Shown here: piece by piece, positions 1 through 59,352 of the stretch
Position numbering within the stretch: position 1 is the first letter of the stretch
Layout: each line of letters opens with the position of its first letter
Source: a phage
Length of the DNA stretch: 59,352 nt
Sequence record: PZ564402.1
Reading direction: 5' to 3' (one strand)
The notes under the pieces: generated by a model
The model's input: only the letters and a program-made list of their open reading frames with translations
What the model was told of the DNA's origin: nothing
Databases searched by the model: none
Made by a program: the position numbers and the translations under genes

Positions 1-29
1 TAACCACTCAACCAAATAAGGGGATCACC

Positions 30-578
30 ATGAAACTGAATATCACCGCGCCGGGCCTGTTCTTTAATCGTAGCGGCGACCGCGTCACCGTGGATCAAAT
101 CGTTTTAGAAAATAGCGCCGGGGCCGTCGTGTCATTCCCGGTTAAGGGCCGGATCTGGAAAATGTACCGGGGCGCATATCGTCCGCGTGAGTTTAAGATC
201 TGGACGGCGTCGGGCAAGTTTTACGCGGGCGAACAATCCCGATCGCCGTGGGATATTGTCGGCGAAGTTGTCGCGGACGATGTGCGCCCGGTCTACTGGC
301 AAGATCTGACCGATGACCAGAAAGCGCAAGCCGCCGACAAATATCACAATGGTGAAGGCACGCCGGGCGATTATTTCACCTATACGCCGGATCAATTCAT
401 CGTGATTAATGGTGACGTGTACGATCTGGACGCCGACGCGTCAGTCTATGAGGTCGAAGGGTTAAAAGGTCATGTGCGCATACTGGAAAGCACGAAGGCG
501 GACGGGGGCGCGTTGGCGGTGCAATGCGTCGAAGGTTGGGACGTGGTAAGCGTTTACCGGGTACAGGTGACATCATGA
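30..578 (+). CDS. hypothetical early protein (182 aa)
   Basis: ORF with ATG preceded by AAGGGGA RBS; part of rightward early operon; no recognisable motif. Confidence 0.55.
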   Translation: MKLNITAPGLFFNRSGDRVTVDQIVLENSAGAVVSFPVKGRIWKMYRGAYRPREFKIWTASGKFYAGEQSRSPWDIVGEVVADDVRPVYWQDLTDDQKAQAADKYHNGEGTPGDYFTYTPDQFIVINGDVYDLDADASVYEVEGLKGHVRILESTKADGGALAVQCVEGWDVVSVYRVQVTS

Positions 579-796
579 ATAAAACCGGATTTTCGGGGAA
601 CGCCGCAAGGGCCGCTATAAAATTCACCGCGTGCGGCGCGATCGTGGCGTTTATCGGGGCCGCCGTGTTTTTTGGTGACAACGTCGGGCCGTATAAAGTG
701 TTTTTGTATACCGTCGCTGGGGGCGTATGCGTGCGCCTGATTTGGCCGACTCAGGACGAAGGCGACGCGCTTATAAAACGGGATGACGGGCCGTAA
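575..796 (+). CDS. small hydrophobic/membrane protein (73 aa; start chosen at internal ATG MNKTGF)
   Basis: ATGA overlap with upstream ORF stop; hydrophobic core AIVAFIGAAVFF. Confidence 0.4.
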   Translation: MNKTGFSGNAARAAIKFTACGAIVAFIGAAVFFGDNVGPYKVFLYTVAGGVCVRLIWPTQDEGDALIKRDDGP

Positions 797-830
797 AGGT
801 GACGCGGCCGACGATTAAAGATAAAAGTTA

Positions 831-859
831 TTGACGCACGCCGCGTATATCATTTATAT
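831..859 (+). promoter_or_regulatory. sigma70-like promoter (-35 TTGACG, 17-nt spacer, -10 TTATAT) followed by UUCG-type leader hairpin
   Basis: Near-identical 47-bp copy at 57406-57452; A/T-rich upstream tract; lies in intergenic gap before 922. Confidence 0.6.
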
Positions 860-921
860 TTAAATTCCCTTCGGGGGCCGGGGGCAATGGGGCCGACGGT
901 TATCAAAACAGGTACATTAAA

Positions 922-2076
922 ATGACTCACGATCAAATCGTTGCAATGGTTGGAAAATACAATATCAAGGCCGATCGCGCCGTGTCTTATAACTATGATG
1001 TTTACGGTTCGACGCAAGTCGAGATCCGCGAGGTTGACGGCGGGTTATTAATCTGGCGTGCGTGGTCTTATGAATCCAACTTCGAAAACGTGTTAGAAAG
1101 CGCGCTCGATCATTCCGGCACACTGAAAACCGCCGAAGAAATTGCAGAACAGGAAGCCGCCGCACGCGCTCAAAAGCTCCGCAATGATGCGATTTTCTTT
1201 GAGGTTCACGGATTCGAAGATGATTTCATTTTGAACCTGTCCGACTTTACCCGCGCTGAAATCGAAGCGGAGATCATCGCGATGAATGCAGAATTAAACG
1301 CGGCAAGCGCCGACGCCGACGCGGTTGATCACGTTTTACGCTCAACCAATCCGGCTGGGGAATACGTTTATTTAAAGCGCGGTTACTGGATGTTAGATCT
1401 TGATGACGCGGAGATCCTGAACGCGCGCCCGGATATTCACATGGTTAGTCTTTACGACACGCCGATCGAATATGTGCCGTTTGAACAGGCCCGCAAAGAT
1501 GACCCGGAAAGCGATTTCATCAAACAACTTAAAGCGGGATATGTGACCGCCCCGACCGACTACGTCGATCGCGCGTGCGCCGCCGTTGAGCGTGGAAACG
1601 TTAACGCATCGGGGATCGTGCTGCATACCTTGCGCGACAAAATCGACGGCGAACATTTCGAAATCACGACACGTATTAGCCCGGCTGAATATCAGCTTTA
1701 TCGTGTGCGCGTTGTCGTGTCCTGCTGCATTGATGGCGCGTTTCATAGCGTCATTGAACTGGATCGCGATGTGAGCACGGTTGAGCACGTCCGCGACGTG
1801 GTGCGCGTCGGCTGCATGAAACAATATATCAAGCAAGCCCGCGCGACGTATGCCGCGACCGGGGCCGCCACGCTCAACAATGACAAGACGGCGACACGTA
1901 TCAAGATTAAAACCGTTGCGGGAATGACGTTGATCGCTAAAACCGAAGATGTGATTTTTTCAGATAGCGGCCTGTTTTGCTCCGCGTGGTTAATGCGTCT
2001 TGATTTGCTGGAAAACAAGACATATGCGCAAGCCGTCATGACGTCGCAGATCAAAACAATCGAATTCATCAAATAA
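922..2076 (+). CDS. hypothetical early protein (384 aa)
   Basis: Long ORF downstream of promoter 831-859; no recognisable motif. Confidence 0.6.
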   Translation: MTHDQIVAMVGKYNIKADRAVSYNYDVYGSTQVEIREVDGGLLIWRAWSYESNFENVLESALDHSGTLKTAEEIAEQEAAARAQKLRNDAIFFEVHGFEDDFILNLSDFTRAEIEAEIIAMNAELNAASADADAVDHVLRSTNPAGEYVYLKRGYWMLDLDDAEILNARPDIHMVSLYDTPIEYVPFEQARKDDPESDFIKQLKAGYVTAPTDYVDRACAAVERGNVNASGIVLHTLRDKIDGEHFEITTRISPAEYQLYRVRVVVSCCIDGAFHSVIELDRDVSTVEHVRDVVRVGCMKQYIKQARATYAATGAATLNNDKTATRIKIKTVAGMTLIAKTEDVIFSDSGLFCSAWLMRLDLLENKTYAQAVMTSQIKTIEFIK

Positions 2077-2128
2077 GGATCATCACAATGGATATTATCG
2101 TCATTAAACTGGATCGGGGGTGGTAATT

Positions 2129-2335
2129 ATGGCGGGTTTATGGTTTTTCGTTGTGACGATATGCGGCGCGGTTGGCGCTGATAATATGGCGGCGGATTGT
2201 CATGATTATGTTATTGACGCGGGGATCTCGTTTGACGATTGCCGCGCGTCAGTGGCGGCTTATCCGGGCCGCATTGGCCTGTATTCCGCGCGTTGTGACC
2301 GGGGCGAAGTGGTAGAAGGCGGCAAACATGAATAA
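2129..2335 (+). CDS. small Cys-containing hydrophobic protein (start at ATG 2129 rather than GTG 2120)
   Basis: GGGGGTGG RBS 5 nt upstream of ATG; hydrophobic N-terminus GLWFFVVTICGAVGA. Confidence 0.45.
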   Translation: MAGLWFFVVTICGAVGADNMAADCHDYVIDAGISFDDCRASVAAYPGRIGLYSARCDRGEVVEGGKHE

Positions 2336-2579
2336 AGGCCAATACCGCGCCGCACGTCGCCTTATACGTGATAACGGGATCTATGCGTTGCGATGGATGG
2401 ACGATGACACCGCGCCGATCATGGACGTGTTAGCAAGCCAGCCGGATGACCAGTTAGAGACAAGGGCGGCGATCGTGGCGTACAGCGCCCGCGCCGGGCT
2501 TCCCTGCAATGTGCGTAAAACGGCGTCACTCGACCTTTTAGCGCGGTACAATGACCGCAAGGCGGCCCACAATGGATAA
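2328..2579 (+). CDS. hypothetical protein (83 aa)
   Basis: ORF with start overlapping upstream stop (translational coupling). Confidence 0.45.
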   Translation: MNKGQYRAARRLIRDNGIYALRWMDDDTAPIMDVLASQPDDQLETRAAIVAYSARAGLPCNVRKTASLDLLARYNDRKAAHNG

Positions 2580-2823
2580 GGCGCAACGCTTAACGGCTGC
2601 ACGTATGGCGGCGGATCGGTATGCCGGGATCGCACGGGCAAAAGGTTTTAAACGTCATGCGGATGGCGTGACTTTTATCCGGGCAGATGCGGATCTAACG
2701 TGGGATGACCGGGCGCGCGCTTTCCGTGTGACGCTGTACAAAATGGACGGGGCCGCACGTCTTGCCGTTGCCACTGTACGCGCGAATGCGATGCTTAACG
2801 TGCTGTTAAAATCGTTTATCTGA
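2572..2823 (+). CDS. hypothetical protein (start at internal ATG MDKAQRL)
   Basis: 8-nt overlap with upstream gene; last gene before terminator. Confidence 0.45.
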   Translation: MDKAQRLTAARMAADRYAGIARAKGFKRHADGVTFIRADADLTWDDRARAFRVTLYKMDGAARLAVATVRANAMLNVLLKSFI

Positions 2824-2892
2824 ATCCCGGATTTTCGGGGAACGCCGCACGATCCCTTTTAACCTGTTTTGACATATTCCCCATGTATCAAA

Positions 2893-2919
2893 GGCCGCCT
2901 ATCCGGGCGGCTTTTTTAT
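2893..2919 (+). terminator. rho-independent terminator (GCCGCC stem / GGCGGC, T6 tract)
   Basis: GC stem-loop followed by TTTTTTATT directly after last gene of rightward early operon. Confidence 0.65.
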
Positions 2920-2927
2920 TGCCTTTC

Positions 2928-3126
2928 TGATATACGCGGCGTGCGTTGCGGTGCCGTGTAGCGGGCCTATGGTGTGCCGTGTGCGATGATATACGCGGCG
3001 TGCGTATGGCGGCCCGTCCTGCTTTCTTCCTTCCTGATATACACGACGTGCATCAATGCGGCCTTATGTGTGCGCTATGCCGTATGGCGGCCCGCTATGG
3101 TGCTGCATGATATACGCGGCGTGCGT
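2928..3126. repeat. four direct repeats of 19-bp TGATATACGCGGCGTGCGT (one degenerate) with nested TATGGCGGCCCG sub-repeats
   Basis: Copies at 2928, 2987, 3035 (degenerate), 3108; noncoding; about 240 bp from candidate cos. Confidence 0.7.
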
Positions 3127-3363
3127 TGGTGTGCGGCTGTATATGGCTATCTATTCCCCTTTCTATGGTATCCCCTGCTATATGGTGTGACGGGGCGTTA
3201 TTGTATGCCCTTATTTCGACCGCTACGGGGGGCAGACGGGGCGATCGTGGTGTAAGGTATGCCTACCTATTACGATCTATCTTGCGTGGCGTGGCGGGCG
3301 GCTGAGGAAGAATTACGGTCACGATTTCAAAAAGGTACTTACCCGCCCGTCGGTCAGCCCGGG

Positions 3364-3375
3364 GGTGCGCAGAGC
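3364..3375 (+). other. candidate cohesive-end site (cos) 12-mer GGTGCGCAGAGC
   Basis: Exact match to the 12-nt 5' cohesive end I recall being reported for Salmonella phage Chi; lies in a noncoding interval beside direct repeats. Confidence 0.45.
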
Positions 3376-3605
3376 CGCTTTCTCGGAAAATGGGCCGGAT
3401 CTGCCATAGCCCCGCTTTGCGAAATCAATAACTTAGCCGAAAAATCGAATTTCTCCCGTAGGGAGGCACCGAAACAGGGTGCTGCCCGGGGTGCGGGCGG
3501 AACGGCGCTTTAGCCCCTCAACCGATTGATAGTATTACGGTTATACCCGGTGGGCTGGTGCTGACCAAGTCCACGGCAGCAGGCATCAGACACAAGATAC
3601 AACTC

Positions 3606-3868
3606 GGTTACAGGAAATTCGACTTGTAACCTATCCGTAAATCCTTAATTCTACTACCTTTTATCAACTATTAGTTACAAGTTACAAGAAATAAGGGTAA
3701 ATAGGATAAGAAATAGGGATAAAACGTTGTATATTGTAGATCACATCGTCACACATTATATGTATGTATAGGGTTAGCGGCACTTGTAACCTGTACTCAA
3801 AACATGGTCAAGGCCAGTCGTGACGCGGCTTTCAGGGGTTACAAGACGATCATGCGTTTTTGTAACCT
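3606..3868. promoter_or_regulatory. AT-rich control region with multiple GGTTACAA/TTGTAACC inverted and tandem repeats (operator-like)
   Basis: Inverted pairs 3606-3631 and 3838-3868, tandem GTTACAAGTTACAAG at 3673-3690, further copy at 3784-3791; upstream of HTH gene 3925. Confidence 0.5.
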
Positions 3869-3924
3869 CAACGGTTAACAGCACGTCGAACATACGCGAC
3901 GTGTATCAAACGGGGAAACTAAAA

Positions 3925-4251
3925 ATGGCTAGTGCAGTTGAAAAGTTAAAATGCGGAACGTCAGTGGAACGGGCGTTGAACAAAAGAGCGGCTGATAAAG
4001 TGTGCGACGGGGTTAAAAAGCGTCTCAGAAATGCAATAGTCGCGGAAATCGACGACAAGGGGTACACCAATTCCGAAGTTTGCAGCATGACTTGCGTACC
4101 AAGCAGCCGGGTAAGGGAGTTGAAGGAAAAACAAGGAGACGGATTCCAGCTAGAAACGCTTTTACGCATGGCAATTACGCTTAAATTGGACATTGAAATG
4201 GTCACATTCTGGAATCACGACGTGATCAAAGCGCGCGTAAAAATATCGTGA
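3925..4251 (+). CDS. XRE/Cro-like helix-turn-helix transcriptional regulator (109 aa)
   Basis: HTH-like segment GYTNSEVCSMTCVPSSRVRELKEKQ; GGGGAA RBS; start placed at internal ATG because upstream part of ORF overlaps operator repeats. Confidence 0.55.
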   Translation: MASAVEKLKCGTSVERALNKRAADKVCDGVKKRLRNAIVAEIDDKGYTNSEVCSMTCVPSSRVRELKEKQGDGFQLETLLRMAITLKLDIEMVTFWNHDVIKARVKIS

Positions 4252-4264
4252 TTTCTACTAAAAA

Positions 4265-4293
4265 GTAAGGCCGGATTTCCCGGCCTTTTTTAT
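4265..4293. terminator. bidirectional rho-independent terminator (GGCCGG-ATTTCC-CGGCC flanked by A5 and T6)
   Basis: Perfect hairpin between convergent genes 3925-4251 (+) and 4299-6881 (-). Confidence 0.7.
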
Positions 4294-4298
4294 GTCTG

Positions 4299-6881
4299 TT
4301 AAACTTCGTCATCCCACTCGCCCGGTACAACTTTACCGACGATTTTTTCCACCTCCGCGTTATGCTTTTTCAATGTTTTCTGCGCCCATTCGGAGTTAAG
4401 TTTTCCAGACTCGTCGTACGCACCTTTGACACGCTTTCTGACGTACACGCGACCGGACTTCCCGCCGAATTTCAGTACGCCGCCCGGCTTAAATCCGATC
4501 TCCATAAGCATGTTTTTGAGGCGAGACGTTTTCGGCATTTCCACATCTTCGGTTTCAAGGAAGGCGTCTCGCAACGATGGTACGAAGATGATGTCGCGGT
4601 GGACGCCCGGCGTTGTCCCGTCACGCAGCATTGATACTACCGCACCTTCTACCCCATCGTTTGACGCGTCGGCCATGATGGAAAACGCTTCGGTGTCCTG
4701 CGGTGCATGGCCTTTGTGGTCAAAGTCCTCGCTGATCTCCCATTCGAGGAACCATTTCTTCAATGCAGGGACGTGGTTGTCGATCGCCCGGTACACGTTC
4801 TTGAAGAAGCGCGAGCGTTCCGCCTTCGACCCGTATACCCGCTCCATGTCCAGATGATTTTCGGCCTGCGTGGACACTACCAGATAACGACGCTGGTTTT
4901 CATCGAGTGGCAACGCGTTAAAGTGGTTAGTGAACATCATTTTACTACTGGTGTTCACGACAACCTTTGGCTTGCGGCCTTTCGGTTCCACCTGAAAACG
5001 GTCATTGGTGATATACTCTTTCTGCCGCTCGATGGCGCTGTAGCGGTCGCCCTTGTCGTACACCTCTTCCACGATTTTCAGGATGTCGCCTTCCGCCCAA
5101 TCACTGAAACGGCCGTTCATCACGGAGTTTGAAACGTAGCCCACGTTTTTGCGTCCTAACATGGCTGACATGAGCACGCCTAACGTCGATTTACCGGAAC
5201 CGTGCGCGCCGCGAATCAGTAACGAGTAGTTGATGCGCTTCGTCGGGTGCTGGATAATCCACGCCATCCAGTCCATAACGTATCGGCGTTCCTTGTCATT
5301 CGGGAAAAGCACGACAAAGAAGTCCTTGATGATCTCCACGGCCTTTTTATCGTACGGCGAAAGCTCGTCGGCAGGCTCCGGAATGGAATCCGGGTCGAAA
5401 GAGTTGAGCCACGTCTTCCCGGACTCGTCTATAAAGAATTCCGGGCCATTTACCCCCGGCTTCGGCTTCCACAAGGTTTCTTCCATATCACCGTGCATCG
5501 CCGGGTAGTACATGGCGTCACAAACGATAGGGATCGGCCTGACCAGCGATGCAAAAGTGATAGGTTTAATCGTTTCTTCCTCGAATTTGCACATATTTGC
5601 GTACGCGAAGTCGAAAGCGCCCTTAGAAATGTAAGAACCGGACGATTTATCGATCAAACAGTCATTTTCTTCCGAAAAAACGAATTTTTTCAGCCAAATC
5701 GGCATTTCTTTTGAGCCATAATCGAAGCCTAATTGCTCCTTTTTATCGTTCGCAGTCATCCGGTAGTTCTTGATCCGCAGGTACGCTTCGGCCGCAACTT
5801 GGACGATCGTCTTACGGGTCATGCCGAAAATCTGCTCTTTGCGGAAGGATTCGGCCCATGCGTTCCAGTCTTTCTCGTCAGTACACTCGGCAAACGCCTC
5901 GCGGTACTCGATGGCCTTCTCTTCCTGCTCGGCTTTCTCGATTTCACGAACTTCGGTGATGATCGAGCCTAAAGTTACGAGGCGGGATGCGTTGTGCGCG
6001 AAGCCCTTATCCCACTTGTATTCGAAATCACCATCGTCGAAGTTGTGCGCCTGCATGGCCCACTCGCGGGCAATGGATTTCGCTTCGTCCTGATCCCGGC
6101 AGGAGATTTGCAGCGCGGCCAGCACCTTGATGTAGTTCTCGTAATCCTCCGGATTCGGGTACTTCATGACAAGATCGCGAAGGTCTTCGTACGTGCCGTC
6201 CCATTTCCGGATACCCGCCGTTGCCGCCCAATCCTCTTCGTCCGCCGTTCCGATGGCTTCGTACCCGTTCATCGGGCGCTTGACCATCGTCCAGCCCTGC
6301 TCTTTGGCGTAACGGTCAAACTCCGCCGCGATTTCACGCGCGGTATCGAGGCTGATCTCTTCGAGGTCGAAATCGGCTGCGTTGTTCAGCGGATTCTCGT
6401 CGTCGAGCCAGTAATAATCGCGGTTGGTGTCCGGGTGGATACCGTACGCGACGAACTGCTGGCCGTCGGCGAGGATTTCAACCGCATGGCGCTGGCCGAA
6501 GTCGTCTTCCCATACGCCGGACTTCACTTTCGAGAATGGCGATTCCGTCCGGAACAGAAAGAGTTTCTTTGGTGCCCGTCCGATACGACATGGCGCGCGG
6601 CCAACATTCTCCAGCACCCAATCCGCCATATGCGCCACGGCGTCTTCATCGTAAACGTCGATGTCAACCGCCGGGGTGTATTTGGTCAGAATCCCGATGC
6701 CGTTTTTCGTGTAGCGTTCCGCCCAACGCTGGATCTGCTCCTTATCGTTAATTGTTCTTTCCCAATCCTTACCGATGGGGCGTTTACCCGCGCCCTTCTT
6801 ATCGGCGTCCGGGGCGTAGATAGGTACAACGGTGTACCCATTCCCCCAAAGCGTTTCGCCGTACTCTTGCCAGTAATTCAT
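4299..6881 (-). CDS. bifunctional primase-polymerase / SF3 (D5-like) helicase, 860 aa
   Basis: N-terminal prim-pol motifs (VDIDVYDED, YGIHPD), Walker A GAHGSGKST in C-terminal half; acidic C-terminus WDDEV. Confidence 0.8.
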   Translation of the reverse strand: MNYWQEYGETLWGNGYTVVPIYAPDADKKGAGKRPIGKDWERTINDKEQIQRWAERYTKNGIGILTKYTPAVDIDVYDEDAVAHMADWVLENVGRAPCRIGRAPKKLFLFRTESPFSKVKSGVWEDDFGQRHAVEILADGQQFVAYGIHPDTNRDYYWLDDENPLNNAADFDLEEISLDTAREIAAEFDRYAKEQGWTMVKRPMNGYEAIGTADEEDWAATAGIRKWDGTYEDLRDLVMKYPNPEDYENYIKVLAALQISCRDQDEAKSIAREWAMQAHNFDDGDFEYKWDKGFAHNASRLVTLGSIITEVREIEKAEQEEKAIEYREAFAECTDEKDWNAWAESFRKEQIFGMTRKTIVQVAAEAYLRIKNYRMTANDKKEQLGFDYGSKEMPIWLKKFVFSEENDCLIDKSSGSYISKGAFDFAYANMCKFEEETIKPITFASLVRPIPIVCDAMYYPAMHGDMEETLWKPKPGVNGPEFFIDESGKTWLNSFDPDSIPEPADELSPYDKKAVEIIKDFFVVLFPNDKERRYVMDWMAWIIQHPTKRINYSLLIRGAHGSGKSTLGVLMSAMLGRKNVGYVSNSVMNGRFSDWAEGDILKIVEEVYDKGDRYSAIERQKEYITNDRFQVEPKGRKPKVVVNTSSKMMFTNHFNALPLDENQRRYLVVSTQAENHLDMERVYGSKAERSRFFKNVYRAIDNHVPALKKWFLEWEISEDFDHKGHAPQDTEAFSIMADASNDGVEGAVVSMLRDGTTPGVHRDIIFVPSLRDAFLETEDVEMPKTSRLKNMLMEIGFKPGGVLKFGGKSGRVYVRKRVKGAYDESGKLNSEWAQKTLKKHNAEVEKIVGKVVPGEWDDEV

Positions 6882-7237
6882 TCAAGGATTTCCCCTGTTT
6901 CGCTGTCAGTTTTGATCCAAGAAGGGTTAGTCAGCCAGTGGGGGCGGATTCCGGTAAGCGGTACCGCGCTGCAAACTTTTTCGGCCACTGCGCTCGATAC
7001 GTTATTTTGAGTCGCCCATAAAAGGGTCGAGTAGCTTACTTTCGCGGCCTTCGCTAAGTCCGCCATTCTGGCATTCGGATCGATCTCTAATGCCGCTTGT
7101 GTCATTAGAAATTTGACCTTCATCCGGTCGTCGTTTAAAGCCCATTTCGGAAATCGCATAGCCCAAGCCCTCGCATGTGTGCGTGTTATAGATTTGCGGA
7201 TAGTATATCCGGCCCGTAAATCTGTCAAGCTGGCCAT
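6878..7237 (-). CDS. putative HTH DNA-binding protein (119 aa)
   Basis: ATGA-coupled upstream of primase; HTH-like LAKAAKVSYSTLLWATQNN. Confidence 0.45.
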   Translation of the reverse strand: MASLTDLRAGYTIRKSITRTHARAWAMRFPKWALNDDRMKVKFLMTQAALEIDPNARMADLAKAAKVSYSTLLWATQNNVSSAVAEKVCSAVPLTGIRPHWLTNPSWIKTDSETGEILE

Positions 7238-7316
7238 TTAGTCTGGTACCGCAACCATCTTACGTCCGGAATACAAGGCTTTGAGGTACCCAATCAAAAA
7301 ATTTCGAAAAAAGTGT

Positions 7317-7346
7317 TTGACAGTTATTCGGCGTTTGGGCCATACT
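7317..7346 (+). promoter_or_regulatory. putative sigma70 promoter (-35 TTGACA, 18-nt spacer, -10 CATACT) with upstream A-tracts
   Basis: Consensus -35 in divergent intergenic region upstream of 7399. Confidence 0.4.
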
Positions 7347-7398
7347 TCATCCCGTCAACACGACACGACCTTTTAAACACTTAACGGAGTAGAAAATT

Positions 7399-7818
7399 AT
7401 GTCTGGTATCTTCGAACAACTGCTGGCTGAACAACAAAAAACTAACACCCTGCTGGAAGGCGTTCTGGCAGCATTGAAAGGCGGCGCGGTGAATACCTCC
7501 GCTGACGCTGGTAGCGAAACCACCGAAAAAACCACCACCACCACCAAAGGCGGTGCTAAGGGCGGCGCGAAAGGCGGTGCAGGTAAAACCGAAACTAAAG
7601 CGGCCAAGCCTAAGCACACCAAAGACGAAGTAGTCGCTGCTGTCGTCGCGGTTAAAGACGCGTTCGGCGCGCCGGAAGCCAAGAAAATCACCGCTCACTT
7701 CGGCCTCGCGAGAGTCGCGGAAGCGAAGGAAGAACACTTCGACGAAATCGTTGAAATGTGTGAAGCCAAACTGGCTGAAAAAGATGAAGGCGGTAACGGC
7801 GAAGAAGACGACGTTTAA
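7399..7818 (+). CDS. low-complexity Lys/Gly/Thr-rich protein with acidic C-terminus (139 aa)
   Basis: GGAG RBS; KGGAKGGAKGGAGK repeats; ends EEDDV; followed by hairpin terminator. Confidence 0.6.
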   Translation: MSGIFEQLLAEQQKTNTLLEGVLAALKGGAVNTSADAGSETTEKTTTTTKGGAKGGAKGGAGKTETKAAKPKHTKDEVVAAVVAVKDAFGAPEAKKITAHFGLARVAEAKEEHFDEIVEMCEAKLAEKDEGGNGEEDDV

Positions 7819-7833
7819 TCTTTCGCCCCGCAT

Positions 7834-7858
7834 CGGCTCCCTTCGGGGGGCCGTTTTT
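7834..7858 (+). terminator. putative intrinsic terminator/attenuator (CUUCGG hairpin + T5)
   Basis: GGCTCCCTTCGGGGGGCC followed by GTTTTT immediately after 7818 stop. Confidence 0.45.
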
Positions 7859-7880
7859 CACAACCAACGGAGAGGAAATT

Positions 7881-8210
7881 GTGACCAGCATTACTTTCAC
7901 CAACGTTTCTACTACAGGCGGCGCAGTTCTCGCGCGCACTTGGGCGGAGTTTCGTTTTCAAATCGGTGATCGCGATGTGCTGTTCAGAGTTACTTCCCCT
8001 GTTTCGAAACACGAAGCGCCGCTGCTCGTAACCCACGCATCATCCGGTCTTCGAGTATGCGACGTCTGGTGGGACGACGTGGCGAAGACTCGCTTTAACG
8101 CAGGCCGCAATAATTACAGCGGGGCAGGCGCTAGGGCATTAGTAGCGACGATTGAGCGAGTCGGCCAACACCGATTCCTCAACGCGATAAAGGCGTATCC
8201 GAATGAGTAG
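7881..8210 (+). CDS. hypothetical protein (GTG start, 109 aa)
   Basis: GGAGAGGA RBS 5 nt upstream of GTG. Confidence 0.5.
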   Translation: MTSITFTNVSTTGGAVLARTWAEFRFQIGDRDVLFRVTSPVSKHEAPLLVTHASSGLRVCDVWWDDVAKTRFNAGRNNYSGAGARALVATIERVGQHRFLNAIKAYPNE

Positions 8211-9543
8211 TAAGTCACTGTTAGTCCGCATCATGCGGGAATTCGGCGGTGGCGGCCACTCAATCTTCGCGCCTTCTGCGTCAGCGCGGTGGATAGCATG
8301 TTCCGGGAGCCTGATAGCCGGGCTTTTCGAGCATGACGAAACCATCTACGAGGCGGCGGAAGGCACGGTGGCCCACGGAATCGCCGAACAATGGCTGCGA
8401 ACGGATGTCCGGCCAACCCATTTAATCGGCACTGTCGAGACGATCACGGAAGGCGATGTCAGTCATGACATCCCGATCACGCGGTCAATGCTCGACGCAG
8501 TTCAGGAATACGTGGACTGGTGCCGATTTGAAGAGGGTGAAATGTTCACGGAAATTCGGGTATGGTTCACAGACCTGATGCCGCGAGCAAACCCGGATGA
8601 ACCTGACGAAGAACCGGAAGAGTTTGTCGCTCAGGGCGGAACGGCGGATAACATCATCATCCGTGACCGCACCTTGATCGTGACCGACCTGAAATACGGT
8701 ACTGGTGTTCAGGTTTTCGCGGAAGGGAACCCGCAGGCGCTACTTTACGCGTACGGTGCGTACCGCGCTTTTGCGGATGAATACGAGTTTGACCGTATCA
8801 TCATCCGGATTGCGCAGCCGCGACTCGACCACTTCGATACGTGGGAAATCACGCTTGACGAGTTGTTGGAGTTTGCGGAGTACGCCCGGGAGCGGATTGC
8901 AGCGGCATGGAGCCTTACCGCGCCGCGCCGCGCATCCCTGAAAGGGTGTCGCTTTTGCCGGGCAGCACATAACTGCGCAGCGATAGCGTACATGATGGAA
9001 TGTGCAGTGGGTGGGGATGTGGAATTCCTTGAAGCCGAATTCGGGGAGGAAGAAATGTCAGTATTGCGTGATGCGCTGGCGCAGGAGTATAAATTCCGGC
9101 GTGCGCAGTTCGGAAACCTGACAACCGAGCAGATGGCTAAGATCCTGCCATACCGCAAGGTGGTCGAAAACTGGTTCTCGCGCCTTGACTTCGAACTGGA
9201 ACGCCGCGCAATGAACGGTGAGAAGGTACCGGGTCAAAAGCTGGTTGAGTCGCGGACAAACCGCAAATTCGCCAACGAGAAAGATGCGATCGCGTTGTTC
9301 AAGTTCCTCGACATCGAAGAGGACAAGTACATCGAGCGCAAACTGCGTACTCCGGCGCAGATGGAAGAAGTGCTTAGGGATGAATTGGGCGTGTCCCGGG
9401 CTGGCGCGCCAAACATTATCGCGGGGATCGTTTACAAGCCGGAAGGCAAACCGACACTGGCACCGCTGACCGATAAGCGGCCACCACTGGACGGCAAGTA
9501 TTCCGGGGCGTGGGACGATGAAGATGATGACGACGAAGTGTAA
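8203..9543 (+). CDS. PD-(D/E)XK (RecB/Cas4-like) nuclease, 446 aa
   Basis: Motifs LIVTDLKYG (D/ExK) and QALLYAYG (QxxxY), Cys cluster CRFCRAAHNC; acidic C-terminus WDDEDDDDEV. Confidence 0.65.
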   Translation: MSSKSLLVRIMREFGGGGHSIFAPSASARWIACSGSLIAGLFEHDETIYEAAEGTVAHGIAEQWLRTDVRPTHLIGTVETITEGDVSHDIPITRSMLDAVQEYVDWCRFEEGEMFTEIRVWFTDLMPRANPDEPDEEPEEFVAQGGTADNIIIRDRTLIVTDLKYGTGVQVFAEGNPQALLYAYGAYRAFADEYEFDRIIIRIAQPRLDHFDTWEITLDELLEFAEYARERIAAAWSLTAPRRASLKGCRFCRAAHNCAAIAYMMECAVGGDVEFLEAEFGEEEMSVLRDALAQEYKFRRAQFGNLTTEQMAKILPYRKVVENWFSRLDFELERRAMNGEKVPGQKLVESRTNRKFANEKDAIALFKFLDIEEDKYIERKLRTPAQMEEVLRDELGVSRAGAPNIIAGIVYKPEGKPTLAPLTDKRPPLDGKYSGAWDDEDDDDEV

Positions 9544-9588
9544 ACCCGTAAAACCGTAGAAAGTAAACCCGTAAAACAGTAAACCGAG
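9541..9588 (+). repeat. five tandem degenerate GTAAA(A)CC repeats in leader of SSB gene
   Basis: TAAACCCGTAAAACCGTAGAAAGTAAACCCGTAAAACAGTAAACC directly upstream of RBS GAGGA. Confidence 0.5.
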
Positions 9589-9597
9589 GATATTAAG

Positions 9598-10194
9598 ATG
9601 GCCGAGAAATTAGTCCCTGCGAAGAAAGTCAAGAATGGCGTGCTGTATAAATCTGGTCACATCAAGATTTCTAACGTACGTGCTTCTTACCCGCACCTCG
9701 ATAAGCCGTACGGCGGCGAAGACGGCGGCGAGCCGAAATACTCGCTGACACTTTTGATGCCGAAAGAAAGCCACGGCGAGATCGAGAAAATCATCCGCGA
9801 GCAGATCGAAGTCACCAAGAAGAACCACAAGACAGGCGCGCTTAAAGTGGCTCCGTCCATGTTGTTCATCAAAGACGGCGACACCGATTTCCCGGACAAA
9901 CCGGAATGCGAAGGGATGTGGGTTATCTCAGCGCGCGAAAGCAAACGCCCGGATGTGTATAACATCGAGCGCGAAGAGTTGACTACTTCTTCCGAAATTC
10001 TGGAAGAGATCTACGGTGGTTGTTGGGTGTCTGTCGTCATCCGTCCGTGGTCGCAGGAAAACAAATTCGGCAAACGCGTCAACGCCAACCTGATTTCCGT
10101 TCTCAAACGCAAAGACGACGAGCCGTTCGGTGAAGGTCGCGTTGACACGTCTGATGCGTGGGATGAAGACGAAGATTGGGAAGACGAAGTGTAA
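9598..10194 (+). CDS. ssDNA-binding protein, T7 gp2.5-like (198 aa)
   Basis: N-terminal ASYPHLDKPYGG...YSLTLLMP resembles gp2.5 YAYIAKPDYG...YKVDLTIP; acidic C-terminal tail DAWDEDEDWEDEV. Confidence 0.6.
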   Translation: MAEKLVPAKKVKNGVLYKSGHIKISNVRASYPHLDKPYGGEDGGEPKYSLTLLMPKESHGEIEKIIREQIEVTKKNHKTGALKVAPSMLFIKDGDTDFPDKPECEGMWVISARESKRPDVYNIEREELTTSSEILEEIYGGCWVSVVIRPWSQENKFGKRVNANLISVLKRKDDEPFGEGRVDTSDAWDEDEDWEDEV

Positions 10195-10220
10195 TTCACG
10201 CCCTCGGGCGGTAATTCAAG

Positions 10221-10244
10221 GCCCGCCGTGTGCGGGCTTTTTTC
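10221..10244 (+). terminator. rho-independent terminator (GCCCGC-CGTGT-GCGGGC + T6)
   Basis: Perfect 6-bp stem and T-tract right after SSB gene. Confidence 0.65.
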
Positions 10245-10260
10245 ATATAGGAGCGTTGAC

Positions 10261-12300
10261 GTGACCGATTGCATTAATCTTGACTATGAATCCAGAAGCC
10301 GGGTGAACCTTAAAACGAACGGCTTCGACCGTTATTCGAATGACGAATCGACGAAAGTGCTGATGGGCGCGTGGTCGATCAACGGCGGCGCGGTGCAGCA
10401 CGTAGACCTTCATCGCGGCAAAAAGTTGCCCGGCGAACTGCGTGAAGCGCTGGAAGACCCGGACGTGGAGAAGTGGGCCTTTAACGCTCAGTTCGAACGC
10501 GTGATAACCCGCCGGGTGCTCGGCATTAAGACGCCGTACAAAGCGTGGCGCTGTACGATGGCGATGGCGTATATGCTTGGCTTCGCGGGCGACCTGCTGT
10601 CGGTCGGAACACAATTGGGATTGCCGGAAGACAAACTGAAAGACCCGGAAGGCAAGCGCCTGATCGACCTGTTCAGCAAGCCGCAGCGCGTCACGAAGAA
10701 AAACCCATTTGAGTGGCGCAACGAAGCGACCGACCCGGAAGACTGGTGGCACTTCTGCCGATACAACGTGCGAGACGTTGAAACCGAACTGGCGATTAAA
10801 GCGCGCCTGATGCGGTACCCGATTCTGGACGCCGAGTGGGATATGTACGCGCTGGATCAGTTCATCAACGACACTGGCGTGATGATTGACCGCGAATTCG
10901 CGTACTCGGCGCTGGCACTCGCAGAAGCGCGCAAACCGCAGATTATCGAAGAAATGGCCGACATTACTGGCCTGAATAATCCAAACTCCCCGGCGCAGTT
11001 AACACCGTGGCTCAAAGAGCGCGGCTATCCGTTCAGTGACCTCCGCAGCGACACCGTCAACAAAGTTATCCGTGAAGCCGATGAAAACGGCGTTGACCCG
11101 GACGCGATCCGCGTGCTGCGGATGCGACTGAACAGCGCGAAAAACTCCCTGTCCAAATACCAGACCATGATTGACGCGGCTGGCGAGGATGGCCGTTTTC
11201 GCTTCTCGCTGCAATTTGCCGGGGCGAGTCGTACGAACCGTTGGGCTGGCCGTCGAATCCAGACCCAAAACCTGCCGAGAACGCCGAAGCTGATTGAGGA
11301 CGTGACCGACCTGTCCATCGTCAACAAGATGATCCACCAGCGTGACCTTGATGCGCTGACGCTGTATGTGGGCGAGCCGATGGACGCGCTGGTGGGCTGC
11401 ATCCGCTCCGCCTTCATCCCGACGCCGGGCTACAAGTTTATCGTTGCCGACCTGTCTTCCATCGAATCCGTGGTTATCGGTTGGCTGACGAACTGCAAAT
11501 GGTTCATGGATACGCTGGCGGCCAAGCACGACCTTTACCGTTCATTCGCGGCCCACTGGCTGCACCTGCCGTACGAAGAAACGAAACCGCACCGCTCGAA
11601 AGCCAAACCTGCAACCCTCGGCGCGGGCTATCGCCTCGGCGGCGGCCACATGGATGACAATGGCAAGAAGACCGGGCTGTGGGGTTACGCTGAAAACATG
11701 GGCGTACACATGACGCAGAAAGAGGCAGAAGAGTCGGTACAGGCGTTCCGCGACCTTTGCCCGGAAATCGTTCAGGCATGGTATGGCCTCGAAAACGCGG
11801 TGTTCAAGGTTATCCGCACCCGTCAGGCCGTCGTGTGGGGCTGTCTGATTATCGAATACACAAAACCATTCCTGACCATCCGTCTGCCGTCTGGACGCAA
11901 AATGTATTACTTCCGCCCGCGTCTGGTCGAGCGCCAGATGACGGTTCAGAAGGGGCCGAAGAAAGGCGAGAAGTACACAAAGACCAACTTCCAGTACGAA
12001 GGCAAGGTGGAGGGCAGTGGCACCAAGTGGGGCAAGATCTACAGCCACGGCGGTAAGCTGGTGGAAAACATCGTTCAGGCACTGGCGCGCGACGTGCTCG
12101 CCGAAGGTCTGAAAAAGGCGCACCGCATGGGCTTCCGCATCGTCATGCACATCCACGATGAAATCGTAACCGAAGTGCCAGAAGACAGCCCGCTGACAGT
12201 GGACGACCTGATCTCCTGCATGGTGGCCGAACTGCCGTGGGCCGAAGGTCTACCGCTTGGCGCTGCCGGGTGGGAAGGATATTTCTACCGTAAGGATTAA
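10261..12300 (+). CDS. family A DNA polymerase with 3'-5' exonuclease domain (GTG start)
   Basis: Exo I DxE (LDYESRS), polymerase motifs RRIQTQNLPR, KPATLGAGY, HIHDEIV; AGGAG RBS 7 nt before GTG; ATG at 10228 rejected as it sits in the terminator hairpin. Confidence 0.85.
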   Translation: MTDCINLDYESRSRVNLKTNGFDRYSNDESTKVLMGAWSINGGAVQHVDLHRGKKLPGELREALEDPDVEKWAFNAQFERVITRRVLGIKTPYKAWRCTMAMAYMLGFAGDLLSVGTQLGLPEDKLKDPEGKRLIDLFSKPQRVTKKNPFEWRNEATDPEDWWHFCRYNVRDVETELAIKARLMRYPILDAEWDMYALDQFINDTGVMIDREFAYSALALAEARKPQIIEEMADITGLNNPNSPAQLTPWLKERGYPFSDLRSDTVNKVIREADENGVDPDAIRVLRMRLNSAKNSLSKYQTMIDAAGEDGRFRFSLQFAGASRTNRWAGRRIQTQNLPRTPKLIEDVTDLSIVNKMIHQRDLDALTLYVGEPMDALVGCIRSAFIPTPGYKFIVADLSSIESVVIGWLTNCKWFMDTLAAKHDLYRSFAAHWLHLPYEETKPHRSKAKPATLGAGYRLGGGHMDDNGKKTGLWGYAENMGVHMTQKEAEESVQAFRDLCPEIVQAWYGLENAVFKVIRTRQAVVWGCLIIEYTKPFLTIRLPSGRKMYYFRPRLVERQMTVQKGPKKGEKYTKTNFQYEGKVEGSGTKWGKIYSHGGKLVENIVQALARDVLAEGLKKAHRMGFRIVMHIHDEIVTEVPEDSPLTVDDLISCMVAELPWAEGLPLGAAGWEGYFYRKD

Positions 12301-12301
12301 C

Positions 12302-12589
12302 ATGGCCGAGCCGATAATCAGAGAATCGAAGGTTGAAAAGCGCTGCTGCGAATACGCGCAGGGCCGTGGGTGGTGGGTATCAAAATTCACCTCCCCCGGT
12401 AAAAAAGCCGTCCCGGATCGTGTGCTGATCCGTGGCGGTATTGTGCTTTTTATCGAATTCAAACGCCCCGGCGAAGAACCAACGGCGCAGCAGTATCACC
12501 GCCATAAGGAAATGCGCAAGGCAGGGGCAAACGTGACATGGGTGGACAATTTTGCAGACTTTAAAAACTACATTATCGCCTTTGAGTAG
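12302..12589 (+). CDS. VRR-NUC domain nuclease
   Basis: Small PD-(D/E)XK-type core FIEFKRPGEEPTAQQ; starts 2 nt after polymerase stop. Confidence 0.6.
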   Translation: MAEPIIRESKVEKRCCEYAQGRGWWVSKFTSPGKKAVPDRVLIRGGIVLFIEFKRPGEEPTAQQYHRHKEMRKAGANVTWVDNFADFKNYIIAFE

Positions 12590-14111
12590 AGCGCTCGCGT
12601 ATTGCCTGCGGACGGTTAAACTGAACCGCAGCGACATGCACGACTATCAGGACGAAGGCGTCCAGTTCATCAAAGACCATCCGTACTGCGGCATGTTCGT
12701 AGACCTCGGCTTGGGTAAGACTGTCATGACCGGGACGGCCATGCTAGACCTGATCGCGGACGGCGAAATCAACAAAGTCCTCGTCGTCGCGCCGAAGCGA
12801 GTGGCCCGTACCGGGTGGCCGACGGAATTCGACGAGTGGGGCCATCTGTGCTTCTACAAGATGTCGATTATCGCCGGAAACGCCAAAGAGCGCGCAGCGG
12901 CCGCGAGTAAGGACTGCCATTTTTACACGATCAGCGTCGATAACATCGCGTGGCTGTGCGAGCACTTCAAGACGAAATGGCCGTTCGACGCCGTGGTGCT
13001 GGACGAGTCGAGCATGTTCAAATCCCACACCTCGCAGCGCTTCAAACTGCTGCGCCGGGTGCGGAAGTACATCAAACGGATCGTCGAGTTGACGGCCACG
13101 CCTGCGGCCGAAGGGTACATGGGTATCTTCTCGCAAATTTACCTGCTGGACGAAGGCGAGCGCTTTGGCTCCACCATCGGCGGTTATCAGGACAACTACT
13201 TCACGCAGAACCGCTACAACTTCAAATGGAAACTTCGCCCCGGTGCGGAAGACGAGATTATTCGGAAGATTTCTGATATATGTTTAGTCATGAAAGCGGA
13301 AGACTACCTTGACATGCACGAACCGAATTTCGTTCCTGTCCCGGTCGAGTTAGACGGGGAGACGGCCGAGCGGTACCGCATGATGGAGGAAGAGAGCCTC
13401 GTCGAGATTATGCCGGACGATTTCGATGAACATCTGGATGACCCAATCGTGATCGAAGCGGAGCAGGCCGCGTCTTTGCAGTCGAAGCTATTGCAGATGT
13501 GCTCAGGCTTCATCTACGACACGAAAATCGTTGGCATAACGCAAGACGACAAGGTCATTAAGCAGAAGGACACGTACAGGCTGCACGACCTGAAATTCGA
13601 TGCACTGGAAGAACTGCTGGAAACCACGCTGGCCGATAAAAACGTGCTGATCGCCTATCACTTCAAGCCGACCCTCGAACGACTGAAAGAGCGGTTTAAA
13701 GATCTGGTGGTCATGGATGATGACGGTAAGTGCATCAAGAAGTGGAACGCCGGAAAGATTCGACTGCTGGCCGCGCACCCTCAGTCAGCGGGACACGGTT
13801 TAAACCTCCAGCATGGCGGCCACGTCATCGTCTACATCGACAATCCGTGGTCACTCGAACGCTTCCTGCAATTCAATGGCCGATTGCACCGTCAGGGGCA
13901 GAAGTACCCGGTTACGATCTACCAGTTCAAAGCCATGCTGCGAACACCGAACGGGCTTCTGGCCGAGACGGCGGACGACGTAGTCATACAGGCGCTGGTC
14001 GAAAAGGAAGACGTGCAGGACGCGTTCTTCGAACTGCTCGAACGTATCAAAGGGCGCATCAAACGCCGCAAGAAATCGAAAAATAAAGGGGTATGGGATG
14101 ACGAAGAGTAA
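12552..14111 (+). CDS. SNF2/SF2 family helicase (start uncertain: TTG 12552 or ATG 12636)
   Basis: Q-motif HDYQDEGV, Walker A GLGKT, DExx-like VVLDES, helicase C motifs; C-terminus VWDDEE. Confidence 0.75.
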   Translation: MQTLKTTLSPLSRALAYCLRTVKLNRSDMHDYQDEGVQFIKDHPYCGMFVDLGLGKTVMTGTAMLDLIADGEINKVLVVAPKRVARTGWPTEFDEWGHLCFYKMSIIAGNAKERAAAASKDCHFYTISVDNIAWLCEHFKTKWPFDAVVLDESSMFKSHTSQRFKLLRRVRKYIKRIVELTATPAAEGYMGIFSQIYLLDEGERFGSTIGGYQDNYFTQNRYNFKWKLRPGAEDEIIRKISDICLVMKAEDYLDMHEPNFVPVPVELDGETAERYRMMEEESLVEIMPDDFDEHLDDPIVIEAEQAASLQSKLLQMCSGFIYDTKIVGITQDDKVIKQKDTYRLHDLKFDALEELLETTLADKNVLIAYHFKPTLERLKERFKDLVVMDDDGKCIKKWNAGKIRLLAAHPQSAGHGLNLQHGGHVIVYIDNPWSLERFLQFNGRLHRQGQKYPVTIYQFKAMLRTPNGLLAETADDVVIQALVEKEDVQDAFFELLERIKGRIKRRKKSKNKGVWDDEE

Positions 14112-14667
14112 TGCGCCACTGGCAACCCGGAATCGCCGCTCTAACGCGCCGGACGCCGACACAGAAGCGATGATCTTTCAGGGCTGCAACATCACGCAAC
14201 TGGCAAAACTGTTCCGCATGGAGCGCCGGGACATCACGCCGAAAATCATGGATGTCCCGCCTATCGGCGAGCGTGGCGGGTACCCGATCTACGCGGTTCA
14301 CGAAGTGGCCCCGTACCTCGTTAAGCCGCTGTACGATGTCGAGACGTACCTGCGCCGCATGAATTTCAAGGATCTGCCGAAGGAGTTGTCGAAAGAGTTT
14401 TGGGCCGGGCAGCGTGCAAAGCAGGACTTCGACATCAAAGCTGGCAACCTGTGGGAAACAGAGAAGGTGATCGAGCACTTCGGCGAGGCGGTGAAGGTAC
14501 TGCGCATGTCGATGCTGCTCATTCCCGACACGCTGGCGCGTCAGGCCGGACTCAGCGAGCCGCAACGTCAGGTCATCACGTCATCCATTGACGCCATGCT
14601 GAACGACCTGTCGAGCGCGCTGATCGAGAAGTTCAACGGCGACGAGGTGGACGACGATGAAGTTTAA
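14098..14667 (+). CDS. terminase small subunit, Nu1-like winged-HTH (189 aa)
   Basis: NITQLAKLFRMERRDITPKIMDVPPIGERGGYPIYAVHEV resembles lambda Nu1 N-terminal DNA-binding domain; directly upstream of and overlapping TerL; C-terminus DDDEV. Confidence 0.55.
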   Translation: MTKSNAPLATRNRRSNAPDADTEAMIFQGCNITQLAKLFRMERRDITPKIMDVPPIGERGGYPIYAVHEVAPYLVKPLYDVETYLRRMNFKDLPKELSKEFWAGQRAKQDFDIKAGNLWETEKVIEHFGEAVKVLRMSMLLIPDTLARQAGLSEPQRQVITSSIDAMLNDLSSALIEKFNGDEVDDDEV

Positions 14668-16732
14668 CAGCATCGCGCAGATTATCAGTTCGGTGGCCGA
14701 GCAGTTACGGCCGCCAATGCGTATGACGGTGGCCGATGCGGCCGCCAAGTATCGCTACGTCAACCAACCCGGCGCATACGTCGGGGATTGGCTTAACTCG
14801 ACGACGCCGTACATGGTCGAGCCGATGAACATGATGAACAGCCGGGCATACGACAAGATGGCCTTTGTCGGCCCTGCGCAGTCCGGTAAAACCGATGCGC
14901 TGATCCTGAATAGCATTGTCTATTCAGTGAAAGTTGACCCGATGGATCTGATGGTCTACTGCCCGACGTCAACGGCCGCGCGCGACTTCTCGATGCGACG
15001 TGTAGACCGTCTTCACCGCCATAGCCCGAAGGTGGGCGAAATGCTGATGAAGAACCGCGACGCCGACAACAAATTCGACAAACACTACGTCACAGGCATC
15101 ATCCTGACGTTGAGTTATCCGTCAGTAACCGAACTGGCCGGGCGTCCCGTTGGCCGCATCATCATCACCGACTACGACCGTATTGACGACGACATCGGTG
15201 GCGACGGTAACGCCTTCGACCTCGCATCAAAACGTACGACGACCTTCGGGTCGTTTGCCATGTGTGCAGCCGAGTCATCACCATCGCGCCCGATTAAAGA
15301 CCCAAGCTGGATTAAGCGCACGCCCCACGAAGCCCCGCCGTGTGACGGGATTGTCGGCCTGTACAACCGAGGCGACCGCCGCCGCTGGAAATGGCCGTGT
15401 CCGCATTGCGACCAGTATTTCGAAGGTACCTTCCAGCTTTTGAAGTGGAACACGAAAGACGCCGATGGCAACCCTCTAACCAACCTCGAAAAGTCGGAGA
15501 CAGTGCGCATGGCCTGTCCACACTGCGGCTGCGAAATAGACCCGGTTGATAAGTATGAAATGAACCTGTGGGGGATGTGGGTGCCGGAAGGCTGTCATGT
15601 CAACGAGTTGGGCCAACTGGCCGGGGTACCGATGCGCTCGTCGTTCGCGTCCTTCTGGCTCCGCGGAACGGCGGCCGCATTCATCACATGGCAGAAACTG
15701 GTTCTGAACTACCTCGATGCGATGGATGACTACGAGCGTACGATGTCCGAAGAGTCCTTGAAGAAATTCTGGAACAACGACATGGGCGAACCGTACGTGC
15801 CGAAGGCGATCGAGACGGTACGCGTTCCGGAAGCGCTGAAAGCCCGCGCCGAGAAGTGGCCGGAACAGACGGTGCCGAAGAATGTGCGGTTCTTGGCGGC
15901 CACGGTGGACGTGCAGAAGCATAGCTTTGAAGTGTCGGTGCATGGCGTGGCCCCCGGCTACCCATTCGACACCTACCTGATCGACCGCTTCAACATCACG
16001 AAATCGCGCCGACTCGATGACGATGGCGACCCGAAAATCCTGCACCCGGGCGCGTACCTCGAAGATTGGGATCTCATTGAAACCGAAGTGATGAACAAGA
16101 CGTATCCGCTGTACGATAATTCTGGCCGTTCGCTGCCGATCAAGATGACCGCGTGCGACTCCGGTGGTGAAGCCGGGGTAACGGGCAACGCGTACGAATT
16201 CTTCCGGAAACTGCGGAAGGAAGGGAAAACCGGGCGCTTCTGTCTGGTGAAGGGCGACCCGAAAGCGAACAACCCGCGCACCCGCGTAGCGCTACCGGAC
16301 TCCAACCAGAAAGACAAGAAAGCCATCGCACGCGGCGACGTTCCGGTGCTGATGATTAACTCGAACGTGATGAAAGATAGCCTGAACGGCCGACTGGACG
16401 TCGTGGAGCCGGGCAAAGGCATGTACCACATCCCGAACTGGATGGGCGACGCGGTATTCGCCGAACTGTGTACGGAGACGCGTGACGAGAAAGGCTGGCA
16501 CAACCCATCCCACGCCCGAAACGAAACGTGGGACTTGGCGTATTATTTATTAGGTATTTGCGTCAGTGGCCGCGTGCTCGGGATTGAGCAGATAGATTGG
16601 GATAACCCGCCATCATGGGCGGCCGAGTGGGACGATAACAGCATGGTTATTTTACCGCAGAGCGATGAACCTATTGATGCACCGAAAGATACCGAATACA
16701 GTTTCGAGAAACTCGCAATGGCGTTAGCATAG
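14657..16732 (+). CDS. terminase large subunit (lambda gpA-like)
   Basis: Walker A GPAQSGKT, size 691 aa, position upstream of gpW-like and portal. Confidence 0.9.
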   Translation: MKFNSIAQIISSVAEQLRPPMRMTVADAAAKYRYVNQPGAYVGDWLNSTTPYMVEPMNMMNSRAYDKMAFVGPAQSGKTDALILNSIVYSVKVDPMDLMVYCPTSTAARDFSMRRVDRLHRHSPKVGEMLMKNRDADNKFDKHYVTGIILTLSYPSVTELAGRPVGRIIITDYDRIDDDIGGDGNAFDLASKRTTTFGSFAMCAAESSPSRPIKDPSWIKRTPHEAPPCDGIVGLYNRGDRRRWKWPCPHCDQYFEGTFQLLKWNTKDADGNPLTNLEKSETVRMACPHCGCEIDPVDKYEMNLWGMWVPEGCHVNELGQLAGVPMRSSFASFWLRGTAAAFITWQKLVLNYLDAMDDYERTMSEESLKKFWNNDMGEPYVPKAIETVRVPEALKARAEKWPEQTVPKNVRFLAATVDVQKHSFEVSVHGVAPGYPFDTYLIDRFNITKSRRLDDDGDPKILHPGAYLEDWDLIETEVMNKTYPLYDNSGRSLPIKMTACDSGGEAGVTGNAYEFFRKLRKEGKTGRFCLVKGDPKANNPRTRVALPDSNQKDKKAIARGDVPVLMINSNVMKDSLNGRLDVVEPGKGMYHIPNWMGDAVFAELCTETRDEKGWHNPSHARNETWDLAYYLLGICVSGRVLGIEQIDWDNPPSWAAEWDDNSMVILPQSDEPIDAPKDTEYSFEKLAMALA

Positions 16733-16742
16733 GAGAACCACC

Positions 16743-16997
16743 ATGACACCAGAAGAATGCCGCGCGCAATATCGCCTCATGCTCAAAGAAGCGATGGATG
16801 CGTACCACCAATTAAACCTCGGCGGCTCGGTGCGCGTCGTGGTGGATCAGAACAGTGAACGCGTGGAATATACCGCAGCGAACCGACAAAGCCTATGGGC
16901 CTACATCGTTCGACTGCAAAACGCGATTAATTCGGACAACCCTTGCGCGGCCTTCATGGGCCTACCAAGTTCACCAGCAGGATTCTTATTCCCATGA
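16743..16997 (+). CDS. gpW-like head-tail joining protein
   Basis: Small ORF between TerL and portal; VVDQNSERVEYTAANRQSLWAYIVRLQ resembles lambda gpW core. Confidence 0.45.
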   Translation: MTPEECRAQYRLMLKEAMDAYHQLNLGGSVRVVVDQNSERVEYTAANRQSLWAYIVRLQNAINSDNPCAAFMGLPSSPAGFLFP

Positions 16998-18673
16998 CCG
17001 AGAAAAAGAGAAGCACTACACAACGGGCGAAGAAAGCGGCAAAGACCGCCGACGTCGCTACGTTGGACGCCACGCCGCAGAATCCTTCGGCACTCGGTGG
17101 CGGCTTAGAGGGGGCTGAACGGAACACGCGTGAAATGTTCCGCTGGACGCCTGCCATCATTTCACCAGACCAGCAAATCGCCCAAGACGGTACGCTGGCG
17201 CTTTCGCGTGCGCAGGACATCGTACAGAACGACGGCTACGCATTTGGCGCGGTGGCGATTCACCGTGACAGCGTCGTCGGCTCGCAGTACAAACTCAACT
17301 CGAAACCCAATTCGCTGGTGCTCGGCGCGCCGGAAGGTTGGGCGGATGAATTTCAGGAAGTAGTCGAGGCGCGCTTCAACATGGTGGCCGAGTCTCCTGA
17401 AAACTGGTTCGATGCCCGCCGGATGAACACGCTGACCGGGCTTGTCCGTCTGGCCGTTGGCGGCTTCATCATGACCGGGGAAGTTCTGGCGTCATGCGAG
17501 TGGATGAAGCCGAAGGGAACCCGTATGCAGCGCCGTCCGTTCGGCACTGCGATCCAGATGATTTCGCCGTACCGTCTGTCCAACCCGGACAACATCATGG
17601 ACGACAAGTATCTGCGCTCCGGCGTCAAACTGGATGAAATGGGCGCTCCGATCGGCTACTGGCTGCGTAAAGCGTTCCCGGGCGACCCGACTGACCTCGA
17701 ACAATGGCGATGGGAATACCAGCCCGCTCGCTTCGATTGGGGCCGACGTCGGATGATCCACATCATCGAAGCGCTGCTGCCGGGCCAGACTCGCGGTATC
17801 AGTGAAATGGTCGCAGCGTTGAAGCAGATGAAGATGACCCGAAACTTTCAGGAAGTCACGCTGCAAAACGCCATCGTCAACGCGACCTACGCGGCCGCCA
17901 TCGAATCAGAATTGCCGTCTGACGTGGTCTTCAATCAGATGGGGATGGGACAGACGCCTTTCGGCGACATCCTGAAAACCTACATGGGGAGTCTGGCCGA
18001 GTACATCGCCGGATCGAAAAACATCGCAATCGACGGGGCGAAAATCCCGCACCTGTTCCCCGGTACGAAACTGAAAATGCAGCCCGCAGGAACGCCGGGC
18101 GGAGTCGGAACCGATTATGAAGAATCGTTGCTCAGGAACATCGCCGCATCACTCGGCCTTTCGTACGAGCAGTTCAGCCGCGACTATACGAAAACGAACT
18201 ACTCTTCTGCCCGCGCTTCGATGGCTGAAACGTGGAAGTACATGGAAAGCCGTAAAAAGCTGGTAGCCGACCGTTTCGCGTCGATGATTTATACGTTGTG
18301 GTTGGAAGAAGAGGTTAACGCTGGTAATGTTCCACTGCCGCCGGGCTTCACTTGGCGCGACTTCTACGACCCGATGAAACGTGACGCGCTTTGCAACGCA
18401 GAATGGATCGGCGCGAGTCGCGGTCAGATCGACGAGAAGAAAGAAACCGAAGCCGCTATCCTTCGCATCAAGAATGGCCTGTCAACGTACGAAGCAGAAA
18501 TCGCCCGCCTCGGTGGGGACTTCCGCGAAGTATTCAAACAGCGCGCCCGCGAAGAAGGCATCATCAAAGATTTGGGCCTTGATTTCTCCGGCAAGATGGT
18601 CGAAGGGACGGAGGCAAGCGGTTCAACTGGCAGCACTGGCTCGGACAACAACGAAGAGGATACGAAGGAATGA
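16994..18673 (+). CDS. portal protein (lambda gpB-like)
   Basis: About 560 aa, located between TerL and prohead protease; start at ATG 16994 overlapping gpW-like stop. Confidence 0.8.
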   Translation: MTEKKRSTTQRAKKAAKTADVATLDATPQNPSALGGGLEGAERNTREMFRWTPAIISPDQQIAQDGTLALSRAQDIVQNDGYAFGAVAIHRDSVVGSQYKLNSKPNSLVLGAPEGWADEFQEVVEARFNMVAESPENWFDARRMNTLTGLVRLAVGGFIMTGEVLASCEWMKPKGTRMQRRPFGTAIQMISPYRLSNPDNIMDDKYLRSGVKLDEMGAPIGYWLRKAFPGDPTDLEQWRWEYQPARFDWGRRRMIHIIEALLPGQTRGISEMVAALKQMKMTRNFQEVTLQNAIVNATYAAAIESELPSDVVFNQMGMGQTPFGDILKTYMGSLAEYIAGSKNIAIDGAKIPHLFPGTKLKMQPAGTPGGVGTDYEESLLRNIAASLGLSYEQFSRDYTKTNYSSARASMAETWKYMESRKKLVADRFASMIYTLWLEEEVNAGNVPLPPGFTWRDFYDPMKRDALCNAEWIGASRGQIDEKKETEAAILRIKNGLSTYEAEIARLGGDFREVFKQRAREEGIIKDLGLDFSGKMVEGTEASGSTGSTGSDNNEEDTKE

Positions 18674-19986
18674 GCAACCACGTAAGAGCGAGCGTCTCAA
18701 TGGCGCTCAGTCGAATGAACGGCCAGCCGATCGCCATTCGCGAGAATGACCCGACGCTGCTGACCAACATGCAGCAAATGATGTCCTGTGATGATGAAGA
18801 CTTTCAGGAGCGCGCTGAACAGCAGATGCGCGAAAACTTGTGTGCAGCGTACGGCGTTGGCCGACCGTCTGCGGACAAGCCTTTCGCCTTCTCCAACGGC
18901 CTCGCTATCATCCCGATTCACGGCACCCTGATTAACCGCTATGGCGGGTATTACTACGGCTACGTGACGGGCTACAATTTTATCCGCAGTCAGCGTAATG
19001 CAGCGCTGGCCGACCCGGATGTAGAGGCGATTATCTACGACGTCAACTCGAACGGCGGGGAAGCAGCAGGTTGTTTCGAGTTGTCTCAGGAAATGTTTGA
19101 TACACGCGGCGAGAAACCTTCGCTGGCGGTTGTCGATTCAAACTGCTATTCTGCGGCATATGCGTTGGCAAGCGCAGCGGATAAAATCGTTGTAACGCCG
19201 TCCGGCGGTGCCGGAAGCATCGGGGTTATCGCCCTCCACATCGACATGTCGAAGATGCTGGCGGACATCGGTATCACCGTGAATATCATTAAGTCCGGGG
19301 AGCACAAAGCCGACGGCAACCCGTACGAACCAATGAGCGATGAAGTACGAGCAGACTGGCAAGCGAGCGTGGATTCAATGCGCACCGACTTCGTCAATCT
19401 TGTCGCTCAAAACAGGGATTTAGATCCGAAAGTGGTGCGCGACACCGAAGCGATGTGCTATAACGCTGGTGAAGCGCTGTCAATCGGTCTAATTGACGCG
19501 GTATCAACGCCTTCGAAGGCTGTTACCGAATTCCTCAACGGGCCGTCCGATAACAGCCCGGATCACTCAGGAGCGAACGCAATGAGCTTTACGCAAGAAG
19601 AAATGGACGCAGCCCGCGCAGAGGCGGCGACCAACGAACGAACCCGCATCGCCGGGATCATGGGCTGCGATGCAGCGGCTAACCGCACTAAACTGGCAAA
19701 CCATATCGCCTTCAACACCAACATGTCCGTTGAAGACGCGACTGCAATGCTGACCAATTCCGCCGAAGAACCGAAAGCCGCTGTTACGACTACCGTCGTT
19801 GACGCTGCTGCGCCGGGTAAAACCGGAACCGAAGCGAAGGGTGACAGCCCGTTCGATTCAGTGATGGCAAGCGCGGAACATCCTAACGCTGGTGCCGATG
19901 CAGGCAACGAGCAGGAAGGCGCGAAAGAAACGGCTGGCCTGATGGCGGCAATGACCGCTGTCGCTGGCAACAACATGGCTAAGTAA
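18670..19986 (+). CDS. S49-family prohead protease with C-terminal scaffold-like region (lambda gpC/Nu3-like)
   Basis: S49/SppA-like motif NSNGGEAAG; Ala/Glu-rich C-terminal region; position before decoration and capsid genes. Confidence 0.75.
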   Translation: MSNHVRASVSMALSRMNGQPIAIRENDPTLLTNMQQMMSCDDEDFQERAEQQMRENLCAAYGVGRPSADKPFAFSNGLAIIPIHGTLINRYGGYYYGYVTGYNFIRSQRNAALADPDVEAIIYDVNSNGGEAAGCFELSQEMFDTRGEKPSLAVVDSNCYSAAYALASAADKIVVTPSGGAGSIGVIALHIDMSKMLADIGITVNIIKSGEHKADGNPYEPMSDEVRADWQASVDSMRTDFVNLVAQNRDLDPKVVRDTEAMCYNAGEALSIGLIDAVSTPSKAVTEFLNGPSDNSPDHSGANAMSFTQEEMDAARAEAATNERTRIAGIMGCDAAANRTKLANHIAFNTNMSVEDATAMLTNSAEEPKAAVTTTVVDAAAPGKTGTEAKGDSPFDSVMASAEHPNAGADAGNEQEGAKETAGLMAAMTAVAGNNMAK

Positions 19987-20000
19987 TAGGGGATCTTCGG

Positions 20001-20420
20001 ATGAATCTTTTGACTATGATGGCCGCCTCCAGCCTGCCTAACTATCTGGCTGGAAACGGCGACCTCGGCTCTTGGGAGCCAACCCAAATCTTCGCAGGTG
20101 AAGCGGATATTGTGACCGAAGGCGGTGCCGCTGGCGCTGACATCGAGATCTATCAGGTTATCGCGAAGAACGCCGCTGGCGCTATGGTGCCACATGACCC
20201 GACCGCGACCACTGGCACGTCTCCGGACGAAGTACCAGCACCGCAGTCTGTGGCTATCGGTATCGCAGCGCAGCCCGCGAAGTCCGGCCAGAACGTGCCG
20301 TACTACATCGGTGGTGTATTCAACCACGCTGCCCTCGGTTGGCACGCGTCGCTTGATACGCTGGCAAAACGTCAGGCGGTCTTCGACCGTACTAACATCC
20401 ACATCGGCAATCTGTACTAA
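20001..20420 (+). CDS. head decoration protein (gpD-like), putative
   Basis: 139-aa ORF immediately upstream of major capsid gene; Gly/Ala-rich. Confidence 0.5.
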   Translation: MNLLTMMAASSLPNYLAGNGDLGSWEPTQIFAGEADIVTEGGAAGADIEIYQVIAKNAAGAMVPHDPTATTGTSPDEVPAPQSVAIGIAAQPAKSGQNVPYYIGGVFNHAALGWHASLDTLAKRQAVFDRTNIHIGNLY

Positions 20421-20432
20421 GGAGCAGCGCAA

Positions 20433-21497
20433 ATGGCTGGACTTTACACTACTTACCAACTGCTCGAAGTACAGCGCAAGCTGAAAACGCTGCCTGCGTT
20501 CTTCCTGCAATGGTTCCCGCGCCAGATTAACTTTCAGGAAGACATGATTGCCTTCGATAAAGTTATTCAGGACGTAACCCGCGTTGCGCCGTTCGTTGCA
20601 CCTAACGTACAGGGCCGCGTGATCAAAGAAAGCGGCTACAACACGAAGACTTTTAAACCAGCCTACGTGAAGCCGAAACACGTCATCGACCCTAACATGA
20701 TCATCCCGCGTCAGCCGGGTGAAGCGTTGGGTACGGGTACCCTGTCTATCGCGCAGCGCCGCGACCGTGTCATCGCATATCTGCTGATGAAACACCGCGC
20801 CATGCACGAAAATACGTGGGAATGGATGGCGGCGCAGGCTGCGCAGTATGGTTACGTTGACGTTCAGGGTCAGGACTACCCGCTGGTGCGTGTAGACTTC
20901 GGCCGTGATGCAGCGCTGACCATGACGACCGACTGGACTGCGGCTGGTGTCACCCTGATGGACATGATTGCTGACCTGCGTGACGGTCAACGTCTGGTGT
21001 CCGATAAGTCCATGTCCGGCACCGTTATCCGCGACTACATCTTCGGCGGCGACGCTTGGGATCAGTTCGTCAAGGTCGGCGGTAAAGAACTGTGGGGCAA
21101 AGATGGCCTGATGGACTCGACTATCCGTGGTTCTGAAACCAACGTTACCCGCCTGTGGGATGACGTGGAAGGCGTTCAGTACATGGGCGAACTGGTAGGG
21201 GCTAACGGTGCTGGCCGTATGCGTATTTGGGTGAACACTCAGAAATACCGCGACCAGAACGACCAAGAACAGTTCCTGATGAAGCAGAAAGCGGTAATGG
21301 GTATTTCCTCGGCGATCGAGGGCGTACGTTGCTTCGGTGCTATTCTGGATAAAGGTGCTGGCTATCAGGCGCTTGATTACTTCCCGAAAATGTGGGATCA
21401 GGAAGACCCGAGTGTGGAATACCTGATGTCTCAGGGCGCACCACTGATGGTTCCGGCAGACCCGAACGCGTCGTTCCTGCTGACCGTGATGTCCTAA
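20433..21497 (+). CDS. major capsid protein (lambda gpE-like)
   Basis: AAGGAG RBS; motifs YTTYQLL, YVKPKH, SQGAPLMVPADPNASF match conserved gpE segments. Confidence 0.9.
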   Translation: MAGLYTTYQLLEVQRKLKTLPAFFLQWFPRQINFQEDMIAFDKVIQDVTRVAPFVAPNVQGRVIKESGYNTKTFKPAYVKPKHVIDPNMIIPRQPGEALGTGTLSIAQRRDRVIAYLLMKHRAMHENTWEWMAAQAAQYGYVDVQGQDYPLVRVDFGRDAALTMTTDWTAAGVTLMDMIADLRDGQRLVSDKSMSGTVIRDYIFGGDAWDQFVKVGGKELWGKDGLMDSTIRGSETNVTRLWDDVEGVQYMGELVGANGAGRMRIWVNTQKYRDQNDQEQFLMKQKAVMGISSAIEGVRCFGAILDKGAGYQALDYFPKMWDQEDPSVEYLMSQGAPLMVPADPNASFLLTVMS

Positions 21498-21558
21498 TAA
21501 CCCGTAAATCAAACCATACGATCCGCCTTACCGGGCGGGTCGCTTTGAGGAAAGAGCC

Positions 21559-21852
21559 ATGCCAAAACGTAAAGTTCTCCAGACCGTCATCGTTTACCGC
21601 GACGGCGCGCGTATCAAGCCTTCCATCGGCGAGATCTTCGATTTCAAACAGGCCGAACTGGACAGCATCAACAAAATCAACCCGGACGCCATTGGCCGCC
21701 CGGTGATGGAAGTTGACGTGGAAAATCAGGCAGCGCAGGAAGCCGCAGCGCAGCAGGCGAAAGCTGAAACGTCCAAAAAAGACGAGAAGGCCGACGGTGC
21801 TAAGAAAAACGCCAAAGACGATAAAAAGTCTGGCGCGGAAGACGAAGTCTAA
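21559..21852 (+). CDS. hypothetical head-associated protein, Lys/Ala-rich with acidic C-terminus
   Basis: ORF between capsid and adaptor genes; ends AEDEV. Confidence 0.5.
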   Translation: MPKRKVLQTVIVYRDGARIKPSIGEIFDFKQAELDSINKINPDAIGRPVMEVDVENQAAQEAAAQQAKAETSKKDEKADGAKKNAKDDKKSGAEDEV

Positions 21853-21854
21853 TT

Positions 21855-22220
21855 ATGGCTTCTAACTTCGCAGCAATTAAAGCGAAGGCTCGCAGGGACG
21901 TACACGCGTCCCTGTCAGTACCTGCTCGCTACGAGAATTATTCGCAGGATGTCATCGTCGAAGACCTAAGCGTCCGCTGGCACAACAAAATCGCTATCAT
22001 GGGCGATCTTGAAAACGGCGGCTACGCGAACATCGTCGAGGGCATCGAGCGAATCATTTTCACGCGTGAAGAACTGGCAGTCAAAGGCGTGGTGCTGTCC
22101 GAAGGGGATAGCATCATAATGACGGCCGAGGGATACGAGAACGCCCGTCTGGTTCTCAAAACGCAAGAACCCATCGTCGGGCCAGTGGAAGTCGTCTGGC
22201 AGGTGGCGAGGGCCGACTGA
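21855..22220 (+). CDS. head-tail adaptor (gpFII-like), putative
   Basis: Size and position as in lambda FII. Confidence 0.4.
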   Translation: MASNFAAIKAKARRDVHASLSVPARYENYSQDVIVEDLSVRWHNKIAIMGDLENGGYANIVEGIERIIFTREELAVKGVVLSEGDSIIMTAEGYENARLVLKTQEPIVGPVEVVWQVARAD

Positions 22221-22846
22221 TGCCTGTTAACGTGTTAGCGATTGGCTCCAATGAGTTGAAGGAGTATCTGGAACAGGTACCGGAAATCGCTAACAACTCG
22301 ATCCGCATGGCGATTAATAGCGTGGCTGCTGGCAAGGGCATGACCCTTATCAAGAAGTCGATGACCGACGAGATCGCCTTTCCATCGGGCTACCTCAACG
22401 CAGACCGCCTAAAGCTAACTAAGCGCGCCACTCAGACCAACCTCGAAGCCGTTATTACCGGGCGTAAACGCGCCACCAGCCTCGCCCGTTTCGTTACTGG
22501 CGGGGCAATGGTCGCTAACAGCAAACGGGGTGGCGGCGTACAAGTCCGCGTGAAGAAGGGCAAGACGACCTACCTGAAAAACGCGTTTCTGGTGCGCCTG
22601 AACAAAGGGGCCAGTCTTACCGAGGACAACTATAACATCGGTCTGGCCGTACGGCTTTCCGCCGGGGAATCCTTATCCAACAAACGCTCGCAGCACAAGT
22701 CATGGCTCGTACCGGGCCGCGTCGCATTGCTGTACGGGCCGTCGGTGGATCAGGTCTTCGCGGAAGTGTCCGAGACGGTCGCACCGAAGATAGGTGACAT
22801 GGTAGCGGCAGAATTCCACCGTAATTTCGCGAGGCTGTCTAAATGA
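22220..22846 (+). CDS. tail completion protein (gpZ-like), putative
   Basis: Synteny only. Confidence 0.35.
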   Translation: MPVNVLAIGSNELKEYLEQVPEIANNSIRMAINSVAAGKGMTLIKKSMTDEIAFPSGYLNADRLKLTKRATQTNLEAVITGRKRATSLARFVTGGAMVANSKRGGGVQVRVKKGKTTYLKNAFLVRLNKGASLTEDNYNIGLAVRLSAGESLSNKRSQHKSWLVPGRVALLYGPSVDQVFAEVSETVAPKIGDMVAAEFHRNFARLSK

Positions 22847-23346
22847 GTCAAAGGCTTGACATTCTTAAAGCATTGACAGCGCACCTTGAACAGATCACCA
22901 TTGCAAACGGATACGCTTATGACCTGAAAGGTAAAGTGTATCGCGGGCGCGACCGATTCGGGGCGGACTTCACGTCTCGCCTCCCTATCGTGTCAATCCT
23001 CGAAGCGAAGGCTACGGACTACGGTAGCTTTGCCAACGAGGAACAGACCGTACGCATGGACGATTGGGTGCTGCTGGTACAGGGGTGGGTCAAAGACGAC
23101 CCGCGAAACCCGACCGACCCGGCGTACGAACTGCTGGCCGAGGTGGAAAAAAGACTGGCTATGCTGGTGGCGAAGGACGAGCAGGGGCAACCGATGTACC
23201 CCGCCCTCTACCGCTTGGGTGGGAAGATTGCTAAACTCACACTCGCGCAGCCCGTTGTCAGACCACCAGAAGACGGCTTGTCCGATACGGCGTTTTTCTT
23301 CCTACCTGTTAGGGTAGGACTCAAAGTGGACATTAGGAATCCTTAA
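22843..23346 (+). CDS. tail terminator protein (gpU-like), putative
   Basis: Synteny only. Confidence 0.35.
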   Translation: MSQRLDILKALTAHLEQITIANGYAYDLKGKVYRGRDRFGADFTSRLPIVSILEAKATDYGSFANEEQTVRMDDWVLLVQGWVKDDPRNPTDPAYELLAEVEKRLAMLVAKDEQGQPMYPALYRLGGKIAKLTLAQPVVRPPEDGLSDTAFFFLPVRVGLKVDIRNP

Positions 23347-23359
23347 CAGGAGAAACAGA

Positions 23360-24505
23360 ATGAACGATAACTACCAGAATAACTATGTGGTAGGTCGCGG
23401 AACGGTCTACTTTGACCGATTCCAAGACGGCACTAACCGTAAGACTGGTGAAATGTATTTCGGTAACACGCCGGAATTCACCATCAATACCGATTCCGAA
23501 ACGCTGGATCACTACTCTTCCGATCACGGTATGCGCGTGATGGATGCGTCCGTGCTGCTGGAAGCGTCTCAGGGCGGCACCTTCACCTGTGACAACATCA
23601 ACGCGGATAACCTCGCGCTGTGGTTCCTCGGCGAAGTATCGAACACCACTCAGACGCAGCAGACCGACGCGAAAGAAGTGTTCAACCCGATTATGCGTGG
23701 TCGTTACTACCAACTCGGTACCACCGACGATAACCCGACGGGTGTTCGTGGCGTGACTAACTTCCAGATGGTCAAGGCGGATGCGTCCATCGCGATTTCC
23801 GTGGGTAGCGGCGACATCACTTCCATCGTCGGTGCCACTGTCGTTAACCCGGCGGGCAACTACGAAATCGATCTGGAAGCGGGCCGCATCTACATCGAGC
23901 CAGATTCTACCGACCTGTCCGGTAACGTTCAGATCGCCGTCCAGTACGACGTCGATGCGCAGAAACGTACGCTGGTCATCGGCAAGTCCAACATGGTGTA
24001 TGGCGCGCTGCGCATGATCTCCGACAACCCGGTAGGTCTGAACAAGAACTACTACTTCCCGAAAGTGTCTATCGCGCCAGACGGCGACTACGCACTGAAA
24101 GGCGACGACTGGCAGGTCATGTCCTTCACCTTCAAGGCCATGCAGCTTAACAACATCACGCAGCGCGTCTATATCGACATCGTCGAAGCAGCCGCAGCGG
24201 TTGACCCGACCGCGCAGCGTACCATTGAAATCACGCCTGCATCGACTACGGCCACCACTGGCGGCGCGGGTGTCGTTTGTACCGTGACTGTCCGTGACGG
24301 CACTGGCACGGCGGTACAGGGCGACGCGGTGACGTTCACCACTGTGGCCGGGGCCACTGTCACGCCGAACAGCGCGACGACCGGGGCTACCGGGACGGCG
24401 ACCACTACGGTCAATCGCACCGCAGCGGGTACCGCTACTGTTACCGCGACGCTGGCAAACGGCAAAGCGGCCACTACGGGAACCATTACCTTCTCGGCTC
24501 CGTAA
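23360..24505 (+). CDS. major tail protein with C-terminal Ig-like domain
   Basis: AGGAGA RBS; Thr/Ala/Gly-rich C-terminus TVTVRDGTGTAVQGDAVTFTT typical of Big-type Ig domains; strong terminator follows. Confidence 0.65.
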   Translation: MNDNYQNNYVVGRGTVYFDRFQDGTNRKTGEMYFGNTPEFTINTDSETLDHYSSDHGMRVMDASVLLEASQGGTFTCDNINADNLALWFLGEVSNTTQTQQTDAKEVFNPIMRGRYYQLGTTDDNPTGVRGVTNFQMVKADASIAISVGSGDITSIVGATVVNPAGNYEIDLEAGRIYIEPDSTDLSGNVQIAVQYDVDAQKRTLVIGKSNMVYGALRMISDNPVGLNKNYYFPKVSIAPDGDYALKGDDWQVMSFTFKAMQLNNITQRVYIDIVEAAAAVDPTAQRTIEITPASTTATTGGAGVVCTVTVRDGTGTAVQGDAVTFTTVAGATVTPNSATTGATGTATTTVNRTAAGTATVTATLANGKAATTGTITFSAP

Positions 24506-24523
24506 TACATGCCAAACTGATAA

Positions 24524-24549
24524 AGCGCCTTCGGGCGCTTTTCTTTTAT
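24524..24549 (+). terminator. rho-independent terminator (GCGCC-TTCG-GGCGC + T-rich tract)
   Basis: UUCG tetraloop hairpin then TTTTCTTTTAT after major tail gene. Confidence 0.6.
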
Positions 24550-24601
24550 CTGCAAGTATGTGCTACATTAACGACGGATTAGCGCAAAGGAGATCCGTCA
24601 A

Positions 24602-25063
24602 ATGTCACTATCAGATTACACACCAGAAATCGAAGAAATCACCATCCCTGCCAGACGTGGTAAAAAGGCTGGCTCGTTTAACGTCCGTGGGCTTTCCTTC
24701 CACGACATTTCCAAAATCATCCGCGTTCACTATCATGACCTTGATGGCCTGTTCGACCTGTACCAGAAGACCGCCGGGGAAGACCTGACGGCCATTGCTA
24801 CCGGGCGTTTCGCCGTGTCGCTGGTATCAGATGCGCCGGGGCTGGTGGCCCACGTCATCGCGCTGGCCGCTGACGAAGAAGCCGAACTGGAAAAGGTTCA
24901 GACGCTTCCCCTGCTGGTGCAATTCGACGCCTTGAAGAAGATTGCCGGACTGACGTTCTCGGACGTTGAAGAAGTAAAAAAGATGTTCGCTCAGGTAATG
25001 GAGCAGATCGGCAAGATGAAGGGCGAAGAGGCGGTGTCGAAACCCGGTCAAAGCGCGAAATAG
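24602..25063 (+). CDS. tail assembly chaperone (lambda gpG-like)
   Basis: Position immediately upstream of tape measure gene; contains slippery heptamer. Confidence 0.65.
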   Translation: MSLSDYTPEIEEITIPARRGKKAGSFNVRGLSFHDISKIIRVHYHDLDGLFDLYQKTAGEDLTAIATGRFAVSLVSDAPGLVAHVIALAADEEAELEKVQTLPLLVQFDALKKIAGLTFSDVEEVKKMFAQVMEQIGKMKGEEAVSKPGQSAK

Positions 25064-25305
25064 TTCTCGACTTCCACAATAACCTTCGTGCCACGGTGTC
25101 CTTCCTCATGTCCGAGGGACACCCGGCCGCCCGGCATTACCCGTTAGGATATTTGTGGTCAGAAACGAAAATCGCGAAGCGCCGGGTAAACGCGGGTTAT
25201 GTCACCCAAAGTTTACTGATGCAGTCCTGTATCGGCGCTGTACTCAACGGCAAGAAAGGCGGGAAAGAGTATAAAAAACTAATCAAGGAATTATCAGATG
25301 GCTAA
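24602..25305 (+). CDS. tail assembly chaperone frameshift fusion product (gpGT-like; -1 shift at 24976-24982)
   Basis: Downstream ORF 25096-25305 lies in -1 frame, is open back to 24970 and ends overlapping tape measure start. Confidence 0.55.
24976..24982 (+). other. programmed -1 ribosomal frameshift slippery heptamer A_AAA_AAG
   Basis: X_XXY_YYZ in chaperone frame; the -1 frame is open from 24970 to 25305. Confidence 0.6.
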
Positions 25306-28300
25306 CAGCAAAGACGTCGAGCTACGAATCCGGGCGAGGGACTACAGCCAAAAGCCCTTAAAGGCTGTGACCAGCGCTATCGAACAGATGGCAAAGGCGC
25401 AGGACGAACAGCGTAAAGCAGCCGAGCGCGGTGAAGTCTCGACGCGTGATCTGGAAGCCGCATACAAAAAGCTGGAAAGTGCCGGGAGCCAACTGCTCAA
25501 ACTCAACTCGCTGATCGAGGTGTTCAAACGGCAGAATCAGGCTATGACGGAGGCGACGGCCAAGACCGAAGGACTCCGCCAGAAACAGGCCGATCTCCAG
25601 AAGACCTACGATTCCACCGAGAAGGTTACGCAGAAACAGGAACGGGCGCTGGCCCGGGTTACACGTCAGGTCGAAGCCGCAACCCGCGCGGAAGCGAATC
25701 AGGCCGAGCGTGTCAATCGGGCAACCCGCGACCTCGAACGATACGGGATCGAGACGTCGAAAGTTGGGGCGGCCCAAGCGGGTATCGTCACCAGCGTCGC
25801 GCAGGTCAACCGTGTCCTCGAACGTCAGGACGAAATCATTTCAACGTCTGCCGCTGCGGCCGCACAAGCGAAGGTCATTCGCGGATTGCAGCAGCAGGCG
25901 GATCAGGCGATGGCAACGGCGCGCGGGTACCAAACCCTCGGCCGCGTGGTGCAGCAGGCAACCGGACAACTCGGGCCGCTTGGCACGCAGATCCAGACCA
26001 TCGTCAGCCCGGCAGAAGCGGCGCGCCGCACGCTGTCCGGACTTGAGAATCAGGTACACGGCGTTACCGCAGAACTGGCTCGCAATAGCAAGGAAGTGGA
26101 AAACGTCGCTCAAAAAGTAAGAATGCTCAACGAGGCGAATAAAACCGTCTCGGCGCTGGCGCAGCAAATCGACCTGTACCGTCAGCAGGTGGCAACCCTT
26201 CGGAACGCCCGCACTGAATACCAACAAGCGCGACAAGACGTCATCAAGTTAGCACAGCAGATGCGCACCGCGACAACTGATACGGGTGCTTTAGGTATTC
26301 AGATGCAGGCCGCCCAACAACGGCTTTCCGCAGCCGCGACGGCCATGCGAAACACGGCCACGGCCGCCCGGTCTACCCAAGCGGCATTACGTGCTGCGCA
26401 GGTGGACACGCGTAACCTGTCCGATGCGGAAGCCCGGCTGATCTCCACCAGCCAACAATCGGCCGCAGCACTTAACACGCTGTCCACCGCGACCAACCGT
26501 AACAGCCAAGCGGCGCGCGACGGGTCGAAAGCGTGGTCACTGTTCCGCGACGAGGGCCGTACCACGCTGTCCTTCCTGCAACGTATTCGCGGTGAAGTGC
26601 TGGCGCTGACGACCACGTATGTCGGTTTTCAGGGGGCTATCAATCTGGCGGGAGGCGCGATCGACGCGTACAAGAACCGTCAGCAGGCGATGGTCAAAAT
26701 TGCGAACGTGGTGGGTAACAGCCAAGCGGCCATTAACAAAGAGTGGGAATACATGGTCGGTCTGGCGAATACGCTCGGGATCGACATCACCACCCTGTCA
26801 CAGTCGTACACGAAATTCGCCGTATCCGCGAAGGCGGTCGGCCTGTCATTGCAGGACTCAAAGTTCATCTTCGAAAGCGTAGCGAAAGCGGGCCGTGTAT
26901 TCCACCTGTCACAAGATGACATGGAAGGCGTATTCCGCGCGCTGGAACAGATGTTGTCGAAGGGTCAGGTGTATGCGGAAGAACTGCGCGGCCAATTGGG
27001 TGAACGTCTCCCGGCGGCCTTCGCGCTGTTCGCAAAAGGCATGGACATGACCACCGCCGAACTGATGAAGGCGATGGAAAACGGGGAAGTCACTGGCGAG
27101 GCGGTTATCAACTTCGCCCGCGAGCAGGCCAAAGCGATTGACGCTCAACTCGCCACGGCGCAGAAAGGTGTCGATGCGATGGAAGCGCGCGCCCGCAACG
27201 CCATGAACGCATTTCAACTGGCATTGGCCGACGCAGGCTTTATCGAAGCGTACGTGCAGATGCTTAACAAGATCACCGACTTCCTGAACAGCGAGGATGG
27301 TCGGGCGGCCGCCGTTAAACTCGGCGAGGCGTTCGGCACGTTGGCCGACGCTGTGACGTGGTGCATCGAGAACGTGGACACGCTGATCACCGCGTTAAGC
27401 GTTCTGGCCGGGCTGAAAGTGGTGCAGTTCATCGGCGGCATGATTTCGGGACTTAAAAACCTGCTGCCGCTGTTCAGCACGCTCGGTAAAATCGGCGATG
27501 GCATTATAACGATGCTGGAAGGTGTCGCGGCCAGAATGATTGCGGCACAAGGGGCCGTAGGGCTTCTCGGCATCGCGTTGAAAGGGCTGACCCGGTTAAT
27601 CCCGATTGTCGGGTGGGCGCTGCTGGCGTACGACATCGGTGCCATCATGTACGACCAGTCGCAGACCTTCCGCGAGGCGGTCAACGCGATCATCCGGGAC
27701 TTCAAGAACCTCGGGAATCAACTGGCAGCCGTCGTCGAGTCCATCCCGGCGCTGCTGTACGATCTGGCGGTATCGGTGCTGCGCCCTATTACCACGATGT
27801 TCGCCGACACCACGCAGGCGATTATTAAGTGGATCGCGGATGTTCTGAAACTGATCCCGGGCGTTGGTCAAGGGCTGTCCGAGTGGGCCATGTCCATCGG
27901 CGACGACCTGACGAAAGAGCAGCGTGGCTTCCTCGAATCGACTGGCCGCATTTGGGACGACGTCAATAAACAGTGGGTGAAACTGAACGACGAAATGGTC
28001 GCGAAGAACGCCGATGCGACTGACAAGATTCGCGGGCAGGTCAACCAACTGGCCGCCGACATGGCCGCTATCACGAAGGGCGAAGGATTCCAGTTCACCC
28101 AAGACCCGGGAACAGGCGTCACGAAGCGCAGCCGCGAGATCGCGGGCCTGACGAAAGAGTTAGGCAAGATGGAAGAGGCGGCCAAAAAAGCGGACGTCGC
28201 GTCGCGTAAAGCCGAGCAGCGGAAGAACCTGTCCGGCCGCCTCGCCATCATTGACGAGGAATTTGCGCCGCAGTACGCCCGCGCTAAGTCGATCGGCGGC

Positions 28301-29593
28301 TCGGAGGGTGATGCCCTTACCAAACGTCTTGACGCCGTTGTGGCCGCGCGCAAGAAGGCAGAAACGACCCTCTTCAACTCGCAGCAACGTACGACGGGTG
28401 GTATCAAGAAACAGGAAAACGCATTACAGGCGCTGATCAACAAGTACAACGAGTTGAATGCCGCCGTCGGTGTGAAGGAAGTTAAGATTGACCCTAATGC
28501 CACGTTTGACGACCGTCTGGCCGCTAAACTGGCCGCCGTCAATACGCAGTACGATCAGCTGATCGCCAAGTCGAAGAAACTCGGGACTGGCGGGCAGAAT
28601 CTGGCCGGGCAGTTCGAAGACCTGCGCAAACGCAATCTGGAATACGCGACCACGCAGGCCAAACTCGAAGAACTGAAACGCATTGAGGATCAGTTAAACT
28701 CGCAGCAGGAGACGAAGAAAAACCTGCTGGACGAAATCAATGCCAAACGGCAGGCCGGGGTTATCTCTGAAAACGAAGCCGTCGCGCAGACGGTAGCCTT
28801 GTATCAGAACATGAATACGGGCATCGCGTCGTCGGCCGAGCAGCTTGACGCCTTCGCGCAGAAGATTAAAGACACGATGTCGCCGGAAGAATTCAGCCGC
28901 ATCATGGCTCAGATTGCATCCGTCAAAGCCGGGCTGGTGGACGTCACAGGCACCTTCACGACGATGGACACGACTGTCGTTCAGGGCGTGCTGGACGGAA
29001 TGAGCACGGCGCTGTCATCCATCGTTGATGAAATGGCGTTGGTGGTGGCCGGGTCACAAAGCATTGGCGATGCGTTCTCGAATCTTGGCGTGGCCGTGGC
29101 ACGGTTCTTCGCGGACTTCTTGCAGAAGATCGCAATGGCAATCTTGCAGCAGATGGCGCTCAACGCGTTGGCCTCTATGGGGGGTGGCATCGGTTCGGCG
29201 GCCGTTGCATTAGGCGGCACCGTGGCGAAACATAACGGCGGCACCGTCGGCAGTAAGACAACTGGCGGCACGCAGATGAAGGGCGGGATCAGCCCGGCCA
29301 TGTTCGCGAATGCCCCGCGCTTCCATGATGGCGGACTGCCGGGCTTGCGTTCTGACGAGGTTCCGACCATTCTGCAAAAAGGCGAACAGGTGCTGTCGAA
29401 GGATGACCCGAATAACGTGCTTAACCAGTCGCGCGGCGGCGGCCAGACGGCGCAGTCGCCACAAGGTCTTCGCTTCGTGCTGGTGGATGACAGGTCGAAA
29501 GTGCCGGAAGCCATGAACACGCCGGAAGGAGAAAAGGCGGTGATGCAGATTCTTCAACGCAACGTACCGACGTTGAAAAACTTAGTGGGATAA
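25298..29593 (+). CDS. tail tape measure protein (1431 aa)
   Basis: Very long Ala/Gln-rich alpha-helical ORF after chaperone pair; AAGGA RBS. Confidence 0.9.
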   Translation: MANSKDVELRIRARDYSQKPLKAVTSAIEQMAKAQDEQRKAAERGEVSTRDLEAAYKKLESAGSQLLKLNSLIEVFKRQNQAMTEATAKTEGLRQKQADLQKTYDSTEKVTQKQERALARVTRQVEAATRAEANQAERVNRATRDLERYGIETSKVGAAQAGIVTSVAQVNRVLERQDEIISTSAAAAAQAKVIRGLQQQADQAMATARGYQTLGRVVQQATGQLGPLGTQIQTIVSPAEAARRTLSGLENQVHGVTAELARNSKEVENVAQKVRMLNEANKTVSALAQQIDLYRQQVATLRNARTEYQQARQDVIKLAQQMRTATTDTGALGIQMQAAQQRLSAAATAMRNTATAARSTQAALRAAQVDTRNLSDAEARLISTSQQSAAALNTLSTATNRNSQAARDGSKAWSLFRDEGRTTLSFLQRIRGEVLALTTTYVGFQGAINLAGGAIDAYKNRQQAMVKIANVVGNSQAAINKEWEYMVGLANTLGIDITTLSQSYTKFAVSAKAVGLSLQDSKFIFESVAKAGRVFHLSQDDMEGVFRALEQMLSKGQVYAEELRGQLGERLPAAFALFAKGMDMTTAELMKAMENGEVTGEAVINFAREQAKAIDAQLATAQKGVDAMEARARNAMNAFQLALADAGFIEAYVQMLNKITDFLNSEDGRAAAVKLGEAFGTLADAVTWCIENVDTLITALSVLAGLKVVQFIGGMISGLKNLLPLFSTLGKIGDGIITMLEGVAARMIAAQGAVGLLGIALKGLTRLIPIVGWALLAYDIGAIMYDQSQTFREAVNAIIRDFKNLGNQLAAVVESIPALLYDLAVSVLRPITTMFADTTQAIIKWIADVLKLIPGVGQGLSEWAMSIGDDLTKEQRGFLESTGRIWDDVNKQWVKLNDEMVAKNADATDKIRGQVNQLAADMAAITKGEGFQFTQDPGTGVTKRSREIAGLTKELGKMEEAAKKADVASRKAEQRKNLSGRLAIIDEEFAPQYARAKSIGGSEGDALTKRLDAVVAARKKAETTLFNSQQRTTGGIKKQENALQALINKYNELNAAVGVKEVKIDPNATFDDRLAAKLAAVNTQYDQLIAKSKKLGTGGQNLAGQFEDLRKRNLEYATTQAKLEELKRIEDQLNSQQETKKNLLDEINAKRQAGVISENEAVAQTVALYQNMNTGIASSAEQLDAFAQKIKDTMSPEEFSRIMAQIASVKAGLVDVTGTFTTMDTTVVQGVLDGMSTALSSIVDEMALVVAGSQSIGDAFSNLGVAVARFFADFLQKIAMAILQQMALNALASMGGGIGSAAVALGGTVAKHNGGTVGSKTTGGTQMKGGISPAMFANAPRFHDGGLPGLRSDEVPTILQKGEQVLSKDDPNNVLNQSRGGGQTAQSPQGLRFVLVDDRSKVPEAMNTPEGEKAVMQILQRNVPTLKNLVG

Positions 29594-29598
29594 TAACA

Positions 29599-31287
29599 AT
29601 GGCTTTGAGCGGACTGCGCCCCGCGCGCGAACAGTTTAACCAAGCAATCTACGACGCCCTTAACGGGGCGTACCAGCTTTACGTTCAGGACGTCTTCGGT
29701 CAGGCTGCGGCCAACCAGACGTACTACATGGCGAAGTGGATGAAGTTGAAGGCCGGGTCTTATACGGCGGTCATGTATGTCGATGACTCCGGCACCCTGT
29801 CTATCGATCATGCCGTCGTCGCGACTGCGGCCATCGGCACCAATCCGAACAGCGGGGAGTTTACGATCTCCGCCGACGGCGTGTACCGCTTTGACTGCAT
29901 CTACTCCAACGTCCCGGCCGACACCCCGGCGTACATGGCATTCCAGCTAATCCTTGACGGCCAGACCGTCGAGGTTAGCCGGGCCAACGACTTTATCGCG
30001 GACATCGTGCCGATCCCGGATAAGGCATTGGGGCCGAAGCCGCCATACTCCGACGACGTCCGCCTGACGTACCCGGTGTTCCTGCCGCTGCCGAACTGGA
30101 AAGACGGCGTCACCGAGCGCATCGAGTGGCAAACTGACGTCATGATTTCCGAGTCCGGCGCAGAACAGCGACGCCCGATCCGCCTGCACCCTCGCCGCTC
30201 ATTCGAAGCGACGTTCCTGCGTTGGGAAGAAAAGCGTACGCTGCTCGATACGACCATCGCGGGCGTCGGCCAGTCTCCGTTACTCCTGCCTTTGTGGCAC
30301 GACATGACAGCCACGGAAAACGATGCGCCAGCCGGGTCGGTGGACATCTTCGGCCAGTTCCGGGTGAAAGACTTCAACGTGGGTGACGTGGTCATGTTCA
30401 ACCGTGGCACGACGTGGGACTATGAGACGAACATCATCGCCGGGCTGGACATTGACGCCGGGCATATGACGCTGACGTTTGGCCTCCAGTCGGACACGCC
30501 GCGAGGCACGCGCCTGTATCCGGTTCGCGTTGCGCAGATCCGGGAGGCGATGAACGGCCAGCAGATGACCGATAGCGTGTCACAGACCCAAGTCCGGTTC
30601 TTCTGCACCGAGAACTATGACCTGACGCCATCGTGGTCAGACTTCCCTGTCTACACCCGTACCGGGCTGCACATCTTCGTCCTGCCGGAAGATTGGGGAT
30701 CGTCCAATGAAATCACGTCTGACCGCCTGACCTACAATTTCGATAACCAGTCCGGCCCGGTGGTCATTGTTGACCCGGGCGGCCAGAACTACGGCACCGT
30801 GAAGAAGTCGTACACCATTAACGGCCGCACAGCGGATCGGCAGTTCCGGCAGATCCTGTTCGCGCTCCGTGGCCGCACCAAGACTTTCCACCTGCCGCTC
30901 GATACGAATGACTTCATTCTGTCCCGCGACATCAACCCGGCCGACGGCGCGCTCGTAGTCCGGCGCTGCGGTTATACTCAGTACATCAGCGGGACGCAGG
31001 AAACGAAAAGTGACATCATGGTCGAACTGTACGACGGCACCAGAATCCCGACCACCATCATTTCGAGTCGTATCGTTGGGGATGAAGAGTGGCTATTCCT
31101 GTCACAGTCCATCCCGGCGACGTCCAGAAACGACGTCCGGCGCATCGGATATATCCCCGTAGCGCGATTAGATGTTGACGGAATCGAAATAAAACGGTTG
31201 ACTGACTCGGCGGGCGTAAGTCAAGTTTCTCTGACCTTCAAGTTTTTCGACGATCGGAGGATTGCAACGCCCTTACCATTATCATAA
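29599..31287 (+). CDS. minor tail / tail-tip protein (562 aa)
   Basis: Position between tape measure and J-like gene. Confidence 0.45.
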   Translation: MALSGLRPAREQFNQAIYDALNGAYQLYVQDVFGQAAANQTYYMAKWMKLKAGSYTAVMYVDDSGTLSIDHAVVATAAIGTNPNSGEFTISADGVYRFDCIYSNVPADTPAYMAFQLILDGQTVEVSRANDFIADIVPIPDKALGPKPPYSDDVRLTYPVFLPLPNWKDGVTERIEWQTDVMISESGAEQRRPIRLHPRRSFEATFLRWEEKRTLLDTTIAGVGQSPLLLPLWHDMTATENDAPAGSVDIFGQFRVKDFNVGDVVMFNRGTTWDYETNIIAGLDIDAGHMTLTFGLQSDTPRGTRLYPVRVAQIREAMNGQQMTDSVSQTQVRFFCTENYDLTPSWSDFPVYTRTGLHIFVLPEDWGSSNEITSDRLTYNFDNQSGPVVIVDPGGQNYGTVKKSYTINGRTADRQFRQILFALRGRTKTFHLPLDTNDFILSRDINPADGALVVRRCGYTQYISGTQETKSDIMVELYDGTRIPTTIISSRIVGDEEWLFLSQSIPATSRNDVRRIGYIPVARLDVDGIEIKRLTDSAGVSQVSLTFKFFDDRRIATPLPLS

Positions 31288-31296
31288 GAGGGCATT

Positions 31297-32115
31297 ATGT
31301 CTTACAACATTATCGAGACGTCCAACGACAACGGCAGGCCCGTATTTATGTACGAGTTTCGCCTGCTGGATAAATACTGGCGTTATACCTCCGCAGACGC
31401 TAAAGTAAGTGCGCTGGGGAGCATTTGGGAACCGATGGGAGTGTCCGACGACGGGATTAAACAAACGGGCGAGGCTAAGACGGATGCGCTAAATCTGACG
31501 CTGCCAAACTCGAATCCCGTCGTCGGCCTCTTCATCGGGACTCCCCCCGGCTCCCCCGTAACCCTGACTATCCGACGGATGCACCTTGACGATAACGACC
31601 CGGTGGTCTGTTATGTCGGCACCGTCGATAGCATCAATCAGGGCGAAAACCCTACCGTAGCAACTGTCACCTGTTCAACCCTGTCGGCCACGATGGACAG
31701 AAATGGTCTGCGCCTGTCGTGGAGCCGTGGTTGTCCGCACGCGCTGTATGACGGCCAATGCCGCGTTAACAAAGAAGCCTTCCGCGTGGATGCCACGATC
31801 CTTACCGTTGGCGCGGGTACCGTTACGGCTGCTGCATACGCCACACGGCCAGATGGGTATTTCGCAGGCGGCTTCATCGAGTGGATAGATCCGGTGTACG
31901 GCGTGGAACGTCGCGGCATCGAAACCCATACCGGGAATACCATTACCATCTTTGGTACCGTAGACGGCTTGGCCGGGGGCTACATCCTCAAGACTTACCC
32001 GGGATGCCCGCGCACCAGTACGGCCTGTGATACCATCTTCAACAATCTGGCGAACTTCGGCGGTATCCCGTCGCTGCCAGACCGTTCCCCGTTCGACGGC
32101 AACCCAATCTTTTAA
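31297..32115 (+). CDS. minor tail protein, Cys-rich (possible gpL-like Fe-S tail tip protein)
   Basis: Four Cys in two pairs (CPHALYDGQC, CPRTSTAC); synteny. Confidence 0.4.
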   Translation: MSYNIIETSNDNGRPVFMYEFRLLDKYWRYTSADAKVSALGSIWEPMGVSDDGIKQTGEAKTDALNLTLPNSNPVVGLFIGTPPGSPVTLTIRRMHLDDNDPVVCYVGTVDSINQGENPTVATVTCSTLSATMDRNGLRLSWSRGCPHALYDGQCRVNKEAFRVDATILTVGAGTVTAAAYATRPDGYFAGGFIEWIDPVYGVERRGIETHTGNTITIFGTVDGLAGGYILKTYPGCPRTSTACDTIFNNLANFGGIPSLPDRSPFDGNPIF

Positions 32116-32126
32116 GGAGAATCGCT

Positions 32127-32357
32127 ATGTGGTGGGCGTTAGCAATGCTGGTGGCCTCGGTGCTGATCAACGCGGCCCTCGCGCCGAAGCCTGCATCGGC
32201 AAAACCAGCAACAATTCAAGATTTCGACATCCCGCAGGTGAAGGAAGGCACGCCGCAGTCGGTGGTATTCGGCGAGGTGTGGACAGCCGACTGGCAGGTA
32301 TTGGGCTTCGGTAACTTCCGAACCAAAGCAGTTAAAGCGAAACAGGCGAAAAAATAA
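32127..32357 (+). CDS. small tail assembly protein with N-terminal hydrophobic segment
   Basis: WWALAMLVASVLINAALA hydrophobic helix; synteny with lambda I/K region. Confidence 0.35.
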   Translation: MWWALAMLVASVLINAALAPKPASAKPATIQDFDIPQVKEGTPQSVVFGEVWTADWQVLGFGNFRTKAVKAKQAKK

Positions 32358-32596
32358 TGAGCAGACACGACGAGCCGCAGGATCAGCCGCGCATCTTTAT
32401 GCGCCATGCCCGGAAACTCGGGTATTGCAAAAACGGGTCGGAGCGCTTGGCCGAGCGCTTCGGTATCACCTTCGAACAATTCCTACGGGAAGGCTACCCG
32501 GTAGCGGAAGCCATGAAGTCCGCAAACCCGCTGCTGCGTAAAGCCGCAGCCGTGGCCCAACAAGAATGGGACGAGGCGCACGCACATGGGAAGTAA
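32357..32596 (+). CDS. hypothetical tail-region protein (79 aa)
   Basis: ORF coupled between flanking tail genes. Confidence 0.35.
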   Translation: MSRHDEPQDQPRIFMRHARKLGYCKNGSERLAERFGITFEQFLREGYPVAEAMKSANPLLRKAAAVAQQEWDEAHAHGK

Positions 32597-35500
32597 AGCC
32601 AAGAAGATTACGGTTGGGTACAAATACTACATGGGCCTGTTTATGGGCCTTTTCCGTGGCCCGGTGAATGAGATTGTCGAGATCCGCGTGGGCGACCGCA
32701 CCGCGTGGACAGGCTCAATCACTGGCAACACAACCATCCAGATCAACCGCGAAGACTTGTTCGGCGGCACGAAGGCGGAAGGGGGCATTGATGGCCCGCT
32801 CGAAGTTTATATGGGCGCGCCGACGCAGACCGTCAGCCAGAAGTTAAAGAACATGCTCGGCGGCCGCCAGCCGGAATTCCGTGGTGTCGTTACCGCGTAT
32901 TTCGACGGCCTGATCTGCGCCATGAACCCTTACCCGAAGCAGTGGAAATTCAAGGCCCGCCGCTCTACGGCCGGGTGGACAGGAGGCGTCTGGTATCCGG
33001 AAAAATGTCTGGTCAAGATGCAGGGGTACGACGGTCAGGGCAATCAGCACGAAATCCATGCCATGAACCCTGCGCACATCCTGTATGAATGCCAGTCGAA
33101 CTACGAGTGGGGCCGTGGCCTGTCACGCACGCTTATCGACGACACGACGTTCCGCCTCGCGGCCGACACCCTGTTTAACGAGAACTTCGGCCTTTGCATC
33201 CGATGGAACCGTCAGGACACGCTCGAATCGTTCATGCAGCTTATCCTCGACCACATCGGCGGCGCGATGTACGTCAGCAAAGTGACGGGCAAACTGTCCC
33301 TGCGGTTGATCCGGAAGGACTACGACTTCGACACGCTGCCGATCTTCGACACGGATTCCGGGCTGCTGTCCATTCAGGAAGCGACCAACGCGTCTCCGGC
33401 CAATCTGGTTAACGAAGTAGTCGTGACTTACCACAACCCGATTATGGACGAAGACCAGCAGGTGCGTAGCCACAACCTCGCGCAGATCCAGAATCAGGGC
33501 TGTCTGAACAGCAACACGATTGAATACCTCGGCATCCCTACCGGGAAACTGGCGATGCAGGTGGCACAGCGTGACTTGCGCGCCGCGTCTACCAACGTCC
33601 GCCGTTTCACCGTGATCTGTGACCGCCGGGCATGGAACGTGCAGCCGGGCGACGTGCTGAAAGTGCGTGACCCGAAACAGCGCGGCCTGACCGAAGTTGT
33701 TATCCGCGTCGGTACCGTTGAAGATGGCACGCTGCCGGACGGCAAGATCAAGATTGTCGCGCTGCAAGACCAGTTCGCCTTCCAGTTAAACACGTTCAAC
33801 CAAGTCGAGCCGCCATCCGGATACGAGCCTGACCTGACTCCCGCGATTGCCCGCCGTATCGTGTACGAAATGCCGTACGTGGATCTGGTGCAGCAGCTAC
33901 CGGACGGCGAACTGAACGCCGTTGGCCCGAACGATGCGTTCATCAACTCGCAGGCCGAGAAGCCGACTGACATGTCCGCCGCGTATGACATGGGTATCAT
34001 GGCCGAAGGTGAATCGGGCTTCGACATCCGTGGCAACGGTGACTTCGGTGCGTTCGGATCGCTGGCCGCCGACATCGACTACCTGTCAACGCAAATCATC
34101 CTGTCCGAAATGACCGACATGTGGGACGACGTTCAGCCGGGCTTCGTGGCGCGCATCGCCAAGCCTGTTCTTGACGGCCAACGCACGCAGATGGAAATCG
34201 CCGAAGAGTTTGTCCGCATCGACGCCATCAATGGCAACGTGATTACCGTGGCGCGCGGTGTACTCGATACCATCCCATTCCGCCACCAGAAAAGCGAAAT
34301 GCTTTGGGTGACGACGTACGACGGCGGTACCGACTGGCAGAAATACGCGGGCAACGAGTCCATCGACATCAAGATTCTGCCGTGGACATTGGGCGGTGGC
34401 CGCTTCCCGATTGAAGATGCGCCGATTGATCATCTGGACATGGACTTCCGCCAGATCCGCCCATACCCGCCGGGCAACGTGCAGCACTATCTCGCTTCGA
34501 CGTCAACGCTGCAACGCTGGTATGTCCCGTCCGCGCTTACCTACACGGCCAACGCCGGGGAAACGCCTGACACGTACACCCTGACTTGGGCGCACCGCGA
34601 CCGTATCCTGCAAGCGGATAAGCCTGTGCCGCACACCGACGGCGACATCGGGCCAGAACCGGGTACCACGTACACCATCCGCGTCTACAATCAGGAAGGG
34701 ACGTTGGTTCGCACCGAGTCCGGTATCAACGGCACGTCGTGGAATTGGCCGTACGCAACCGCAGCGGCGGACATGAATGTCGAAGCCAGCCTGTTCGACC
34801 CGGTGCTCGCGACGCTCCGCCTGACGTCTGTCCGCAGCGGCCGCGAAAGTTGGGAATACTACGAAATGAAGGTCAGCGTTTATAAGAAGCCTCCGCAGTT
34901 CGTGTATAACGCCAGCCTGATGCAGTTCGCCGCGCAGCCGTACAACGCCGCCAGTGATCCTAACCCGCCAACGCCACCGATGGACGGCCCGTATGTTTCG
35001 TCCCTGATGCAGTTTGCCGCGCAGCCAGATGGTAGCGATGACTTCGGCCCGGCGGAAAGCATGAATGGCCCGAACGTGGCGCTACTGCCGCACCAAGTCA
35101 CGCAGACGTCGTCAATCATTACGCCGCTCGATACGCTGCTGTATGAAACGCCGTACATCCAGTTATCCCGCGACGGCCGTGACCTAAATACATCGAAAGT
35201 CAGCGCGTACGTGGCGCGTTCGTCCGACCGTACCGTCGATTCGTACACCCTGTTCACCAAGCACGAAACGGACGCGAACTACACGTCGGCCGGGACTCAG
35301 CCGTGGACACCGTGGGGCATGTCAACCGTCGGCCTCGGCTTCTTCACGGACGAAGTGACCATCGACCCAACGTCCGATAAAGACGGCGTTCCGGTAGCTC
35401 CCGCGAAGGTTGGTGATCTGCTGCTTATCGATCAGGAATTGGTGTCCATTACCGCCATCAACGGCCGCACGTATAAGATTGGTCGTGGCGTAGCAGATAC

Positions 35501-36476
35501 CATCCCGGCGCAGCACTACAGCAGCCGTCCTGTCTGGCTGATCTCCGTGGGCTTCGGCTACTCCGACATGGCATTCGGCGACAACGAAAAAGCGATGGTC
35601 ATCATCCGCCCGGATACCTACGGCACCGACATTCCGTTGAGCAAGCTGTACCCGCTCCAATTGCAGATGCAGTACCGTCCGAAACGTCCATACCCGCCGG
35701 GCCTGATGATGATTGGCGGCCAACCGTTCTTCAATACCGCGAGCGGACTGGCTGACGATTTCAACCCGTACGACAACCTGAAAGCGAAGGACGTGGTATG
35801 CACATACGCACACCGCAACCGTGTATCGCAATCCACCACGGCGCGCGACCACTTCGCCGTCGGCATCACCCCGGAACCGGGCGTGAAGTACCGCGTGCGC
35901 ATTGGTTATGCGTACTGGTCGCAGTCAGGTAGCGGCTTCTCGCTGCTGTCTCAGTTCGAAACGGAAGACGCTGGCTTCATTATGCGTGCCGCCGACCTCG
36001 AACGTTGGGGCCGTCAGGCGGGCTATGCGCAGGACGCTGGTGGCTATTCCACGTTAAACGTGACCGTCAACGCGATTCGTGATGGAATGCTGAACTGGCA
36101 GGGATATACGATGACCGTGCGCGTGCCGTCCTTCCCCCTTCCTCCGGGACAGAAACCGGGTGGTGGCGATGGGCCGTGGAACCCGCCGGGCGGTGGCAAT
36201 ACTGGCGGTACTACTCCGCCGACGGAGCCGCCGGATCGTCCAGACCCGAGCGAGCCGGGTACCACTGACCCATCCGAGCCGACGAAGCCGGACGAGCCGG
36301 AAGAACCGCAGCCGCCAGTCGATCCGGAAGACCCGGATACTGACCCGCCGGAACCGCCGGAACCGCCCGTTGACCCGACCAACGTACCGGGCTGGTCATT
36401 GAGTTGGGATCACGGTTGGGCGATGACACTGCCAGATTTCCGATATGTTCCACCAGCAGACGAGGAACCTGAATAA
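32586..36476 (+). CDS. tail tip / host specificity protein (lambda gpJ-like), 1296 aa
   Basis: N-terminus KITVGYKYYMGLF and overall size typical of gpJ family; C-terminal Pro/Glu/Asp-rich low-complexity segment. Confidence 0.8.
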   Translation: MGSKAKKITVGYKYYMGLFMGLFRGPVNEIVEIRVGDRTAWTGSITGNTTIQINREDLFGGTKAEGGIDGPLEVYMGAPTQTVSQKLKNMLGGRQPEFRGVVTAYFDGLICAMNPYPKQWKFKARRSTAGWTGGVWYPEKCLVKMQGYDGQGNQHEIHAMNPAHILYECQSNYEWGRGLSRTLIDDTTFRLAADTLFNENFGLCIRWNRQDTLESFMQLILDHIGGAMYVSKVTGKLSLRLIRKDYDFDTLPIFDTDSGLLSIQEATNASPANLVNEVVVTYHNPIMDEDQQVRSHNLAQIQNQGCLNSNTIEYLGIPTGKLAMQVAQRDLRAASTNVRRFTVICDRRAWNVQPGDVLKVRDPKQRGLTEVVIRVGTVEDGTLPDGKIKIVALQDQFAFQLNTFNQVEPPSGYEPDLTPAIARRIVYEMPYVDLVQQLPDGELNAVGPNDAFINSQAEKPTDMSAAYDMGIMAEGESGFDIRGNGDFGAFGSLAADIDYLSTQIILSEMTDMWDDVQPGFVARIAKPVLDGQRTQMEIAEEFVRIDAINGNVITVARGVLDTIPFRHQKSEMLWVTTYDGGTDWQKYAGNESIDIKILPWTLGGGRFPIEDAPIDHLDMDFRQIRPYPPGNVQHYLASTSTLQRWYVPSALTYTANAGETPDTYTLTWAHRDRILQADKPVPHTDGDIGPEPGTTYTIRVYNQEGTLVRTESGINGTSWNWPYATAAADMNVEASLFDPVLATLRLTSVRSGRESWEYYEMKVSVYKKPPQFVYNASLMQFAAQPYNAASDPNPPTPPMDGPYVSSLMQFAAQPDGSDDFGPAESMNGPNVALLPHQVTQTSSIITPLDTLLYETPYIQLSRDGRDLNTSKVSAYVARSSDRTVDSYTLFTKHETDANYTSAGTQPWTPWGMSTVGLGFFTDEVTIDPTSDKDGVPVAPAKVGDLLLIDQELVSITAINGRTYKIGRGVADTIPAQHYSSRPVWLISVGFGYSDMAFGDNEKAMVIIRPDTYGTDIPLSKLYPLQLQMQYRPKRPYPPGLMMIGGQPFFNTASGLADDFNPYDNLKAKDVVCTYAHRNRVSQSTTARDHFAVGITPEPGVKYRVRIGYAYWSQSGSGFSLLSQFETEDAGFIMRAADLERWGRQAGYAQDAGGYSTLNVTVNAIRDGMLNWQGYTMTVRVPSFPLPPGQKPGGGDGPWNPPGGGNTGGTTPPTEPPDRPDPSEPGTTDPSEPTKPDEPEEPQPPVDPEDPDTDPPEPPEPPVDPTNVPGWSLSWDHGWAMTLPDFRYVPPADEEPE

Positions 36477-37216
36477 TGCCGAAAAAGACAGCCCCGAATC
36501 AGGGGCTACCCTACGGGTGGATTCGCGGGGAAGACTATTGGGGCGGCCCGATGTCCGACTCGCAGATCTTCCTCGACACCACGCTATTCCTGACACTGGA
36601 ATCGCTGACCTTCTCCGCTCCGCCGCCGGACGTGGTGGACGGGGCCACCTACGTCGTCGCGGCTAACCCGACGGGTGCGTGGGCCGGACATGAAGGCGAT
36701 GTGGCCGTGTACGTGGAAAAGGTCTGGACGTTTTACAAGCCTCGCTACGGATGGCGCGCTCGCGTCCGTTCGTACGAGAAATTCTTGTGGTTTAACGGCA
36801 CGACGTGGCTTGACGAGGCGACCGGGGAAGACCCGGTCAACCCTGACCCCGACCCAAGCGTTAAGCCGAAATGGTACGACATCGGGGTGACGGTGTCGGA
36901 CAGCATGTACGCGAATGAACCTGTCGTGCATCTGCCGATCCTTGACCCGATGTACCTGCCTGCCAATATGGTCGGCTCACAGTTTGACATGGCCGACGGC
37001 GCAAGCCCGGCCTATTACCAATTCCGCGTGCAGCGCAACGGCCAGAACGTCGCAACGATGACCGTGGAAATCGGAAACTTCAACGCATCGTTTACCACTG
37101 CCGGGGGCAACCCGATTTCCTTCGCCGCCGGGGATCGCATGACGGTTCGCGCGCAGCAGGAAGCCGTCGCCGGGATGAAAAACTTTGGCTTCGTAATTCG
37201 CATGGGACTGGTCTAA
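36476..37216 (+). CDS. hypothetical tail protein (246 aa)
   Basis: ORF coupled to J-like stop. Confidence 0.45.
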   Translation: MPKKTAPNQGLPYGWIRGEDYWGGPMSDSQIFLDTTLFLTLESLTFSAPPPDVVDGATYVVAANPTGAWAGHEGDVAVYVEKVWTFYKPRYGWRARVRSYEKFLWFNGTTWLDEATGEDPVNPDPDPSVKPKWYDIGVTVSDSMYANEPVVHLPILDPMYLPANMVGSQFDMADGASPAYYQFRVQRNGQNVATMTVEIGNFNASFTTAGGNPISFAAGDRMTVRAQQEAVAGMKNFGFVIRMGLV

Positions 37217-37225
37217 GGGGATCAC

Positions 37226-38233
37226 ATGGCAAGTTATTTTGATGGATATGAGCAGTTCCGTTCGACGGACACGTCTAACCCGGGAACCTTTATGCGGCTC
37301 GCCGGGTACACGGTTCGAGGCGCGATTTCGGCGGGTCTTGGCCGCCTCCCGGCGAGCATCGGACTGTACACGCTGAACAGCGCCTACGAGCGCGACTGGA
37401 CGTGGGGTGGCGACACCCTCACCATCGGCTTTGCGTGCAAGCAGCAGGAGCGTGGCGCGCTATTTGGGCTAAAGGTCGGTGACGCCACTGGCCGCGATGT
37501 TCCGCATGTCGTTGTCTACACTGACCCGGTGTCGGCGCTCGTCACCATCCAGACCGGGCCAGACCAGTCGGAAGTCGGGTATGTCACGCCGATCCCGACA
37601 CGCTGGTACTACTACGAAGTCGTGATGAACCGCGCCACGAAGGTTATCGAGGTGTTCGTTAACGGGAAGTCCGACGTGGCGTTCACGCTGCCGGACGTCC
37701 TCGCGGCGTCGGCCGTTGTGCGCATGGTCTTCAACCCGTTCGACATGCTCCCGGCGTTCCCTGCCGATGCGAACTACAAGGAAGACACGAAAGTATTCGA
37801 CGACATGTATGCGCAGGACGGCGGCCGTTTAGGGGCCATCCAGATTAGCGGACGACTGCCGGACGGCGACCGTGACACCGAATGGGGTGTGGCCGGGCCT
37901 AACCCGACGGCCGCACATAACCAGATGGTCGGCCGACTGCCGCCAGACATGGCAAATCGGTTTATCTATACTGGCACGAATGACCGCCATGACTCGTTTA
38001 TCTCGTCGGCGAAGTTACCGGATAACGGGGCTATTCTGGCGCAGGGACTGATCGCATTAGTCCGGAAGGCCACGGCCGACCCGGTGTCGATTATCGCGAA
38101 CATTGACAGCCACACTGTTACCCTGTCGAATATCGGCCGTAATTGGGAATATCGTTACGCGCAATTCACCACAAGCGGTTATGATCGAGCCGCCATTGAA
38201 GCCGCCGAATTCGGTGTGCGTTCAGTAATTTAA
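37226..38233 (+). CDS. tail-associated paralog 1 (335 aa)
   Basis: Shares N-terminal F-DGY-EQ and RWYYYEVVMNRATKVIEVFVNG motif with three following genes. Confidence 0.6.
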   Translation: MASYFDGYEQFRSTDTSNPGTFMRLAGYTVRGAISAGLGRLPASIGLYTLNSAYERDWTWGGDTLTIGFACKQQERGALFGLKVGDATGRDVPHVVVYTDPVSALVTIQTGPDQSEVGYVTPIPTRWYYYEVVMNRATKVIEVFVNGKSDVAFTLPDVLAASAVVRMVFNPFDMLPAFPADANYKEDTKVFDDMYAQDGGRLGAIQISGRLPDGDRDTEWGVAGPNPTAAHNQMVGRLPPDMANRFIYTGTNDRHDSFISSAKLPDNGAILAQGLIALVRKATADPVSIIANIDSHTVTLSNIGRNWEYRYAQFTTSGYDRAAIEAAEFGVRSVI

Positions 38234-38243
38234 AGGGGTTACT

Positions 38244-39206
38244 ATGCTGAAATTTATGGACGGTTTTGACCAGCTACGCGGCTGGTCTGACGTTACTGAT
38301 GGGCTGACCAAATGCGGGTACACCGTGTCTGGCACGCCCACACTGGAGGAAGGGCGTGTGGCTACGCAGATGGCGGTATCGCTGCCGGACACGGCCAGCC
38401 TGAAACGCGTGTTCACCTCCGGGGCCACGAAGGTCGTGTTTGGCTTTGCCTTCCGCGCTATCGGGAAACGCCACACCCTCGTCACCATCAAAGATGTTGC
38501 GACGGTTACGTGGGACGAGACTAACGGGAAGATCACGGCCGCTGGCGGTACCGGAACAGCGGTGCTGCTGCTGGACTTGTGGTACTACATCGAAGTGGTT
38601 CTGGACAAGACTACCAGCACGATCGAGGTGTACGTGAACAACGGGCCGGACATCACCGCGCCATCGCCGTCGAGCGCTAACCCGGTCACTAACTATGAAG
38701 TCACATGGGCGGGCGTTGCCACGGCGCAGTACCTTCTCGACGACATCCAGTTCATCGACAACCAGCCGGGTAAGTATACCGGGCGCATCGGGCCTATCCA
38801 GATCACCAGCCGCTTGCCGATGGTGGACGTGGACAAAGAATGGTCGCCGTCATCCGGCAATGATCACTACCCGCTCGTCTACAATCAGCCGCCCGTCGAA
38901 GGGTCGTACATCCAGTCGAACACGTCCGGCGCGACCGACACGTTTCTATCAAACACCGTCATCCCTGATACGCAAAACATTCTGGCCGTCGGCATGACCG
39001 TGCTGAACAAAAAGTCAGACGTGGACAACCGTCAGTTAGGCATGGTCATCGGCCAAAAAGGCGACACGCAAAAAGAAGTTATCGACGCGGCGCTATCCAC
39101 GACTGAAAAGTATAGTTATGCTGTGTTCGAGACGAACGCGGCCGGGCAAGACTGGAATGACGAACGACTCAGCGAAGCGCCGTTCGGCGTCATCGTAAGA
39201 CCATAA
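38244..39206 (+). CDS. tail-associated paralog 2 (320 aa)
   Basis: MLKFMDGFDQ and LWYYIEVVLDKTTSTIEVYVNN shared motifs. Confidence 0.6.
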   Translation: MLKFMDGFDQLRGWSDVTDGLTKCGYTVSGTPTLEEGRVATQMAVSLPDTASLKRVFTSGATKVVFGFAFRAIGKRHTLVTIKDVATVTWDETNGKITAAGGTGTAVLLLDLWYYIEVVLDKTTSTIEVYVNNGPDITAPSPSSANPVTNYEVTWAGVATAQYLLDDIQFIDNQPGKYTGRIGPIQITSRLPMVDVDKEWSPSSGNDHYPLVYNQPPVEGSYIQSNTSGATDTFLSNTVIPDTQNILAVGMTVLNKKSDVDNRQLGMVIGQKGDTQKEVIDAALSTTEKYSYAVFETNAAGQDWNDERLSEAPFGVIVRP

Positions 39207-39219
39207 GGAGCATACCGAA

Positions 39220-40239
39220 ATGTTTAAATTCTGTGACGGGTACGACCACTATGCCGAAATCGGCGCGAAGGGTACGGCCCTACAAAGTTATCTGGAAGCC
39301 GCCGGGTACGTGGTGCGTAATGCCAGCGATTCCACGTTTTCCGTTGTCGAGGGCCGCCGGACAGGTGCGCGTGCGCTGAAATTCACCGTGGCCGCCAGTT
39401 CATCTGTCAACGCCTCACTGTCATGGGGATTCACCACGACGGCCTCGTCAGTCGTCTTCGGATTTGCCATGAAAGCCGGGCTGTCCCGTATGCGTATCGC
39501 GCGCATCGAGAACATCGTGGACATCGAGTGGGACACCACGACCGGGAAAATCCGCGTAGGCGAGCAGTTAGGCGTCAACCCGCTGATCCTGAACGCATGG
39601 TATTACTTTGAAATCGAGATCGATAAGACGGCCAATACCGTCAAGATCTACGCGAATAACGAATTGCAGTTAACCGTTACGCCATCGAGTGCGCCGACCA
39701 CCACGTACACAATCGTTTGGGGGCAGACGGGTACCGCGCCGAATGCGGGCGAACAGACACTGGACGATTTCTACGTTATCGATGGTTCTGGTAGCCGCAA
39801 CAACGCGCGCCTGACTCCGGTCGAAGTGACCAGTCGTATGCCAACGGCCGACGTTTCTACGCAGTGGGAAGTCGTGAACGCCTCATCTGCCACGCCGCAC
39901 TATCAGATCGTGTCACAGCTTTCCCCGGGCGGCGAGTCGAAGCCATACCTGCAATCGAACACCGCAGGAGCGACCGATATGTACCGTTCGAACGTGACGC
40001 TGCCGAACAATAACCAGATCTTCGCCGTATCTGTTATCGCGTACGCCCGTAAAGGCGACCTTGATGACCGTAAACTCGGTCTGGTAGTCAACACGGAAGG
40101 CGGAACGCCGACTGAAATTCAGGTGCCGCTGACCGAGTCGTACAAGTATTATCAGGCATCGTTCGAGCAAGCGCCGGGCGGAAGTGACTGGAACCAGAAC
40201 AACGTCGAATCTTTGCAATTCGGCATCATCACTCGATAA
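39220..40239 (+). CDS. tail-associated paralog 3 (339 aa)
   Basis: MFKFCDGYDH and AWYYFEIEIDKTANTVKIYANN shared motifs. Confidence 0.6.
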   Translation: MFKFCDGYDHYAEIGAKGTALQSYLEAAGYVVRNASDSTFSVVEGRRTGARALKFTVAASSSVNASLSWGFTTTASSVVFGFAMKAGLSRMRIARIENIVDIEWDTTTGKIRVGEQLGVNPLILNAWYYFEIEIDKTANTVKIYANNELQLTVTPSSAPTTTYTIVWGQTGTAPNAGEQTLDDFYVIDGSGSRNNARLTPVEVTSRMPTADVSTQWEVVNASSATPHYQIVSQLSPGGESKPYLQSNTAGATDMYRSNVTLPNNNQIFAVSVIAYARKGDLDDRKLGLVVNTEGGTPTEIQVPLTESYKYYQASFEQAPGGSDWNQNNVESLQFGIITR

Positions 40240-40253
40240 GGGAGGGATTCACT

Positions 40254-41480
40254 ATGCCTGTAGTTTGGCACTGCGGTTTTAATGGGATCATCAATAACAC
40301 GATGAGTCAGGGTCAGTCGAACCTGTTTATCAACACAAACGATACCGTGGCGGGGGGCCATGCCCTCTCCAGCGACAATTTAATCAACAACGTCTTCGGG
40401 CGCGGCAACGGCCTCCAAAATGGCGGCTTTCTCCCTCTGATCACTTACTACGGATGTAAATGGACGACAAACGGGGCGTACGGGTCGTCTTATGTTTTTG
40501 GTCGTGTTAAGCCGTCTTTCTTTGATAACTCCGTGCCATGCCTAAGCACCGAGCTATACCAACCTGCTACCACTTCCGACTGGTGGGTGGGATGGCAGTT
40601 CCGTATCGATTTGTGCTGGCCTTCGGCGGAACGCCTGACGACGTCGTGGCGCATGGGCTTCCGTATTGGCCGAGCAACACACCCCACACGCGATATTGGT
40701 TATCAAGTCTATATCTGCCCGGCAGGTATTAACGGTGCAGAAGGCCGAGACTTATATCGTATCCCGATCACTGCGGGTCAGGACGAGAAGTATATGGAGG
40801 TGGAATGGTTGGCGGATACCAAGACCCTTAACATCTATCTGAACGACGAACTTGTCTCGACCCGCACCAACTACACCGCCTACGATATGTCGTACGGCCT
40901 TATTTTGGTGTGCGAACATTTCGTTGGCTCTACCACTAGCTCCACACCGTTCTTCGGTTTTGAACTGCGGGACATGTATGTCCAGAAAATTGTTTCAGAT
41001 GCAGATCAACGCCTCGGGTCTTCGACAAAAGTATATGCGTTCAATCCCGTTAATGACGATGTTGTACAGTTCTCTCGGCCAGACGCATATTCGTCAAACG
41101 CCGCCGTCGCGGTAACGCCGATCTCTTCCGGGGGTATCACCCCGACGCCGTCGCAATCTACTGCAATTCTCGGGGCGGACGTGGTCGGACAGCAAGACCT
41201 GTATAACATTGACATTTCCAAAGTCAGCACACGTCTGGCGTCGATTGAAGCGGTTAACGTCCGGACGATGGCCCGAAATCCGTTGCTTGGAAATAGACAA
41301 TCTGCCGCGATCGCCAAGTCCGGGGCCGCTCAAACCCAAAGCGAGAACACATCGACGCTCGAACAAGGCGGCCTGTGGCGTTTCAACACGTTGCAGATGG
41401 TGTCTGACCCGGCGGATGGCTCGCGCTGGAACCTTACAAAACTGGCCGGGCTTAAAGTCGGTACCAAATTCGTCGCGTAA
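40254..41480 (+). CDS. tail-associated paralog 4, divergent (408 aa)
   Basis: YMEVEWLADTKTLNIYLNDE resembles shared beta-strand motif; same orientation and spacing. Confidence 0.5.
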   Translation: MPVVWHCGFNGIINNTMSQGQSNLFINTNDTVAGGHALSSDNLINNVFGRGNGLQNGGFLPLITYYGCKWTTNGAYGSSYVFGRVKPSFFDNSVPCLSTELYQPATTSDWWVGWQFRIDLCWPSAERLTTSWRMGFRIGRATHPTRDIGYQVYICPAGINGAEGRDLYRIPITAGQDEKYMEVEWLADTKTLNIYLNDELVSTRTNYTAYDMSYGLILVCEHFVGSTTSSTPFFGFELRDMYVQKIVSDADQRLGSSTKVYAFNPVNDDVVQFSRPDAYSSNAAVAVTPISSGGITPTPSQSTAILGADVVGQQDLYNIDISKVSTRLASIEAVNVRTMARNPLLGNRQSAAIAKSGAAQTQSENTSTLEQGGLWRFNTLQMVSDPADGSRWNLTKLAGLKVGTKFVA

Positions 41481-41489
41481 GGGGGCCAT

Positions 41490-43619
41490 GTGGCGGATGA
41501 AGACGTAGGTATCAGCGCGGCCAAACTGGTCGGCGAAGCCTTGCAGTGGAATGGCGAGAAGCCCAAACTCACATACCTGTCTAAGTGTGTGGGTGAAGCG
41601 TTAGCCATTTCCGCATTGAACATGGACGCGGCGAAAAACTTCGGGGAGGTTTTGCAGTGGGACGGTAAATTGCCGTCCATCTTCCGCGCGGCCGAATTGG
41701 TCGGCGAAGTGCTGGCGATTCAGAAGATGGAGATCCGCGCATCGTCAATGATTTGCGAAGCGCTGGTCAAAGAGCCGCAATTTATGGCGGCCGAAATGAT
41801 CTGCGAGGCTATCGGTCAGGCGGCCACGGAACGGCCACCGCTTTACGCAGATGCGGTTTATCAGTACGTCACGCAGCACGATGTCGTACCGCCGTTGTCA
41901 GATGTCATTTCGACGGAACGCCTGTACTCGCTGTGGAATTACGCCATTGTCCAGCGGCCGATCGATGCCCCGATTTCCTACAACATCGTGAAGCAGGCGG
42001 TGACGCTGTCCGTTCTGGCGTCGCCTATCGTGACTATTTCGTACGACAAGGTGAAGACCGCGTGGTCGTATGCCGTGGTGTCCGCGACGCTCGGTGACTT
42101 CCCGCTGCCGGATGAAATGTGGTCGAAGATCAGCACGAAACAGGCGTGGAATCTGGTATTGCAGTCGATCGACATCCCGTACGTCCCGACGTCTGGTGTG
42201 TTCGTTCGCCATGAATCGACGCTGGTGGTTCAGGCCCGTCCGCTGCCGATGTACACGACGCCTGCGTCCGTGAAGTCGAACGTAGTTCTGGCCGCGCAGA
42301 AGCGCCCGGTTGAACGACTCCCGCGCTCAAGGACTCGCGTGGCGCAGGCATTATCGCAGGCCGTTACCGCGTTGCCGATCCCGATGCCCCGGTCAAACGT
42401 GTTCGCCGCGCAGACGCTGTCACAGGCGGTCATCCCGGCGGACTTCGTTGACCCGACTGTCGGCGTCGAGCACGCGGCCGCAGTGACGTCGTACGCTGTT
42501 TGCGAGTATCAGGTGTCGCTTCCTATCAGTTACACTCGTGCGAAGTCCCTGACGCCGCTGGTGCTGCAATTTAGCGATAACCAACGAGCCATCCCGCTGT
42601 CCACGATGCGCACCAAACATGTTTCGTCTCAGTTCTTGGTCAAGTCTGACTTGCTCCCGGTGCTGTCTCGGACGCGCGTTAAACAGGTGCGCACGTACGC
42701 GGTGCAGGAGTCGGCCTACACGCCGCCGATTAACCTGCTGGTGTGGTCACGCGCCGATGCCGTTCGTACGTCGGTGGTGCAGCAGGCCACGGACTACCCT
42801 GACCCGGGCATCCCTACAACGTCGGCTATCGTCGGCGCGGCCACGGCGTATCACGTCATGAAAGCGCTGGACTACGAAGACCCGAACGACATGTGGGAAG
42901 CGAGCAAGGTTCAGATGGTGCCGCAGTTCTTAGAGAAGGTGCTGAAAGCCCAACCGCTGCGGCTCCCGATCTCGTACGCACCGTTGGCGCAATTCGTTGA
43001 ACTGGTCACGCGGTATCAGTACATGCCGCCGCCGGGCGAAGTGGCCGAGTCCGGTATCCACGTTCGTCAGGTGATGCAGCCAGTGGCGTTCCGTGCGACC
43101 TATCCTGACCCGACTGTCCCGGCGTCCTTCCTGACTGTCAATCAGGTGCTGGAGCACATCGCGATCCCGGCCGACTATCCGGATGTCCATCTGCCGACGT
43201 CGGACGCGATTGTAAATCAGGTATTAGAACACGTTGCGCAGATTGACGATTTCCCTGATCCCGGTACCATGTTCCGGCCGCTTATTGTCAGCCAGATCAT
43301 CCAGCAGGCGGCACAGGACGCGTCTTACCCGGATTGGAGCACACTGCATAAACCCATCGCGGTGCAGCAGGTGATTCAGCATGTATCAATGACAGCGGAG
43401 TACCCTGACAAGGACATCCCGCAATCATTTGCAGAAGTGTCTCAAGTTTTACAACACTATGCCGATATAGCTAATTACCCAGACAAAGATGCTCCCCAAT
43501 CCACGCTACGAGTCCGTCAGGTACTTGAGCAGGTAATGATGCGCGACAAGTCGATGTACGAAATGCCGCAGCCACCACGGAAACATCGGGTGCAAATCAC
43601 TTGCCGCTTTGTGTACTGA
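41490..43619 (+). CDS. highly repetitive fibre-like protein (GTG start, 709 aa)
   Basis: AAGGGGG RBS; about 25-30 degenerate 22-24-aa repeats (e.g. YPDxxxPxSxxxVxQVLxH); last structural gene before lysis cassette. Confidence 0.6.
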   Translation: MADEDVGISAAKLVGEALQWNGEKPKLTYLSKCVGEALAISALNMDAAKNFGEVLQWDGKLPSIFRAAELVGEVLAIQKMEIRASSMICEALVKEPQFMAAEMICEAIGQAATERPPLYADAVYQYVTQHDVVPPLSDVISTERLYSLWNYAIVQRPIDAPISYNIVKQAVTLSVLASPIVTISYDKVKTAWSYAVVSATLGDFPLPDEMWSKISTKQAWNLVLQSIDIPYVPTSGVFVRHESTLVVQARPLPMYTTPASVKSNVVLAAQKRPVERLPRSRTRVAQALSQAVTALPIPMPRSNVFAAQTLSQAVIPADFVDPTVGVEHAAAVTSYAVCEYQVSLPISYTRAKSLTPLVLQFSDNQRAIPLSTMRTKHVSSQFLVKSDLLPVLSRTRVKQVRTYAVQESAYTPPINLLVWSRADAVRTSVVQQATDYPDPGIPTTSAIVGAATAYHVMKALDYEDPNDMWEASKVQMVPQFLEKVLKAQPLRLPISYAPLAQFVELVTRYQYMPPPGEVAESGIHVRQVMQPVAFRATYPDPTVPASFLTVNQVLEHIAIPADYPDVHLPTSDAIVNQVLEHVAQIDDFPDPGTMFRPLIVSQIIQQAAQDASYPDWSTLHKPIAVQQVIQHVSMTAEYPDKDIPQSFAEVSQVLQHYADIANYPDKDAPQSTLRVRQVLEQVMMRDKSMYEMPQPPRKHRVQITCRFVY

Positions 43620-43640
43620 TTAATGACGGGTTAATATTCT

Positions 43641-43668
43641 TAGCGGGCTTGTCCCGCTAATTTTTTAT
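43641..43668 (+). terminator. rho-independent terminator (TAGCGGG-CTTGT-CCCGCTA + T6)
   Basis: Perfect 7-bp stem and T-tract after fibre-like gene. Confidence 0.65.
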
Positions 43669-43683
43669 GTGAGGAAGCACCCA

Positions 43684-44022
43684 ATGAGCGAAATGGAACG
43701 GGAACGGCCGGGGGATAACTCCGGCGGCATCAAGTTAGACCTGTCTGTCAATCTCCCCACGATTCTGACGATGGCTTCGATGCTGGTGGCGGCGGTACTG
43801 TACGTCAACAACCGCTTCGCCGACCTGTCAAATCAGAACACGCAGACGGACACCCGGCTGACCAACGTCGAGAAACGTCAGGACTCCACTGACGCGGCGT
43901 TCACGGTTCTCCGGGCCGAAACCGTCTCGCAAAACTCCGCCCTTCGTTCAGACCTTCGCGCCGACATGCGCGACCTGAAACAAAGCGTGGATGCCCTATC
44001 TTCCCAAATGATGAGGAAATAA
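43684..44022 (+). CDS. putative holin (single TMD)
   Basis: GAGGAAG RBS; one hydrophobic helix LPTILTMASMLVAAVLYV; immediately upstream of endolysin. Confidence 0.5.
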   Translation: MSEMERERPGDNSGGIKLDLSVNLPTILTMASMLVAAVLYVNNRFADLSNQNTQTDTRLTNVEKRQDSTDAAFTVLRAETVSQNSALRSDLRADMRDLKQSVDALSSQMMRK

Positions 44023-44025
44023 CCG

Positions 44026-44739
44026 ATGGCTAAACAGAAGCCGCGTGGGATTCGCAATAACAACCCCGGCAACATCGAATGGGGGTCGCCGTGGCAAGGG
44101 CTGATCCCGCGTAGCGAGGCGACGGACAGCCGCTTCGCACAGTTCAAAGACCCGGCATCTGGCATCCGCGCCATTGCCGTCACCCTGACCACCTACTACG
44201 ACAAGCGCAAAGCGAACGACGGCAGCAAAATCGACTCGGTGCGCGAAGTGATCGAGCGGTGGGCACCTGCCGTCGAGAACAACGTATCCGCCTACGCTAA
44301 ACAGGTGGCCGCCGTTCTGGCCGTTGACCCGAATAGCGAAACGCTGAACCTCCACGACTACGACACCATGCGCGGTCTGGTGGAAGGCATCATCCGCCAC
44401 GAAAACGGGAACCCGGAAGCGTTCGGCCTGACGCCGTACAGCAACGCGAATACGTGGTACTCGGACGAAGTGATCGAGGAAGGTCTGCGCCGGGCGGGTA
44501 TCGTTAAGGCGGCCAAGCCTGTTAACCGTACCACCGTGGCCGCGACAAGCGTGGCAGGACTCGGCGCGGCGCAACTGGTTGACATGGTACAGCCCGTCAA
44601 GGCTGCGATGGACAGCGCCCACGGCGATATTTCTTCCGGTGATTGGGTACGCATCGCATTCGGCGCGGCCACAATCGCGATTGGCCTGTACATGGGATGG
44701 GTCGCGTACCGGAAGCATCGGGCCGGGGCGGCTGCATGA
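44026..44739 (+). CDS. endolysin with C-terminal transmembrane anchor
   Basis: N-terminal IRNNNPGNIEW motif typical of peptidoglycan hydrolases; C-terminal hydrophobic helix VRIAFGAATIAIGLYMGWVAY; resembles the unusual Chi-like (Enc34-type) endolysin architecture as I recall it. Confidence 0.6.
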   Translation: MAKQKPRGIRNNNPGNIEWGSPWQGLIPRSEATDSRFAQFKDPASGIRAIAVTLTTYYDKRKANDGSKIDSVREVIERWAPAVENNVSAYAKQVAAVLAVDPNSETLNLHDYDTMRGLVEGIIRHENGNPEAFGLTPYSNANTWYSDEVIEEGLRRAGIVKAAKPVNRTTVAATSVAGLGAAQLVDMVQPVKAAMDSAHGDISSGDWVRIAFGAATIAIGLYMGWVAYRKHRAGAAA

Positions 44740-44990
44740 CAGGGCTATTCGCCCGGATCAAGACGGGCGTCCTTGCGGCGCTCGTTTTCGTTGTAGCCCT
44801 CTTCGGCGTCTGGCGGGCAGGACGCGCGAAGGGCAAACAGGATCAGATTAATAACCAGAACTACGACACGTTGCGGGAACAGGCAAACGCGGATAAAAAT
44901 GTGGCCGAGGTGCATAATGAAATCAATAAACTCCCTGCTGGTGGCGCTAACGATCTGCTTCGCCGTAAGTGGATGCGTCGAAAGGATTAA
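44736..44990 (+). CDS. i-spanin (Rz-like), N-terminal TMD
   Basis: ATGA overlap with endolysin stop; TMD GVLAALVFVVALFGVW then charged periplasmic domain. Confidence 0.5.
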   Translation: MTGLFARIKTGVLAALVFVVALFGVWRAGRAKGKQDQINNQNYDTLREQANADKNVAEVHNEINKLPAGGANDLLRRKWMRRKD

Positions 44991-45120
44991 CCCTGCGCCG
45001 TCTTTCTGTTCTGTCGCGCGCGCCATCTACATCGGCGAGGAAGACGTGCTGACAGATGAAACCGCACGGCAGATCGCCACCCACGATGAAATCGGCGAAC
45101 GGCTATGCGGCTGGAAATAG
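44917..45120 (+). CDS. o-spanin (Rz1-like) lipoprotein, overlapping i-spanin in a different frame
   Basis: Lipoprotein signal MKSINSLLVALTICFAVSGC with lipobox-like AVSGC; starts inside the i-spanin gene. Confidence 0.55.
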   Translation: MKSINSLLVALTICFAVSGCVERINPAPSFCSVARAIYIGEEDVLTDETARQIATHDEIGERLCGWK

Positions 45121-45582
45121 TTAAATGGTCGGGTGGGTAATAACCACCGTACGTTCACCCTCGATTGTCTGGTGGTACCGCAGCGAGGACACCAGATGAT
45201 CGAGGCTATTGAAGACCGGGATATTCAGCCTCTTCGCCTCTTCCACCTCCGCGCGGGTACCTGAACTACGCATCGCATCTTCACCAATCAGCAGAACAGC
45301 GTCACAGCGGCGCATCAATTCCATCGTGCATTCCAGCCAGTATTCGTCCGGGGTCTCGCCTTCGGTCTTGTGCTCGAAGTTGGCCGTGTTCAGGTGCGGC
45401 GTGACCGGGAACATCTTATGGACGTAGAGTTGATCGACAACCGACACGGCCGTCTCTTCGGCTTTCAGGATGTTGACCGTCGTCGGAACGGTGCAGCCCG
45501 AACCGATGATGTACGGGCGGTACGGCCCGGCCAGATAGATCATGACGGGCTTGGCCGCCGGGTTACACATATTCACGTTCAT
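45121..45582 (-). CDS. nucleoside 2-deoxyribosyltransferase-superfamily protein (Ndt/Rcl-like)
   Basis: N-terminal IYLAGPY motif characteristic of this fold; last gene of leftward early operon. Confidence 0.45.
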   Translation of the reverse strand: MNVNMCNPAAKPVMIYLAGPYRPYIIGSGCTVPTTVNILKAEETAVSVVDQLYVHKMFPVTPHLNTANFEHKTEGETPDEYWLECTMELMRRCDAVLLIGEDAMRSSGTRAEVEEAKRLNIPVFNSLDHLVSSLRYHQTIEGERTVVITHPTI

Positions 45583-45863
45583 ATTAAGCCTCGGTTATAT
45601 TCGTCCACGTATTTTTCATTTTCAGGAGATCGGTCTACCTGATTAATCTCGCTGAACTCGCAGGAAATAATATCCCCGCTAGGCAGGCGCACCCGCCAAA
45701 AAATATCCTCTTCACGCGGCCCGGTGCGTTCCCATTCGAGCACGGTTCCGTAGTATTTATGCCCGTTGAATCGGTCAGTGAAATGCACGGAGTCGCCTTT
45801 AATCGGCCAGCCCGGTTTTATCTTGGCACGGTATTTCCGTTTTATAGCCTCAACGTCGATCAT
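45579..45863 (-). CDS. hypothetical early protein (94 aa)
   Basis: ORF coupled to neighbours on minus strand. Confidence 0.45.
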   Translation of the reverse strand: MIDVEAIKRKYRAKIKPGWPIKGDSVHFTDRFNGHKYYGTVLEWERTGPREEDIFWRVRLPSGDIISCEFSEINQVDRSPENEKYVDEYNRGLI

Positions 45864-45938
45864 ACTTCATCATCCTCCAAGTCTTCGTCAAAAAGGTCGG
45901 ACTGGCCGCCGGAAAAGCTGACGACAAGCGGCGCTTTG

Positions 45939-46652
45939 TTAGTTGGCATCGGTTGAGTCCTCGCATAATGGTATGAAGTCCTTCGGGCCGTCGCCTGAAC
46001 CGGGGAAGCGCCGGAAGACCATTTCGTCTTCGATGGTCAGTTTATCCTTGCTGTTCCCGCGACGATAGAAGTCGGCCATGCCGCTGCCGTACGTGCGGTC
46101 AATCCCGGCACCATACGGATCTTGCGGGCAAAGTTCCAGCGCCAGCACTTCTCGCCAGTCCGGCCGATCGATACGGCAGACCGTACGATAGTTGTTCGAC
46201 ACCCGGCAGTATCCCGAGGCAATCAGCGTTTCCACCAACCGGGCCTGTTCCTTGCCACGCATCGTTTTCGCGCGCTTGACGTCCTCTTTCCTTGCCCGGG
46301 CGAAATACTCCCGCGAGAATCGGCTACCGACGTTCTCCGCGAAGATGCGCAGGTCTTTGATGACCATGCCCCATTTCCGGCGGCTACCCTCGTCCACGTA
46401 GCGGATGGCTCCGGCGTAGCGAAGCAGCATGGCGTCGGTCAGGCGGGCATTCTTCGGGTCTTTGGCTTTCCACCAGCCGTACACTTCCACCATGCGGGCC
46501 ATCGCCTTGTCGCTATACCACAACTCGGCGTGGCTGGTGGGCGAGTATTCCGGGTAAGACTTTGCGCCGCCGTCAAACGCCCGGTAGCAGTACCAGATCC
46601 CGCCGCTGTACTGGAAGTGCGGTATCTTGTGAAGTTCTTTCATCGTAGCCAT
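45939..46652 (-). CDS. hypothetical early protein (start at internal ATG MATMKEL)
   Basis: GAGGA RBS before ATG 46652; ATGA-type overlap with upstream gene. Confidence 0.5.
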   Translation of the reverse strand: MATMKELHKIPHFQYSGGIWYCYRAFDGGAKSYPEYSPTSHAELWYSDKAMARMVEVYGWWKAKDPKNARLTDAMLLRYAGAIRYVDEGSRRKWGMVIKDLRIFAENVGSRFSREYFARARKEDVKRAKTMRGKEQARLVETLIASGYCRVSNNYRTVCRIDRPDWREVLALELCPQDPYGAGIDRTYGSGMADFYRRGNSKDKLTIEDEMVFRRFPGSGDGPKDFIPLCEDSTDAN

Positions 46653-46653
46653 G

Positions 46654-47106
46654 TCAGTCCTCGGCCAGTTCAGGGTTAATGGTAAACCGCAGTCCGTACT
46701 TAAAGTCGTTTTTGGACAGCAGGCTGATGATTTCATCCGAGTTTTCTATCTTGATGCCCTTCTCGGCGAGCGCTTCCCTCGGCGGGAGCCACGGATCGAT
46801 AGTCAACTGGCGGTATACCGGGGTCATGTGGATCGGCGACCCATCGCGAACACTGTACGGCAGCGGGTATGGTCGGCCAGAACGAGGGTGGATACGTCGC
46901 GGCCCGGGCGAACGGGTAATGCCGTAGAACGATGCCATAACGTCGGTCAGCCCTTTGCCGTACATCGAGCGCACCACCTCTTCGTCGCCTTTCAGCAGGC
47001 GTTTGACGATGTGCCGGACGAACGGGTACAGATCCCACTTCGCGCGTTGGCGGATGACCGAAGCCTGTCGGCGGGCCTCCTGCTGGAATAATGATCCGCG
47101 TTTCAT
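46654..47106 (-). CDS. hypothetical early protein (150 aa)
   Basis: Coupled ORF. Confidence 0.45.
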   Translation of the reverse strand: MKRGSLFQQEARRQASVIRQRAKWDLYPFVRHIVKRLLKGDEEVVRSMYGKGLTDVMASFYGITRSPGPRRIHPRSGRPYPLPYSVRDGSPIHMTPVYRQLTIDPWLPPREALAEKGIKIENSDEIISLLSKNDFKYGLRFTINPELAED

Positions 47107-47450
47107 TTTTTGTACTTATCCTCTTCGTTGAAATTACGGACAGGCACGCCGTCCCAAATGCGTACGATGCCCGGGTGCGCCTCGCGCCACGATCCAAGCA
47201 GGTGATCAGCCCACTCCTTCAAATCTTCGCTGTATGCGGACAGCAGTCGGTCTTCAATGGACTGGCGTTCCGCTGCGGACAGCGGCCCGACCTGATGGAT
47301 GATGTCAAACCAGATCTCGTCGTGGACACCGTTGACGGCCACCAGATAGCCCTTCGCTTCCAGTTCTGCGATGACGGCGTGGGTGCGGTCGGCTTTCATG
47401 CGCATGTAGTTCATGCTGCGGCCCTCCCCCATAAGATTTGCAGGGAGCAC
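47103..47450 (-). CDS. hypothetical early protein (115 aa)
   Basis: Coupled ORF. Confidence 0.45.
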   Translation of the reverse strand: MLPANLMGEGRSMNYMRMKADRTHAVIAELEAKGYLVAVNGVHDEIWFDIIHQVGPLSAAERQSIEDRLLSAYSEDLKEWADHLLGSWREAHPGIVRIWDGVPVRNFNEEDKYKK

Positions 47451-47692
47451 GGCGGCTCGTCCGGATCGGAGTAGATTTCGAACCCGGCGTCCTTAATCCA
47501 GCCGATCAGCATGGCTCGGGACTTATCGGACAGCGGATGGTCGTTGTGTAACAGCGCGACCGTAGTGGTGGTCAGCCCGGCCGATGCGGCCCGGCGGATA
47601 AGACGCTCTACCTCGTCACGTACTTCAATCGCTTCGGCGGTGTGGTGGTCGGTAGCAGCTTTATACATTTCATCGGCAGTGATAGTCAGCAT
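47411..47692 (-). CDS. hypothetical early protein (93 aa)
   Basis: First ORF downstream of promoter 47736-47765. Confidence 0.45.
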   Translation of the reverse strand: MLTITADEMYKAATDHHTAEAIEVRDEVERLIRRAASAGLTTTTVALLHNDHPLSDKSRAMLIGWIKDAGFEIYSDPDEPPCSLQILWGRAAA

Positions 47693-47735
47693 GTTGCCCC
47701 CTAAAGTAAAAATCCCCGTTGTTGCCTTCGGGGAT

Positions 47736-47765
47736 AATATAGGTTATACACGCGACGTATGTCAA
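47736..47765 (-). promoter_or_regulatory. early promoter, conserved family (-35 TTGACA, spacer with TACGTCGCGTGTA, -10 TATATT)
   Basis: One of four near-identical minus-strand modules (47.7, 50.2, 53.5, 56.8 kb), each intergenic. Confidence 0.6.
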
Positions 47766-47772
47766 ACAGTTT

Positions 47773-48285
47773 CTAAGACTTTCTTTTCCGGGCGTGCTCC
47801 AGTCGATCACCGTGGCCCTTCTCGACCATGAAATCGCGGGTCTGTTTGTGCAGGTCGGCGATCGTCTCCTTCGTTTTCCGCCAGCGCGCCACTATCCCTT
47901 CGCGCACTTCCCGGTCGCGGAACAGGACGGCCAAGTCCGTCGCGGTGATTTCGTACCCGGCGCACGCGGCCAGCACGCCTTCCTTGAATTCGTAGAACAG
48001 GTGCTGGATCTCCCGGAATTCAGCCTCGGTTACGACCTCGATGTTGACGGTTTTCCCTTCACCGATGTCGTCCTCGGTAAACAGGCACCCGGCTTCGCCC
48101 ACGGCCCGGCCATCGTCCTTCCGGTAGCGCGAGTTGCCGATGATGATCTGCGTCGGCGTGGTGCGCTCTACGCGGCGTTTCACGGCGAACGTTACTTCCG
48201 GGCTGTACCCGATGCGGATGCTGTTACGCTCCAGCGCCATGTCACCCGTTTCGAGGTGTCCAAATCTCAATTTTTTATCGGCCAT
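47773..48285 (-). CDS. hypothetical early protein (170 aa)
   Basis: ORF. Confidence 0.45.
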   Translation of the reverse strand: MADKKLRFGHLETGDMALERNSIRIGYSPEVTFAVKRRVERTTPTQIIIGNSRYRKDDGRAVGEAGCLFTEDDIGEGKTVNIEVVTEAEFREIQHLFYEFKEGVLAACAGYEITATDLAVLFRDREVREGIVARWRKTKETIADLHKQTRDFMVEKGHGDRLEHARKRKS

Positions 48286-48521
48286 TCTTCATATTCTCCC
48301 TTCGGTAATTCGTCAGTCACGTCGCGCGCGGCCCATTGCAGGAACGCTTCGCGGGTACAACTTGGATAGTGTCGGCCAAAGCCTACGACCGGGCCGTCGT
48401 ACTGGATGTGCGTGGCCCCGATGTACAGGATGGTGCGGTCGTTCACCAGTCCGTTTCGGTTCTGCGGCCGTTTTCCGCGATACGTGCGGCCCGCTTTCAG
48501 TTCTAATTCGCTATCGGCCAT
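48267..48521 (-). CDS. hypothetical early protein (84 aa)
   Basis: ORF. Confidence 0.4.
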   Translation of the reverse strand: MADSELELKAGRTYRGKRPQNRNGLVNDRTILYIGATHIQYDGPVVGFGRHYPSCTREAFLQWAARDVTDELPKGEYEEWPIKN

Positions 48522-48726
48522 CGCTGTCCACCTCGACTTCGAATGTGCGCGGAACGGTCATGGTCAGCACGTCATTCTCGGTGAACGGTGACAGCGGTTC
48601 GTCGCCCGGCTGGAAGCGCAGCGTGACGCTGCCGACGTTGTGATACGTGATATAGCGAAGGCGGAACTGCTCGCCAAAGATGGTCGCGAGTACGCCCGGC
48701 TTAACGTCTCCTGCGGCAATTTTCAT
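48511..48726 (-). CDS. hypothetical early protein (71 aa)
   Basis: ORF. Confidence 0.4.
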   Translation of the reverse strand: MKIAAGDVKPGVLATIFGEQFRLRYITYHNVGSVTLRFQPGDEPLSPFTENDVLTMTVPRTFEVEVDSDGR

Positions 48727-49016
48727 GGTAAAAGTCCTTCTGGCAAATTATCTATGTGGATAACAGTCGGGGTGTAGCCTTCCTTTATGATGCGACCTAC
48801 CCATTCAAACTCCGGCGTTTTTTGCAGATAAATCACACGCTGTTCGTCGCGCAATGACAGCGGACACGGCCACTCGCCCATGTTCCCCCGTATGATGTTC
48901 GCACCATAATGCTCCGCGATTGCGATCTGCCCCTTCGGCTCAATCTCTGGCGCGCCTTCGCCATAAACGATCACGATGTCATACACGGTCATAGTCTCCA
49001 GTCTAACGGCTCCCAT
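48723..49016 (-). CDS. hypothetical early protein (97 aa)
   Basis: ORF. Confidence 0.4.
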   Translation of the reverse strand: MGAVRLETMTVYDIVIVYGEGAPEIEPKGQIAIAEHYGANIIRGNMGEWPCPLSLRDEQRVIYLQKTPEFEWVGRIIKEGYTPTVIHIDNLPEGLLP

Positions 49017-49183
49017 TGGCCGTCTCGTTTGATGTAGCAGCCGCTTAACGGGCTGTATTTGGTGGGTAGTTCGGTCTGGACGCTGACGTCGTTACACCCG
49101 ATCGCCGCGCCCACACGGCCAATGACAAACAGCACACCGCAGATAATCAATACAAACAGCGTTAGCGCAGCGATCTTCTTCAT
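48989..49183 (-). CDS. small secreted protein / putative lipoprotein (64 aa)
   Basis: AAAGGGG RBS; N-terminal signal-like MKKIAALTLFVLIICGVLFVIG with Cys residues. Confidence 0.45.
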   Translation of the reverse strand: MKKIAALTLFVLIICGVLFVIGRVGAAIGCNDVSVQTELPTKYSPLSGCYIKRDGQWEPLDWRL

Positions 49184-49193
49184 GGTGGCCCCT

Positions 49194-50168
49194 TTATTCC
49201 TTCGGTGGATTTGATTGGTGGCGATTTAGCCAGATGACAATTCCGGCAGTATAATTGATCACGCCGAGCAACTCCCTAACCCTTTGGTCATGTGTTGGCA
49301 GGTTGACACCCTCGACGACCTTTTTGCATACCTGATACACCAAGCCGAGCGGGCTATTGATCAGGTCAGAAATGGCGTTCATCGGCTGCTGGCTGAACGG
49401 CAGGTCATTCGCGTGGCGCTCGCGTCCTTTACCATACGCGGCTTGTGTCAGCGCATCATGTAGCACTTTGACTAATTCGGAATAATCGTTGCTGTCTTTG
49501 ACGTTCCGGAATTCGTACTGCCATGACCTGGCGGCCGACGGTGCAACGGCTTCCGGCGCGACGAGGGCTTCATCAAGCGGCCATCCCTGCGCGAAGGCGA
49601 ACATGATGTAATTCATCGCGTCTATGTACTGATTCTCTTCGAGACAGCGGCGGATGGCGTCGGAACATTGCTTTGGCCAGTCCGGCTGCATCCATCCCAA
49701 TTCCAGTCCCGGGTTTTTGCGCTCGAACTGAATCAGACGATCCAGCATGTATCCGAAGACCTGTTCGCAGATTTCCGCCGTGGGTTGGCTCAACGCTGGC
49801 CGCTCCAGATGGAATACCGTGACAGTCGGGTCTGTCTTGCCTTTCGGCAGTTTCAGGTATTTCTGTTCGGTATCGAGCAGCGACTGAATCAGGCCAAGAA
49901 CGTGCTCCTTCATGATCAATGGCGTGGCGTATCCGGCTTGGTCTAACCCTAACTGCGCCAGCACGGCCTTGCGGAAATCCTCGGCGTCGTACTGATCCTT
50001 GCTTTTCGGCGAGGATTGCAGGTCATTGATAATCTTCACTGCGTGGTCGCGCATATCGCCGTCGTCCTCGTAGTCAAAACTGTCCATGTTCAGCGCGTTG
50101 AGGATGGCTTCTTCAAACTTCTCGCTGCTGGTCTTTCTCAGACCGCGTTCTTTCTTCACGTCTACCAT
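49194..50168 (-). CDS. hypothetical early protein (324 aa)
   Basis: First ORF downstream of promoter 50208-50236. Confidence 0.5.
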   Translation of the reverse strand: MVDVKKERGLRKTSSEKFEEAILNALNMDSFDYEDDGDMRDHAVKIINDLQSSPKSKDQYDAEDFRKAVLAQLGLDQAGYATPLIMKEHVLGLIQSLLDTEQKYLKLPKGKTDPTVTVFHLERPALSQPTAEICEQVFGYMLDRLIQFERKNPGLELGWMQPDWPKQCSDAIRRCLEENQYIDAMNYIMFAFAQGWPLDEALVAPEAVAPSAARSWQYEFRNVKDSNDYSELVKVLHDALTQAAYGKGRERHANDLPFSQQPMNAISDLINSPLGLVYQVCKKVVEGVNLPTHDQRVRELLGVINYTAGIVIWLNRHQSNPPKE

Positions 50169-50207
50169 AATAAAAAACTCCCGTTGGTGGATTAACCTTC
50201 GGGAGTA

Positions 50208-50236
50208 ATATTAATTACACATGTCGCGTATGTCAA
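50208..50236 (-). promoter_or_regulatory. early promoter, conserved family (-35 TTGACA, -10 TAATAT) followed by leader hairpin + U-tract
   Basis: Conserved module; hairpin CTCCCG...CGGGAG then T6 before RBS. Confidence 0.6.
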
Positions 50237-50245
50237 ACGCTTTCT

Positions 50246-50932
50246 TTAAATCTCGTCCCACATCTTGATCCAGCGGTTCCGGATCTTGGCCGATACGTTA
50301 GCCAGTGGTGCGCCGATTTCCAGTAGCGTTTCACGGTCGATATACTCGTTGGGGTGAATGCGGTCAGTCGCCGGGTCGAAGATGTGGATGGCCGCGCCGA
50401 ACCCGGCCGACGTGATTTCGCTGCTGCCTTCCTTCGGCCGGAACCAGACTGGCGGTTCGAACCCGATGCGCCCTTTGATGAAGATGGTGCGCGTGGCGAT
50501 GGTGTCCGGCCACCAGCTTTCCGACGTCGCGGACTTGGTCAGCCAGATGGTGCCTGCGCCTTTGGCCCGCTCCTCGTCGGCCTTGCGCATGATGTGGGTC
50601 ATCCCTGTCAGGTGTTCTTTCCCGGCGCGCTTCTGGCTGTATGGCGGGTTAGCGTAGGCCCAAACGCGGGTGTTCGAGTCGAACCCGTCGCTGGCGTGGA
50701 TCTCGGCCAGACGCTTCGCCCAATCCTGCCGCAGCGCGTTATCTTCGGCCGTAAAGAAACGCTGGCATTTGGCGTTCTGGCCGTCGGTGAACAGGTCAAG
50801 CACGATTGGCCCGTACAGCTTGTTAATCGCTTGGAACAGCCATTCCGGCGTACGCCATTGGTCGCCGATCAACTTCGGTTCGTGCTCGTCCATGCCTTTC
50901 AGCGCGTTCAGCGCATCAACGTACTGGCTCAT
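50246..50932 (-). CDS. dam: DNA N6-adenine methyltransferase (phage Dam type)
   Basis: Catalytic NPPY motif (AYANPPYSQ) and N-terminal WRTPEWLF typical of phage Dam MTases. Confidence 0.7.
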   Translation of the reverse strand: MSQYVDALNALKGMDEHEPKLIGDQWRTPEWLFQAINKLYGPIVLDLFTDGQNAKCQRFFTAEDNALRQDWAKRLAEIHASDGFDSNTRVWAYANPPYSQKRAGKEHLTGMTHIMRKADEERAKGAGTIWLTKSATSESWWPDTIATRTIFIKGRIGFEPPVWFRPKEGSSEITSAGFGAAIHIFDPATDRIHPNEYIDRETLLEIGAPLANVSAKIRNRWIKMWDEI

Positions 50933-52032
50933 TAAAACGTCTCTCCTTTCAGCAGGTCATCGGCCTCGACGTAGAAGGCTTCGTATTTGTCGGGTGACAT
51001 CGTGTACAGCGGCTGGCCGCCCGTATATTTATGGGTCAGGTCGGTGTACGTGGATGCGCTCATGTCGAGTTGAATACGGTTCGCCATGTCCTTGACCATT
51101 TGCAACGTGACTGACTTCGGTTGTGGTGACAGCAGCAGGTTATCGCACATCGCATGGATGTACGTGACGATCGGTGCTGGCAGGCCCGCCACCAGATTCG
51201 CGTTCAGGCGGTAATGCGGCGTGTCAAGGTACTCGGCGGCATGGTCAGGGTACGCCCGGAAGCCGGACAGGATCACCATGCGGGCCGTGGTCAGGTCGAT
51301 GGCCGCCAGTTCTTCCCACGCAGCGCGGACGGACGCGGACTTCCGGGTGTAGCGTACGTCATTCTGCATCGACTTGATCGTGGCGCGCAGCTTAGTCGTT
51401 TCCCGGTCGTGCTCGGTGTTATCTTCGGCGTGACGGCGGTGGGCCTCGGATAACTGGATTTGCAGACTGGTGACAGCGCTTTCCGCCGTATCGAGACTGC
51501 GGGTCTTGGTATCCAGCGCTTCGCGTAGTGCGGCCAGTTCGCCCGGCGTGATGTTGGCGAGGCGCAGCGGTTCGAAGTCTTTCAGCGTCAGCGGGCCTTT
51601 GCTGGTCATCTGCTCGGTCAGGCGCTGTATGTCCTGCATGGCGAGGCTTCCGGCCAGATCGATGCTGGTGGTGCCTGCAATCTTTGCGTATTTAGCGCTG
51701 GCACGTACCGTTTCGAGGATGGTGCTCAGGATCTGCTGGCACTGCTCGCGCTCCCACTCGGTCACTTCTGCGGCCGTTGGCGTAACCGCCGATGGGCGTT
51801 TAACTCGCGTCCAGTGAATGCGGATTTCCCGGGGCATTGCGTCGCCGTCCACCTCGACTTCATCGACTGACTGGATGTTCGCTTCCGGCGTTCCGCAGTT
51901 ATCGCGAAGGTATTTATGCGCCACGCACAGGATATGATTTGGGGATATGCCGCCTTCCTGCTCGATAGCCATGACGAGGATGTCTTTCAGGCTTTTATCG
52001 TCGGTGATGTATGTGACTTTTTGTTCGCTCAT
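50932..52032 (-). CDS. hypothetical early protein (366 aa)
   Basis: ORF. Confidence 0.5.
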   Translation of the reverse strand: MSEQKVTYITDDKSLKDILVMAIEQEGGISPNHILCVAHKYLRDNCGTPEANIQSVDEVEVDGDAMPREIRIHWTRVKRPSAVTPTAAEVTEWEREQCQQILSTILETVRASAKYAKIAGTTSIDLAGSLAMQDIQRLTEQMTSKGPLTLKDFEPLRLANITPGELAALREALDTKTRSLDTAESAVTSLQIQLSEAHRRHAEDNTEHDRETTKLRATIKSMQNDVRYTRKSASVRAAWEELAAIDLTTARMVILSGFRAYPDHAAEYLDTPHYRLNANLVAGLPAPIVTYIHAMCDNLLLSPQPKSVTLQMVKDMANRIQLDMSASTYTDLTHKYTGGQPLYTMSPDKYEAFYVEADDLLKGETF

Positions 52033-52703
52033 TTGGATGCCTTTAAAATGTTAGAGAATTCAACGATGTTGACAAGGTTATGCTGACGTCCGCTGTTCGA
52101 TCTGGCCCGGCTGGCCGTCTCCATTACCCGGGGATTCATTTCAACGCGCGGCGTGCGCCCGGTACCGTATTGATCCATGCTGCTCATGCGGTCAACGCAG
52201 ATGCTGTACATCTGGCTGGCCGTCATCCAGTTACCCATCGTATTGATGAAAAATTCCATCGCCTGCAATGCGTCGAGCGCGTAGACCATCGTGGCCGCGT
52301 TGTCCGTGTACAGCACGTACGCGCCGACGGACTGCACGACCTTATCAACGCCGCTCATGTACTCGGCGATCCACTCCGGCGGCACTGGAGGAACCGCACG
52401 ACGTTCACCGCTCGCAGGGGTACCGTACGGATAGGCGAAGGCCGGGCTGGCCGAAACGCGACGTCCGGTAGGCGTGGTCGTCACCGTTGCTTTCGGCTCG
52501 TCTTTAGGCAGATTCTGGAGGCAGGCCGGGCCGCCTTGCCAGCGCTTCCAGACCGTTTTCTTCGGCTCGTCGGACTCCGGCGCGGTGCATGGTGGTGGGT
52601 CGATGTCATTCGCGTCCCATGTCTTCTGACAGTCCCGGCAATAGAATTGGTCACTATGCTGCACGACTGATAAGTGGCTTCCGCCAGTGGCTTCGATTCT
52701 CAT
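52029..52703 (-). CDS. hypothetical early protein (start at internal ATG MRIEATGG)
   Basis: GAAGGGGAAG RBS; ATGA overlap with upstream gene stop. Confidence 0.5.
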   Translation of the reverse strand: MRIEATGGSHLSVVQHSDQFYCRDCQKTWDANDIDPPPCTAPESDEPKKTVWKRWQGGPACLQNLPKDEPKATVTTTPTGRRVSASPAFAYPYGTPASGERRAVPPVPPEWIAEYMSGVDKVVQSVGAYVLYTDNAATMVYALDALQAMEFFINTMGNWMTASQMYSICVDRMSSMDQYGTGRTPRVEMNPRVMETASRARSNSGRQHNLVNIVEFSNILKASK

Positions 52704-53446
52704 ATCTCTACTTCCCCTTCGGTTAAAATGCGAAACGCGCCGCCGCCGACTTTCCAGCCCTGCCACACGTCGGCCAGAAGCGCCGCCCGGTACTTCCGGC
52801 GGAACACGTTGTAAATCATGTCCCAATTCTCACTCGGCAGGTCAGACGCGATACCACCGCTCTCCCACGCCCAATCACGCGGCGACTGCGTCAGCCATTT
52901 CAGCGGAGGACGGGGGTAGGTGTACGGATTCGCCAGACCGCAGGCCACCAGCCCGCGTTTAATCCATGCACGTTGCCACCATAAATCGTGAACCGTCTTC
53001 CCGGCGATGAATTCTTCGTCCAGCATCGCGCACAGGATCGTCATGGCGGCCTTTTCTGCGTTCATGGGTACGCCAATGTCGTCCCAATCTTCCAGCGCGG
53101 CCCTGACGCCGTCAGCGCTGCCGTCGTCGTTGCTGGTGGATGAACGGTCATGCAGGATGACGTCGAACACCATGAACGGGAACACGACCTGTTCGCCGTT
53201 CCGCGTGTATTTCGGGTTAGGCTCGCTGAACATAGCCGAGTACAGACGGCGGATGTGGTCTTCGAGATCCGGGACAAACCCGGTAAGTGGTGCGCCGTCG
53301 TCAGCGTTGACCATTTCGAGGTCGGTGCCGTTGGTGCGGATCAGGCAGCGTGGCCCGTATGGCAGGGGGAAAACGTACAGCACTTCTTTCCCGATCAACG
53401 CTTGGTTGAAAGGCACGAATTTCATTACGTGGGTCTTCATCGGCAT
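52700..53446 (-). CDS. hypothetical early protein (248 aa)
   Basis: AAAGGAG RBS; first gene after promoter 53470-53498. Confidence 0.55.
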   Translation of the reverse strand: MPMKTHVMKFVPFNQALIGKEVLYVFPLPYGPRCLIRTNGTDLEMVNADDGAPLTGFVPDLEDHIRRLYSAMFSEPNPKYTRNGEQVVFPFMVFDVILHDRSSTSNDDGSADGVRAALEDWDDIGVPMNAEKAAMTILCAMLDEEFIAGKTVHDLWWQRAWIKRGLVACGLANPYTYPRPPLKWLTQSPRDWAWESGGIASDLPSENWDMIYNVFRRKYRAALLADVWQGWKVGGGAFRILTEGEVEI

Positions 53447-53469
53447 GACTCCTTTGTTATGGTACGGGA

Positions 53470-53498
53470 ATATTAGTCGTACACGCGACGTACGTCAA
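53470..53498 (-). promoter_or_regulatory. early promoter, conserved family (-35 TTGACG, -10 TAATAT)
   Basis: Conserved spacer TACGTCGCGTGTACGAC; intergenic. Confidence 0.6.
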
Positions 53499-53635
53499 TA
53501 ACTTTATTCGAGGCAAAAGAAAGCCCGCGTAAAGGGATTGCGGGCTTTTGGAAGGTGGCATCCGAAGATTACCACTGGCTTAAAGCGGACAACGCAGGAG
53601 CCGATAAGGAAGCACTATGCCGAGTCCGCAGTTAA

Positions 53636-53935
53636 TCATATGTCGGGGTTACTGTAAATAAGATTCCAGTATTTGTACTCCTTCAAGTCCAGTTCAACGA
53701 CACAAGGGTCATCCAGCGCGCTCAGACAGGTGCCATAGTCCTCGACAAAGACGCAGGAGGACTCCGGATGATGCAGCAGGCGCACCCGGCGGTAGTTCAG
53801 GTGCCATTCCGGGCTGAACACATGGTTCTCCGGCTGGCGTATCAGCATGATCTGGCCTGTCGTTCTGACCTGCCAGTATTGGTCTACTTGGGGCGTGGCA
53901 TAGGCTCCCATATTGTTACTCCTTTTTGTCCGCAC
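53636..53935 (-). CDS. hypothetical early protein (99 aa)
   Basis: ORF. Confidence 0.4.
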   Translation of the reverse strand: MRTKRSNNMGAYATPQVDQYWQVRTTGQIMLIRQPENHVFSPEWHLNYRRVRLLHHPESSCVFVEDYGTCLSALDDPCVVELDLKEYKYWNLIYSNPDI

Positions 53936-54149
53936 TATCCCGGTAAACGCGGGTGCCCATCTTCCCGTAGATCTGGTCTTGCAGCGTAAAACGGATGGAC
54001 AGGCGGATGTTAAGCCGATAGCCCATGCGACGCAGATAGCCGAGATCCTGCGGCTTCACGCCCTCGATAAAGAACGACTCGCCGTCCTTCATTCCGAGCA
54101 GAAGTTTTTCGTGAGTTTCACGCACGCTTTTGTCGGTAGTCGCGGCCAT
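53916..54149 (-). CDS. hypothetical early protein (77 aa)
   Basis: ORF. Confidence 0.4.
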   Translation of the reverse strand: MAATTDKSVRETHEKLLLGMKDGESFFIEGVKPQDLGYLRRMGYRLNIRLSIRFTLQDQIYGKMGTRVYRDSADKKE

Positions 54150-54151
54150 TG

Positions 54152-55225
54152 TTAAACCTCGTCGTCGTCTTCGTCGTTCAGCGTTCCGGTGTACTCAACA
54201 ACCTGCCCGGCCTCGTCCAGCACGCTGATCACCGCACGCAGGGACTTATCGAGTTGGAACAGGTTCGCCATCATGGTCAGGAACTGGCCGCCATCGGTGC
54301 CGTAACGTTCGAGCGTGGCGTCGTAGTTCGCATCGACGTCGGCCTCGCCGATATGGATACCGGACAGGATGGCTTTGTCGGACAGGCGGAAGTACACGGT
54401 GTCGATGCCCGGGCATTGCGTATCGACTTCGAGATCCAGTGCGCGGACAGTCCAGTGGCGGGACAGCAGGTCAACCACCGCCTCGTCTTTGAAGATGTCC
54501 GTGTCCTTCATCTTAACGTCGTCACCATCGTCGTGTTTCAGGTGGATAAACGCATCGCCCTTGATGCCGTCCTGCTGGCCGAGAACCGCGCGCTGCATTA
54601 ACTGGCGCAGCTCATACTCGCTCGGCAGGAGGTGTTCGACGGGCCATGTGCCGAGCGCGGTACGGATCAGCGCGCTGCACTCTTCTGCCGTCTTCGCGCT
54701 CGACGTGAACACGTACACGAACGGGGCGGACAGGATGACGTTGACGCGGGACGGGCGGATAGGCGCGTATTTCAGCATTTCCGCTTCCACGTCGTCCTTC
54801 ATCTGCGCCCAATCCTTGCGGTTCGGCTCCCAACCCTCGATCTCTTTCTCCCGCAACGCGGCCATGCGCTTCACGACTTCATTTCGTACGCTGACGCCGG
54901 GCAACACACGTTCGCGCTTTTCGATCTGGAAGACGATGGCGTTTGTCCCGGGGATGGCGAGCGCAAACTTGCTGTCAACCTCTTCGCCGTACGCTGCAAA
55001 GCCCATTGTCTTGTAAGACGCCTCCGGCGGATCTGACACTTCATGCTTTTCGAGTGCATCGCTTAACGCTCCTTTAGCGAAAGACGTCACCGCCTCTTCG
55101 TCAACGTTCGGCAGATTCAGGATCAGGCGGTGCAGCGGCTTGACCTTCTCGTTACCGTCGTTGGCCGCGTCGTACAGCGCGCCGAGGTGCAAGATAATGG
55201 CTTTCTCATAACCCTTGATTTTCAT
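54152..55225 (-). CDS. RdgC-like recombination-associated protein with acidic C-terminal tail
   Basis: Segments VLPGVSVRNEVVKRMAALREKE and AEECSALIRTALGTWPVEHLLP resemble E. coli RdgC as I recall it; ends NDEDDDEV. Confidence 0.5.
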   Translation of the reverse strand: MKIKGYEKAIILHLGALYDAANDGNEKVKPLHRLILNLPNVDEEAVTSFAKGALSDALEKHEVSDPPEASYKTMGFAAYGEEVDSKFALAIPGTNAIVFQIEKRERVLPGVSVRNEVVKRMAALREKEIEGWEPNRKDWAQMKDDVEAEMLKYAPIRPSRVNVILSAPFVYVFTSSAKTAEECSALIRTALGTWPVEHLLPSEYELRQLMQRAVLGQQDGIKGDAFIHLKHDDGDDVKMKDTDIFKDEAVVDLLSRHWTVRALDLEVDTQCPGIDTVYFRLSDKAILSGIHIGEADVDANYDATLERYGTDGGQFLTMMANLFQLDKSLRAVISVLDEAGQVVEYTGTLNDEDDDEV

Positions 55226-55568
55226 GCTCTATGGCTCCTACGTTAATTAAATTGGCTGGTGCTCCGTGGTACATGGATTGCGCTGCATGGAACATCGCGG
55301 CGCGTAGTGCTTCTTTGGCCGCCCGAAGGCCCGCCATTGATTCAGCGTACTGGTCGCTGACCGTGTTATACGCCGCCTCGTCGTTGTCCAGCGTGGCGAG
55401 GTCGAGCATTTTGGTACTATGGGCCTGCACGTCGTCTTCCATGTCCTTGAAAAACGTCTCAAGGGCAGACAGTTTGCAGGTGATTTGGTCTAACCGGACT
55501 TTGCGCAGTTCTTGGTACTGCACGCGAACGAATTCAATGCCTTCCACCAGCCACCTCCACGACGACAT
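55206..55568 (-). CDS. hypothetical early protein (120 aa)
   Basis: ORF. Confidence 0.4.
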   Translation of the reverse strand: MSSWRWLVEGIEFVRVQYQELRKVRLDQITCKLSALETFFKDMEDDVQAHSTKMLDLATLDNDEAAYNTVSDQYAESMAGLRAAKEALRAAMFHAAQSMYHGAPANLINVGAIEHENQGL

Positions 55569-55869
55569 TCTGCACTTCCGGGCATGGCATATTCGTCATG
55601 GCCCAATCCAGAAACTTCACGATGTACATGCGCATGGCCGCACATTCGTCCGCGCCACGGGCCTTGCCGTGCTTCGCGATGGCCGGGTCGCCGGACTGAT
55701 AGAAGGTCACGCGGTGATTCGTGGCAGACGACACCTTGATCCCGGTGTGCGTGGCGTGGATGGTCACGCTGTAGATCCGCTCGATAGCGCGGAACGCCGG
55801 GACGACGTCGATGCGGCCTTTCGGGTGCATGGCGTTGTTCACCATCAACGCGGTATTAGTCGGCTGCAT
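55534..55869 (-). CDS. hypothetical early protein (111 aa)
   Basis: ORF. Confidence 0.4.
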   Translation of the reverse strand: MQPTNTALMVNNAMHPKGRIDVVPAFRAIERIYSVTIHATHTGIKVSSATNHRVTFYQSGDPAIAKHGKARGADECAAMRMYIVKFLDWAMTNMPCPEVQNVVVEVAGGRH

Positions 55870-56296
55870 TCAGCGGTTCCTCTTTCAGACGGTAGGTGAT
55901 GGTGTCCTGGCGAGTCGCGTCGATTTCCAGTTCAGGCATCTGCCCGGTGATCAGGCGGGACGGCGTCAGCACGGCGGTGCGCAGGCCGTTCTCGAACATG
56001 ATGTTGGCCGCCGTGACCAGCGAAATGCTTTCGATATGGTCTTGGGTCTGGTCGAGGCGGCGCTGTAGCAGTTCTACCTTCTCGGCGTTCTCGTCCGGAA
56101 GGTCGAAGGCGGCACGCAGCCCGGCGATCAATGCGATGGCGTCCGCGCGGGTCAGGGGGGTGGCGATCTCGGTGTCACCGTTGTCCTTCTCGATGTAGAT
56201 CTCGCCCTCTTTTTGGCCGGGCTTCTTATAGATAAAGGCCGTACGGGCAATGTCGCGTACCGGACTCAGTTCAATAGGGTGGTGCGTTGTTTTCAT
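55856..56296 (-). CDS. hypothetical early protein (146 aa)
   Basis: ORF. Confidence 0.45.
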   Translation of the reverse strand: MKTTHHPIELSPVRDIARTAFIYKKPGQKEGEIYIEKDNGDTEIATPLTRADAIALIAGLRAAFDLPDENAEKVELLQRRLDQTQDHIESISLVTAANIMFENGLRTAVLTPSRLITGQMPELEIDATRQDTITYRLKEEPLNAAD

Positions 56297-56367
56297 CGGT
56301 GTGCGTCCTATAGGGTGTCAGGTCAAAAGGGTGGTACGCCATTTTTCAGGCGTGCCGTCCTACGTTT

Positions 56368-56739
56368 TTAAACTTCGTCGTCGTCCGCGACGTCGGTGGC
56401 CGTACAGGTTACGACGGCCTGAATGAACATGCGGCCAGACGGGTAAGTCACCAGCGCGGACTCCATGCTGAACCGTTGGCCGTGGTGCTTCATGGCATTC
56501 CGGATGGAGGAATTTAGGCTGGCCCGCATCTTCGCTTTGAGGGCATTGGCCTCGTCCTGTACCTGCGAAAGCGTACGGTCAAGCGGGAGTTCTTGGGACA
56601 GGGTGTACACGCCACCGACTTCCAGCGCAATGAGGTTCCCCACGACGCTGTACACGCGCACGCGTGACGGCAGTTCAACATCCGGCTCGGTCGTCATCAT
56701 TGCGCCAGTCAGTTCGGCCGGGCTTAGTTCTTTGCTCAT
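56368..56739 (-). CDS. hypothetical early protein with acidic C-terminus (123 aa)
   Basis: GGAG RBS; first gene after promoter 56782-56810; ends DVADDDEV. Confidence 0.5.
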   Translation of the reverse strand: MSKELSPAELTGAMMTTEPDVELPSRVRVYSVVGNLIALEVGGVYTLSQELPLDRTLSQVQDEANALKAKMRASLNSSIRNAMKHHGQRFSMESALVTYPSGRMFIQAVVTCTATDVADDDEV

Positions 56740-56781
56740 TGGGATGGCTCCAGTTGGTTCGTTAAATGTTACGTTCGGAGA

Positions 56782-56810
56782 ACAATAGTTCTACACGCGA
56801 CGTATGTCAA
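56782..56810 (-). promoter_or_regulatory. early promoter, conserved family (-35 TTGACA, -10 TATTGT)
   Basis: Conserved spacer TACGTCGCGTGTAGAAC; drives leftward early operon. Confidence 0.55.
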
Positions 56811-56871
56811 TTCATTTCATCCGGCAATTATGATGACCGGGCGAAACTCCAGTTTAGTTTCTGTCGGCGAG

Positions 56872-57100
56872 GTTTCCGAAGTAAGACCCGGCGTCGCGGG
56901 GCCGAGCGGGGGCAGGCTGACTTTTTCGAGTAAGCCCGGAACGCCAACCCTTCCGTCGGCCAGCTTTTTCAAGTAAGCCGGACAGCCGGGTGAAATTGGC
57001 CCGACGCTGGTGGATAAAAACCGCAACCGGGTAGGTTTTTGAAGTAAGGACTGGCGCAGTCGTTCAAAAATTTTGGGCAGGCTAGGTTTTTCAAGTAAGC
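56872..57100. repeat. five iteron-like direct repeats, consensus (G)GTTTTTCAAGTAAGCCCGG
   Basis: Copies near 56872, 56921, 56964, 57033, 57083 in the 600-bp noncoding gap between divergent early promoters. Confidence 0.65.
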
Positions 57101-57405
57101 CCGTCGGAAATTTTTGTAGAGAATGTCAGGCCCGGCGCGGCCCGGCGTCATGGTGTGCAGCCGTTTTTGGTGGGATTTTGTACAAATCGTTATAAATCAA
57201 TGACTTAACCTATGCGCCGATCGACCTGTTTTGGCCCGGTTATCGTGGATTTTTCGTATAGAATTCAAGGGTTTAGGACGTGGCGCCGCGTGCCGTTTGG
57301 CGGTGTGCCGGGGCGGGGGCCGTGGGGCGCGGCGGTGCAATGCGGCCCGGCGTGGCGGTCGGTGGCGCTTTTATGTGCGGTTACTCAAATAATATGAAAA
57401 AAGAT

Positions 57406-57434
57406 TTGACGCACGCCGCGTATATCAATTACAT
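57406..57434 (+). promoter_or_regulatory. sigma70-like promoter (-35 TTGACG, 17-nt spacer, -10 TTACAT) with UUCG leader hairpin
   Basis: 47-bp near-identical copy of promoter at 831; upstream A-tract. Confidence 0.6.
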
Positions 57435-57499
57435 TTGAATTCCCTTCGGGGGACGGGGCAAAAAGTCCCGGCGATAAACCAACTTAATGAGGTGTCACG

Positions 57500-57757
57500 A
57501 TGGAAAAGGTATATAACGCGATCAAGGGTCAAACGTTGCAACATTGGTTAACGATTGCCATCAAGCGCGACGAAAACGGCGGCGCTACGGTCGAACTACG
57601 CAGCACGATCCACGTTAACAAGGTTAGCCCGGTGTCGTTTTCATGGGGTAAGGAATATAGCGACGCGGATATTCTGAATGATGCCGATTTATTACGCGTC
57701 ATTTATCAGAAGTATGGACACGAAATTTTCACCGCTGATTTTACACGTAACATTTAA
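57500..57757 (+). CDS. hypothetical early protein (85 aa)
   Basis: First ORF after promoter 57406. Confidence 0.5.
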   Translation: MEKVYNAIKGQTLQHWLTIAIKRDENGGATVELRSTIHVNKVSPVSFSWGKEYSDADILNDADLLRVIYQKYGHEIFTADFTRNI

Positions 57758-57775
57758 TTTAATAAGGGGATAACT

Positions 57776-58315
57776 ATGCAAACTATTAACACTAAATATC
57801 ACAACGGGAAAATCGTTGCGACTTCTTGGAATGGCTGGACGCGTTCAGAATATGACGCGGCGTTATCCAGTGAGCAAAACCACCGCGCCGCCGCTGAAAA
57901 GCTAATCATTAAACTGAATAAAGGCCGCTCGATGGAATGGGGGATCGTGAATAGTGCGCCATCCGTGCCGGGCGTGCGTGGTAAGGATAACGGCTGGACG
58001 TTTATTATTGGTTATGTGCCAGAAGTCGCGCCCGCGCATATGTCAATCACTGTTAAGTTCTGCCCGGCAACAAATAAAGGCCCGGCATACATGCGCGCTT
58101 ATTCGTGGTTAGTGCCGCGCGGGATCAAGGTTAACTATTCGCCACGCGTCGCCGACGGGTCAGATATTCAGGCAAACGCACGTTATGCGGCGGGCATCAT
58201 GTTAGACCGCATTAATGAGATATGCCGCGAAGGTGGCGATCTCTTAGGCTGGAAAATTGCGGACTACGTGCAATTGTACGACGGCGATCGCCTGTTCACT
58301 CTGAAATCTAATTAA
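57776..58315 (+). CDS. hypothetical early protein (179 aa)
   Basis: AAGGGGA RBS. Confidence 0.5.
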   Translation: MQTINTKYHNGKIVATSWNGWTRSEYDAALSSEQNHRAAAEKLIIKLNKGRSMEWGIVNSAPSVPGVRGKDNGWTFIIGYVPEVAPAHMSITVKFCPATNKGPAYMRAYSWLVPRGIKVNYSPRVADGSDIQANARYAAGIMLDRINEICREGGDLLGWKIADYVQLYDGDRLFTLKSN

Positions 58316-58329
58316 TCCGGGGGCGCGTC

Positions 58330-58530
58330 ATGTTAATGGCTATTATCTTGATCGGTTATTCAATAATTGCGGCTGTTATATATCGTGACGCGCGGGCGGT
58401 GTGGCGTCGCTGTAAGGTTGAGCGCCGTTATTCTTTCGGGCGTAAAACGTTTTATTTACGCGAGCGTAAAACAGGCCGCTTGATCGGCTGTTCAAATAAT
58501 TTTTTCACTATCCTGTTACAAGGGGCTTAA
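58330..58530 (+). CDS. small membrane protein (66 aa)
   Basis: N-terminal TMD MLMAIILIGYSIIAAVIY. Confidence 0.4.
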   Translation: MLMAIILIGYSIIAAVIYRDARAVWRRCKVERRYSFGRKTFYLRERKTGRLIGCSNNFFTILLQGA

Positions 58531-58532
58531 TC

Positions 58533-59156
58533 ATGCGTACTATTTCACTTTATACTTTTAACGAACTGTCCGACGTCGCGAAAGCAAAAGCGATCGAAAA
58601 TTACCGCCAATATAAGAGCGGCGATCAATTCGACTTTTCTGAATATAAAGAAAGCCTTCGTGAATTTTGTGATGATCTATGCGTCGAGGTGCGCGACTGG
58701 TCTTATGGTTTAGGGGGTTGCGATGTAAGCTATGAAATTAATCATAGTTCAGATGTGGAAGATTTATCCGGCGTGCGTGCGTACAAGTGGATTATTAATA
58801 ATGTTACGGCGTTTAATACGCGTCGCCGCGTTTATCGTGAATACCGTGAAGTCAATAACCACGGTTTTAAACAAAAGGCGTCCTTCGTTAAATGGGTTAG
58901 CGGGGTGTTCAACGCGTCCGACGATTGCCCGTATACAGGCGTTTGCTGTGACGAATCATTATTGAAGCCTTTCCGTGACTTCCTGAAAAAGCCAGATGAC
59001 CGCACGATCGCGGAACTGATACGCGAAGCGATAGACGGGTATTGTTCGGATATGCTCGACGAACTGGAAAGCCGCGAAAGCGACGAATATTTACGGGATG
59101 ATCTGGAAAACGGCGACACGCCTGAATTTTTTGAAAACGGCGCTATTTATAACTAA
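58533..59156 (+). CDS. hypothetical early protein (207 aa)
   Basis: ORF coupled to upstream gene. Confidence 0.5.
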   Translation: MRTISLYTFNELSDVAKAKAIENYRQYKSGDQFDFSEYKESLREFCDDLCVEVRDWSYGLGGCDVSYEINHSSDVEDLSGVRAYKWIINNVTAFNTRRRVYREYREVNNHGFKQKASFVKWVSGVFNASDDCPYTGVCCDESLLKPFRDFLKKPDDRTIAELIREAIDGYCSDMLDELESRESDEYLRDDLENGDTPEFFENGAIYN

Positions 59157-59167
59157 CCGGGGGATCT

Positions 59168-59352
59168 ATGGGTCATATGTATGGCGTTATCTTGTCAAAT
59201 GGTACGCATTGCGACACGTCAACCACGGAAAAGGGCGCGAAAAATTACGCCACGCGCCACGGTTACAAGGAAGTAAGCCGCCGCCTGAATTGCGGCTATA
59301 GCGTCGAAATCGTAGCACATCGCGCCGGGTCGAAATGGATCGCCGGGCCTGC
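59168..59352 (+). CDS. hypothetical protein, truncated by window end (would terminate at position 18 if the sequence is circular)
   Basis: ATG at 59168 with GGGGGA RBS; frame stays open to the window end and continues in frame into positions 1-18 (TAA). Confidence 0.35.
   Translation, partial: MGHMYGVILSNGTHCDTSTTEKGAKNYATRHGYKEVSRRLNCGYSVEIVAHRAGSKWIAGP

What the first reader, a model, noticed from the sequence alone, without database searches (positions are those of the whole stretch)
50246..50932. Phage Dam methyltransferase in the early region
Early expression of an N6-adenine methyltransferase is a common anti-restriction strategy and may also affect host mismatch repair or packaging.
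Basis: established knowledge. Interest (0 to 1): 0.35.

Follow-up and report, generated by a model that had tools for sequence, protein, structure and literature searches.

The report
Chi-like phage orphan adenine methyltransferase gene
The reported gene is real and encodes a stand-alone DNA adenine methyltransferase of the well-known phage "T1/HP1/SfV Dam" family in a Chi-like flagellotropic phage; this is an ordinary gene that is already annotated in relatives, and its target site and biological role remain untested.

Summary
The ORF is exactly as reported: 50246-50932 on the minus strand, 228 aa. It scores far above curated cut-offs for Pfam PF05869 "Dam" (104 bits against 28) and TIGR01712 phage N-6-adenine-methyltransferase (137 against 97). 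It carries the invariant NPPY catalytic motif, evolves under purifying selection (dN/dS 0.11-0.31), and gives a confident AlphaFold model (pLDDT 93).

The window is a circularly permuted Chi-like phage genome (Chivirus; the cos sequence lies at 3364-3375). This gene is conserved in about 100 relatives and was noted in the phage chi genome paper of 2015. It is not related to E. coli or T4 Dam (PF02086). No nuclease partner was detected next to it, so it looks like an orphan enzyme.

GATC specificity is only inferred. The characterised GATC enzymes of the family share 25-32% identity with it (VT2 25% over 189 aa; T1 and HP1 30-32% over the N-terminal ~80 aa only). SfV Dam shares 47%.

"Early" is plausible but unproven. 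The gene is the last of a four-gene unit headed by a conserved sigma-70-like promoter. An anti-restriction role is untested. GATC is not avoided (296 sites), whereas 23 of 64 palindromic hexamers are absent, so site avoidance looks like the main visible anti-restriction signature.

Verdict: correct, ordinary, already known.

The parts
50246..50932 (-). Coding sequence of the 228-aa orphan N6-adenine DNA methyltransferase (PF05869 / TIGR01712, 'phage Dam' family).
   Evidence: ORF. HMM hits and PADLOC MTase_II at 1.3e-53. dN/dS 0.11-0.31. AlphaFold model with pLDDT 93.2.
50636..50650 (-). Codons 95-99, NPPYS: catalytic motif IV, the pocket for the target adenine.
   Evidence: Invariant in 32 homologues. 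Also invariant in T1, HP1 and SfV Dam and aligned with NPPYS of VT2 Dam. It is the only in-gene [DNS]PP[YFWH] motif in the window.
50846..50863 (-). Codons 24-29, DQWRTP: N-terminal family signature (D-x-W-x-T-P).
   Evidence: D24, W26, T28 and P29 are invariant across the Chi, SfV, T1 and HP1 proteins.
50780..50800 (-). Codons 45-51, LDLFTDG: first beta strand plus loop. This is the inferred cofactor-binding region (a degenerate motif I).
   Evidence: D46, F48, D50 and N53 are invariant in 32 homologues. Strand E43-47 appears in the model. The assignment to SAM binding is inference.
50943..50947 (-). Shine-Dalgarno AGGAG 10 nt upstream of the ATG. The ATG overlaps the TAA stop of the upstream gene (TAATG at 50930-50934), which suggests translational coupling.
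   Evidence: Sequence read.
50932..52032 (-). Upstream gene (366 aa, phrog_8386, function unknown). Its stop overlaps the methyltransferase start. No nuclease or defence signature.
52029..52634 (-). Second gene of the putative unit (201 aa, phrog_8641, function unknown).
52700..53446 (-). First gene of the putative unit (248 aa, phrog_6886, function unknown).
53469..53498 (-). Sigma-70-like promoter TTGACG-17-TAATAT. It is the candidate promoter of the four-gene unit that ends with the methyltransferase, and one of five copies of an extended 30-bp motif.
   Evidence: 5 matches, 0 expected in shuffles. An equivalent site, TTGACA-17-TAGTAT, occurs in Serratia phage Smarc5 at L007 1428-1456.
53520..53548 (-). 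Terminator-like hairpin followed by a U-rich tract, just upstream of the promoter. It marks the boundary with the preceding unit.
   Evidence: dG -14.8 kcal/mol, z -2.35.
50207..50236 (-). Sigma-70-like promoter TTGACA-17-TAATAT, starting 10 nt after the methyltransferase stop codon. It begins the next unit (gene 49194-50168) and so marks the 3' boundary of the methyltransferase unit.
   Evidence: The hexamers are invariant in Smarc5, phage 37 and PMBT21.
50177..50206 (-). Leader or terminator-like hairpin (CUCCCG...CGGGAG followed by U6). It contains the ribosome-binding site of gene 49194-50168.
   Evidence: dG -14.6, z -4.0, 0 of 200 shuffles as stable. A compensatory change that keeps the stem is seen in Smarc5.

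Best explanation
The gene encodes a functional, stand-alone (orphan) S-adenosylmethionine-dependent DNA N6-adenine methyltransferase of the phage T1/HP1/VT2/SfV 'Dam' family (PF05869).

Proposed mechanism:
- The enzyme is a compact single-domain protein. It places the target adenine in the NPPY pocket and transfers a methyl group to N6. The target is most probably the A of GATC, as in the characterised members of the family.
- It is transcribed by host RNA polymerase from a consensus-like sigma-70 promoter at 53498-53470. It is the last, translationally coupled gene of a four-gene unit in the non-structural (replication/recombination) arm of a Chi-like phage.
- It therefore acts on replicating phage DNA. 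The likely benefit is that progeny DNA is fully methylated even when replication outruns the host's limiting Dam. That would protect against methylation-sensitive GATC-overlapping restriction and avoid MutH/SeqA action on under-methylated DNA.

What is shown: gene, family membership, catalytic motif, selection, fold confidence, genomic context, promoter-like sites and their conservation.

What is inferred: activity, GATC target, timing of expression and biological benefit.
For: Family assignment:
- PF05869 at 104.4 bits against 28.1, TIGR01712 at 137.1 against 97.05, phrog_111 at 1.2e-69, PADLOC MTase_II at 1.3e-53.
- NPPYS, D24/W26/T28/P29, D46 and N53 are invariant from Chi-like phages to T1, HP1 and SfV Dam.

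Functionality:
- dN/dS is 0.11-0.31.
- The AlphaFold2 model has pLDDT 93.2 and pTM 0.90.
- Its structural neighbours are phage N6-adenine methyltransferases in BFVD (E 1e-12, TM about 0.59). In the PDB the weak best hits are mostly N6-adenine methyltransferases of RNA and DNA, alongside other class I SAM methyltransferases.

Conservation: the gene is present in about 100 Chi-like phage records at 90-99% identity.

Orphan status: the four neighbouring genes have no PADLOC hits and no Pfam hits.

GATC target:
- M.EcoVT2Dam is reported to target GATC (PMC6602927).
- M.EcoT1Dam and a 35%-identical relative, M.Btr190III, methylate GATC (PMC4996451).
- SfV Dam, 47% identical over 214 aa, is annotated 'dam' with its own promoter.
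- GATC is not depleted: 296 sites, observed/expected 1.32 by composition and 0.84 by Markov model.

Expression context:
- Promoter-like sites occur at 53498 and 50236, with equivalents in Serratia phage Smarc5.
- The gene sits in a minus-strand block with an RdgC-like gene.
- In HP1 the family member is the last gene of the early PR operon.
Against: - No experiment on any Chi-like phage methyltransferase was found in the searchable literature.
- Identity to the experimentally characterised GATC enzymes is low: VT2 25% over 189 aa, and T1 30% and HP1 32% over about 80 N-terminal residues only.
- The Chi/SfV subfamily has extra segments (about residues 72-90, 100-110 and 160-175) where the others have gaps. 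These could alter target recognition.
- No solved structure of the family exists, so cofactor and DNA contacts are inferred.
- The overall count of promoter-like sites in the region is not above shuffles (13 against 9.3 +/- 2.9). Only the extended 30-bp motif is significant.
- The usual hosts (Salmonella, E. coli) already methylate GATC, so the selective benefit is unclear.
Confidence: 0.8

Rival explanations
1. It is an active DNA adenine methyltransferase, but its specificity is not GATC. It could recognise another short motif or have relaxed, near non-specific activity, giving broader protection against restriction.
For: - It is only 25-32% identical to the enzymes with proven GATC specificity.
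- It has subfamily-specific insertions, including the 160-175 loop between two long strands, which has the lowest pLDDT in the model.
- A T1Dam relative showed significant off-target activity when cloned (PMC4996451).
- The genome shows strong selection from restriction systems: 23 of 64 palindromic hexamers are absent.
Against: - Every characterised member of the family that I could document targets GATC, despite low mutual identity.
- The closest named homologue, SfV orf41, is annotated as dam.
- If methylation were broad, the extreme avoidance of many A-containing palindromes such as AAGCTT, GATATC, CTGCAG and GGATCC would be less necessary.
Confidence: 0.15
2. The enzyme's main substrate is host DNA rather than phage DNA. 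Over-methylation or rapid re-methylation of host GATC sites would perturb mismatch repair, oriC sequestration or Dam-regulated genes, as a form of host takeover.
For: The gene sits among non-structural genes behind a host-type promoter. There are no GATC clusters or regulatory GATC patterns in the phage genome itself.
Against: There is no direct evidence. A lytic phage with about 300 GATC sites in its own genome is the obvious substrate. This role is not exclusive of the main explanation.
Confidence: 0.04
3. It is an RNA adenine methyltransferase or a phosphoadenosine-phosphosulfate (PAPS) reductase, as some RefSeq records label the orthologues.
For: - The best PDB fold hits include the cap-specific adenosine methyltransferase PCIF1, tRNA m6A TrmM and KsgA.
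- RefSeq annotates orthologues as 'phosphoadenosine phosphosulfate reductase'.
- phrog_33262, which carries that name, matches at 5.9e-50.
Against: - The fold hits are weak (E at or above 2e-3, TM at or below 0.42). DNA adenine methyltransferases score in the same range.
- The phrog_33262 match covers only profile positions 283-478 of 495, the methyltransferase half of a fusion family.
- No PAPS-reductase Pfam domain was found at E up to 1.
- The curated equivalog model TIGR01712 is passed.
Confidence: 0.01

Closest known systems
SfV Dam (orf41 of Shigella flexneri phage SfV) and the equivalent 'long' phage N-6-adenine-methyltransferases of enterobacterial prophages
   Same: It is 47% identical over 214 aa. 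It has the same length class (217 against 228 aa), the same motifs (DQWRTP, LDLFTDG, NPPYS, GRIGFE) and the same extra segments relative to T1, HP1 and VT2. It is also an orphan gene in a replication/nin-type early region.
   Different: SfV is a temperate lambdoid phage, whereas Chi-like phages are described as lytic (PMC4342425). The C-terminal helix differs. From my memory of Allison et al. 2002 (J Bacteriol 184:1974), which is not held in the library, orf41 was shown experimentally to be a Dam homologue. This is recalled, not verified here.
M.EcoT1Dam (phage T1), M.HinHP1Dam (phage HP1) and M.EcoVT2Dam (Stx2 phage VT2-Sakai): the founding GATC-specific members of PF05869
   Same: They belong to the same Pfam/TIGR family and share D-x-W-x-TP, L-D...N and NPPYS in the same order. 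They are solitary genes in early or replication operons. GATC specificity is documented for VT2 and T1.
   Different: Identity is only 25-32%. For T1 and HP1 the BLAST alignment covers only the N-terminal half. They are shorter (173-175 aa for HP1 and VT2) or have other insertions (T1). They lack the Chi/SfV segments at residues 100-110 and 160-175.
E. coli Dam / phage T4 Dam (PF02086, alpha-class)
   Same: They have the same presumed chemistry (N6-adenine methylation, probably at GATC) and the same general class I methyltransferase fold with a (D/N)PP(Y/F) motif.
   Different: They are not detectably homologous in sequence: there is no PF02086 hit. Foldseek TM is only 0.26-0.29 over 111-139 columns. 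The Chi protein is smaller and has no separate target-recognition domain.

Membership tests
PF05869 / TIGR01712 phage N-6-adenine-methyltransferase ('T1/HP1 Dam' family) | Score above the curated whole-protein cut-off of the family models | tested here: met
   PF05869 scores 104.4 bits (cut-off 28.1), covering profile positions 4-166 of 169. TIGR01712 (equivalog) scores 137.1 bits (cut-off 97.05).
PF05869 / TIGR01712 phage N-6-adenine-methyltransferase ('T1/HP1 Dam' family) | Catalytic motif IV (D/N)PP(Y/F), plus the N-terminal D-x-W-x-T-P and L-D...N motifs in the family's order | tested here: met
   NPPYS is at residues 95-99, DQWRTP at 24-29 and LDLFTDGQN at 45-53. All are invariant in alignments with T1, HP1 and SfV and aligned with VT2.
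PF05869 / TIGR01712 phage N-6-adenine-methyltransferase ('T1/HP1 Dam' family) | Compact single-domain methyltransferase fold shared with other family members | tested here: met
   The AF2 model has pLDDT 93.2. BFVD neighbours are phage DNA N-6-adenine-methyltransferases at E 1e-12 to 1e-9 and TM 0.5-0.6. PDB matches are weak (TM at or below 0.42) because no family member has been solved.
PF05869 / TIGR01712 phage N-6-adenine-methyltransferase ('T1/HP1 Dam' family) | SAM-dependent methylation of the adenine in GATC | not testable with these tools
   This is only inferred from the documented specificity of VT2Dam, T1Dam and M.Btr190III, which are 25-35% identical. It needs methylome sequencing or DpnI/MboI digestion.
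E. coli Dam / T4 Dam family (PF02086, MethyltransfD12) | Match to the PF02086 model, or structural similarity to Dam | tested here: not met
   There is no PF02086 hit at E up to 1. phmmer against PDB sequences found no Dam. Foldseek to E. coli Dam chains gives TM 0.26-0.29 at E above 0.04.
Type II restriction-modification system (methyltransferase with cognate endonuclease) | An adjacent restriction endonuclease gene | tested here: not met
   The three upstream genes and the one downstream gene have no PADLOC hits, no Pfam hits and only unknown-function PHROGs. This absence of hits is evidence for orphan status, not proof.
Phosphoadenosine phosphosulfate reductase (RefSeq label of the orthologues) | PAPS-reductase domain | tested here: not met
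   There is no such Pfam domain. The phrog_33262 match is confined to profile positions 283-478 of 495, the methyltransferase half of a fusion family.
Early gene class of the phage | Transcription early in infection by host RNA polymerase | tested here: inconclusive
   A consensus-like sigma-70 promoter heads the unit and is conserved in a divergent relative. However, no expression data exist and none were found in the literature.

The most novel reading that the evidence does not exclude
The Chi/SfV-type 'long' subfamily of PF05869 has extra loops at residues 100-110 and 160-175 and no solved structure. It may have a target specificity or substrate preference different from GATC duplex DNA, for example a relaxed motif or a preference for replicating or single-stranded DNA. 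That would give broader protection and complement the genome's extreme palindrome avoidance. In that case the methyltransferase would be a new specificity class within a family assumed to be uniformly Dam-like.
Probability: 0.12. Interest if true: 0.4.

Novelty: already known. Interest (0 to 1): 0.1.

Why it matters
It matters little beyond correct annotation. The gene is a conserved, already annotated orphan adenine methyltransferase of Chi-like phages. The phage chi genome paper of 2015 lists a DNA methylase-like gene in this arm (PMC4342425), and later Chivirus papers assign it to phrog_111/PF05869 (PMC9409062).

Some practical value remains:
- The RefSeq label 'phosphoadenosine phosphosulfate reductase' on the orthologues is wrong.
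- The name 'Dam' should not be read as orthology to E. coli Dam or as proof of GATC specificity.
- Chi-like phages are candidates for therapy and biocontrol, so knowing whether their DNA is self-methylated would help predict host range across restriction-proficient strains.
- The family lacks any solved structure.

Tried and rejected
- Sequence search of the PDB found nothing relevant. Foldseek against the PDB gave only weak hits, E at or above 2e-3, so no structural template exists to read off DNA-recognition residues.
- I looked for GATC clusters such as those at P1 pac or oriC, and for GATC avoidance. The largest clusters are no larger than random placement gives. The longest GATC-free gap (56198-57219, 1021 bp) is within expectation.
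- I compared GATC-containing hexamers to infer Dam protection. GGATCC occurs 0 times, AGATCT 14, TGATCA 16 and CGATCG 29. The result is inconclusive.
- I checked for a second methyltransferase. The 'DNA methylase' label of phage 37 SP37_66 (the homologue of window 45939-46736) is unsupported: phrog_8098 has unknown function and there is no Pfam hit. No other in-gene NPPY-type or 5mC motif exists.
- I tested neighbours for a restriction endonuclease or defence partner and found none.
- Literature searches found no experimental data on Chi-like phage methylation or transcription timing. M.EcoGIX turned out to be plasmid-borne and irrelevant. The family of M.EcoGV could not be established. The SfV genome paper and Fang et al. 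2012 are not held.
- The PAPS reductase annotation was rejected.

Full report
**Observation**

The window holds an ATG-to-TAA ORF of 228 codons at exactly 50246-50932 on the minus strand. Its start codon overlaps the TAA stop of the upstream gene (TAATG), and an AGGAG lies 10 nt upstream.

The ORF scores far above curated thresholds:
- Pfam PF05869 'DNA N-6-adenine-methyltransferase (Dam)': 104.4 bits against 28.1.
- NCBIfam equivalog TIGR01712 'phage N-6-adenine-methyltransferase': 137.1 bits against 97.05.
- phrog_111 'DNA methyltransferase': 1.2e-69.
- PADLOC type II methyltransferase models: 1.3e-53.

A search of the large protein collection gave 165 homologues. All 120 listed carry PF05869. 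Against four orthologues dN/dS is 0.11-0.31.

**What the window is**

The 4.5 kb around the gene is 92-95% identical to about 100 Chi-like phage genomes (Chivirus, Casjensviridae). These come from Salmonella, E. coli and related hosts.

The 12-base cohesive-end sequence published for phage chi, GGTGCGCAGAGC (PMC4342425), occurs once, at 3364-3375. The window is therefore a circular permutation of a whole genome.

The methyltransferase protein is 90-99% identical in 103 phage records. It is 78% identical in Serratia phage Smarc5, 62-63% in Klebsiella Yonseivirus phages and about 50% in Cronobacter phage JC01. It is a conserved gene of this phage group.

The phage chi genome paper already lists a 'DNA methylase-like' gene in this arm. 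A 2022 study assigns the Chivirus gene to phrog_111/PF05869 and suggests escape from restriction (PMC9409062).

**Anatomy of the protein**

An alignment of 32 homologues shows 40 invariant positions. They include:
- D24, Q25, W26 and T28 (the DQWRTP motif).
- D46, F48, D50 and N53 (the LDLFTDGQN motif).
- N95-P96-P97-Y98-S99.
- W140, W141 and P142.
- G154 and R155.

With T1, HP1 and SfV Dam added, D24, W26, T28, P29, D46, N53 and NPPYS remain invariant. NPPY is the catalytic motif IV of N6-adenine methyltransferases (established knowledge).

AlphaFold2 gives a confident model (pLDDT 93.2, pTM 0.90). It is a compact alpha/beta protein. The lowest confidence lies around residues 171-180. This is the loop between two long strands and is specific to the Chi/SfV subfamily. 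It is a plausible DNA-recognition element, but that is inference.

The structural neighbours support the assignment:
- In BFVD they are phage N-6-adenine-methyltransferases (E 1e-12, TM about 0.59).
- In the PDB nothing is close. Foldseek gives E at or above 2e-3 and TM at or below 0.42. The top hits are PCIF1, lmo1582, TrmM, KsgA, CamA, type I M subunits, E. coli Dam and M.TaqI.
- phmmer against PDB sequences finds nothing relevant.

The family therefore has no solved structure.

**What 'Dam' means here**

The protein is not an orthologue of E. coli or T4 Dam. There is no PF02086 hit, and the TM-score to E. coli Dam is 0.26-0.29.

Within PF05869 it belongs to a 'long' subfamily together with SfV Dam (47% identity over 214 aa). 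It is distant from the founding members:
- T1 Dam: 30% over 82 aa.
- HP1 Dam: 32% over 78 aa.
- VT2-Sakai Dam: 25% over 189 aa.

Published work states that M.EcoVT2Dam targets GATC (PMC6602927). It also states that M.EcoT1Dam and a 35%-identical relative, M.Btr190III, methylate GATC, the latter with off-target activity (PMC4996451). From memory, Allison et al. 2002 showed SfV orf41 to be a functional Dam homologue. That paper is not held, so this is unverified.

GATC is the best guess for the target (I put it at about 0.6-0.7), but it is an extrapolation.

**Context and timing**

The gene lies in a minus-strand block of non-structural genes, roughly 44-57 kb in window coordinates. The block includes an RdgC-like recombination-associated protein (54152-55225) and a nucleoside 2-deoxyribosyltransferase-like protein (45121-45582). 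Most of the other genes have no known function.

A consensus scan found sigma-70-like sites in the intergenic gaps on the correct strand. An extended 30-bp motif, TTGACRTACGYNNCRTGTNNNNNTAATATT, matches five times with up to 3 mismatches, against 0 expected. The sites are 831-860 (+), 47736-47765 (-), 50207-50236 (-), 53469-53498 (-) and 56781-56810 (-).

The copy at 53498 is preceded by a terminator-like hairpin. It heads four tightly packed genes:
- 52700-53446
- 52029-52634
- 50932-52032
- the methyltransferase, 50246-50932

The copy at 50236 starts 10 nt after the methyltransferase stop and begins the next unit.

In Serratia phage Smarc5 the equivalent positions carry TTGACA-17-TAGTAT and TTGACA-17-TAATAT. 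The hairpin that follows the second promoter keeps its stem through a compensatory change.

This supports transcription by host RNA polymerase, which fits an early or middle class. HP1's family member is likewise the last gene of the early PR operon. However, no expression data exist for Chi-like phages in the searchable literature. 'Early' is plausible, not shown.

**Role**

No endonuclease or defence partner was detected next to the gene, and no other methyltransferase is recognisable in the window. The enzyme therefore looks like an orphan.

GATC occurs 296 times. The observed/expected ratio is 1.32 by composition and 0.84 by Markov model. It is not avoided, not clustered, and shows no pac- or ori-like arrays.

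The genome does show very strong avoidance of restriction-type palindromes:
- 23 of 64 palindromic hexamers are absent, and 30 occur at most twice.
- By contrast, 124 of 3352 (3.7%) non-palindromic hexamers with comparable expectation are absent.
- AGCT occurs 45 times against 224 expected, and CTAG occurs 7 times.

The visible anti-restriction strategy is therefore site avoidance. The methyltransferase may add protection of its own target. Alternatively, it may keep rapidly replicating DNA fully methylated in hosts whose own Dam is limiting. Neither role can be tested here.

**Rivals**

- A different or relaxed specificity is the only serious rival (about 0.15).
- Action mainly on host DNA is possible but unsupported (about 0.04).
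- An RNA methyltransferase or PAPS reductase is rejected (about 0.01). The RefSeq label 'phosphoadenosine phosphosulfate reductase' on orthologues appears to be carried over from that family name. The phrog_33262 match involves only the C-terminal, methyltransferase half of the profile, and no PAPS-reductase domain is present.
- A decayed gene is excluded by the invariant motifs and the dN/dS values.

**Verdict**

The gene is an ordinary, already known feature of Chi-like phages. The claims about timing and anti-restriction are reasonable generalities that remain untested. Novelty: already known. Interest: low (0.1).

Noticed in passing
window 831-860 (+), 47736-47765 (-), 50207-50236 (-), 53469-53498 (-), 56781-56810 (-): There are five copies of an extended 30-bp sigma-70-like promoter motif, TTGACRTACGYNNCRTGTNNNNNTAATATT (up to 3 mismatches allowed; 0 expected in shuffles). 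All lie in intergenic gaps and point at the downstream genes. The conserved spacer core, TACGTCGCGTGTA, looks like a shared operator or recognition element, which suggests a co-regulated promoter class. The two exact copies are also present in phage 37 and PMBT21, and equivalent sites occur in Serratia phage Smarc5.
   Followed up: partly
window 50177-50206 (-); a similar element follows the promoter at 47736-47765 (-): A leader hairpin, CUCCCGAAGG...CAACGGGAG followed by a U-run, lies directly after the promoter and contains the ribosome-binding site of gene 49194-50168. Its dG is -14.6 kcal/mol with z -4.0. In Smarc5 the stem is kept by a compensatory change (CUCCCG/CGGGAG to CCCCCG/CGGGGG). 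A related CCCGAAGG...CAACGGGG sequence follows the 47765 promoter. It could be a terminator for read-through from the methyltransferase unit, an mRNA-stabilising 5' hairpin or a translational control element.
   Followed up: partly
whole window: The genome shows extreme avoidance of palindromic restriction-type sites. 23 of 64 palindromic hexamers are absent, for example GCCGGC (0 against about 30 expected), CCATGG, CTGCAG, GTCGAC, CACGTG, CTCGAG and GGATCC. 30 of 64 occur at most twice. By comparison, 3.7% of comparable non-palindromic hexamers are absent. AGCT occurs 45 times against 224 expected, and CTAG 7 times.
   Followed up: partly
window 3364-3375 (+): This is an exact single match to the published 12-base cohesive end of phage chi (GGTGCGCAGAGC). 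The window is therefore a circularly permuted whole genome whose physical ends lie here, not at the window ends. A match at up to one mismatch is not rare by chance (about 0.6 expected), so the identification rests on homology to phage chi.
   Followed up: partly
orthologues in RefSeq phage records (e.g. NC_029045, NC_021783, NC_019417, NC_052999): The orthologous genes are labelled 'phosphoadenosine phosphosulfate reductase' in RefSeq, while the GenBank originals say DNA adenine methyltransferase. The label appears to come from phrog_33262, a fusion family. The protein matches only the methyltransferase half of that profile, positions 283-478 of 495.
   Followed up: yes
window 45939-46736 (-): The homologue in Salmonella phage 37 (SP37_66) is annotated 'DNA methylase'. 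Here the protein matches only phrog_8098 (unknown function) and no Pfam family, so that label is unsupported.
   Followed up: yes
window 45121-45582 (-): A 153-aa protein matches DUF7768 and, weakly, nucleoside 2-deoxyribosyltransferase (phrog_355 at 1.4e-31; PF05014 below its cut-off). It is a possible nucleotide-salvage or base-exchange enzyme at the end of the same minus-strand block.
   Followed up: no
window 1-4000: GATC density is about twice the genome average here: 22 and 16 sites per 2 kb against about 9 elsewhere. This is the plus-strand block of small genes next to the cos site. No tight cluster exceeds random expectation.
   Followed up: partly

Follow-up and report, generated by a model that had tools for sequence, protein, structure and literature searches.

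A shared acidic C-terminal tail on an RdgC homologue and other proteins of a Chi-like phage covaries in its last residue within genomes and suggests a common docking peptide

The RdgC homologue of a Chi-like phage ends in a short acidic tail that it shares with at least seven further proteins of the same genome, and across related phages the last residue of this tail (V, I, L, F or M) is uniform among unrelated proteins within a genome and different between lineages. This covariation within genomes across lineages gives the tail the character of a common docking peptide. The reading that we favour, with modest confidence, is that the acidic tails serve as such a peptide for one coevolving, phage-encoded pocket in a network resembling that of bacteriophage T7; the docking role itself is one that we infer from homology together with covariation. 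The whole stretch of DNA that was analysed (PZ564402.1, 59,352 nt, hereafter the window) covers the entire genome of a siphovirus of the Chi-like group (Casjensviridae, Chivirus). Escherichia phage ECO111 5-P, the Salmonella phages ST-118 and iEPS5 and about 110 other records match its region 53000-57000 with 96-98% identity.

The gene from which the analysis departs and the tail that it encodes are:

54152..55225, minus strand: RdgC-family protein of 357 aa with ATG start and TAA stop (PF04381; PDB 2OWY/2OWL; AF2 and Foldseek)
54155..54178, minus strand: C-terminal tail of RdgC, NDEDDDEV (in the AF2 model only residues 353-357 are disordered)

This open reading frame encodes a true phage homologue of RdgC. 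It matches Pfam family PF04381 with 67.7 bits (E=1.4e-18; curated cut-off 25 bits), residues 51-330 aligning with positions 19-292 of the 298 in the profile, and it belongs to phrog_724 (E=4e-79). By sequence alone, the PDB entries 2OWY and 2OWL are found with E=1.7e-8 and E=1.5e-5, respectively. An AF2 model of the monomer, built with 25 homologues as input, reached a pLDDT of 89.8 and a pTM of 0.85 and retrieved 2OWY by Foldseek with E=4e-21 and a target-normalised TM of 0.81, followed by 2OWL with a TM of 0.80 (E about 5e-21), while the next match had E=4.5e-3; the model thus has the RdgC fold with its base, centre and tip domains. The original prediction of an RdgC-like protein, which was to be given up if a formal search returned no such similarity, is thus borne out in Pfam, PHROGs, the PDB and Foldseek. 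The boundaries of the reading frame agree with the depositors' annotation in related phages, for example gp59 of Season12 ('RdgC-like exonuclease'). The database label 'Exonuclease, recombination-associated' attached to this gene is historical: no nuclease domain or motif is recognisable, and family and structure matches point to RdgC only. As a gene, this rdgC is ordinary; its family assignment was already known, many GenBank records annotate RdgC, and the annotation in itself is routine.

Bacterial RdgC binds DNA without sequence specificity and restrains RecA functions (PMC11077077). The phage protein shares Pfam family and fold with the RdgC proteins of E. coli (2OWL) and P. aeruginosa (2OWY), with TM values of 0.80-0.81, and by analogy it is presumed to form the same ring-shaped, DNA-binding dimer, in which head-to-head and tail-to-tail contacts enclose a basic pore. 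It differs from the E. coli protein in being only about 24% identical over 218 residues and 54 residues longer, and in its C-terminus: E. coli RdgC ends in LIEGLGGEAQR and lacks the acidic, Val-terminated tail. A further difference from the bacterial proteins is that phage RdgC is encoded in a leftward operon of a lytic phage. Any effect of the phage protein on RecA would be an extrapolation from E. coli RdgC across this level of identity.

The RdgC gene lies in a predicted leftward operon, the start of which is marked by a sigma-70-like promoter. The first gene of this operon encodes a DUF7609 protein; the remaining members are small proteins without assigned function in Pfam and PHROGs. The replication module runs rightward in the order exonuclease, SSB, PolA, VRR-Nuc, SNF2 helicase, TerS and TerL. 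The original prediction had placed RdgC alongside the nuclease and the SSB. This does not hold, as about 44 kb of linear map separate RdgC from exonuclease, SSB and VRR-Nuc (about 12 kb if the ends are joined), and RdgC is encoded on the opposite strand in a separate transcription unit. The features concerned are:

4299..6881, minus strand: primase-polymerase/D5-type helicase, 860 aa, tail GEWDDEV (PF09250, PF08707, PF19263)
7399..7818, plus strand: phrog_7721 protein, 139 aa, tail GEEDDV (PHROGs)
8203..9543, plus strand: DUF2800/PD-(D/E)XK (Cas4-like) exonuclease, tail WDDEDDDDEV (PF10926, 238.6 bits; PF12705, 24.6 bits, above the cut-off of 22 bits)
9598..10194, plus strand: SSB of the Enc34 ORF6/T7 gp2.5 type, tail WDEDEDWEDEV (PF10991, 107.5 bits; PDB 5ODJ, E=5e-117)
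10228..12300, plus strand: family A DNA polymerase, no tail, candidate receptor (PF00476)
12257..12589, plus strand: VRR-Nuc-like endonuclease, no tail, ends NYIIAFE (PDB 4QBO, E=7e-11; 4QBN, E=7e-8; phrog_93, E=4e-27)
12552..14111, plus strand: SNF2-family helicase, variant tail VWDDEE, acidic without a terminal aliphatic residue (PF00176/PF04851/PF00271)
14098..14667, plus strand: small terminase subunit (TerS), tail GDEVDDDEV (phrog_141, PF07278)
14657..16732, plus strand: large terminase (TerL) of the GpA type, no tail (family match)
21559..21852, plus strand: small DUF7443 protein in the head module, tail SGAEDEV (family match)
52700..53446, minus strand: phrog_6886 protein, related but distinct conserved tail EGEVEI (PHROGs)
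56368..56739, minus strand: DUF7609 protein of 123 aa, encoded first in the leftward operon, tail DVADDDEV (PF24582, 120.8 bits)
56782..56810, minus strand: sigma-70-like promoter, TTGACA-17-TATTGT, upstream of the operon from DUF7609 to RdgC (consensus match only)

The nuclease and the gp2.5-like SSB of the original prediction are indeed encoded, and so, probably, is the VRR-NUC gene. The last of these has no Pfam match at E<=0.01; it is assigned by its matches to phrog_93 and to 4QBO and 4QBN, which are structures from the paper describing VRR-Nuc proteins (PMC4103454). For the DUF7609 gene, the label 'RecT family protein' given in NC_052991.1 finds no counterpart, as neither Pfam nor PHROGs nor the PDB returns a RecT match, and a PDB search found no solved relatives of DUF7609 or phrog_7721.

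A scan of all open reading frames for endings of the form [DE][DE]V returned eight proteins: primase-helicase, phrog_7721, exonuclease, SSB, small terminase, DUF7443, RdgC and DUF7609. Counted on greedy-called genes, seven of 73 end in this way (eight with phrog_7721) where 0.08 are expected (Poisson P=4e-12), which rules out a chance origin of the tails. Membership of the phrog_6886 protein, whose relatives end in EEDIEV or EEDVEI, is possible. The original prediction had assigned the acidic docking tail to the members of a recombination toolkit. RdgC, exonuclease and SSB do share it; the VRR-Nuc-like protein does not. Nor does the tail mark recombination proteins as such, being found also on primase-helicase, TerS, phrog_7721, DUF7443 and DUF7609. 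The idea of a shared tail is therefore broader than first proposed and not specific to recombination. In orthologues from the Klebsiella phage Seifer, which belongs to another genus (Yonseivirus), the motif [DE]3V is kept and the residues preceding it have diverged: the DUF7609 protein, 50% identical, ends in PEDDEV and the DUF7443 homologue in AADEEV.

For RdgC, a profile search of 1.84 billion representatives returned 2,287 relatives, 847 of them at E<=1e-10. An acidic run with a hydrophobic end, mostly DDEL, is present in 143 of the 150 best of these 2,287 relatives (about 95%) and absent from E. coli RdgC, so the tail is an ancient trait that characterises a large phage-type subfamily of RdgC and is lacking from the cellular protein.

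Covariation was followed in 80 SSB-anchored loci from IMG/VR, with SSB identities from 100% down to 36%, for which the C-termini of orthologues were tabulated; dereplication at under 75% SSB identity left 39 lineages. The tail is kept on SSB in 36 of 39 lineages, on TerS in 27 of 31, where it follows the code of the genome, and on the phrog_7721 protein in all 12 that have the gene. It is missing from nuclease, primase or SNF2 in many lineages: the Cas4-like exonuclease carries it in 22 of 37, the primase-helicase, whose tail covaries with that of SSB in related phages, in 16 of 30, and the SNF2 helicase in its full form in 11 of 38. The polymerase (0/28) and TerL (0/23) never have it. Among the SSB homologues in the matches listed, all 120 have an acidic run, which is followed by L in 72, I in 35, V in nine and M in four.

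Within a genome, the choice of the last residue is largely common to all tailed proteins. It is V throughout in Chi-like phages, L throughout in L024/L064, L026, L035, L051 and L053, I throughout in L029, L037, L044, L049 and L063, 'GL' throughout in L055 and F throughout in L079/L084. Over the 39 lineages, 132 of 170 within-genome pairs are concordant and 38 discordant, against a permutation mean of 67.4 concordant pairs (sd 5.7, maximum 94; 0 of 10,000 permutations reached the observed value), a comparison from which shared ancestry is not fully removed. On a neighbour-joining tree of SSB, at least five to six coordinated independent switches of the last residue are seen. The constraint acts on the amino acid and not on a nucleotide motif or through gene conversion, because synonymous codons for the terminal residue and stop codons differ within genomes; the leucine of L035, for instance, is encoded by TTG, CTG, CTT and CTC. 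The GC ranges of genomes with V, I and L codes overlap, which speaks against base or amino-acid composition as the cause. The code does not follow the host genus either. Among Klebsiella phages, V is the residue of Seifer and KPN N98 and L that of N133; among Aeromonas phages, BUCT551 uses I and the SSB of 13AC503A ends in L, so a host-encoded receptor is unlikely.

RdgC follows the terminal-residue code of its own genome. V is the last residue of its homologues from close relatives, and I or L that of the three most distant ones; in BUCT551 (code I) the protein ends in EEDDGEI and in SS2019XI (code L) in TEDDDL, with an adjoining ParB-like protein ending in TDDDDL. When 30 RdgC-anchored loci were paired with SSB loci by contig name, the terminal residue of RdgC was V in 16 of 16 V-coded genomes, I in the I-coded L106 and L108 and L in the L-coded L113-115. 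Some genomes are mixed. SSB, phrog_7721 and SNF2 end in F and TerS and RdgC in I in L038; SSB and phrog_7721 end in I and TerS and RdgC in L in L023. In both, RdgC sides with TerS and not with SSB, and the split may mean that there is more than one receptor.

The precedent for a docking function comes from T7. There, gp4 docks with its acidic tails on two basic patches of gp5/thioredoxin, and gp2.5 competes for the same polymerase with its own tail. As in the window, an SSB of the gp2.5 fold and a replicative primase-helicase each close with an acidic run and a single hydrophobic residue, and both occur beside a family A polymerase. The differences are considerable. Our check of the T7 proteome found such tails only on gp2.5 (DEDGDF) and gp4 (SNDTDF), that is on two Phe-terminated proteins, whereas at least eight carry them here, including RdgC, the Cas4-like exonuclease, TerS and proteins without assigned function; the helicase is of the gp4 type in T7 and of the PrimPol/D5 type here; the terminal residue is Val here and varies with the lineage; and docking onto the polymerase is known in T7, while the polymerase of the window is a candidate receptor by analogy. 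The second relevant system is the ORF6 SSB of the Enterobacter/Hafnia phage Enc34 (5ODJ/5ODL), a near-identical orthologue of the SSB studied here with an acidic tail of its own (D or E at 16 of the last 29 residues). In Enc34, where it packs against the next SSB molecule, the tail governs discrimination between ssDNA and dsDNA, its removal unmasking dsDNA binding. That work differs from ours in treating the tail as a property of SSB alone, the same peptide on other phage proteins not being mentioned, and in open-access papers and preprints we found no description of tails common to more than SSB in these phages.

Two cellular arrangements are related in principle. The tip of E. coli SSB (DDDIPF) is a short C-terminal peptide that organises many DNA-metabolism proteins around one hub. 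It resembles the phage tails as a short conserved C-terminal peptide in DNA metabolism; the arrangement is different in that one peptide carrier there serves many partners with pockets, and here the carriers are many. Clamp-binding motifs are closer in logic, since many proteins carry the peptide, but the phage encodes no clamp and its peptide is acidic.

As we envisage it, the docking peptide would consist of the acidic run, the C-terminal aliphatic side chain and the carboxylate, and it would be read by a phage-encoded pocket that coevolves with the tails. By analogy with T7, the tail-less DNA polymerase would be the favoured candidate receptor. BLAST missed PolA in several lineages, but the slot is filled there by a divergent type (phrog_1252), so that a polymerase is present in every lineage and stays a candidate for a universal receptor. 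The surface of SSB and, at least for TerS, TerL could serve instead. In crystals of the Enc34, T7 and two DUF2815 proteins, the proximal part of the tail packs on the concave sheet of an adjacent molecule, burying 842 A^2, which makes the SSB body a second candidate. The last 11 residues of SSB are disordered in the 5ODJ crystal, so that the tip is not visible, and in an AF2 model of full-length SSB the pLDDT of the tail is 54-60 and the placement of the tip uninformative; for RdgC, too, AF2 confidence is low at the tip of the tail. In SSB, PolA, TerL, VRR, nuclease, primase, TerS and SNF2, a search for convergent substitutions that follow the switches between I and L revealed no column that clearly stood out. 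The strong columns were terminal residues only, with weak leads at TerL position 293 and SSB position 182.

The tail would draw RdgC to the replication and recombination machinery of the phage, in competition with SSB and other clients. There, in what are the most speculative steps of the proposal, drawn from homology only, the DNA-encircling ring of RdgC might curb RecA-type strand exchange at gaps and on ssDNA of the phage and in this way might favour a phage route that uses the exonuclease, the annealing-type SSB and VRR-Nuc. Recombination-dependent replication by exonuclease, annealing-type SSB, junction resolvase and RdgC is plausible from the gene content. In its widest form, the proposal bears the possibility of a 'tail code', in which one pocket reads a lineage-specific acidic peptide on up to about ten proteins, thereby coupling replication, recombination, packaging and early proteins, and in which tails from a foreign lineage would go unread; we regard the case for this wider form as evenly balanced.

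The strongest alternative, though in our judgement an unlikely one, dispenses with a common receptor. Each tail could act in cis as a DNA mimic that shields the protein's own DNA-binding surface, as has been proposed for T7 gp2.5, T4 gp32 and the Enc34 SSB, and would then meet a generic need of DNA-binding proteins. Nearly all identified tailed proteins do bind DNA (primase-helicase, nuclease, SSB, TerS, RdgC and the ParB-like protein), and the gain of dsDNA binding by tail-less Enc34 SSB fits such a role. On the other hand, proteins with differing folds and DNA surfaces offer no reason for an identical last residue or for joint switches in five to six lineages. The RdgC tail, moreover, extends about eight residues past the folded domain, which is short for reaching the central pore, and polymerase, TerL and VRR-Nuc bind DNA and yet are tail-less.

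Less probable still is the existence of at least two receptors that usually prefer the same residue: one would serve the replisome clients SSB, phrog_7721 and SNF2, while TerS and RdgC would use another, such as TerL. The C-termini of TerS proteins usually contact TerL. The separation of SSB-type from TerS/RdgC-type residues in L038 and L023 is in line with this proposal, as is N133, where four proteins of the early operon including RdgC end in D[DE]LI and the replication proteins in DEL or DDL. Such a split is confined to three lineages, however, and clients agree in most genomes, which would be unexpected for independent receptors. The mixed genomes may also be transitional states of a single pocket that is temporarily permissive.

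We consider it very improbable that the tail marks its carriers at the C-terminus for degradation or turnover, so that a protease or adaptor could coordinate the levels of early and middle proteins. Bacterial proteases do recognise proteins by C-terminal tags in which the last residue is defined, and the tail occurs on a temporally related set of DNA-metabolism proteins. To our knowledge, however, bacterial C-degrons are non-polar or basic and not poly-acidic. A host protease would predict a code that tracks the host, which is at odds with the use of V or L by Klebsiella phages; the only phage protease annotated is the one for head maturation; and SSB, an abundant protein needed in stoichiometric amounts, is an unlikely target. 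Finally, the probability that the tail is an artefact is negligible, be it of coincidence, of GC or amino-acid composition, of a nucleotide motif such as a Shine-Dalgarno sequence, or of gene conversion. The last codons of RdgC (GAG GTT TAA) do look like a Shine-Dalgarno sequence and stand a short way upstream of the next start codon, with a ribosome-binding site annotated there in Season12, but GAA GTN is found in seven of nine tails, and most tails precede a terminator hairpin or more than 30 nt of spacer.

The co-varying tail set that we read as docking peptides would thus extend the tail-docking principle of T7, widening a paradigm built on two replisome proteins to clients from across the genome that act in recombination and packaging or have no assigned function. 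The V, I, L, F and M codes with their independent switches amount to a natural covariation experiment, which makes the question of the receptor directly testable. For DUF7609, DUF7443, phrog_7721 and phrog_6886 proteins, the tail provides a first functional handle, and for phage RdgC it suggests how the protein may reach its site of action.

Many of the acidic C-terminal tails carry a second element, a tryptophan followed by acidic residues, as in GEWDDEV, AWDDEDD.. and DAWDEDEDWEDEV. The window proteins concerned are:

4299-6881 (-), primase-helicase
8203-9543 (+), exonuclease
9598-10194 (+), SSB
12552-14111 (+), SNF2 helicase

The SNF2 helicase possesses this element only (VWDDEE), and its Yonseivirus counterpart reads WDDEDD. 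In the clade whose tails end in isoleucine, the C-termini of primase, nuclease and SNF2 are ..WDDE, ..W.D or ..EEW and lack the terminal aliphatic residue. The gp4 protein of T7 likewise has DW upstream of its terminal phenylalanine. The tail may contain two docking determinants. The phrog_6886 protein (52700-53446, -) bears a conserved C-terminal motif of its own that resembles the main tail without being identical to it, namely EED[VIL]E[IV] in valine-coded genomes and ..EEDVI, EEDLI or EEDFI in isoleucine-coded ones.

The set of tail-bearing proteins varies among lineages, since in Maxdohrnvirus two further proteins carry the leucine-type tail of that genome. Both are encoded in locus L087 of Pseudomonas phage vB_Pae-SS2019XI:

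259-1275, ParB-like 'partitioning protein', ending TDDDDL
2999-3529, ORF following RdgC, ending EYDDL

All nine tail-bearing genes of the window, SNF2 included, stop with TAA, as compared with 41 of 73 genes genome-wide (chance about 0.006). As the stop codons of tail genes are variable in other lineages, this uniformity may be a matter of how strongly the genes are expressed and not of the tail.

In several lineages the position of PolA between SSB and VRR-Nuc is filled by a protein of 670-730 amino acids:

L051, 6012-8033
L045, 9128-11260
L054, 6199-8385
L042, 1666-3798

BLAST showed no similarity between these proteins and the Chi PolA, and Pfam gave no match with E<=0.001. Because they match phrog_1252 ('DNA polymerase') strongly and the family A PHROGs weakly, they are, judged by sequence, a poorly described group of polymerases.

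The first gene past the leftward promoter encodes DUF7609 (56368-56739, -) and is separated from the next gene by a 13-bp GC-rich hairpin (56328-56361), possibly an attenuator. The label 'RecT family protein', given to a DUF7609 orthologue in one RefSeq record (NC_052991.1), was supported by no search. Gene 50246-50932 (-) scores 104 bits against Pfam Dam (PF05869) and also matches the DNA methyltransferase PHROG; its designation as 'phosphoadenosine phosphosulfate reductase' in some RefSeq records was probably propagated through a PHROG family that is a fusion. Short GenBank records of 1.5-3 kb (OR850247.1, OR849517.1 and similar) that bear the names of Staphylococcus, Listeria or Enterococcus phages share 97-98% identity with the Chi-like RdgC region of the window and probably represent contaminant or mislabelled contigs.

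Mixed codes were found in genomes represented by paired RdgC- and SSB-anchored loci (L109/L038, L110/L023 and L117/L024). In L109/L038 and L110/L023 one terminal residue is common to TerS and RdgC and another to SSB, phrog_7721 and SNF2. In Klebsiella phage N133, D[DE]LI ends four early-operon proteins and DEL or DDL the replication proteins. Such mixed codes could reflect two receptors or evolutionary intermediates.

Follow-up and report, generated by a model that had tools for sequence, protein, structure and literature searches.

A deeply conserved array of 25-bp direct repeats between the divergent early promoters of Chi-like phages as a putative protein-binding array

The non-coding gap between the two divergent early operons of a Chi-like Salmonella phage contains an array of five same-direction copies of a 25-bp unit, which is the most conserved non-coding element of its phage family. 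Because the unit, its orientation, its location and a 71/51-bp spacing are kept while the spacer sequences diverge, comparison among relatives strongly supports the reading of a functional, putatively protein-binding array. We tentatively take this array to be the core of the phage replication origin, as part of an origin-type module, and we weigh this against a purely transcriptional switch, which is nearly as likely, and against less probable alternatives. Arrays of this type are familiar; unusual here are the deep conservation of a non-coding 25-mer across hosts, the lack of any protein that tracks it and its clean loss in one genus.

The DNA analysed, hereafter the window, is the whole of record PZ564402.1 (59,352 bp), a Chi-like Salmonella siphovirus genome (Casjensviridae, Chivirus) that is complete and circularly permuted. 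Chi-like phages have been isolated widely and are candidates for therapy and biocontrol; function has been assigned to almost none of their early genes, and their origin and early control circuit are unmapped. No description of their repeats, origin or promoters was found in the searchable literature, and the array appears to be undescribed so far. Across the array and its flanks, identity to iEPS5, SPN19, YSD1, Chi and many other phages is 90-93%. The genome is mosaic elsewhere: a 207-aa protein (58533-59156, + strand) is unmatched in Chi, ZCSE8 and YSD1, ZCSE8 lacks the first two genes of the rightward operon (57500-58315 of the window, + strand), and the primase shares only 78-83% identity with its ZCSE8 and Chi counterparts, compared with 95-100% for most other proteins. 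The 12-nt cohesive end GGTGCGCAGAGC described in the literature (PMC4342425) was found at 3364-3375, 5.7 kb from the array across the window junction.

The gap hosting the array measures 760 bp and separates a leftward operon, whose first gene encodes a DUF7609 protein, from a rightward one starting with a DUF7300 protein gene. A sigma-70 consensus scan called one promoter for each flanking operon:

56782-56810, - strand: PL, leftward early promoter, TTGACA-17-TATTGT, its -35 hexamer and spacer forming a 23-bp palindrome; kept in relatives
57406-57435, + strand: PR, rightward early promoter, TTGACG-18-TACATT, sharing the palindromic -35/spacer element of PL; an A-rich tract lies upstream

The -35 hexamers of these consensus matches are 596 bp apart, bearing out the gap of about 600 bp between divergent early promoters described in the first-pass annotation. 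That annotation had also reported five copies of a motif of roughly 18 bp; five direct copies on the same strand are indeed present, but the length has to be corrected, since a logo of 63 units taken from 14 phages extends the unit to about 25 bp, CAnCCnGCnAGG-TTTTT-SAAGTAAG. The units of the window are as follows:

56861-56885, + strand: repeat unit 1, degenerate, CTGTCGGCGAGG-TTTCC-GAAGTAAG
56910-56934, + strand: repeat unit 2, GGGCAGGCTGAC-TTTTT-CGAGTAAG
56953-56977, + strand: repeat unit 3, CCGTCGGCCAGC-TTTTT-CAAGTAAG
57024-57048, + strand: repeat unit 4, GCAACCGGGTAGG-TTTTT-GAAGTAAG
57075-57099, + strand: repeat unit 5, the best copy, GGGCAGGCTAGG-TTTTT-CAAGTAAG

The core TTTTT(C/G)AAGTAAG starts at 56873, 56922, 56965, 57036 and 57087, at intervals of 49, 43, 71 and 51 bp from start to start, and is degenerate in copies 1 and 2 (TTTCCGAAGTAAG and TTTTTCGAGTAAG). 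The whole unit is bipartite and asymmetric, with a CCnGC..AGG block and an SAAGTAAG block on either side of the T5 tract. The logo shows an invariant G at -6 and nearly invariant C-9, C-8 and A-3, and none of these four positions played a part in picking the units. Helical phasing of the units was not significant (Rayleigh p of about 0.1). The repeats were also considered as promoters in their own right and rejected, as the scan calls only PL and PR and, by inspection, neither strand displays sigma-70, sigma-54, sigma-32 or sigma-28 geometry; the GG..GC spacing of the unit is 2 nt too long for the sigma-54 pattern.

The motif is concentrated at this locus. A 15-mer search allowing up to 3 mismatches returned 6 matches in 59 kb against 1.08 expected, a number reached by none of 100 shuffled sequences, and four of the six fall inside the array, within about 180 bp. 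Likewise, the exact 8-mer SAAGTAAG is found five times in the genome, four times within the array, which is the only clustered multi-copy repeat of the genome apart from a different cluster near cos.

Conservation in related phages had been suggested as a check on the array, and it holds in at least eight genera, with copy numbers ranging from 3 to 5. The array is present in Chivirus, Enchivirus, Redjacvirus, Zhonglingvirus, Yonseivirus, Kokobelvirus, Maxdohrnvirus (phage SS2019XI) and two metagenomic lineages, always once per genome, in the same gap and with the same unit and orientation relative to both operons. Related phages that carry it are:

Hafnia phage Enc34: 5 copies
Providencia phages Redjac, PSTCR9 and PatoteraRojo: 5 copies
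'Xanthomonas' phage XAP3: 4 copies
Klebsiella phage Soft: 4 copies
Providencia phage Kokobel1: 3 copies
Temperate Pseudomonas phage vB_Pae-SS2019XI: 4 perfect copies, at 39093-39221
Two further metagenomic lineages: array present

Phages of Salmonella, Hafnia, Providencia, Klebsiella and Pseudomonas share the 13-nt core without a single difference, although their proteins are only 27-56% identical; for SS2019XI, the proteins shared with the window are only 27-51% identical. Unlike the units, the spacer sequences diverge between genera, although the spacings of the last copies (43-45, 71-73 and 51 bp) are common to Chi, Redjac, XAP3 and others. Retention of the units while the spacers diverge rules out chance or the remnant of a recent duplication. 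The distances from the array to the promoters vary among genera, from 18 to 97 bp for PL and from 108 to 313 bp for PR, and in Redjac and Soft the first unit lies just 18-30 bp upstream of the PL -35 hexamer.

In Chivirus the cores are invariant and the left halves of the units occur in two versions, one in the window and ZCSE8 and the other in Chi, YSD1, phage 35 and BP12C. In Salmonella phage Ariobarzanes an HNH endonuclease gene with its flanks is inserted just upstream of PL (380-1060) and has replaced the left part of the array, leaving three units in a viable phage; several other Chi-like records give a two-piece match with an insertion of about 550 bp, similar to that of Ariobarzanes. 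The array of Soft is split between units 2 and 3 by a 168-bp GC-rich insert with inverted repeats, a layout also displayed by a metagenomic relative. The exception is Proteus phage Saba, with no copy of the motif in its whole genome and an inter-promoter gap of only 270 bp that retains only PL, PR and one TATAGAGGA box. Between its primase gene and cos, Saba carries three copies of TCATTTTTTAACCG, one of them after GTAACCGG, together with a TATATAGGATATATAGGAAT box (29370-29540 and 29670-29700); these elements faintly recall the left half and T-tract of the unit and a second motif class described below.

In the sequence collections scanned, the motif was not recovered as an array outside the family. 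Two-copy patterns were confined to Casjensviridae, a scan of viral contigs with a single 14-mer gave only chance-level matches, and no motif arrays were found in plasmids or complete E. coli genomes. Enterobacterial representative genomes held no tandem arrays of the motif, the search returning only unrelated CRISPR-like tandem repeats.

The units are accompanied in the gap by further elements, several of which are also conserved:

57006-57013, + strand: Chi octamer GCTGGTGG, in the 71-bp spacer, overlapping a weak DnaA-like box TTATCCACC (- strand)
57062-57075, + strand: A5T4 tract GTTCAAAAATTTTG, just before the last unit, as in most genera, and kept in Enc34, Redjac, XAP3, Patotera and Soft
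57111-57124, + strand: second motif class, copy 1, a T-tract plus TAGAGAAT, a -10-like box
57180-57210, + strand: AT-rich conserved element AAATCGTTATAAATCAATGACTTAAC, holding an exact IHF consensus at 57195-57207
57250-57264, + strand: second motif class, copy 2, TTTTTCGTATAGAAT, in which TAGAAT matches the -10 consensus at 5 of 6 positions
57265-57372, + strand: G-rich block, non-coding and nearly invariant among Chi-like phages, its top strand G-skewed

The end of the last unit and the box TAGA(G/A)AAT of the second motif class are separated by 17 nt in at least six genera, namely in the window, Chi, XAP3, PatoteraRojo, Soft, Redjac, PSTCR9 and Ariobarzanes, and by 13 nt in Kokobel1. The box occurs 2-5 times per gap and is rare in the rest of the genome. 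A distance of 17 nt centres the last unit near -42 relative to the -10-like box, so that a protein site would cover the place of the -35 element, its distance to the -10 being constant, the geometry of a class-II or MotA-type activator-dependent promoter; such a promoter is predicted here, its -10-like box often having no good -7 T and escaping the sigma-70 scan. The exact IHF consensus is found four times in the genome against 1.15 expected, and two of the other sites flank cos. DnaA-like boxes are limited to a single one near the array, with no enrichment over chance. The genome holds 15 Chi octamers on the + strand and 8 on the - strand, where roughly 1-2 would be expected; the 10-mer at the octamer of the array is inverted in the equivalent spacer of Redjac and is also present in Kokobel1 and XAP3.

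The very GC-rich stretch noted to follow the repeats is confirmed, with 82-88% GC in 40-bp windows at about 57290-57350 and a GC skew of +0.23, and in five genera the segment to the right of the array has a top-strand G skew of +0.21 to +0.33. An ORF annotated as gp63 in phage Chi (KM458633), corresponding to 57212-57397 of the window, spans the G-rich block; we discarded it as a real gene given that 1-bp indels disrupt the frame in phage 35 and also in the other record of Chi, and judged from these alignments the block is conserved as DNA and not as protein. A structured non-coding RNA was likewise rejected, the predicted RNA fold of the block being no more stable than that of shuffled sequences (z = -0.77) and an Rfam search returning one chance-level match only.

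PL and PR belong to a family of early promoters, the other members of which are:

831-860, + strand: early promoter
53470-53498, - strand: early promoter
50208-50236, - strand: early promoter
47737-47765, - strand: early promoter

All of them carry the 23-bp palindrome TTGACATACG-N3-CGTATGTCAA, composed of the -35 hexamer and the spacer, a probable operator for a dimeric phage regulator. Its sequence changes from genus to genus (for example CACATG-N3-CATGTG in SS2019XI), whereas the core of the repeats is constant. A general regulator of the early promoters more likely acts through this palindrome than through the repeats, and we rejected the array as a general early-promoter operator, because the other promoters of the family have no repeats and carry their own palindrome. 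Four degenerate palindromes with no promoter features cluster at 2927-3134, 230-440 bp from cos, and another (3887-3909) lies directly upstream of an HTH_37 gene (3925-4251, + strand) that is missing from Chi and ZCSE8; their positions suggest autoregulation and a sink for the regulator near the genome end.

The first-pass annotation had offered the repeats as a replication origin or as a binding array for an early regulator. Conservation across genera upholds the binding array, and the choice between origin and regulator persists as two readings, the origin being possible and tentatively preferred, the regulator somewhat more doubtful. In the origin-type module that we envisage, where binding, promoter activity, R-loop formation and origin activity are all putative, a phage or host protein would bind the three to five same-direction 25-bp units, and the intrinsic bend of the A5T4 tract together with IHF at 57195-57207 would shape the protein-DNA complex. 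Divergent promoters are expected to create negative supercoiling between them (twin-domain model), and such supercoiling between the strong early promoters would help to open AT-rich patches at 57160-57280. The last unit, at the class-II activator position (about -42) with respect to the TAGAGAAT box, could turn on a rightward transcript, which would enter the G-rich block and might form there a stable RNA-DNA hybrid serving as primer or entry point for the PrimPol-helicase and a Pol I-type polymerase.

Several observations point to this module. The phage has its own replisome, consisting of a PrimPol/SF3 helicase, Pol I, a DEAD-box helicase and an SSB-like protein, and therefore needs an origin. 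The iteron-like direct repeats, their uniqueness in the genome, the exact IHF consensus, the bent DNA, the divergent promoters and the NrS-1 precedent discussed below are all consistent with one, as are the fixed 17-nt distance to the -10-like box, the invariant G-rich block and the existence of a separate operator for the early promoters. An iteron origin is expected to contain at least three direct repeats of about 17-25 bp in one orientation at a single locus, and the five units agree with that. It is also expected to have its cognate initiator encoded beside or around the iterons, and iterons that co-vary with it, as they usually do in well-studied systems; here, no initiator gene lies beside the array, the neighbours being the DUF7609 and DUF7300 genes, and the invariance of the core, the array alleles and the case of Saba all speak against co-variation.

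The same balance emerges from comparison with iteron theta origins such as lambda ori/O, P1 oriR/RepA and the oriV/Rep systems of RK2, F and pPS10. Like the array, these are non-coding, lie beside strong promoters and consist of three to five direct, asymmetric, two-block repeats of 19-25 bp; the IHF site, bent DNA and AT-rich DNA near them have possible counterparts here in the IHF consensus, the A5T4 tract and the AT-rich patches. They differ in that iterons are nearly contiguous, whereas the phage units are 31-83 bp apart, and in that the array has neither a neighbouring initiator gene nor a protein co-varying with its core, is missing from the close relative Saba and is distant from the main AT-rich region of the genome. 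The AT-rich patches near the array are short (35-38% GC at 57160-57210 and 57240-57280), while the least stable and most AT-rich DNA of the genome is the non-coding stretch 3627-3776, with 29% GC over 150 bp; this AT-rich, repeat-bearing stretch surpasses the patches at the array, which counts against the origin. It is part of a non-coding region between cos and the 3' end of the primase gene (3376-3925) that holds short repeats of its own (three copies of TTGTAACC, GTTACAAGTTACAAG and AATAGGGATAA-like sequences) and exact IHF consensus sites at 3423-3435 and 3519-3531, and which could be cosB or the location of a rival origin. Other facts also weigh against the origin-type module: Saba does without the motif even though its replication proteins are 66-79% identical to those of Kokobel1, the core does not change between genera with candidate initiators sharing only 30-38% identity, the helical phasing of the units is not significant, and the -10-like box is often poor at -7 and missed by the promoter scan.

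No candidate for the binder emerged from phyletic, allele or structure comparisons. Searches of the early proteins detected no Rep, O or DnaA-like family, and no Rep-type or origin-binding fold turned up. The primase, polymerase, helicase, exonuclease and SSB-like protein of Saba are 66-79% identical to their Kokobel1 counterparts (69% for the primase), and every protein common to the motif-bearing phages is also found in motif-less Saba. Only a 71-aa and a 90-aa protein, both annotation-free and resembling small membrane proteins, are present in Chi and Kokobel1 but not in Saba. No protein allele correlates with the window-type and Chi-type alleles of the array. The model of the DUF7609 protein (pLDDT 71) gave no significant Foldseek match.

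The primase-helicase itself (gene at 4299-6881, - strand, 6.6 kb from the array) has 860 residues with PrimPol, PriCT_2 and DUF5906 (SF3/D5-type helicase) domains. Its C-terminus had no sequence match to known origin-binding domains, and was modelled with low confidence (pLDDT 58) in a helix-strand-helix-helix-strand-strand, winged-helix-like order with no significant PDB match in Foldseek. Proteins of this type, namely the P4 alpha primase-helicase (ori/crr) and the SaPI Rep helicase, read repeated origin sites directly, and the phage likewise encodes a fusion of PrimPol, PriCT-2 and an SF3/D5-type helicase. The resemblance is limited by the 6.6 kb that separate array and primase gene, by the lack of significant similarity to an origin-binding domain and by the 69% identity between the primases of Kokobel1, which has the motif, and Saba, which has not.

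Among solved structures, the helicase domain is most closely related to the NrS-1 polymerase, which starts synthesis only at a specific 8-nt template sequence; this sequence occurs twice in the middle of the NrS-1 genome and has been proposed as the origin (PMC7102993). The motif described here differs in its length of 13-25 nt and its 3-5 copies on one strand, and sequence-specific priming by the Chi enzyme is hypothetical. We regard as improbable the proposal that the core, instead of a classical double-strand iteron, is either a strand-specific signal for de novo initiation by the PrimPol-helicase, in the manner of NrS-1 and multiplied 3-5 times on one strand, or a docking array for a conserved gammaproteobacterial host protein; if it were true, the core would represent an origin or sensor element of a new kind, common to an entire phage family with hosts from Salmonella to Pseudomonas. 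Should the array be the origin, it would illustrate the targeting of a PrimPol-helicase/Pol I replisome with no obvious initiator. The array offers a handle for experiments, as bait for the binder and as a defined fragment for origin assays, with Saba as a natural negative control.

Transcription-primed precedents for the origin-type module are the middle promoters of T4 read by MotA, the T4 R-loop origins ori(uvsY) and ori(34), and RNA II priming in ColE1. As in MotA promoters, a specific protein site would take the place of the -35 at a fixed distance from a -10-like box and, as in the R-loop origins and ColE1, the DNA downstream is predicted to give a G-rich transcript prone to a persistent RNA-DNA hybrid. 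Homologues of MotA or AsiA were not found in the phage, and the T4 origins use a single site rather than an array. The origin of the lactococcal phage c2 lies between divergent early and late promoters, contains repeats and requires an internal transcript for its function; it resembles the present locus in being non-coding, repeat-bearing and placed between divergent promoters, whereas its sequence, host and replication proteins are unrelated.

The strongest alternative to the origin-type module is a purely transcriptional switch with no role in replication, in which an early phage or host protein would bind the units cooperatively and control PL and PR, either repressing one or both by wrapping or looping, activating the internal rightward promoter at TAGA(G/A)AAT, or both. 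This alternative is less than probable but deserves serious attention. It would account for the position of the array between both early promoters, for the class-II activator geometry of the 17 nt between the last unit and the -10-like box, and for the first unit of Redjac and Soft lying 18-30 bp upstream of the PL -35. A cassette that is dispensable in Saba, that varies between 3 and 5 copies and that is partly replaced by an HNH gene in a viable phage also fits an accessory circuit better than an essential origin. Nevertheless, the early promoters at 831, 47765, 50236 and 53498 have no repeats and possess their own palindromic operator, so that general early control needs no array; the distances to PL (18-97 bp) and PR (108-313 bp) vary widely; an internal promoter would merely re-transcribe the rightward operon; no candidate regulator tracks the motif; and the G-rich block and the IHF site are left unaccounted for.

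Less likely is an array read by a host factor, in which a gammaproteobacterial nucleoid-associated or replication protein would recognise the core, with replication or transcription downstream, and the phage would thereby sense the state of its host or recruit host machinery. Such a factor would explain why a 13-nt non-coding word is unchanged from phages of Enterobacterales to those of Pseudomonas, letter-perfect across five host genera despite protein identities of 27-56%, why none of the phage proteins follows the array in its phyletic or allelic pattern, and why the promoter palindrome changes between genera while the repeat core does not. On the other hand, the lack of tandem motif arrays in the enterobacterial representative genomes, complete E. 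coli genomes and plasmids searched does not favour a host reader, and a fully specified, asymmetric 25-bp unit is unlike the degenerate sites of nucleoid proteins. Inspection of the core against generally known host-factor consensus sequences (DnaA, IHF, CRP, OmpR, PhoB, CpxR, RcsB, NarL and sigma-54, -32 and -28) gave no fit, and the fit to Fis is poor because of G/C in the central 5 bp.

Finally, it is very improbable that the array is a centromere-like partition site (parC/sopC-type) or a terminase-recognition site (cosB-type): its direct repeats upstream of an operon promoter do resemble R1 parC/ParR and F sopC, some Chi-like phages are reported to be temperate (PMC6631126) and the adjacent operon of SS2019XI encodes a protein annotated as ParB-like, but searches of the window found neither a ParA, ParM or ParB homologue nor genes for a partition ATPase or adaptor, copies of the array turned up in neither plasmids nor prophages and no plasmid-like state is known for it, while cos is 5.7 kb away and is itself flanked by a different repeat cluster and two IHF consensus sites.

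Seven proteins of the window end in a common acidic tail, -DDDEV, -DDEV or -EDDV:

4299-6881, - strand: primase-helicase
7399-7818, + strand: gp4-like protein
8203-9543, + strand: DUF2800 exonuclease
9598-10194, + strand: DUF2815 SSB-like protein
14098-14667, + strand: TerS
54152-55225, - strand: RdgC-like protein
56368-56739, - strand: DUF7609 protein

Counterpart tails read -DDDL in SS2019XI, -DDEL or -DDDL in Saba and -DDDI or -EEEM in Kokobel1. They look like T7-style tails docking on one hub protein, with a last residue that co-varies by genus.

Follow-up and report, generated by a model that had tools for sequence, protein, structure and literature searches.

The phage sequence PZ564402.1 (59,352 nucleotides, analysed as a whole and called the window below) ends within a + strand reading frame, which starts with ATG at 59168 and stays open to the final base. 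The question raised by this locus is whether a real gene has been cut by the ends of the record, i.e. whether the window is an entire genome that was opened arbitrarily inside an early operon, as had been proposed in a preliminary description of this DNA. The features discussed are collected in Table 1.

Closure of the terminal reading frame

The open frame (59168-59352) is 185 nt long and contains 61 codons and two additional nucleotides; the nearest in-frame stop 5' of its ATG is found at 59150-59152, and the remaining two + strand frames near the window end are stopped at 59299 and 59313. When base 1 is placed after base 59352, codon 62 becomes complete (GC from the last bases and T from the first one), and the resulting ORF of 67 amino acids, MGHMYGVILSNGTHCDTSTTEKGAKNYATRHGYKEVSRRLNCGYSVEIVAHRAGSKWIAGPANHSTK, is terminated by TAA at 17-19. 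The preliminary description was right in stating that the frame is open to the last base and closes after the join, but the stop coordinate given there, 16-18, is off by one, since these positions read ATA. The position of the stop just 5' of the ribosome binding site of the gene beginning at 30 was also correctly recognized: GGGGA (20-24) and the ATG at 30 follow directly after the TAA.

The genome is densely coding, with a G+C content of 56%. At about 31% of the + strand positions of this genome 61 open codons lie ahead, and at about 17% of them a stop follows within 7 codons; taken alone, the open frame and its closure are not beyond chance and constitute weak evidence. The junction gene is regarded as real because of its homology to relatives, not because of frame statistics.

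The continuity across the join was analysed in related phages with a 3-kb query, consisting of the last 1,500 and the first 1,500 bases of the window. At least 16 records, SPN19, STP-2, PMBT21, iEPS5, TS13, Utah and BP12C among them, contain this query as a single piece, 100% covered and with identities of 93-96%. The bases on the two sides of the join, GGGCCTGC followed by TAACCACTC, are the same in STP-2 and in Chi, with no gap, and in both phages an intact small CDS is annotated across this position (WOZ15174.1 and gp68, AIU37997.1, respectively). In the rotated window one HSP with 96.8% identity to Chi passes through the junction. Furthermore, Chivirus records (Chi and its relatives, Casjensviridae) are matched at about 93-96% identity by the final 2 kb of the window and by its first 25 kb. 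The phage collection yielded no record identical to the window, its best whole-region matches being about 95-96% identical. A direct repeat of 5-599 bases shared by the two window ends, either as a k-mer overlap of the assembler or as a DTR, was searched for and none was detected. As judged from these alignments, the window ends are adjacent in the relatives and not a base is missing or added at the join.

Chivirus sequence was also observed, with 92-95% protein identity, in several records whose names point to Listeria, Staphylococcus or Enterococcus phages (e.g. GU169904.1, Staphylococcus phage SA1, and OR848842.1, Listeria phage LM 4-14-1); these entries are most likely explained by contamination or mixing in the assemblies and not by host range.

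Table 1. Features at the junction, in the surrounding gene run and at the cohesive end (window coordinates)
Feature	Position	Strand	Remarks
5' part of Chi gp68 homologue	59168..59352	+	codons 1-61 and first two nt of codon 62; conserved core (residues 5-57) complete
3' part of Chi gp68 homologue	1..19	+	third base of codon 62 and codons 63-67 (variable C-terminal tail), TAA 17-19
Shine-Dalgarno-like GGGGGA	59159..59164	+	3 nt 5' of ATG 59168
Chi gp69 homologue	30..578	+	182 aa, phrog_9514; RBS GGGGA 20-24 directly after junction-gene stop
Upstream gene	58533..59156	+	207 aa, phrog_10310; mosaic replacement relative to Chi gp67
Sigma-70-like promoter candidate TTGACG-18-TACATT	57406..57435	+	5' of the gene run with the junction gene
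Second, near-identical promoter candidate TTGACG-18-TATATT	831..860	+	after run end 796, before next run start 922
cos, 12-base cohesive end GGTGCGCAGAGC	3364..3375	+	single exact copy in window

The gp68 homologue and its gene neighbourhood

The joined 67-aa protein shows 100% identity to gp68 of Salmonella phage Chi (KM458633 55789..55992) and to its STP-2 counterpart, and it matches phrog_7744 with E = 8e-26 (positions 1-62 of the 63 in the profile), as expected for a full-length member of this family. By tblastn it was detected in 76 phage records, in 75 of which at least 80% of the protein was covered, and at least 99% identity was seen in 34. Copies with 46-61% identity are carried by Pectobacterium, Hafnia and Providencia phages and by Salmonella phage SAP012, which represent other genera of the Casjensviridae. 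In the codon comparison with these other genera pS was 0.66-0.74 (saturated), pN 0.36-0.42 and omega 0.19-0.37; the very close relatives have just 0-5 substitutions in the gp68 homologue, too few to show selection. These comparisons identify the gp68 homologue as a genuine coding gene on which purifying selection acts; it is an ordinary, already catalogued small gene of a Chi-like Salmonella phage.

The conserved core of the protein extends over residues 5-57 (YGV..S.G.H.D.S...GAK.YAT..GY..V..R.N.GY...A...G.W), and the ten C-terminal residues are variable or absent in other homologues; it is this tail alone which is encoded at window positions 1-16. In STP-2 the annotation starts at an alternative ATG in the same frame, which corresponds to 59177. 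We favoured 59168 because the diverged homologues keep 3-4 residues ahead of the YGV.

Phrog_7744 is a family of unknown function, and the searches with the junction protein gave no match in Pfam and nothing below E = 1.6 among PDB sequences. In a search of 5.8 billion proteins two clusters only were obtained, both without name or domain. The AlphaFold2 model, built from an alignment of 3 sequences, was mediocre (pLDDT 66.8, beta-alpha-beta-beta), and Foldseek found no match to this model in the PDB below E = 2; a likeness to the T4 MotA C-terminal domain (TM 0.5) was not significant and was not used.

The gene lies in the rightmost block of small + strand genes, in a tightly packed run (57500-57757, 57776-58315, 58330-58530, 58533-59156, 59168 through the junction to 19, 30-578 and 575-796), which corresponds to Chi gp64-gp70, and the slot of the gp68 homologue between the gene in the gp67 position and gp69 is conserved in the annotated regions of STP-2, Chi, SEP13, BPS2 and Enc34. 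The suggestion that the opening point falls inside an operon agrees reasonably with this run, which lies 3' of a sigma-70-like site. The gene run with the gp68 homologue would probably be transcribed from this promoter-like site; the site is consensus-like, and the promoter scan stood at the level expected from shuffles. It is plausible that the operon is an early one, considering the consensus-type promoters and its place among small genes without known function. The literature yielded no data on the timing of transcription in Chi-like phages.

In the slot directly upstream Chi has a 161-aa gp67 and no counterpart of the phrog_10310 gene, and the 207-aa gene of the window is present in STP-2, SPN19 and iEPS5. 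The boundaries of the block 58536-59149 coincide with the flanking gene ends, and in the alignments it is evidently a clean mosaic module swap. Beyond the run, the 384-aa Chi gp71 homologue (922-2076, phrog_10087) also matches phrog_18953, labelled as 'tail protein', with E = 4e-97 over residues 156-384, yet its gene sits a long way from the tail genes, among the small non-structural genes of the right-arm block; the label of this PHROG may be wrong, or the placement of the gp71 homologue may be unusual.

A possible link between gp68 and gp69 was noticed in SAP012 (NC_053008.1), where ORF07 (240 aa, 250-972, minus strand) contains a gp68-like domain fused to gp69-type domains: the gp68-like part shows 46% identity over residues 1-63, and it is followed by the N-terminal domain of the gp69 homologue, present twice in tandem with 41% and 31% identity. 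This fusion, putative in view of a possible sequencing frameshift, suggests that the two adjacent genes may work together. That the gp68 and gp69 homologues might form one functional unit, perhaps a complex and a small module by which Chi-like phages bind nucleic acid or take over the host, is speculative and rather improbable.

Genome layout and the cohesive end

The termini of Chi DNA are 12-base single-stranded 5' extensions, 5'-GGTGCGCAGAGC, which were mapped by primer extension, and the numbering of KM458633 begins at this cohesive-end sequence (Hendrix et al. 2015, PMC4342425); a second paper reports the 12-mer as a conserved feature of Chi-like phages (PMC8273493). When KM458633 is aligned to the window, its last 600 bases fall on positions 2767-3363 (94%) and its first 324 bases on 3364-3687 (82%), so the conserved 12-base sequence stands in its conserved flanking context, as a sequence motif which predicts the virion end. 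When the window was rotated to 3364 it became colinear with KM458633 from base 1 to 59578, and 57,200 of the 59,352 bases could be aligned with 82-97% identity. Five short mosaic blocks lack a Chi alignment (3688-4260, 45584-45899, 48737-48983, 49758-50159 and 58536-59149), none of which touches the junction. The genome similarity and the gene order are those of a Chivirus, and the top database matches all belong to this genus.

From this motif and its flanks 3364-3375 is predicted, with confidence, to be the true end of the virion DNA. Taking together the colinearity after rotation, the adjacency of the ends in relatives and the location of cos, the proposal of a whole genome with an arbitrary opening point was borne out: the window almost certainly represents, as far as its sequence can tell, one complete unit-length Chivirus genome, closed across cos and opened in codon 62 of the gp68 homologue. 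The gene looks 3'-truncated and leaves a 19-base remnant at 1-19 because the record was opened inside this codon. We infer that annealing or ligation of the cos ends, or replicative concatemers, would have given reads with which the assembler circularised the contig, which is the usual outcome, and the sequence closed across the cohesive ends would then have been written from an arbitrary base 3,363 bp left of cos. The gp68 homologue would accordingly be uninterrupted in the phage itself.

Three other explanations of the open frame were considered. The closure might be coincidental and 59168-59352 no part of a real gene, a view to which the frequency of long open tails and of early stops in this genome lends some weight; it is refuted by the identity of the protein with an annotated Chi gene, by its full-length presence in 75 records, four other genera included, and by omega values well below one at saturated synonymous sites, with the PHROG profile match pointing in the same direction, and we consider the chance of such a coincidence negligible. 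Equally negligible is the chance that the window boundary is a true physical virion end, where the ORF would be truly truncated or the gene restored only on circularisation. Nothing further than the running of the ORF off the window end speaks for such a boundary, and against it the cos 12-mer and both end-flanks of Chi are situated at 3364, away from the boundary, the window ends are without overlap or repeat, and every cos-anchored relative has an undivided gp68, at a distance of about 3.4-3.8 kb from one of its ends.

Headful phages, too, give assemblies that look circular and start at an arbitrary position, and with headful packaging the DNA would be circularly permuted and terminally redundant, without any fixed end, so that any opening point would be arbitrary. 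However, the block in which the terminase genes lie is 94.7% identical at the DNA level to Chi, a phage with defined ends in the form of 12-base 5' extensions, and the exact cos sequence has been kept in a conserved context, which makes headful packaging highly improbable, if slightly less so than the two preceding alternatives.

Additional repeats were observed close to cos. Four direct copies of a 27-nt unit with the core TGATATACGCGGCGTGCGT start at 2928, 2987, 3035 and 3108 (window 2928-3134), with a spacing of 48-73 bp. They occupy non-coding DNA that separates the last gene (ending at 2823) from cos (3364), at a distance of 230-436 bp on the left side of the cohesive end. From their position they are candidates for cosB-like sites bound by the terminase, or for iterons. 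Read in reverse complement, the repeat core makes up the -35 and spacer portion of two nearly identical promoter-like elements of about 60 nt (TTGACGCACGCCGCGTATATCA...AATTCCCTTCGGGGG), located on the + strand at 831-890 and 57406-57465, ahead of + strand gene runs; related sites on the - strand are found at 3894, 47750, 53483 and 56795. Altogether 11 occurrences of the 16-mer were counted at up to 3 mismatches (≤3), compared with 1.7 expected. A putative common regulator-binding site, used at promoters and beside cos, is possible.

Comparison with known Chi records

For the deposited sequence the consequences are practical. In a linear record of this kind an annotation pipeline would miss or truncate one gene, and the record should be re-opened at window base 3364, matching the reference Chi genome. 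The split ORF is an artefact of record layout, a matter of bookkeeping with no new biology.

Such a layout has been met before. As seen from the coordinates of gp68, permuted depositions include ER3, SeZq-1, ECO103 4-12-1, BPS2 and SEP13 among others, and JX094499, a record of Chi itself, is likewise circularly permuted with an arbitrary start according to Hendrix et al. (PMC4342425). JX094499 was reported to be without 171 bp at the sequence ends, whereas in the window the junction is base-perfect relative to the relatives, the cos region is aligned and the 12-mer is kept.

Compared with the reference Chi genome, the junction gene shares with gp68 the same 67 residues, the same neighbours (the gp69 homologue downstream and the gp64-66 homologues upstream) and the same distance of about 3.4-3.6 kb from the right cos end. 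The differences are confined to the layout of the record, where the gene straddles the end and the start of the sequence, and to the upstream gene, which is a mosaic module other than gp67.
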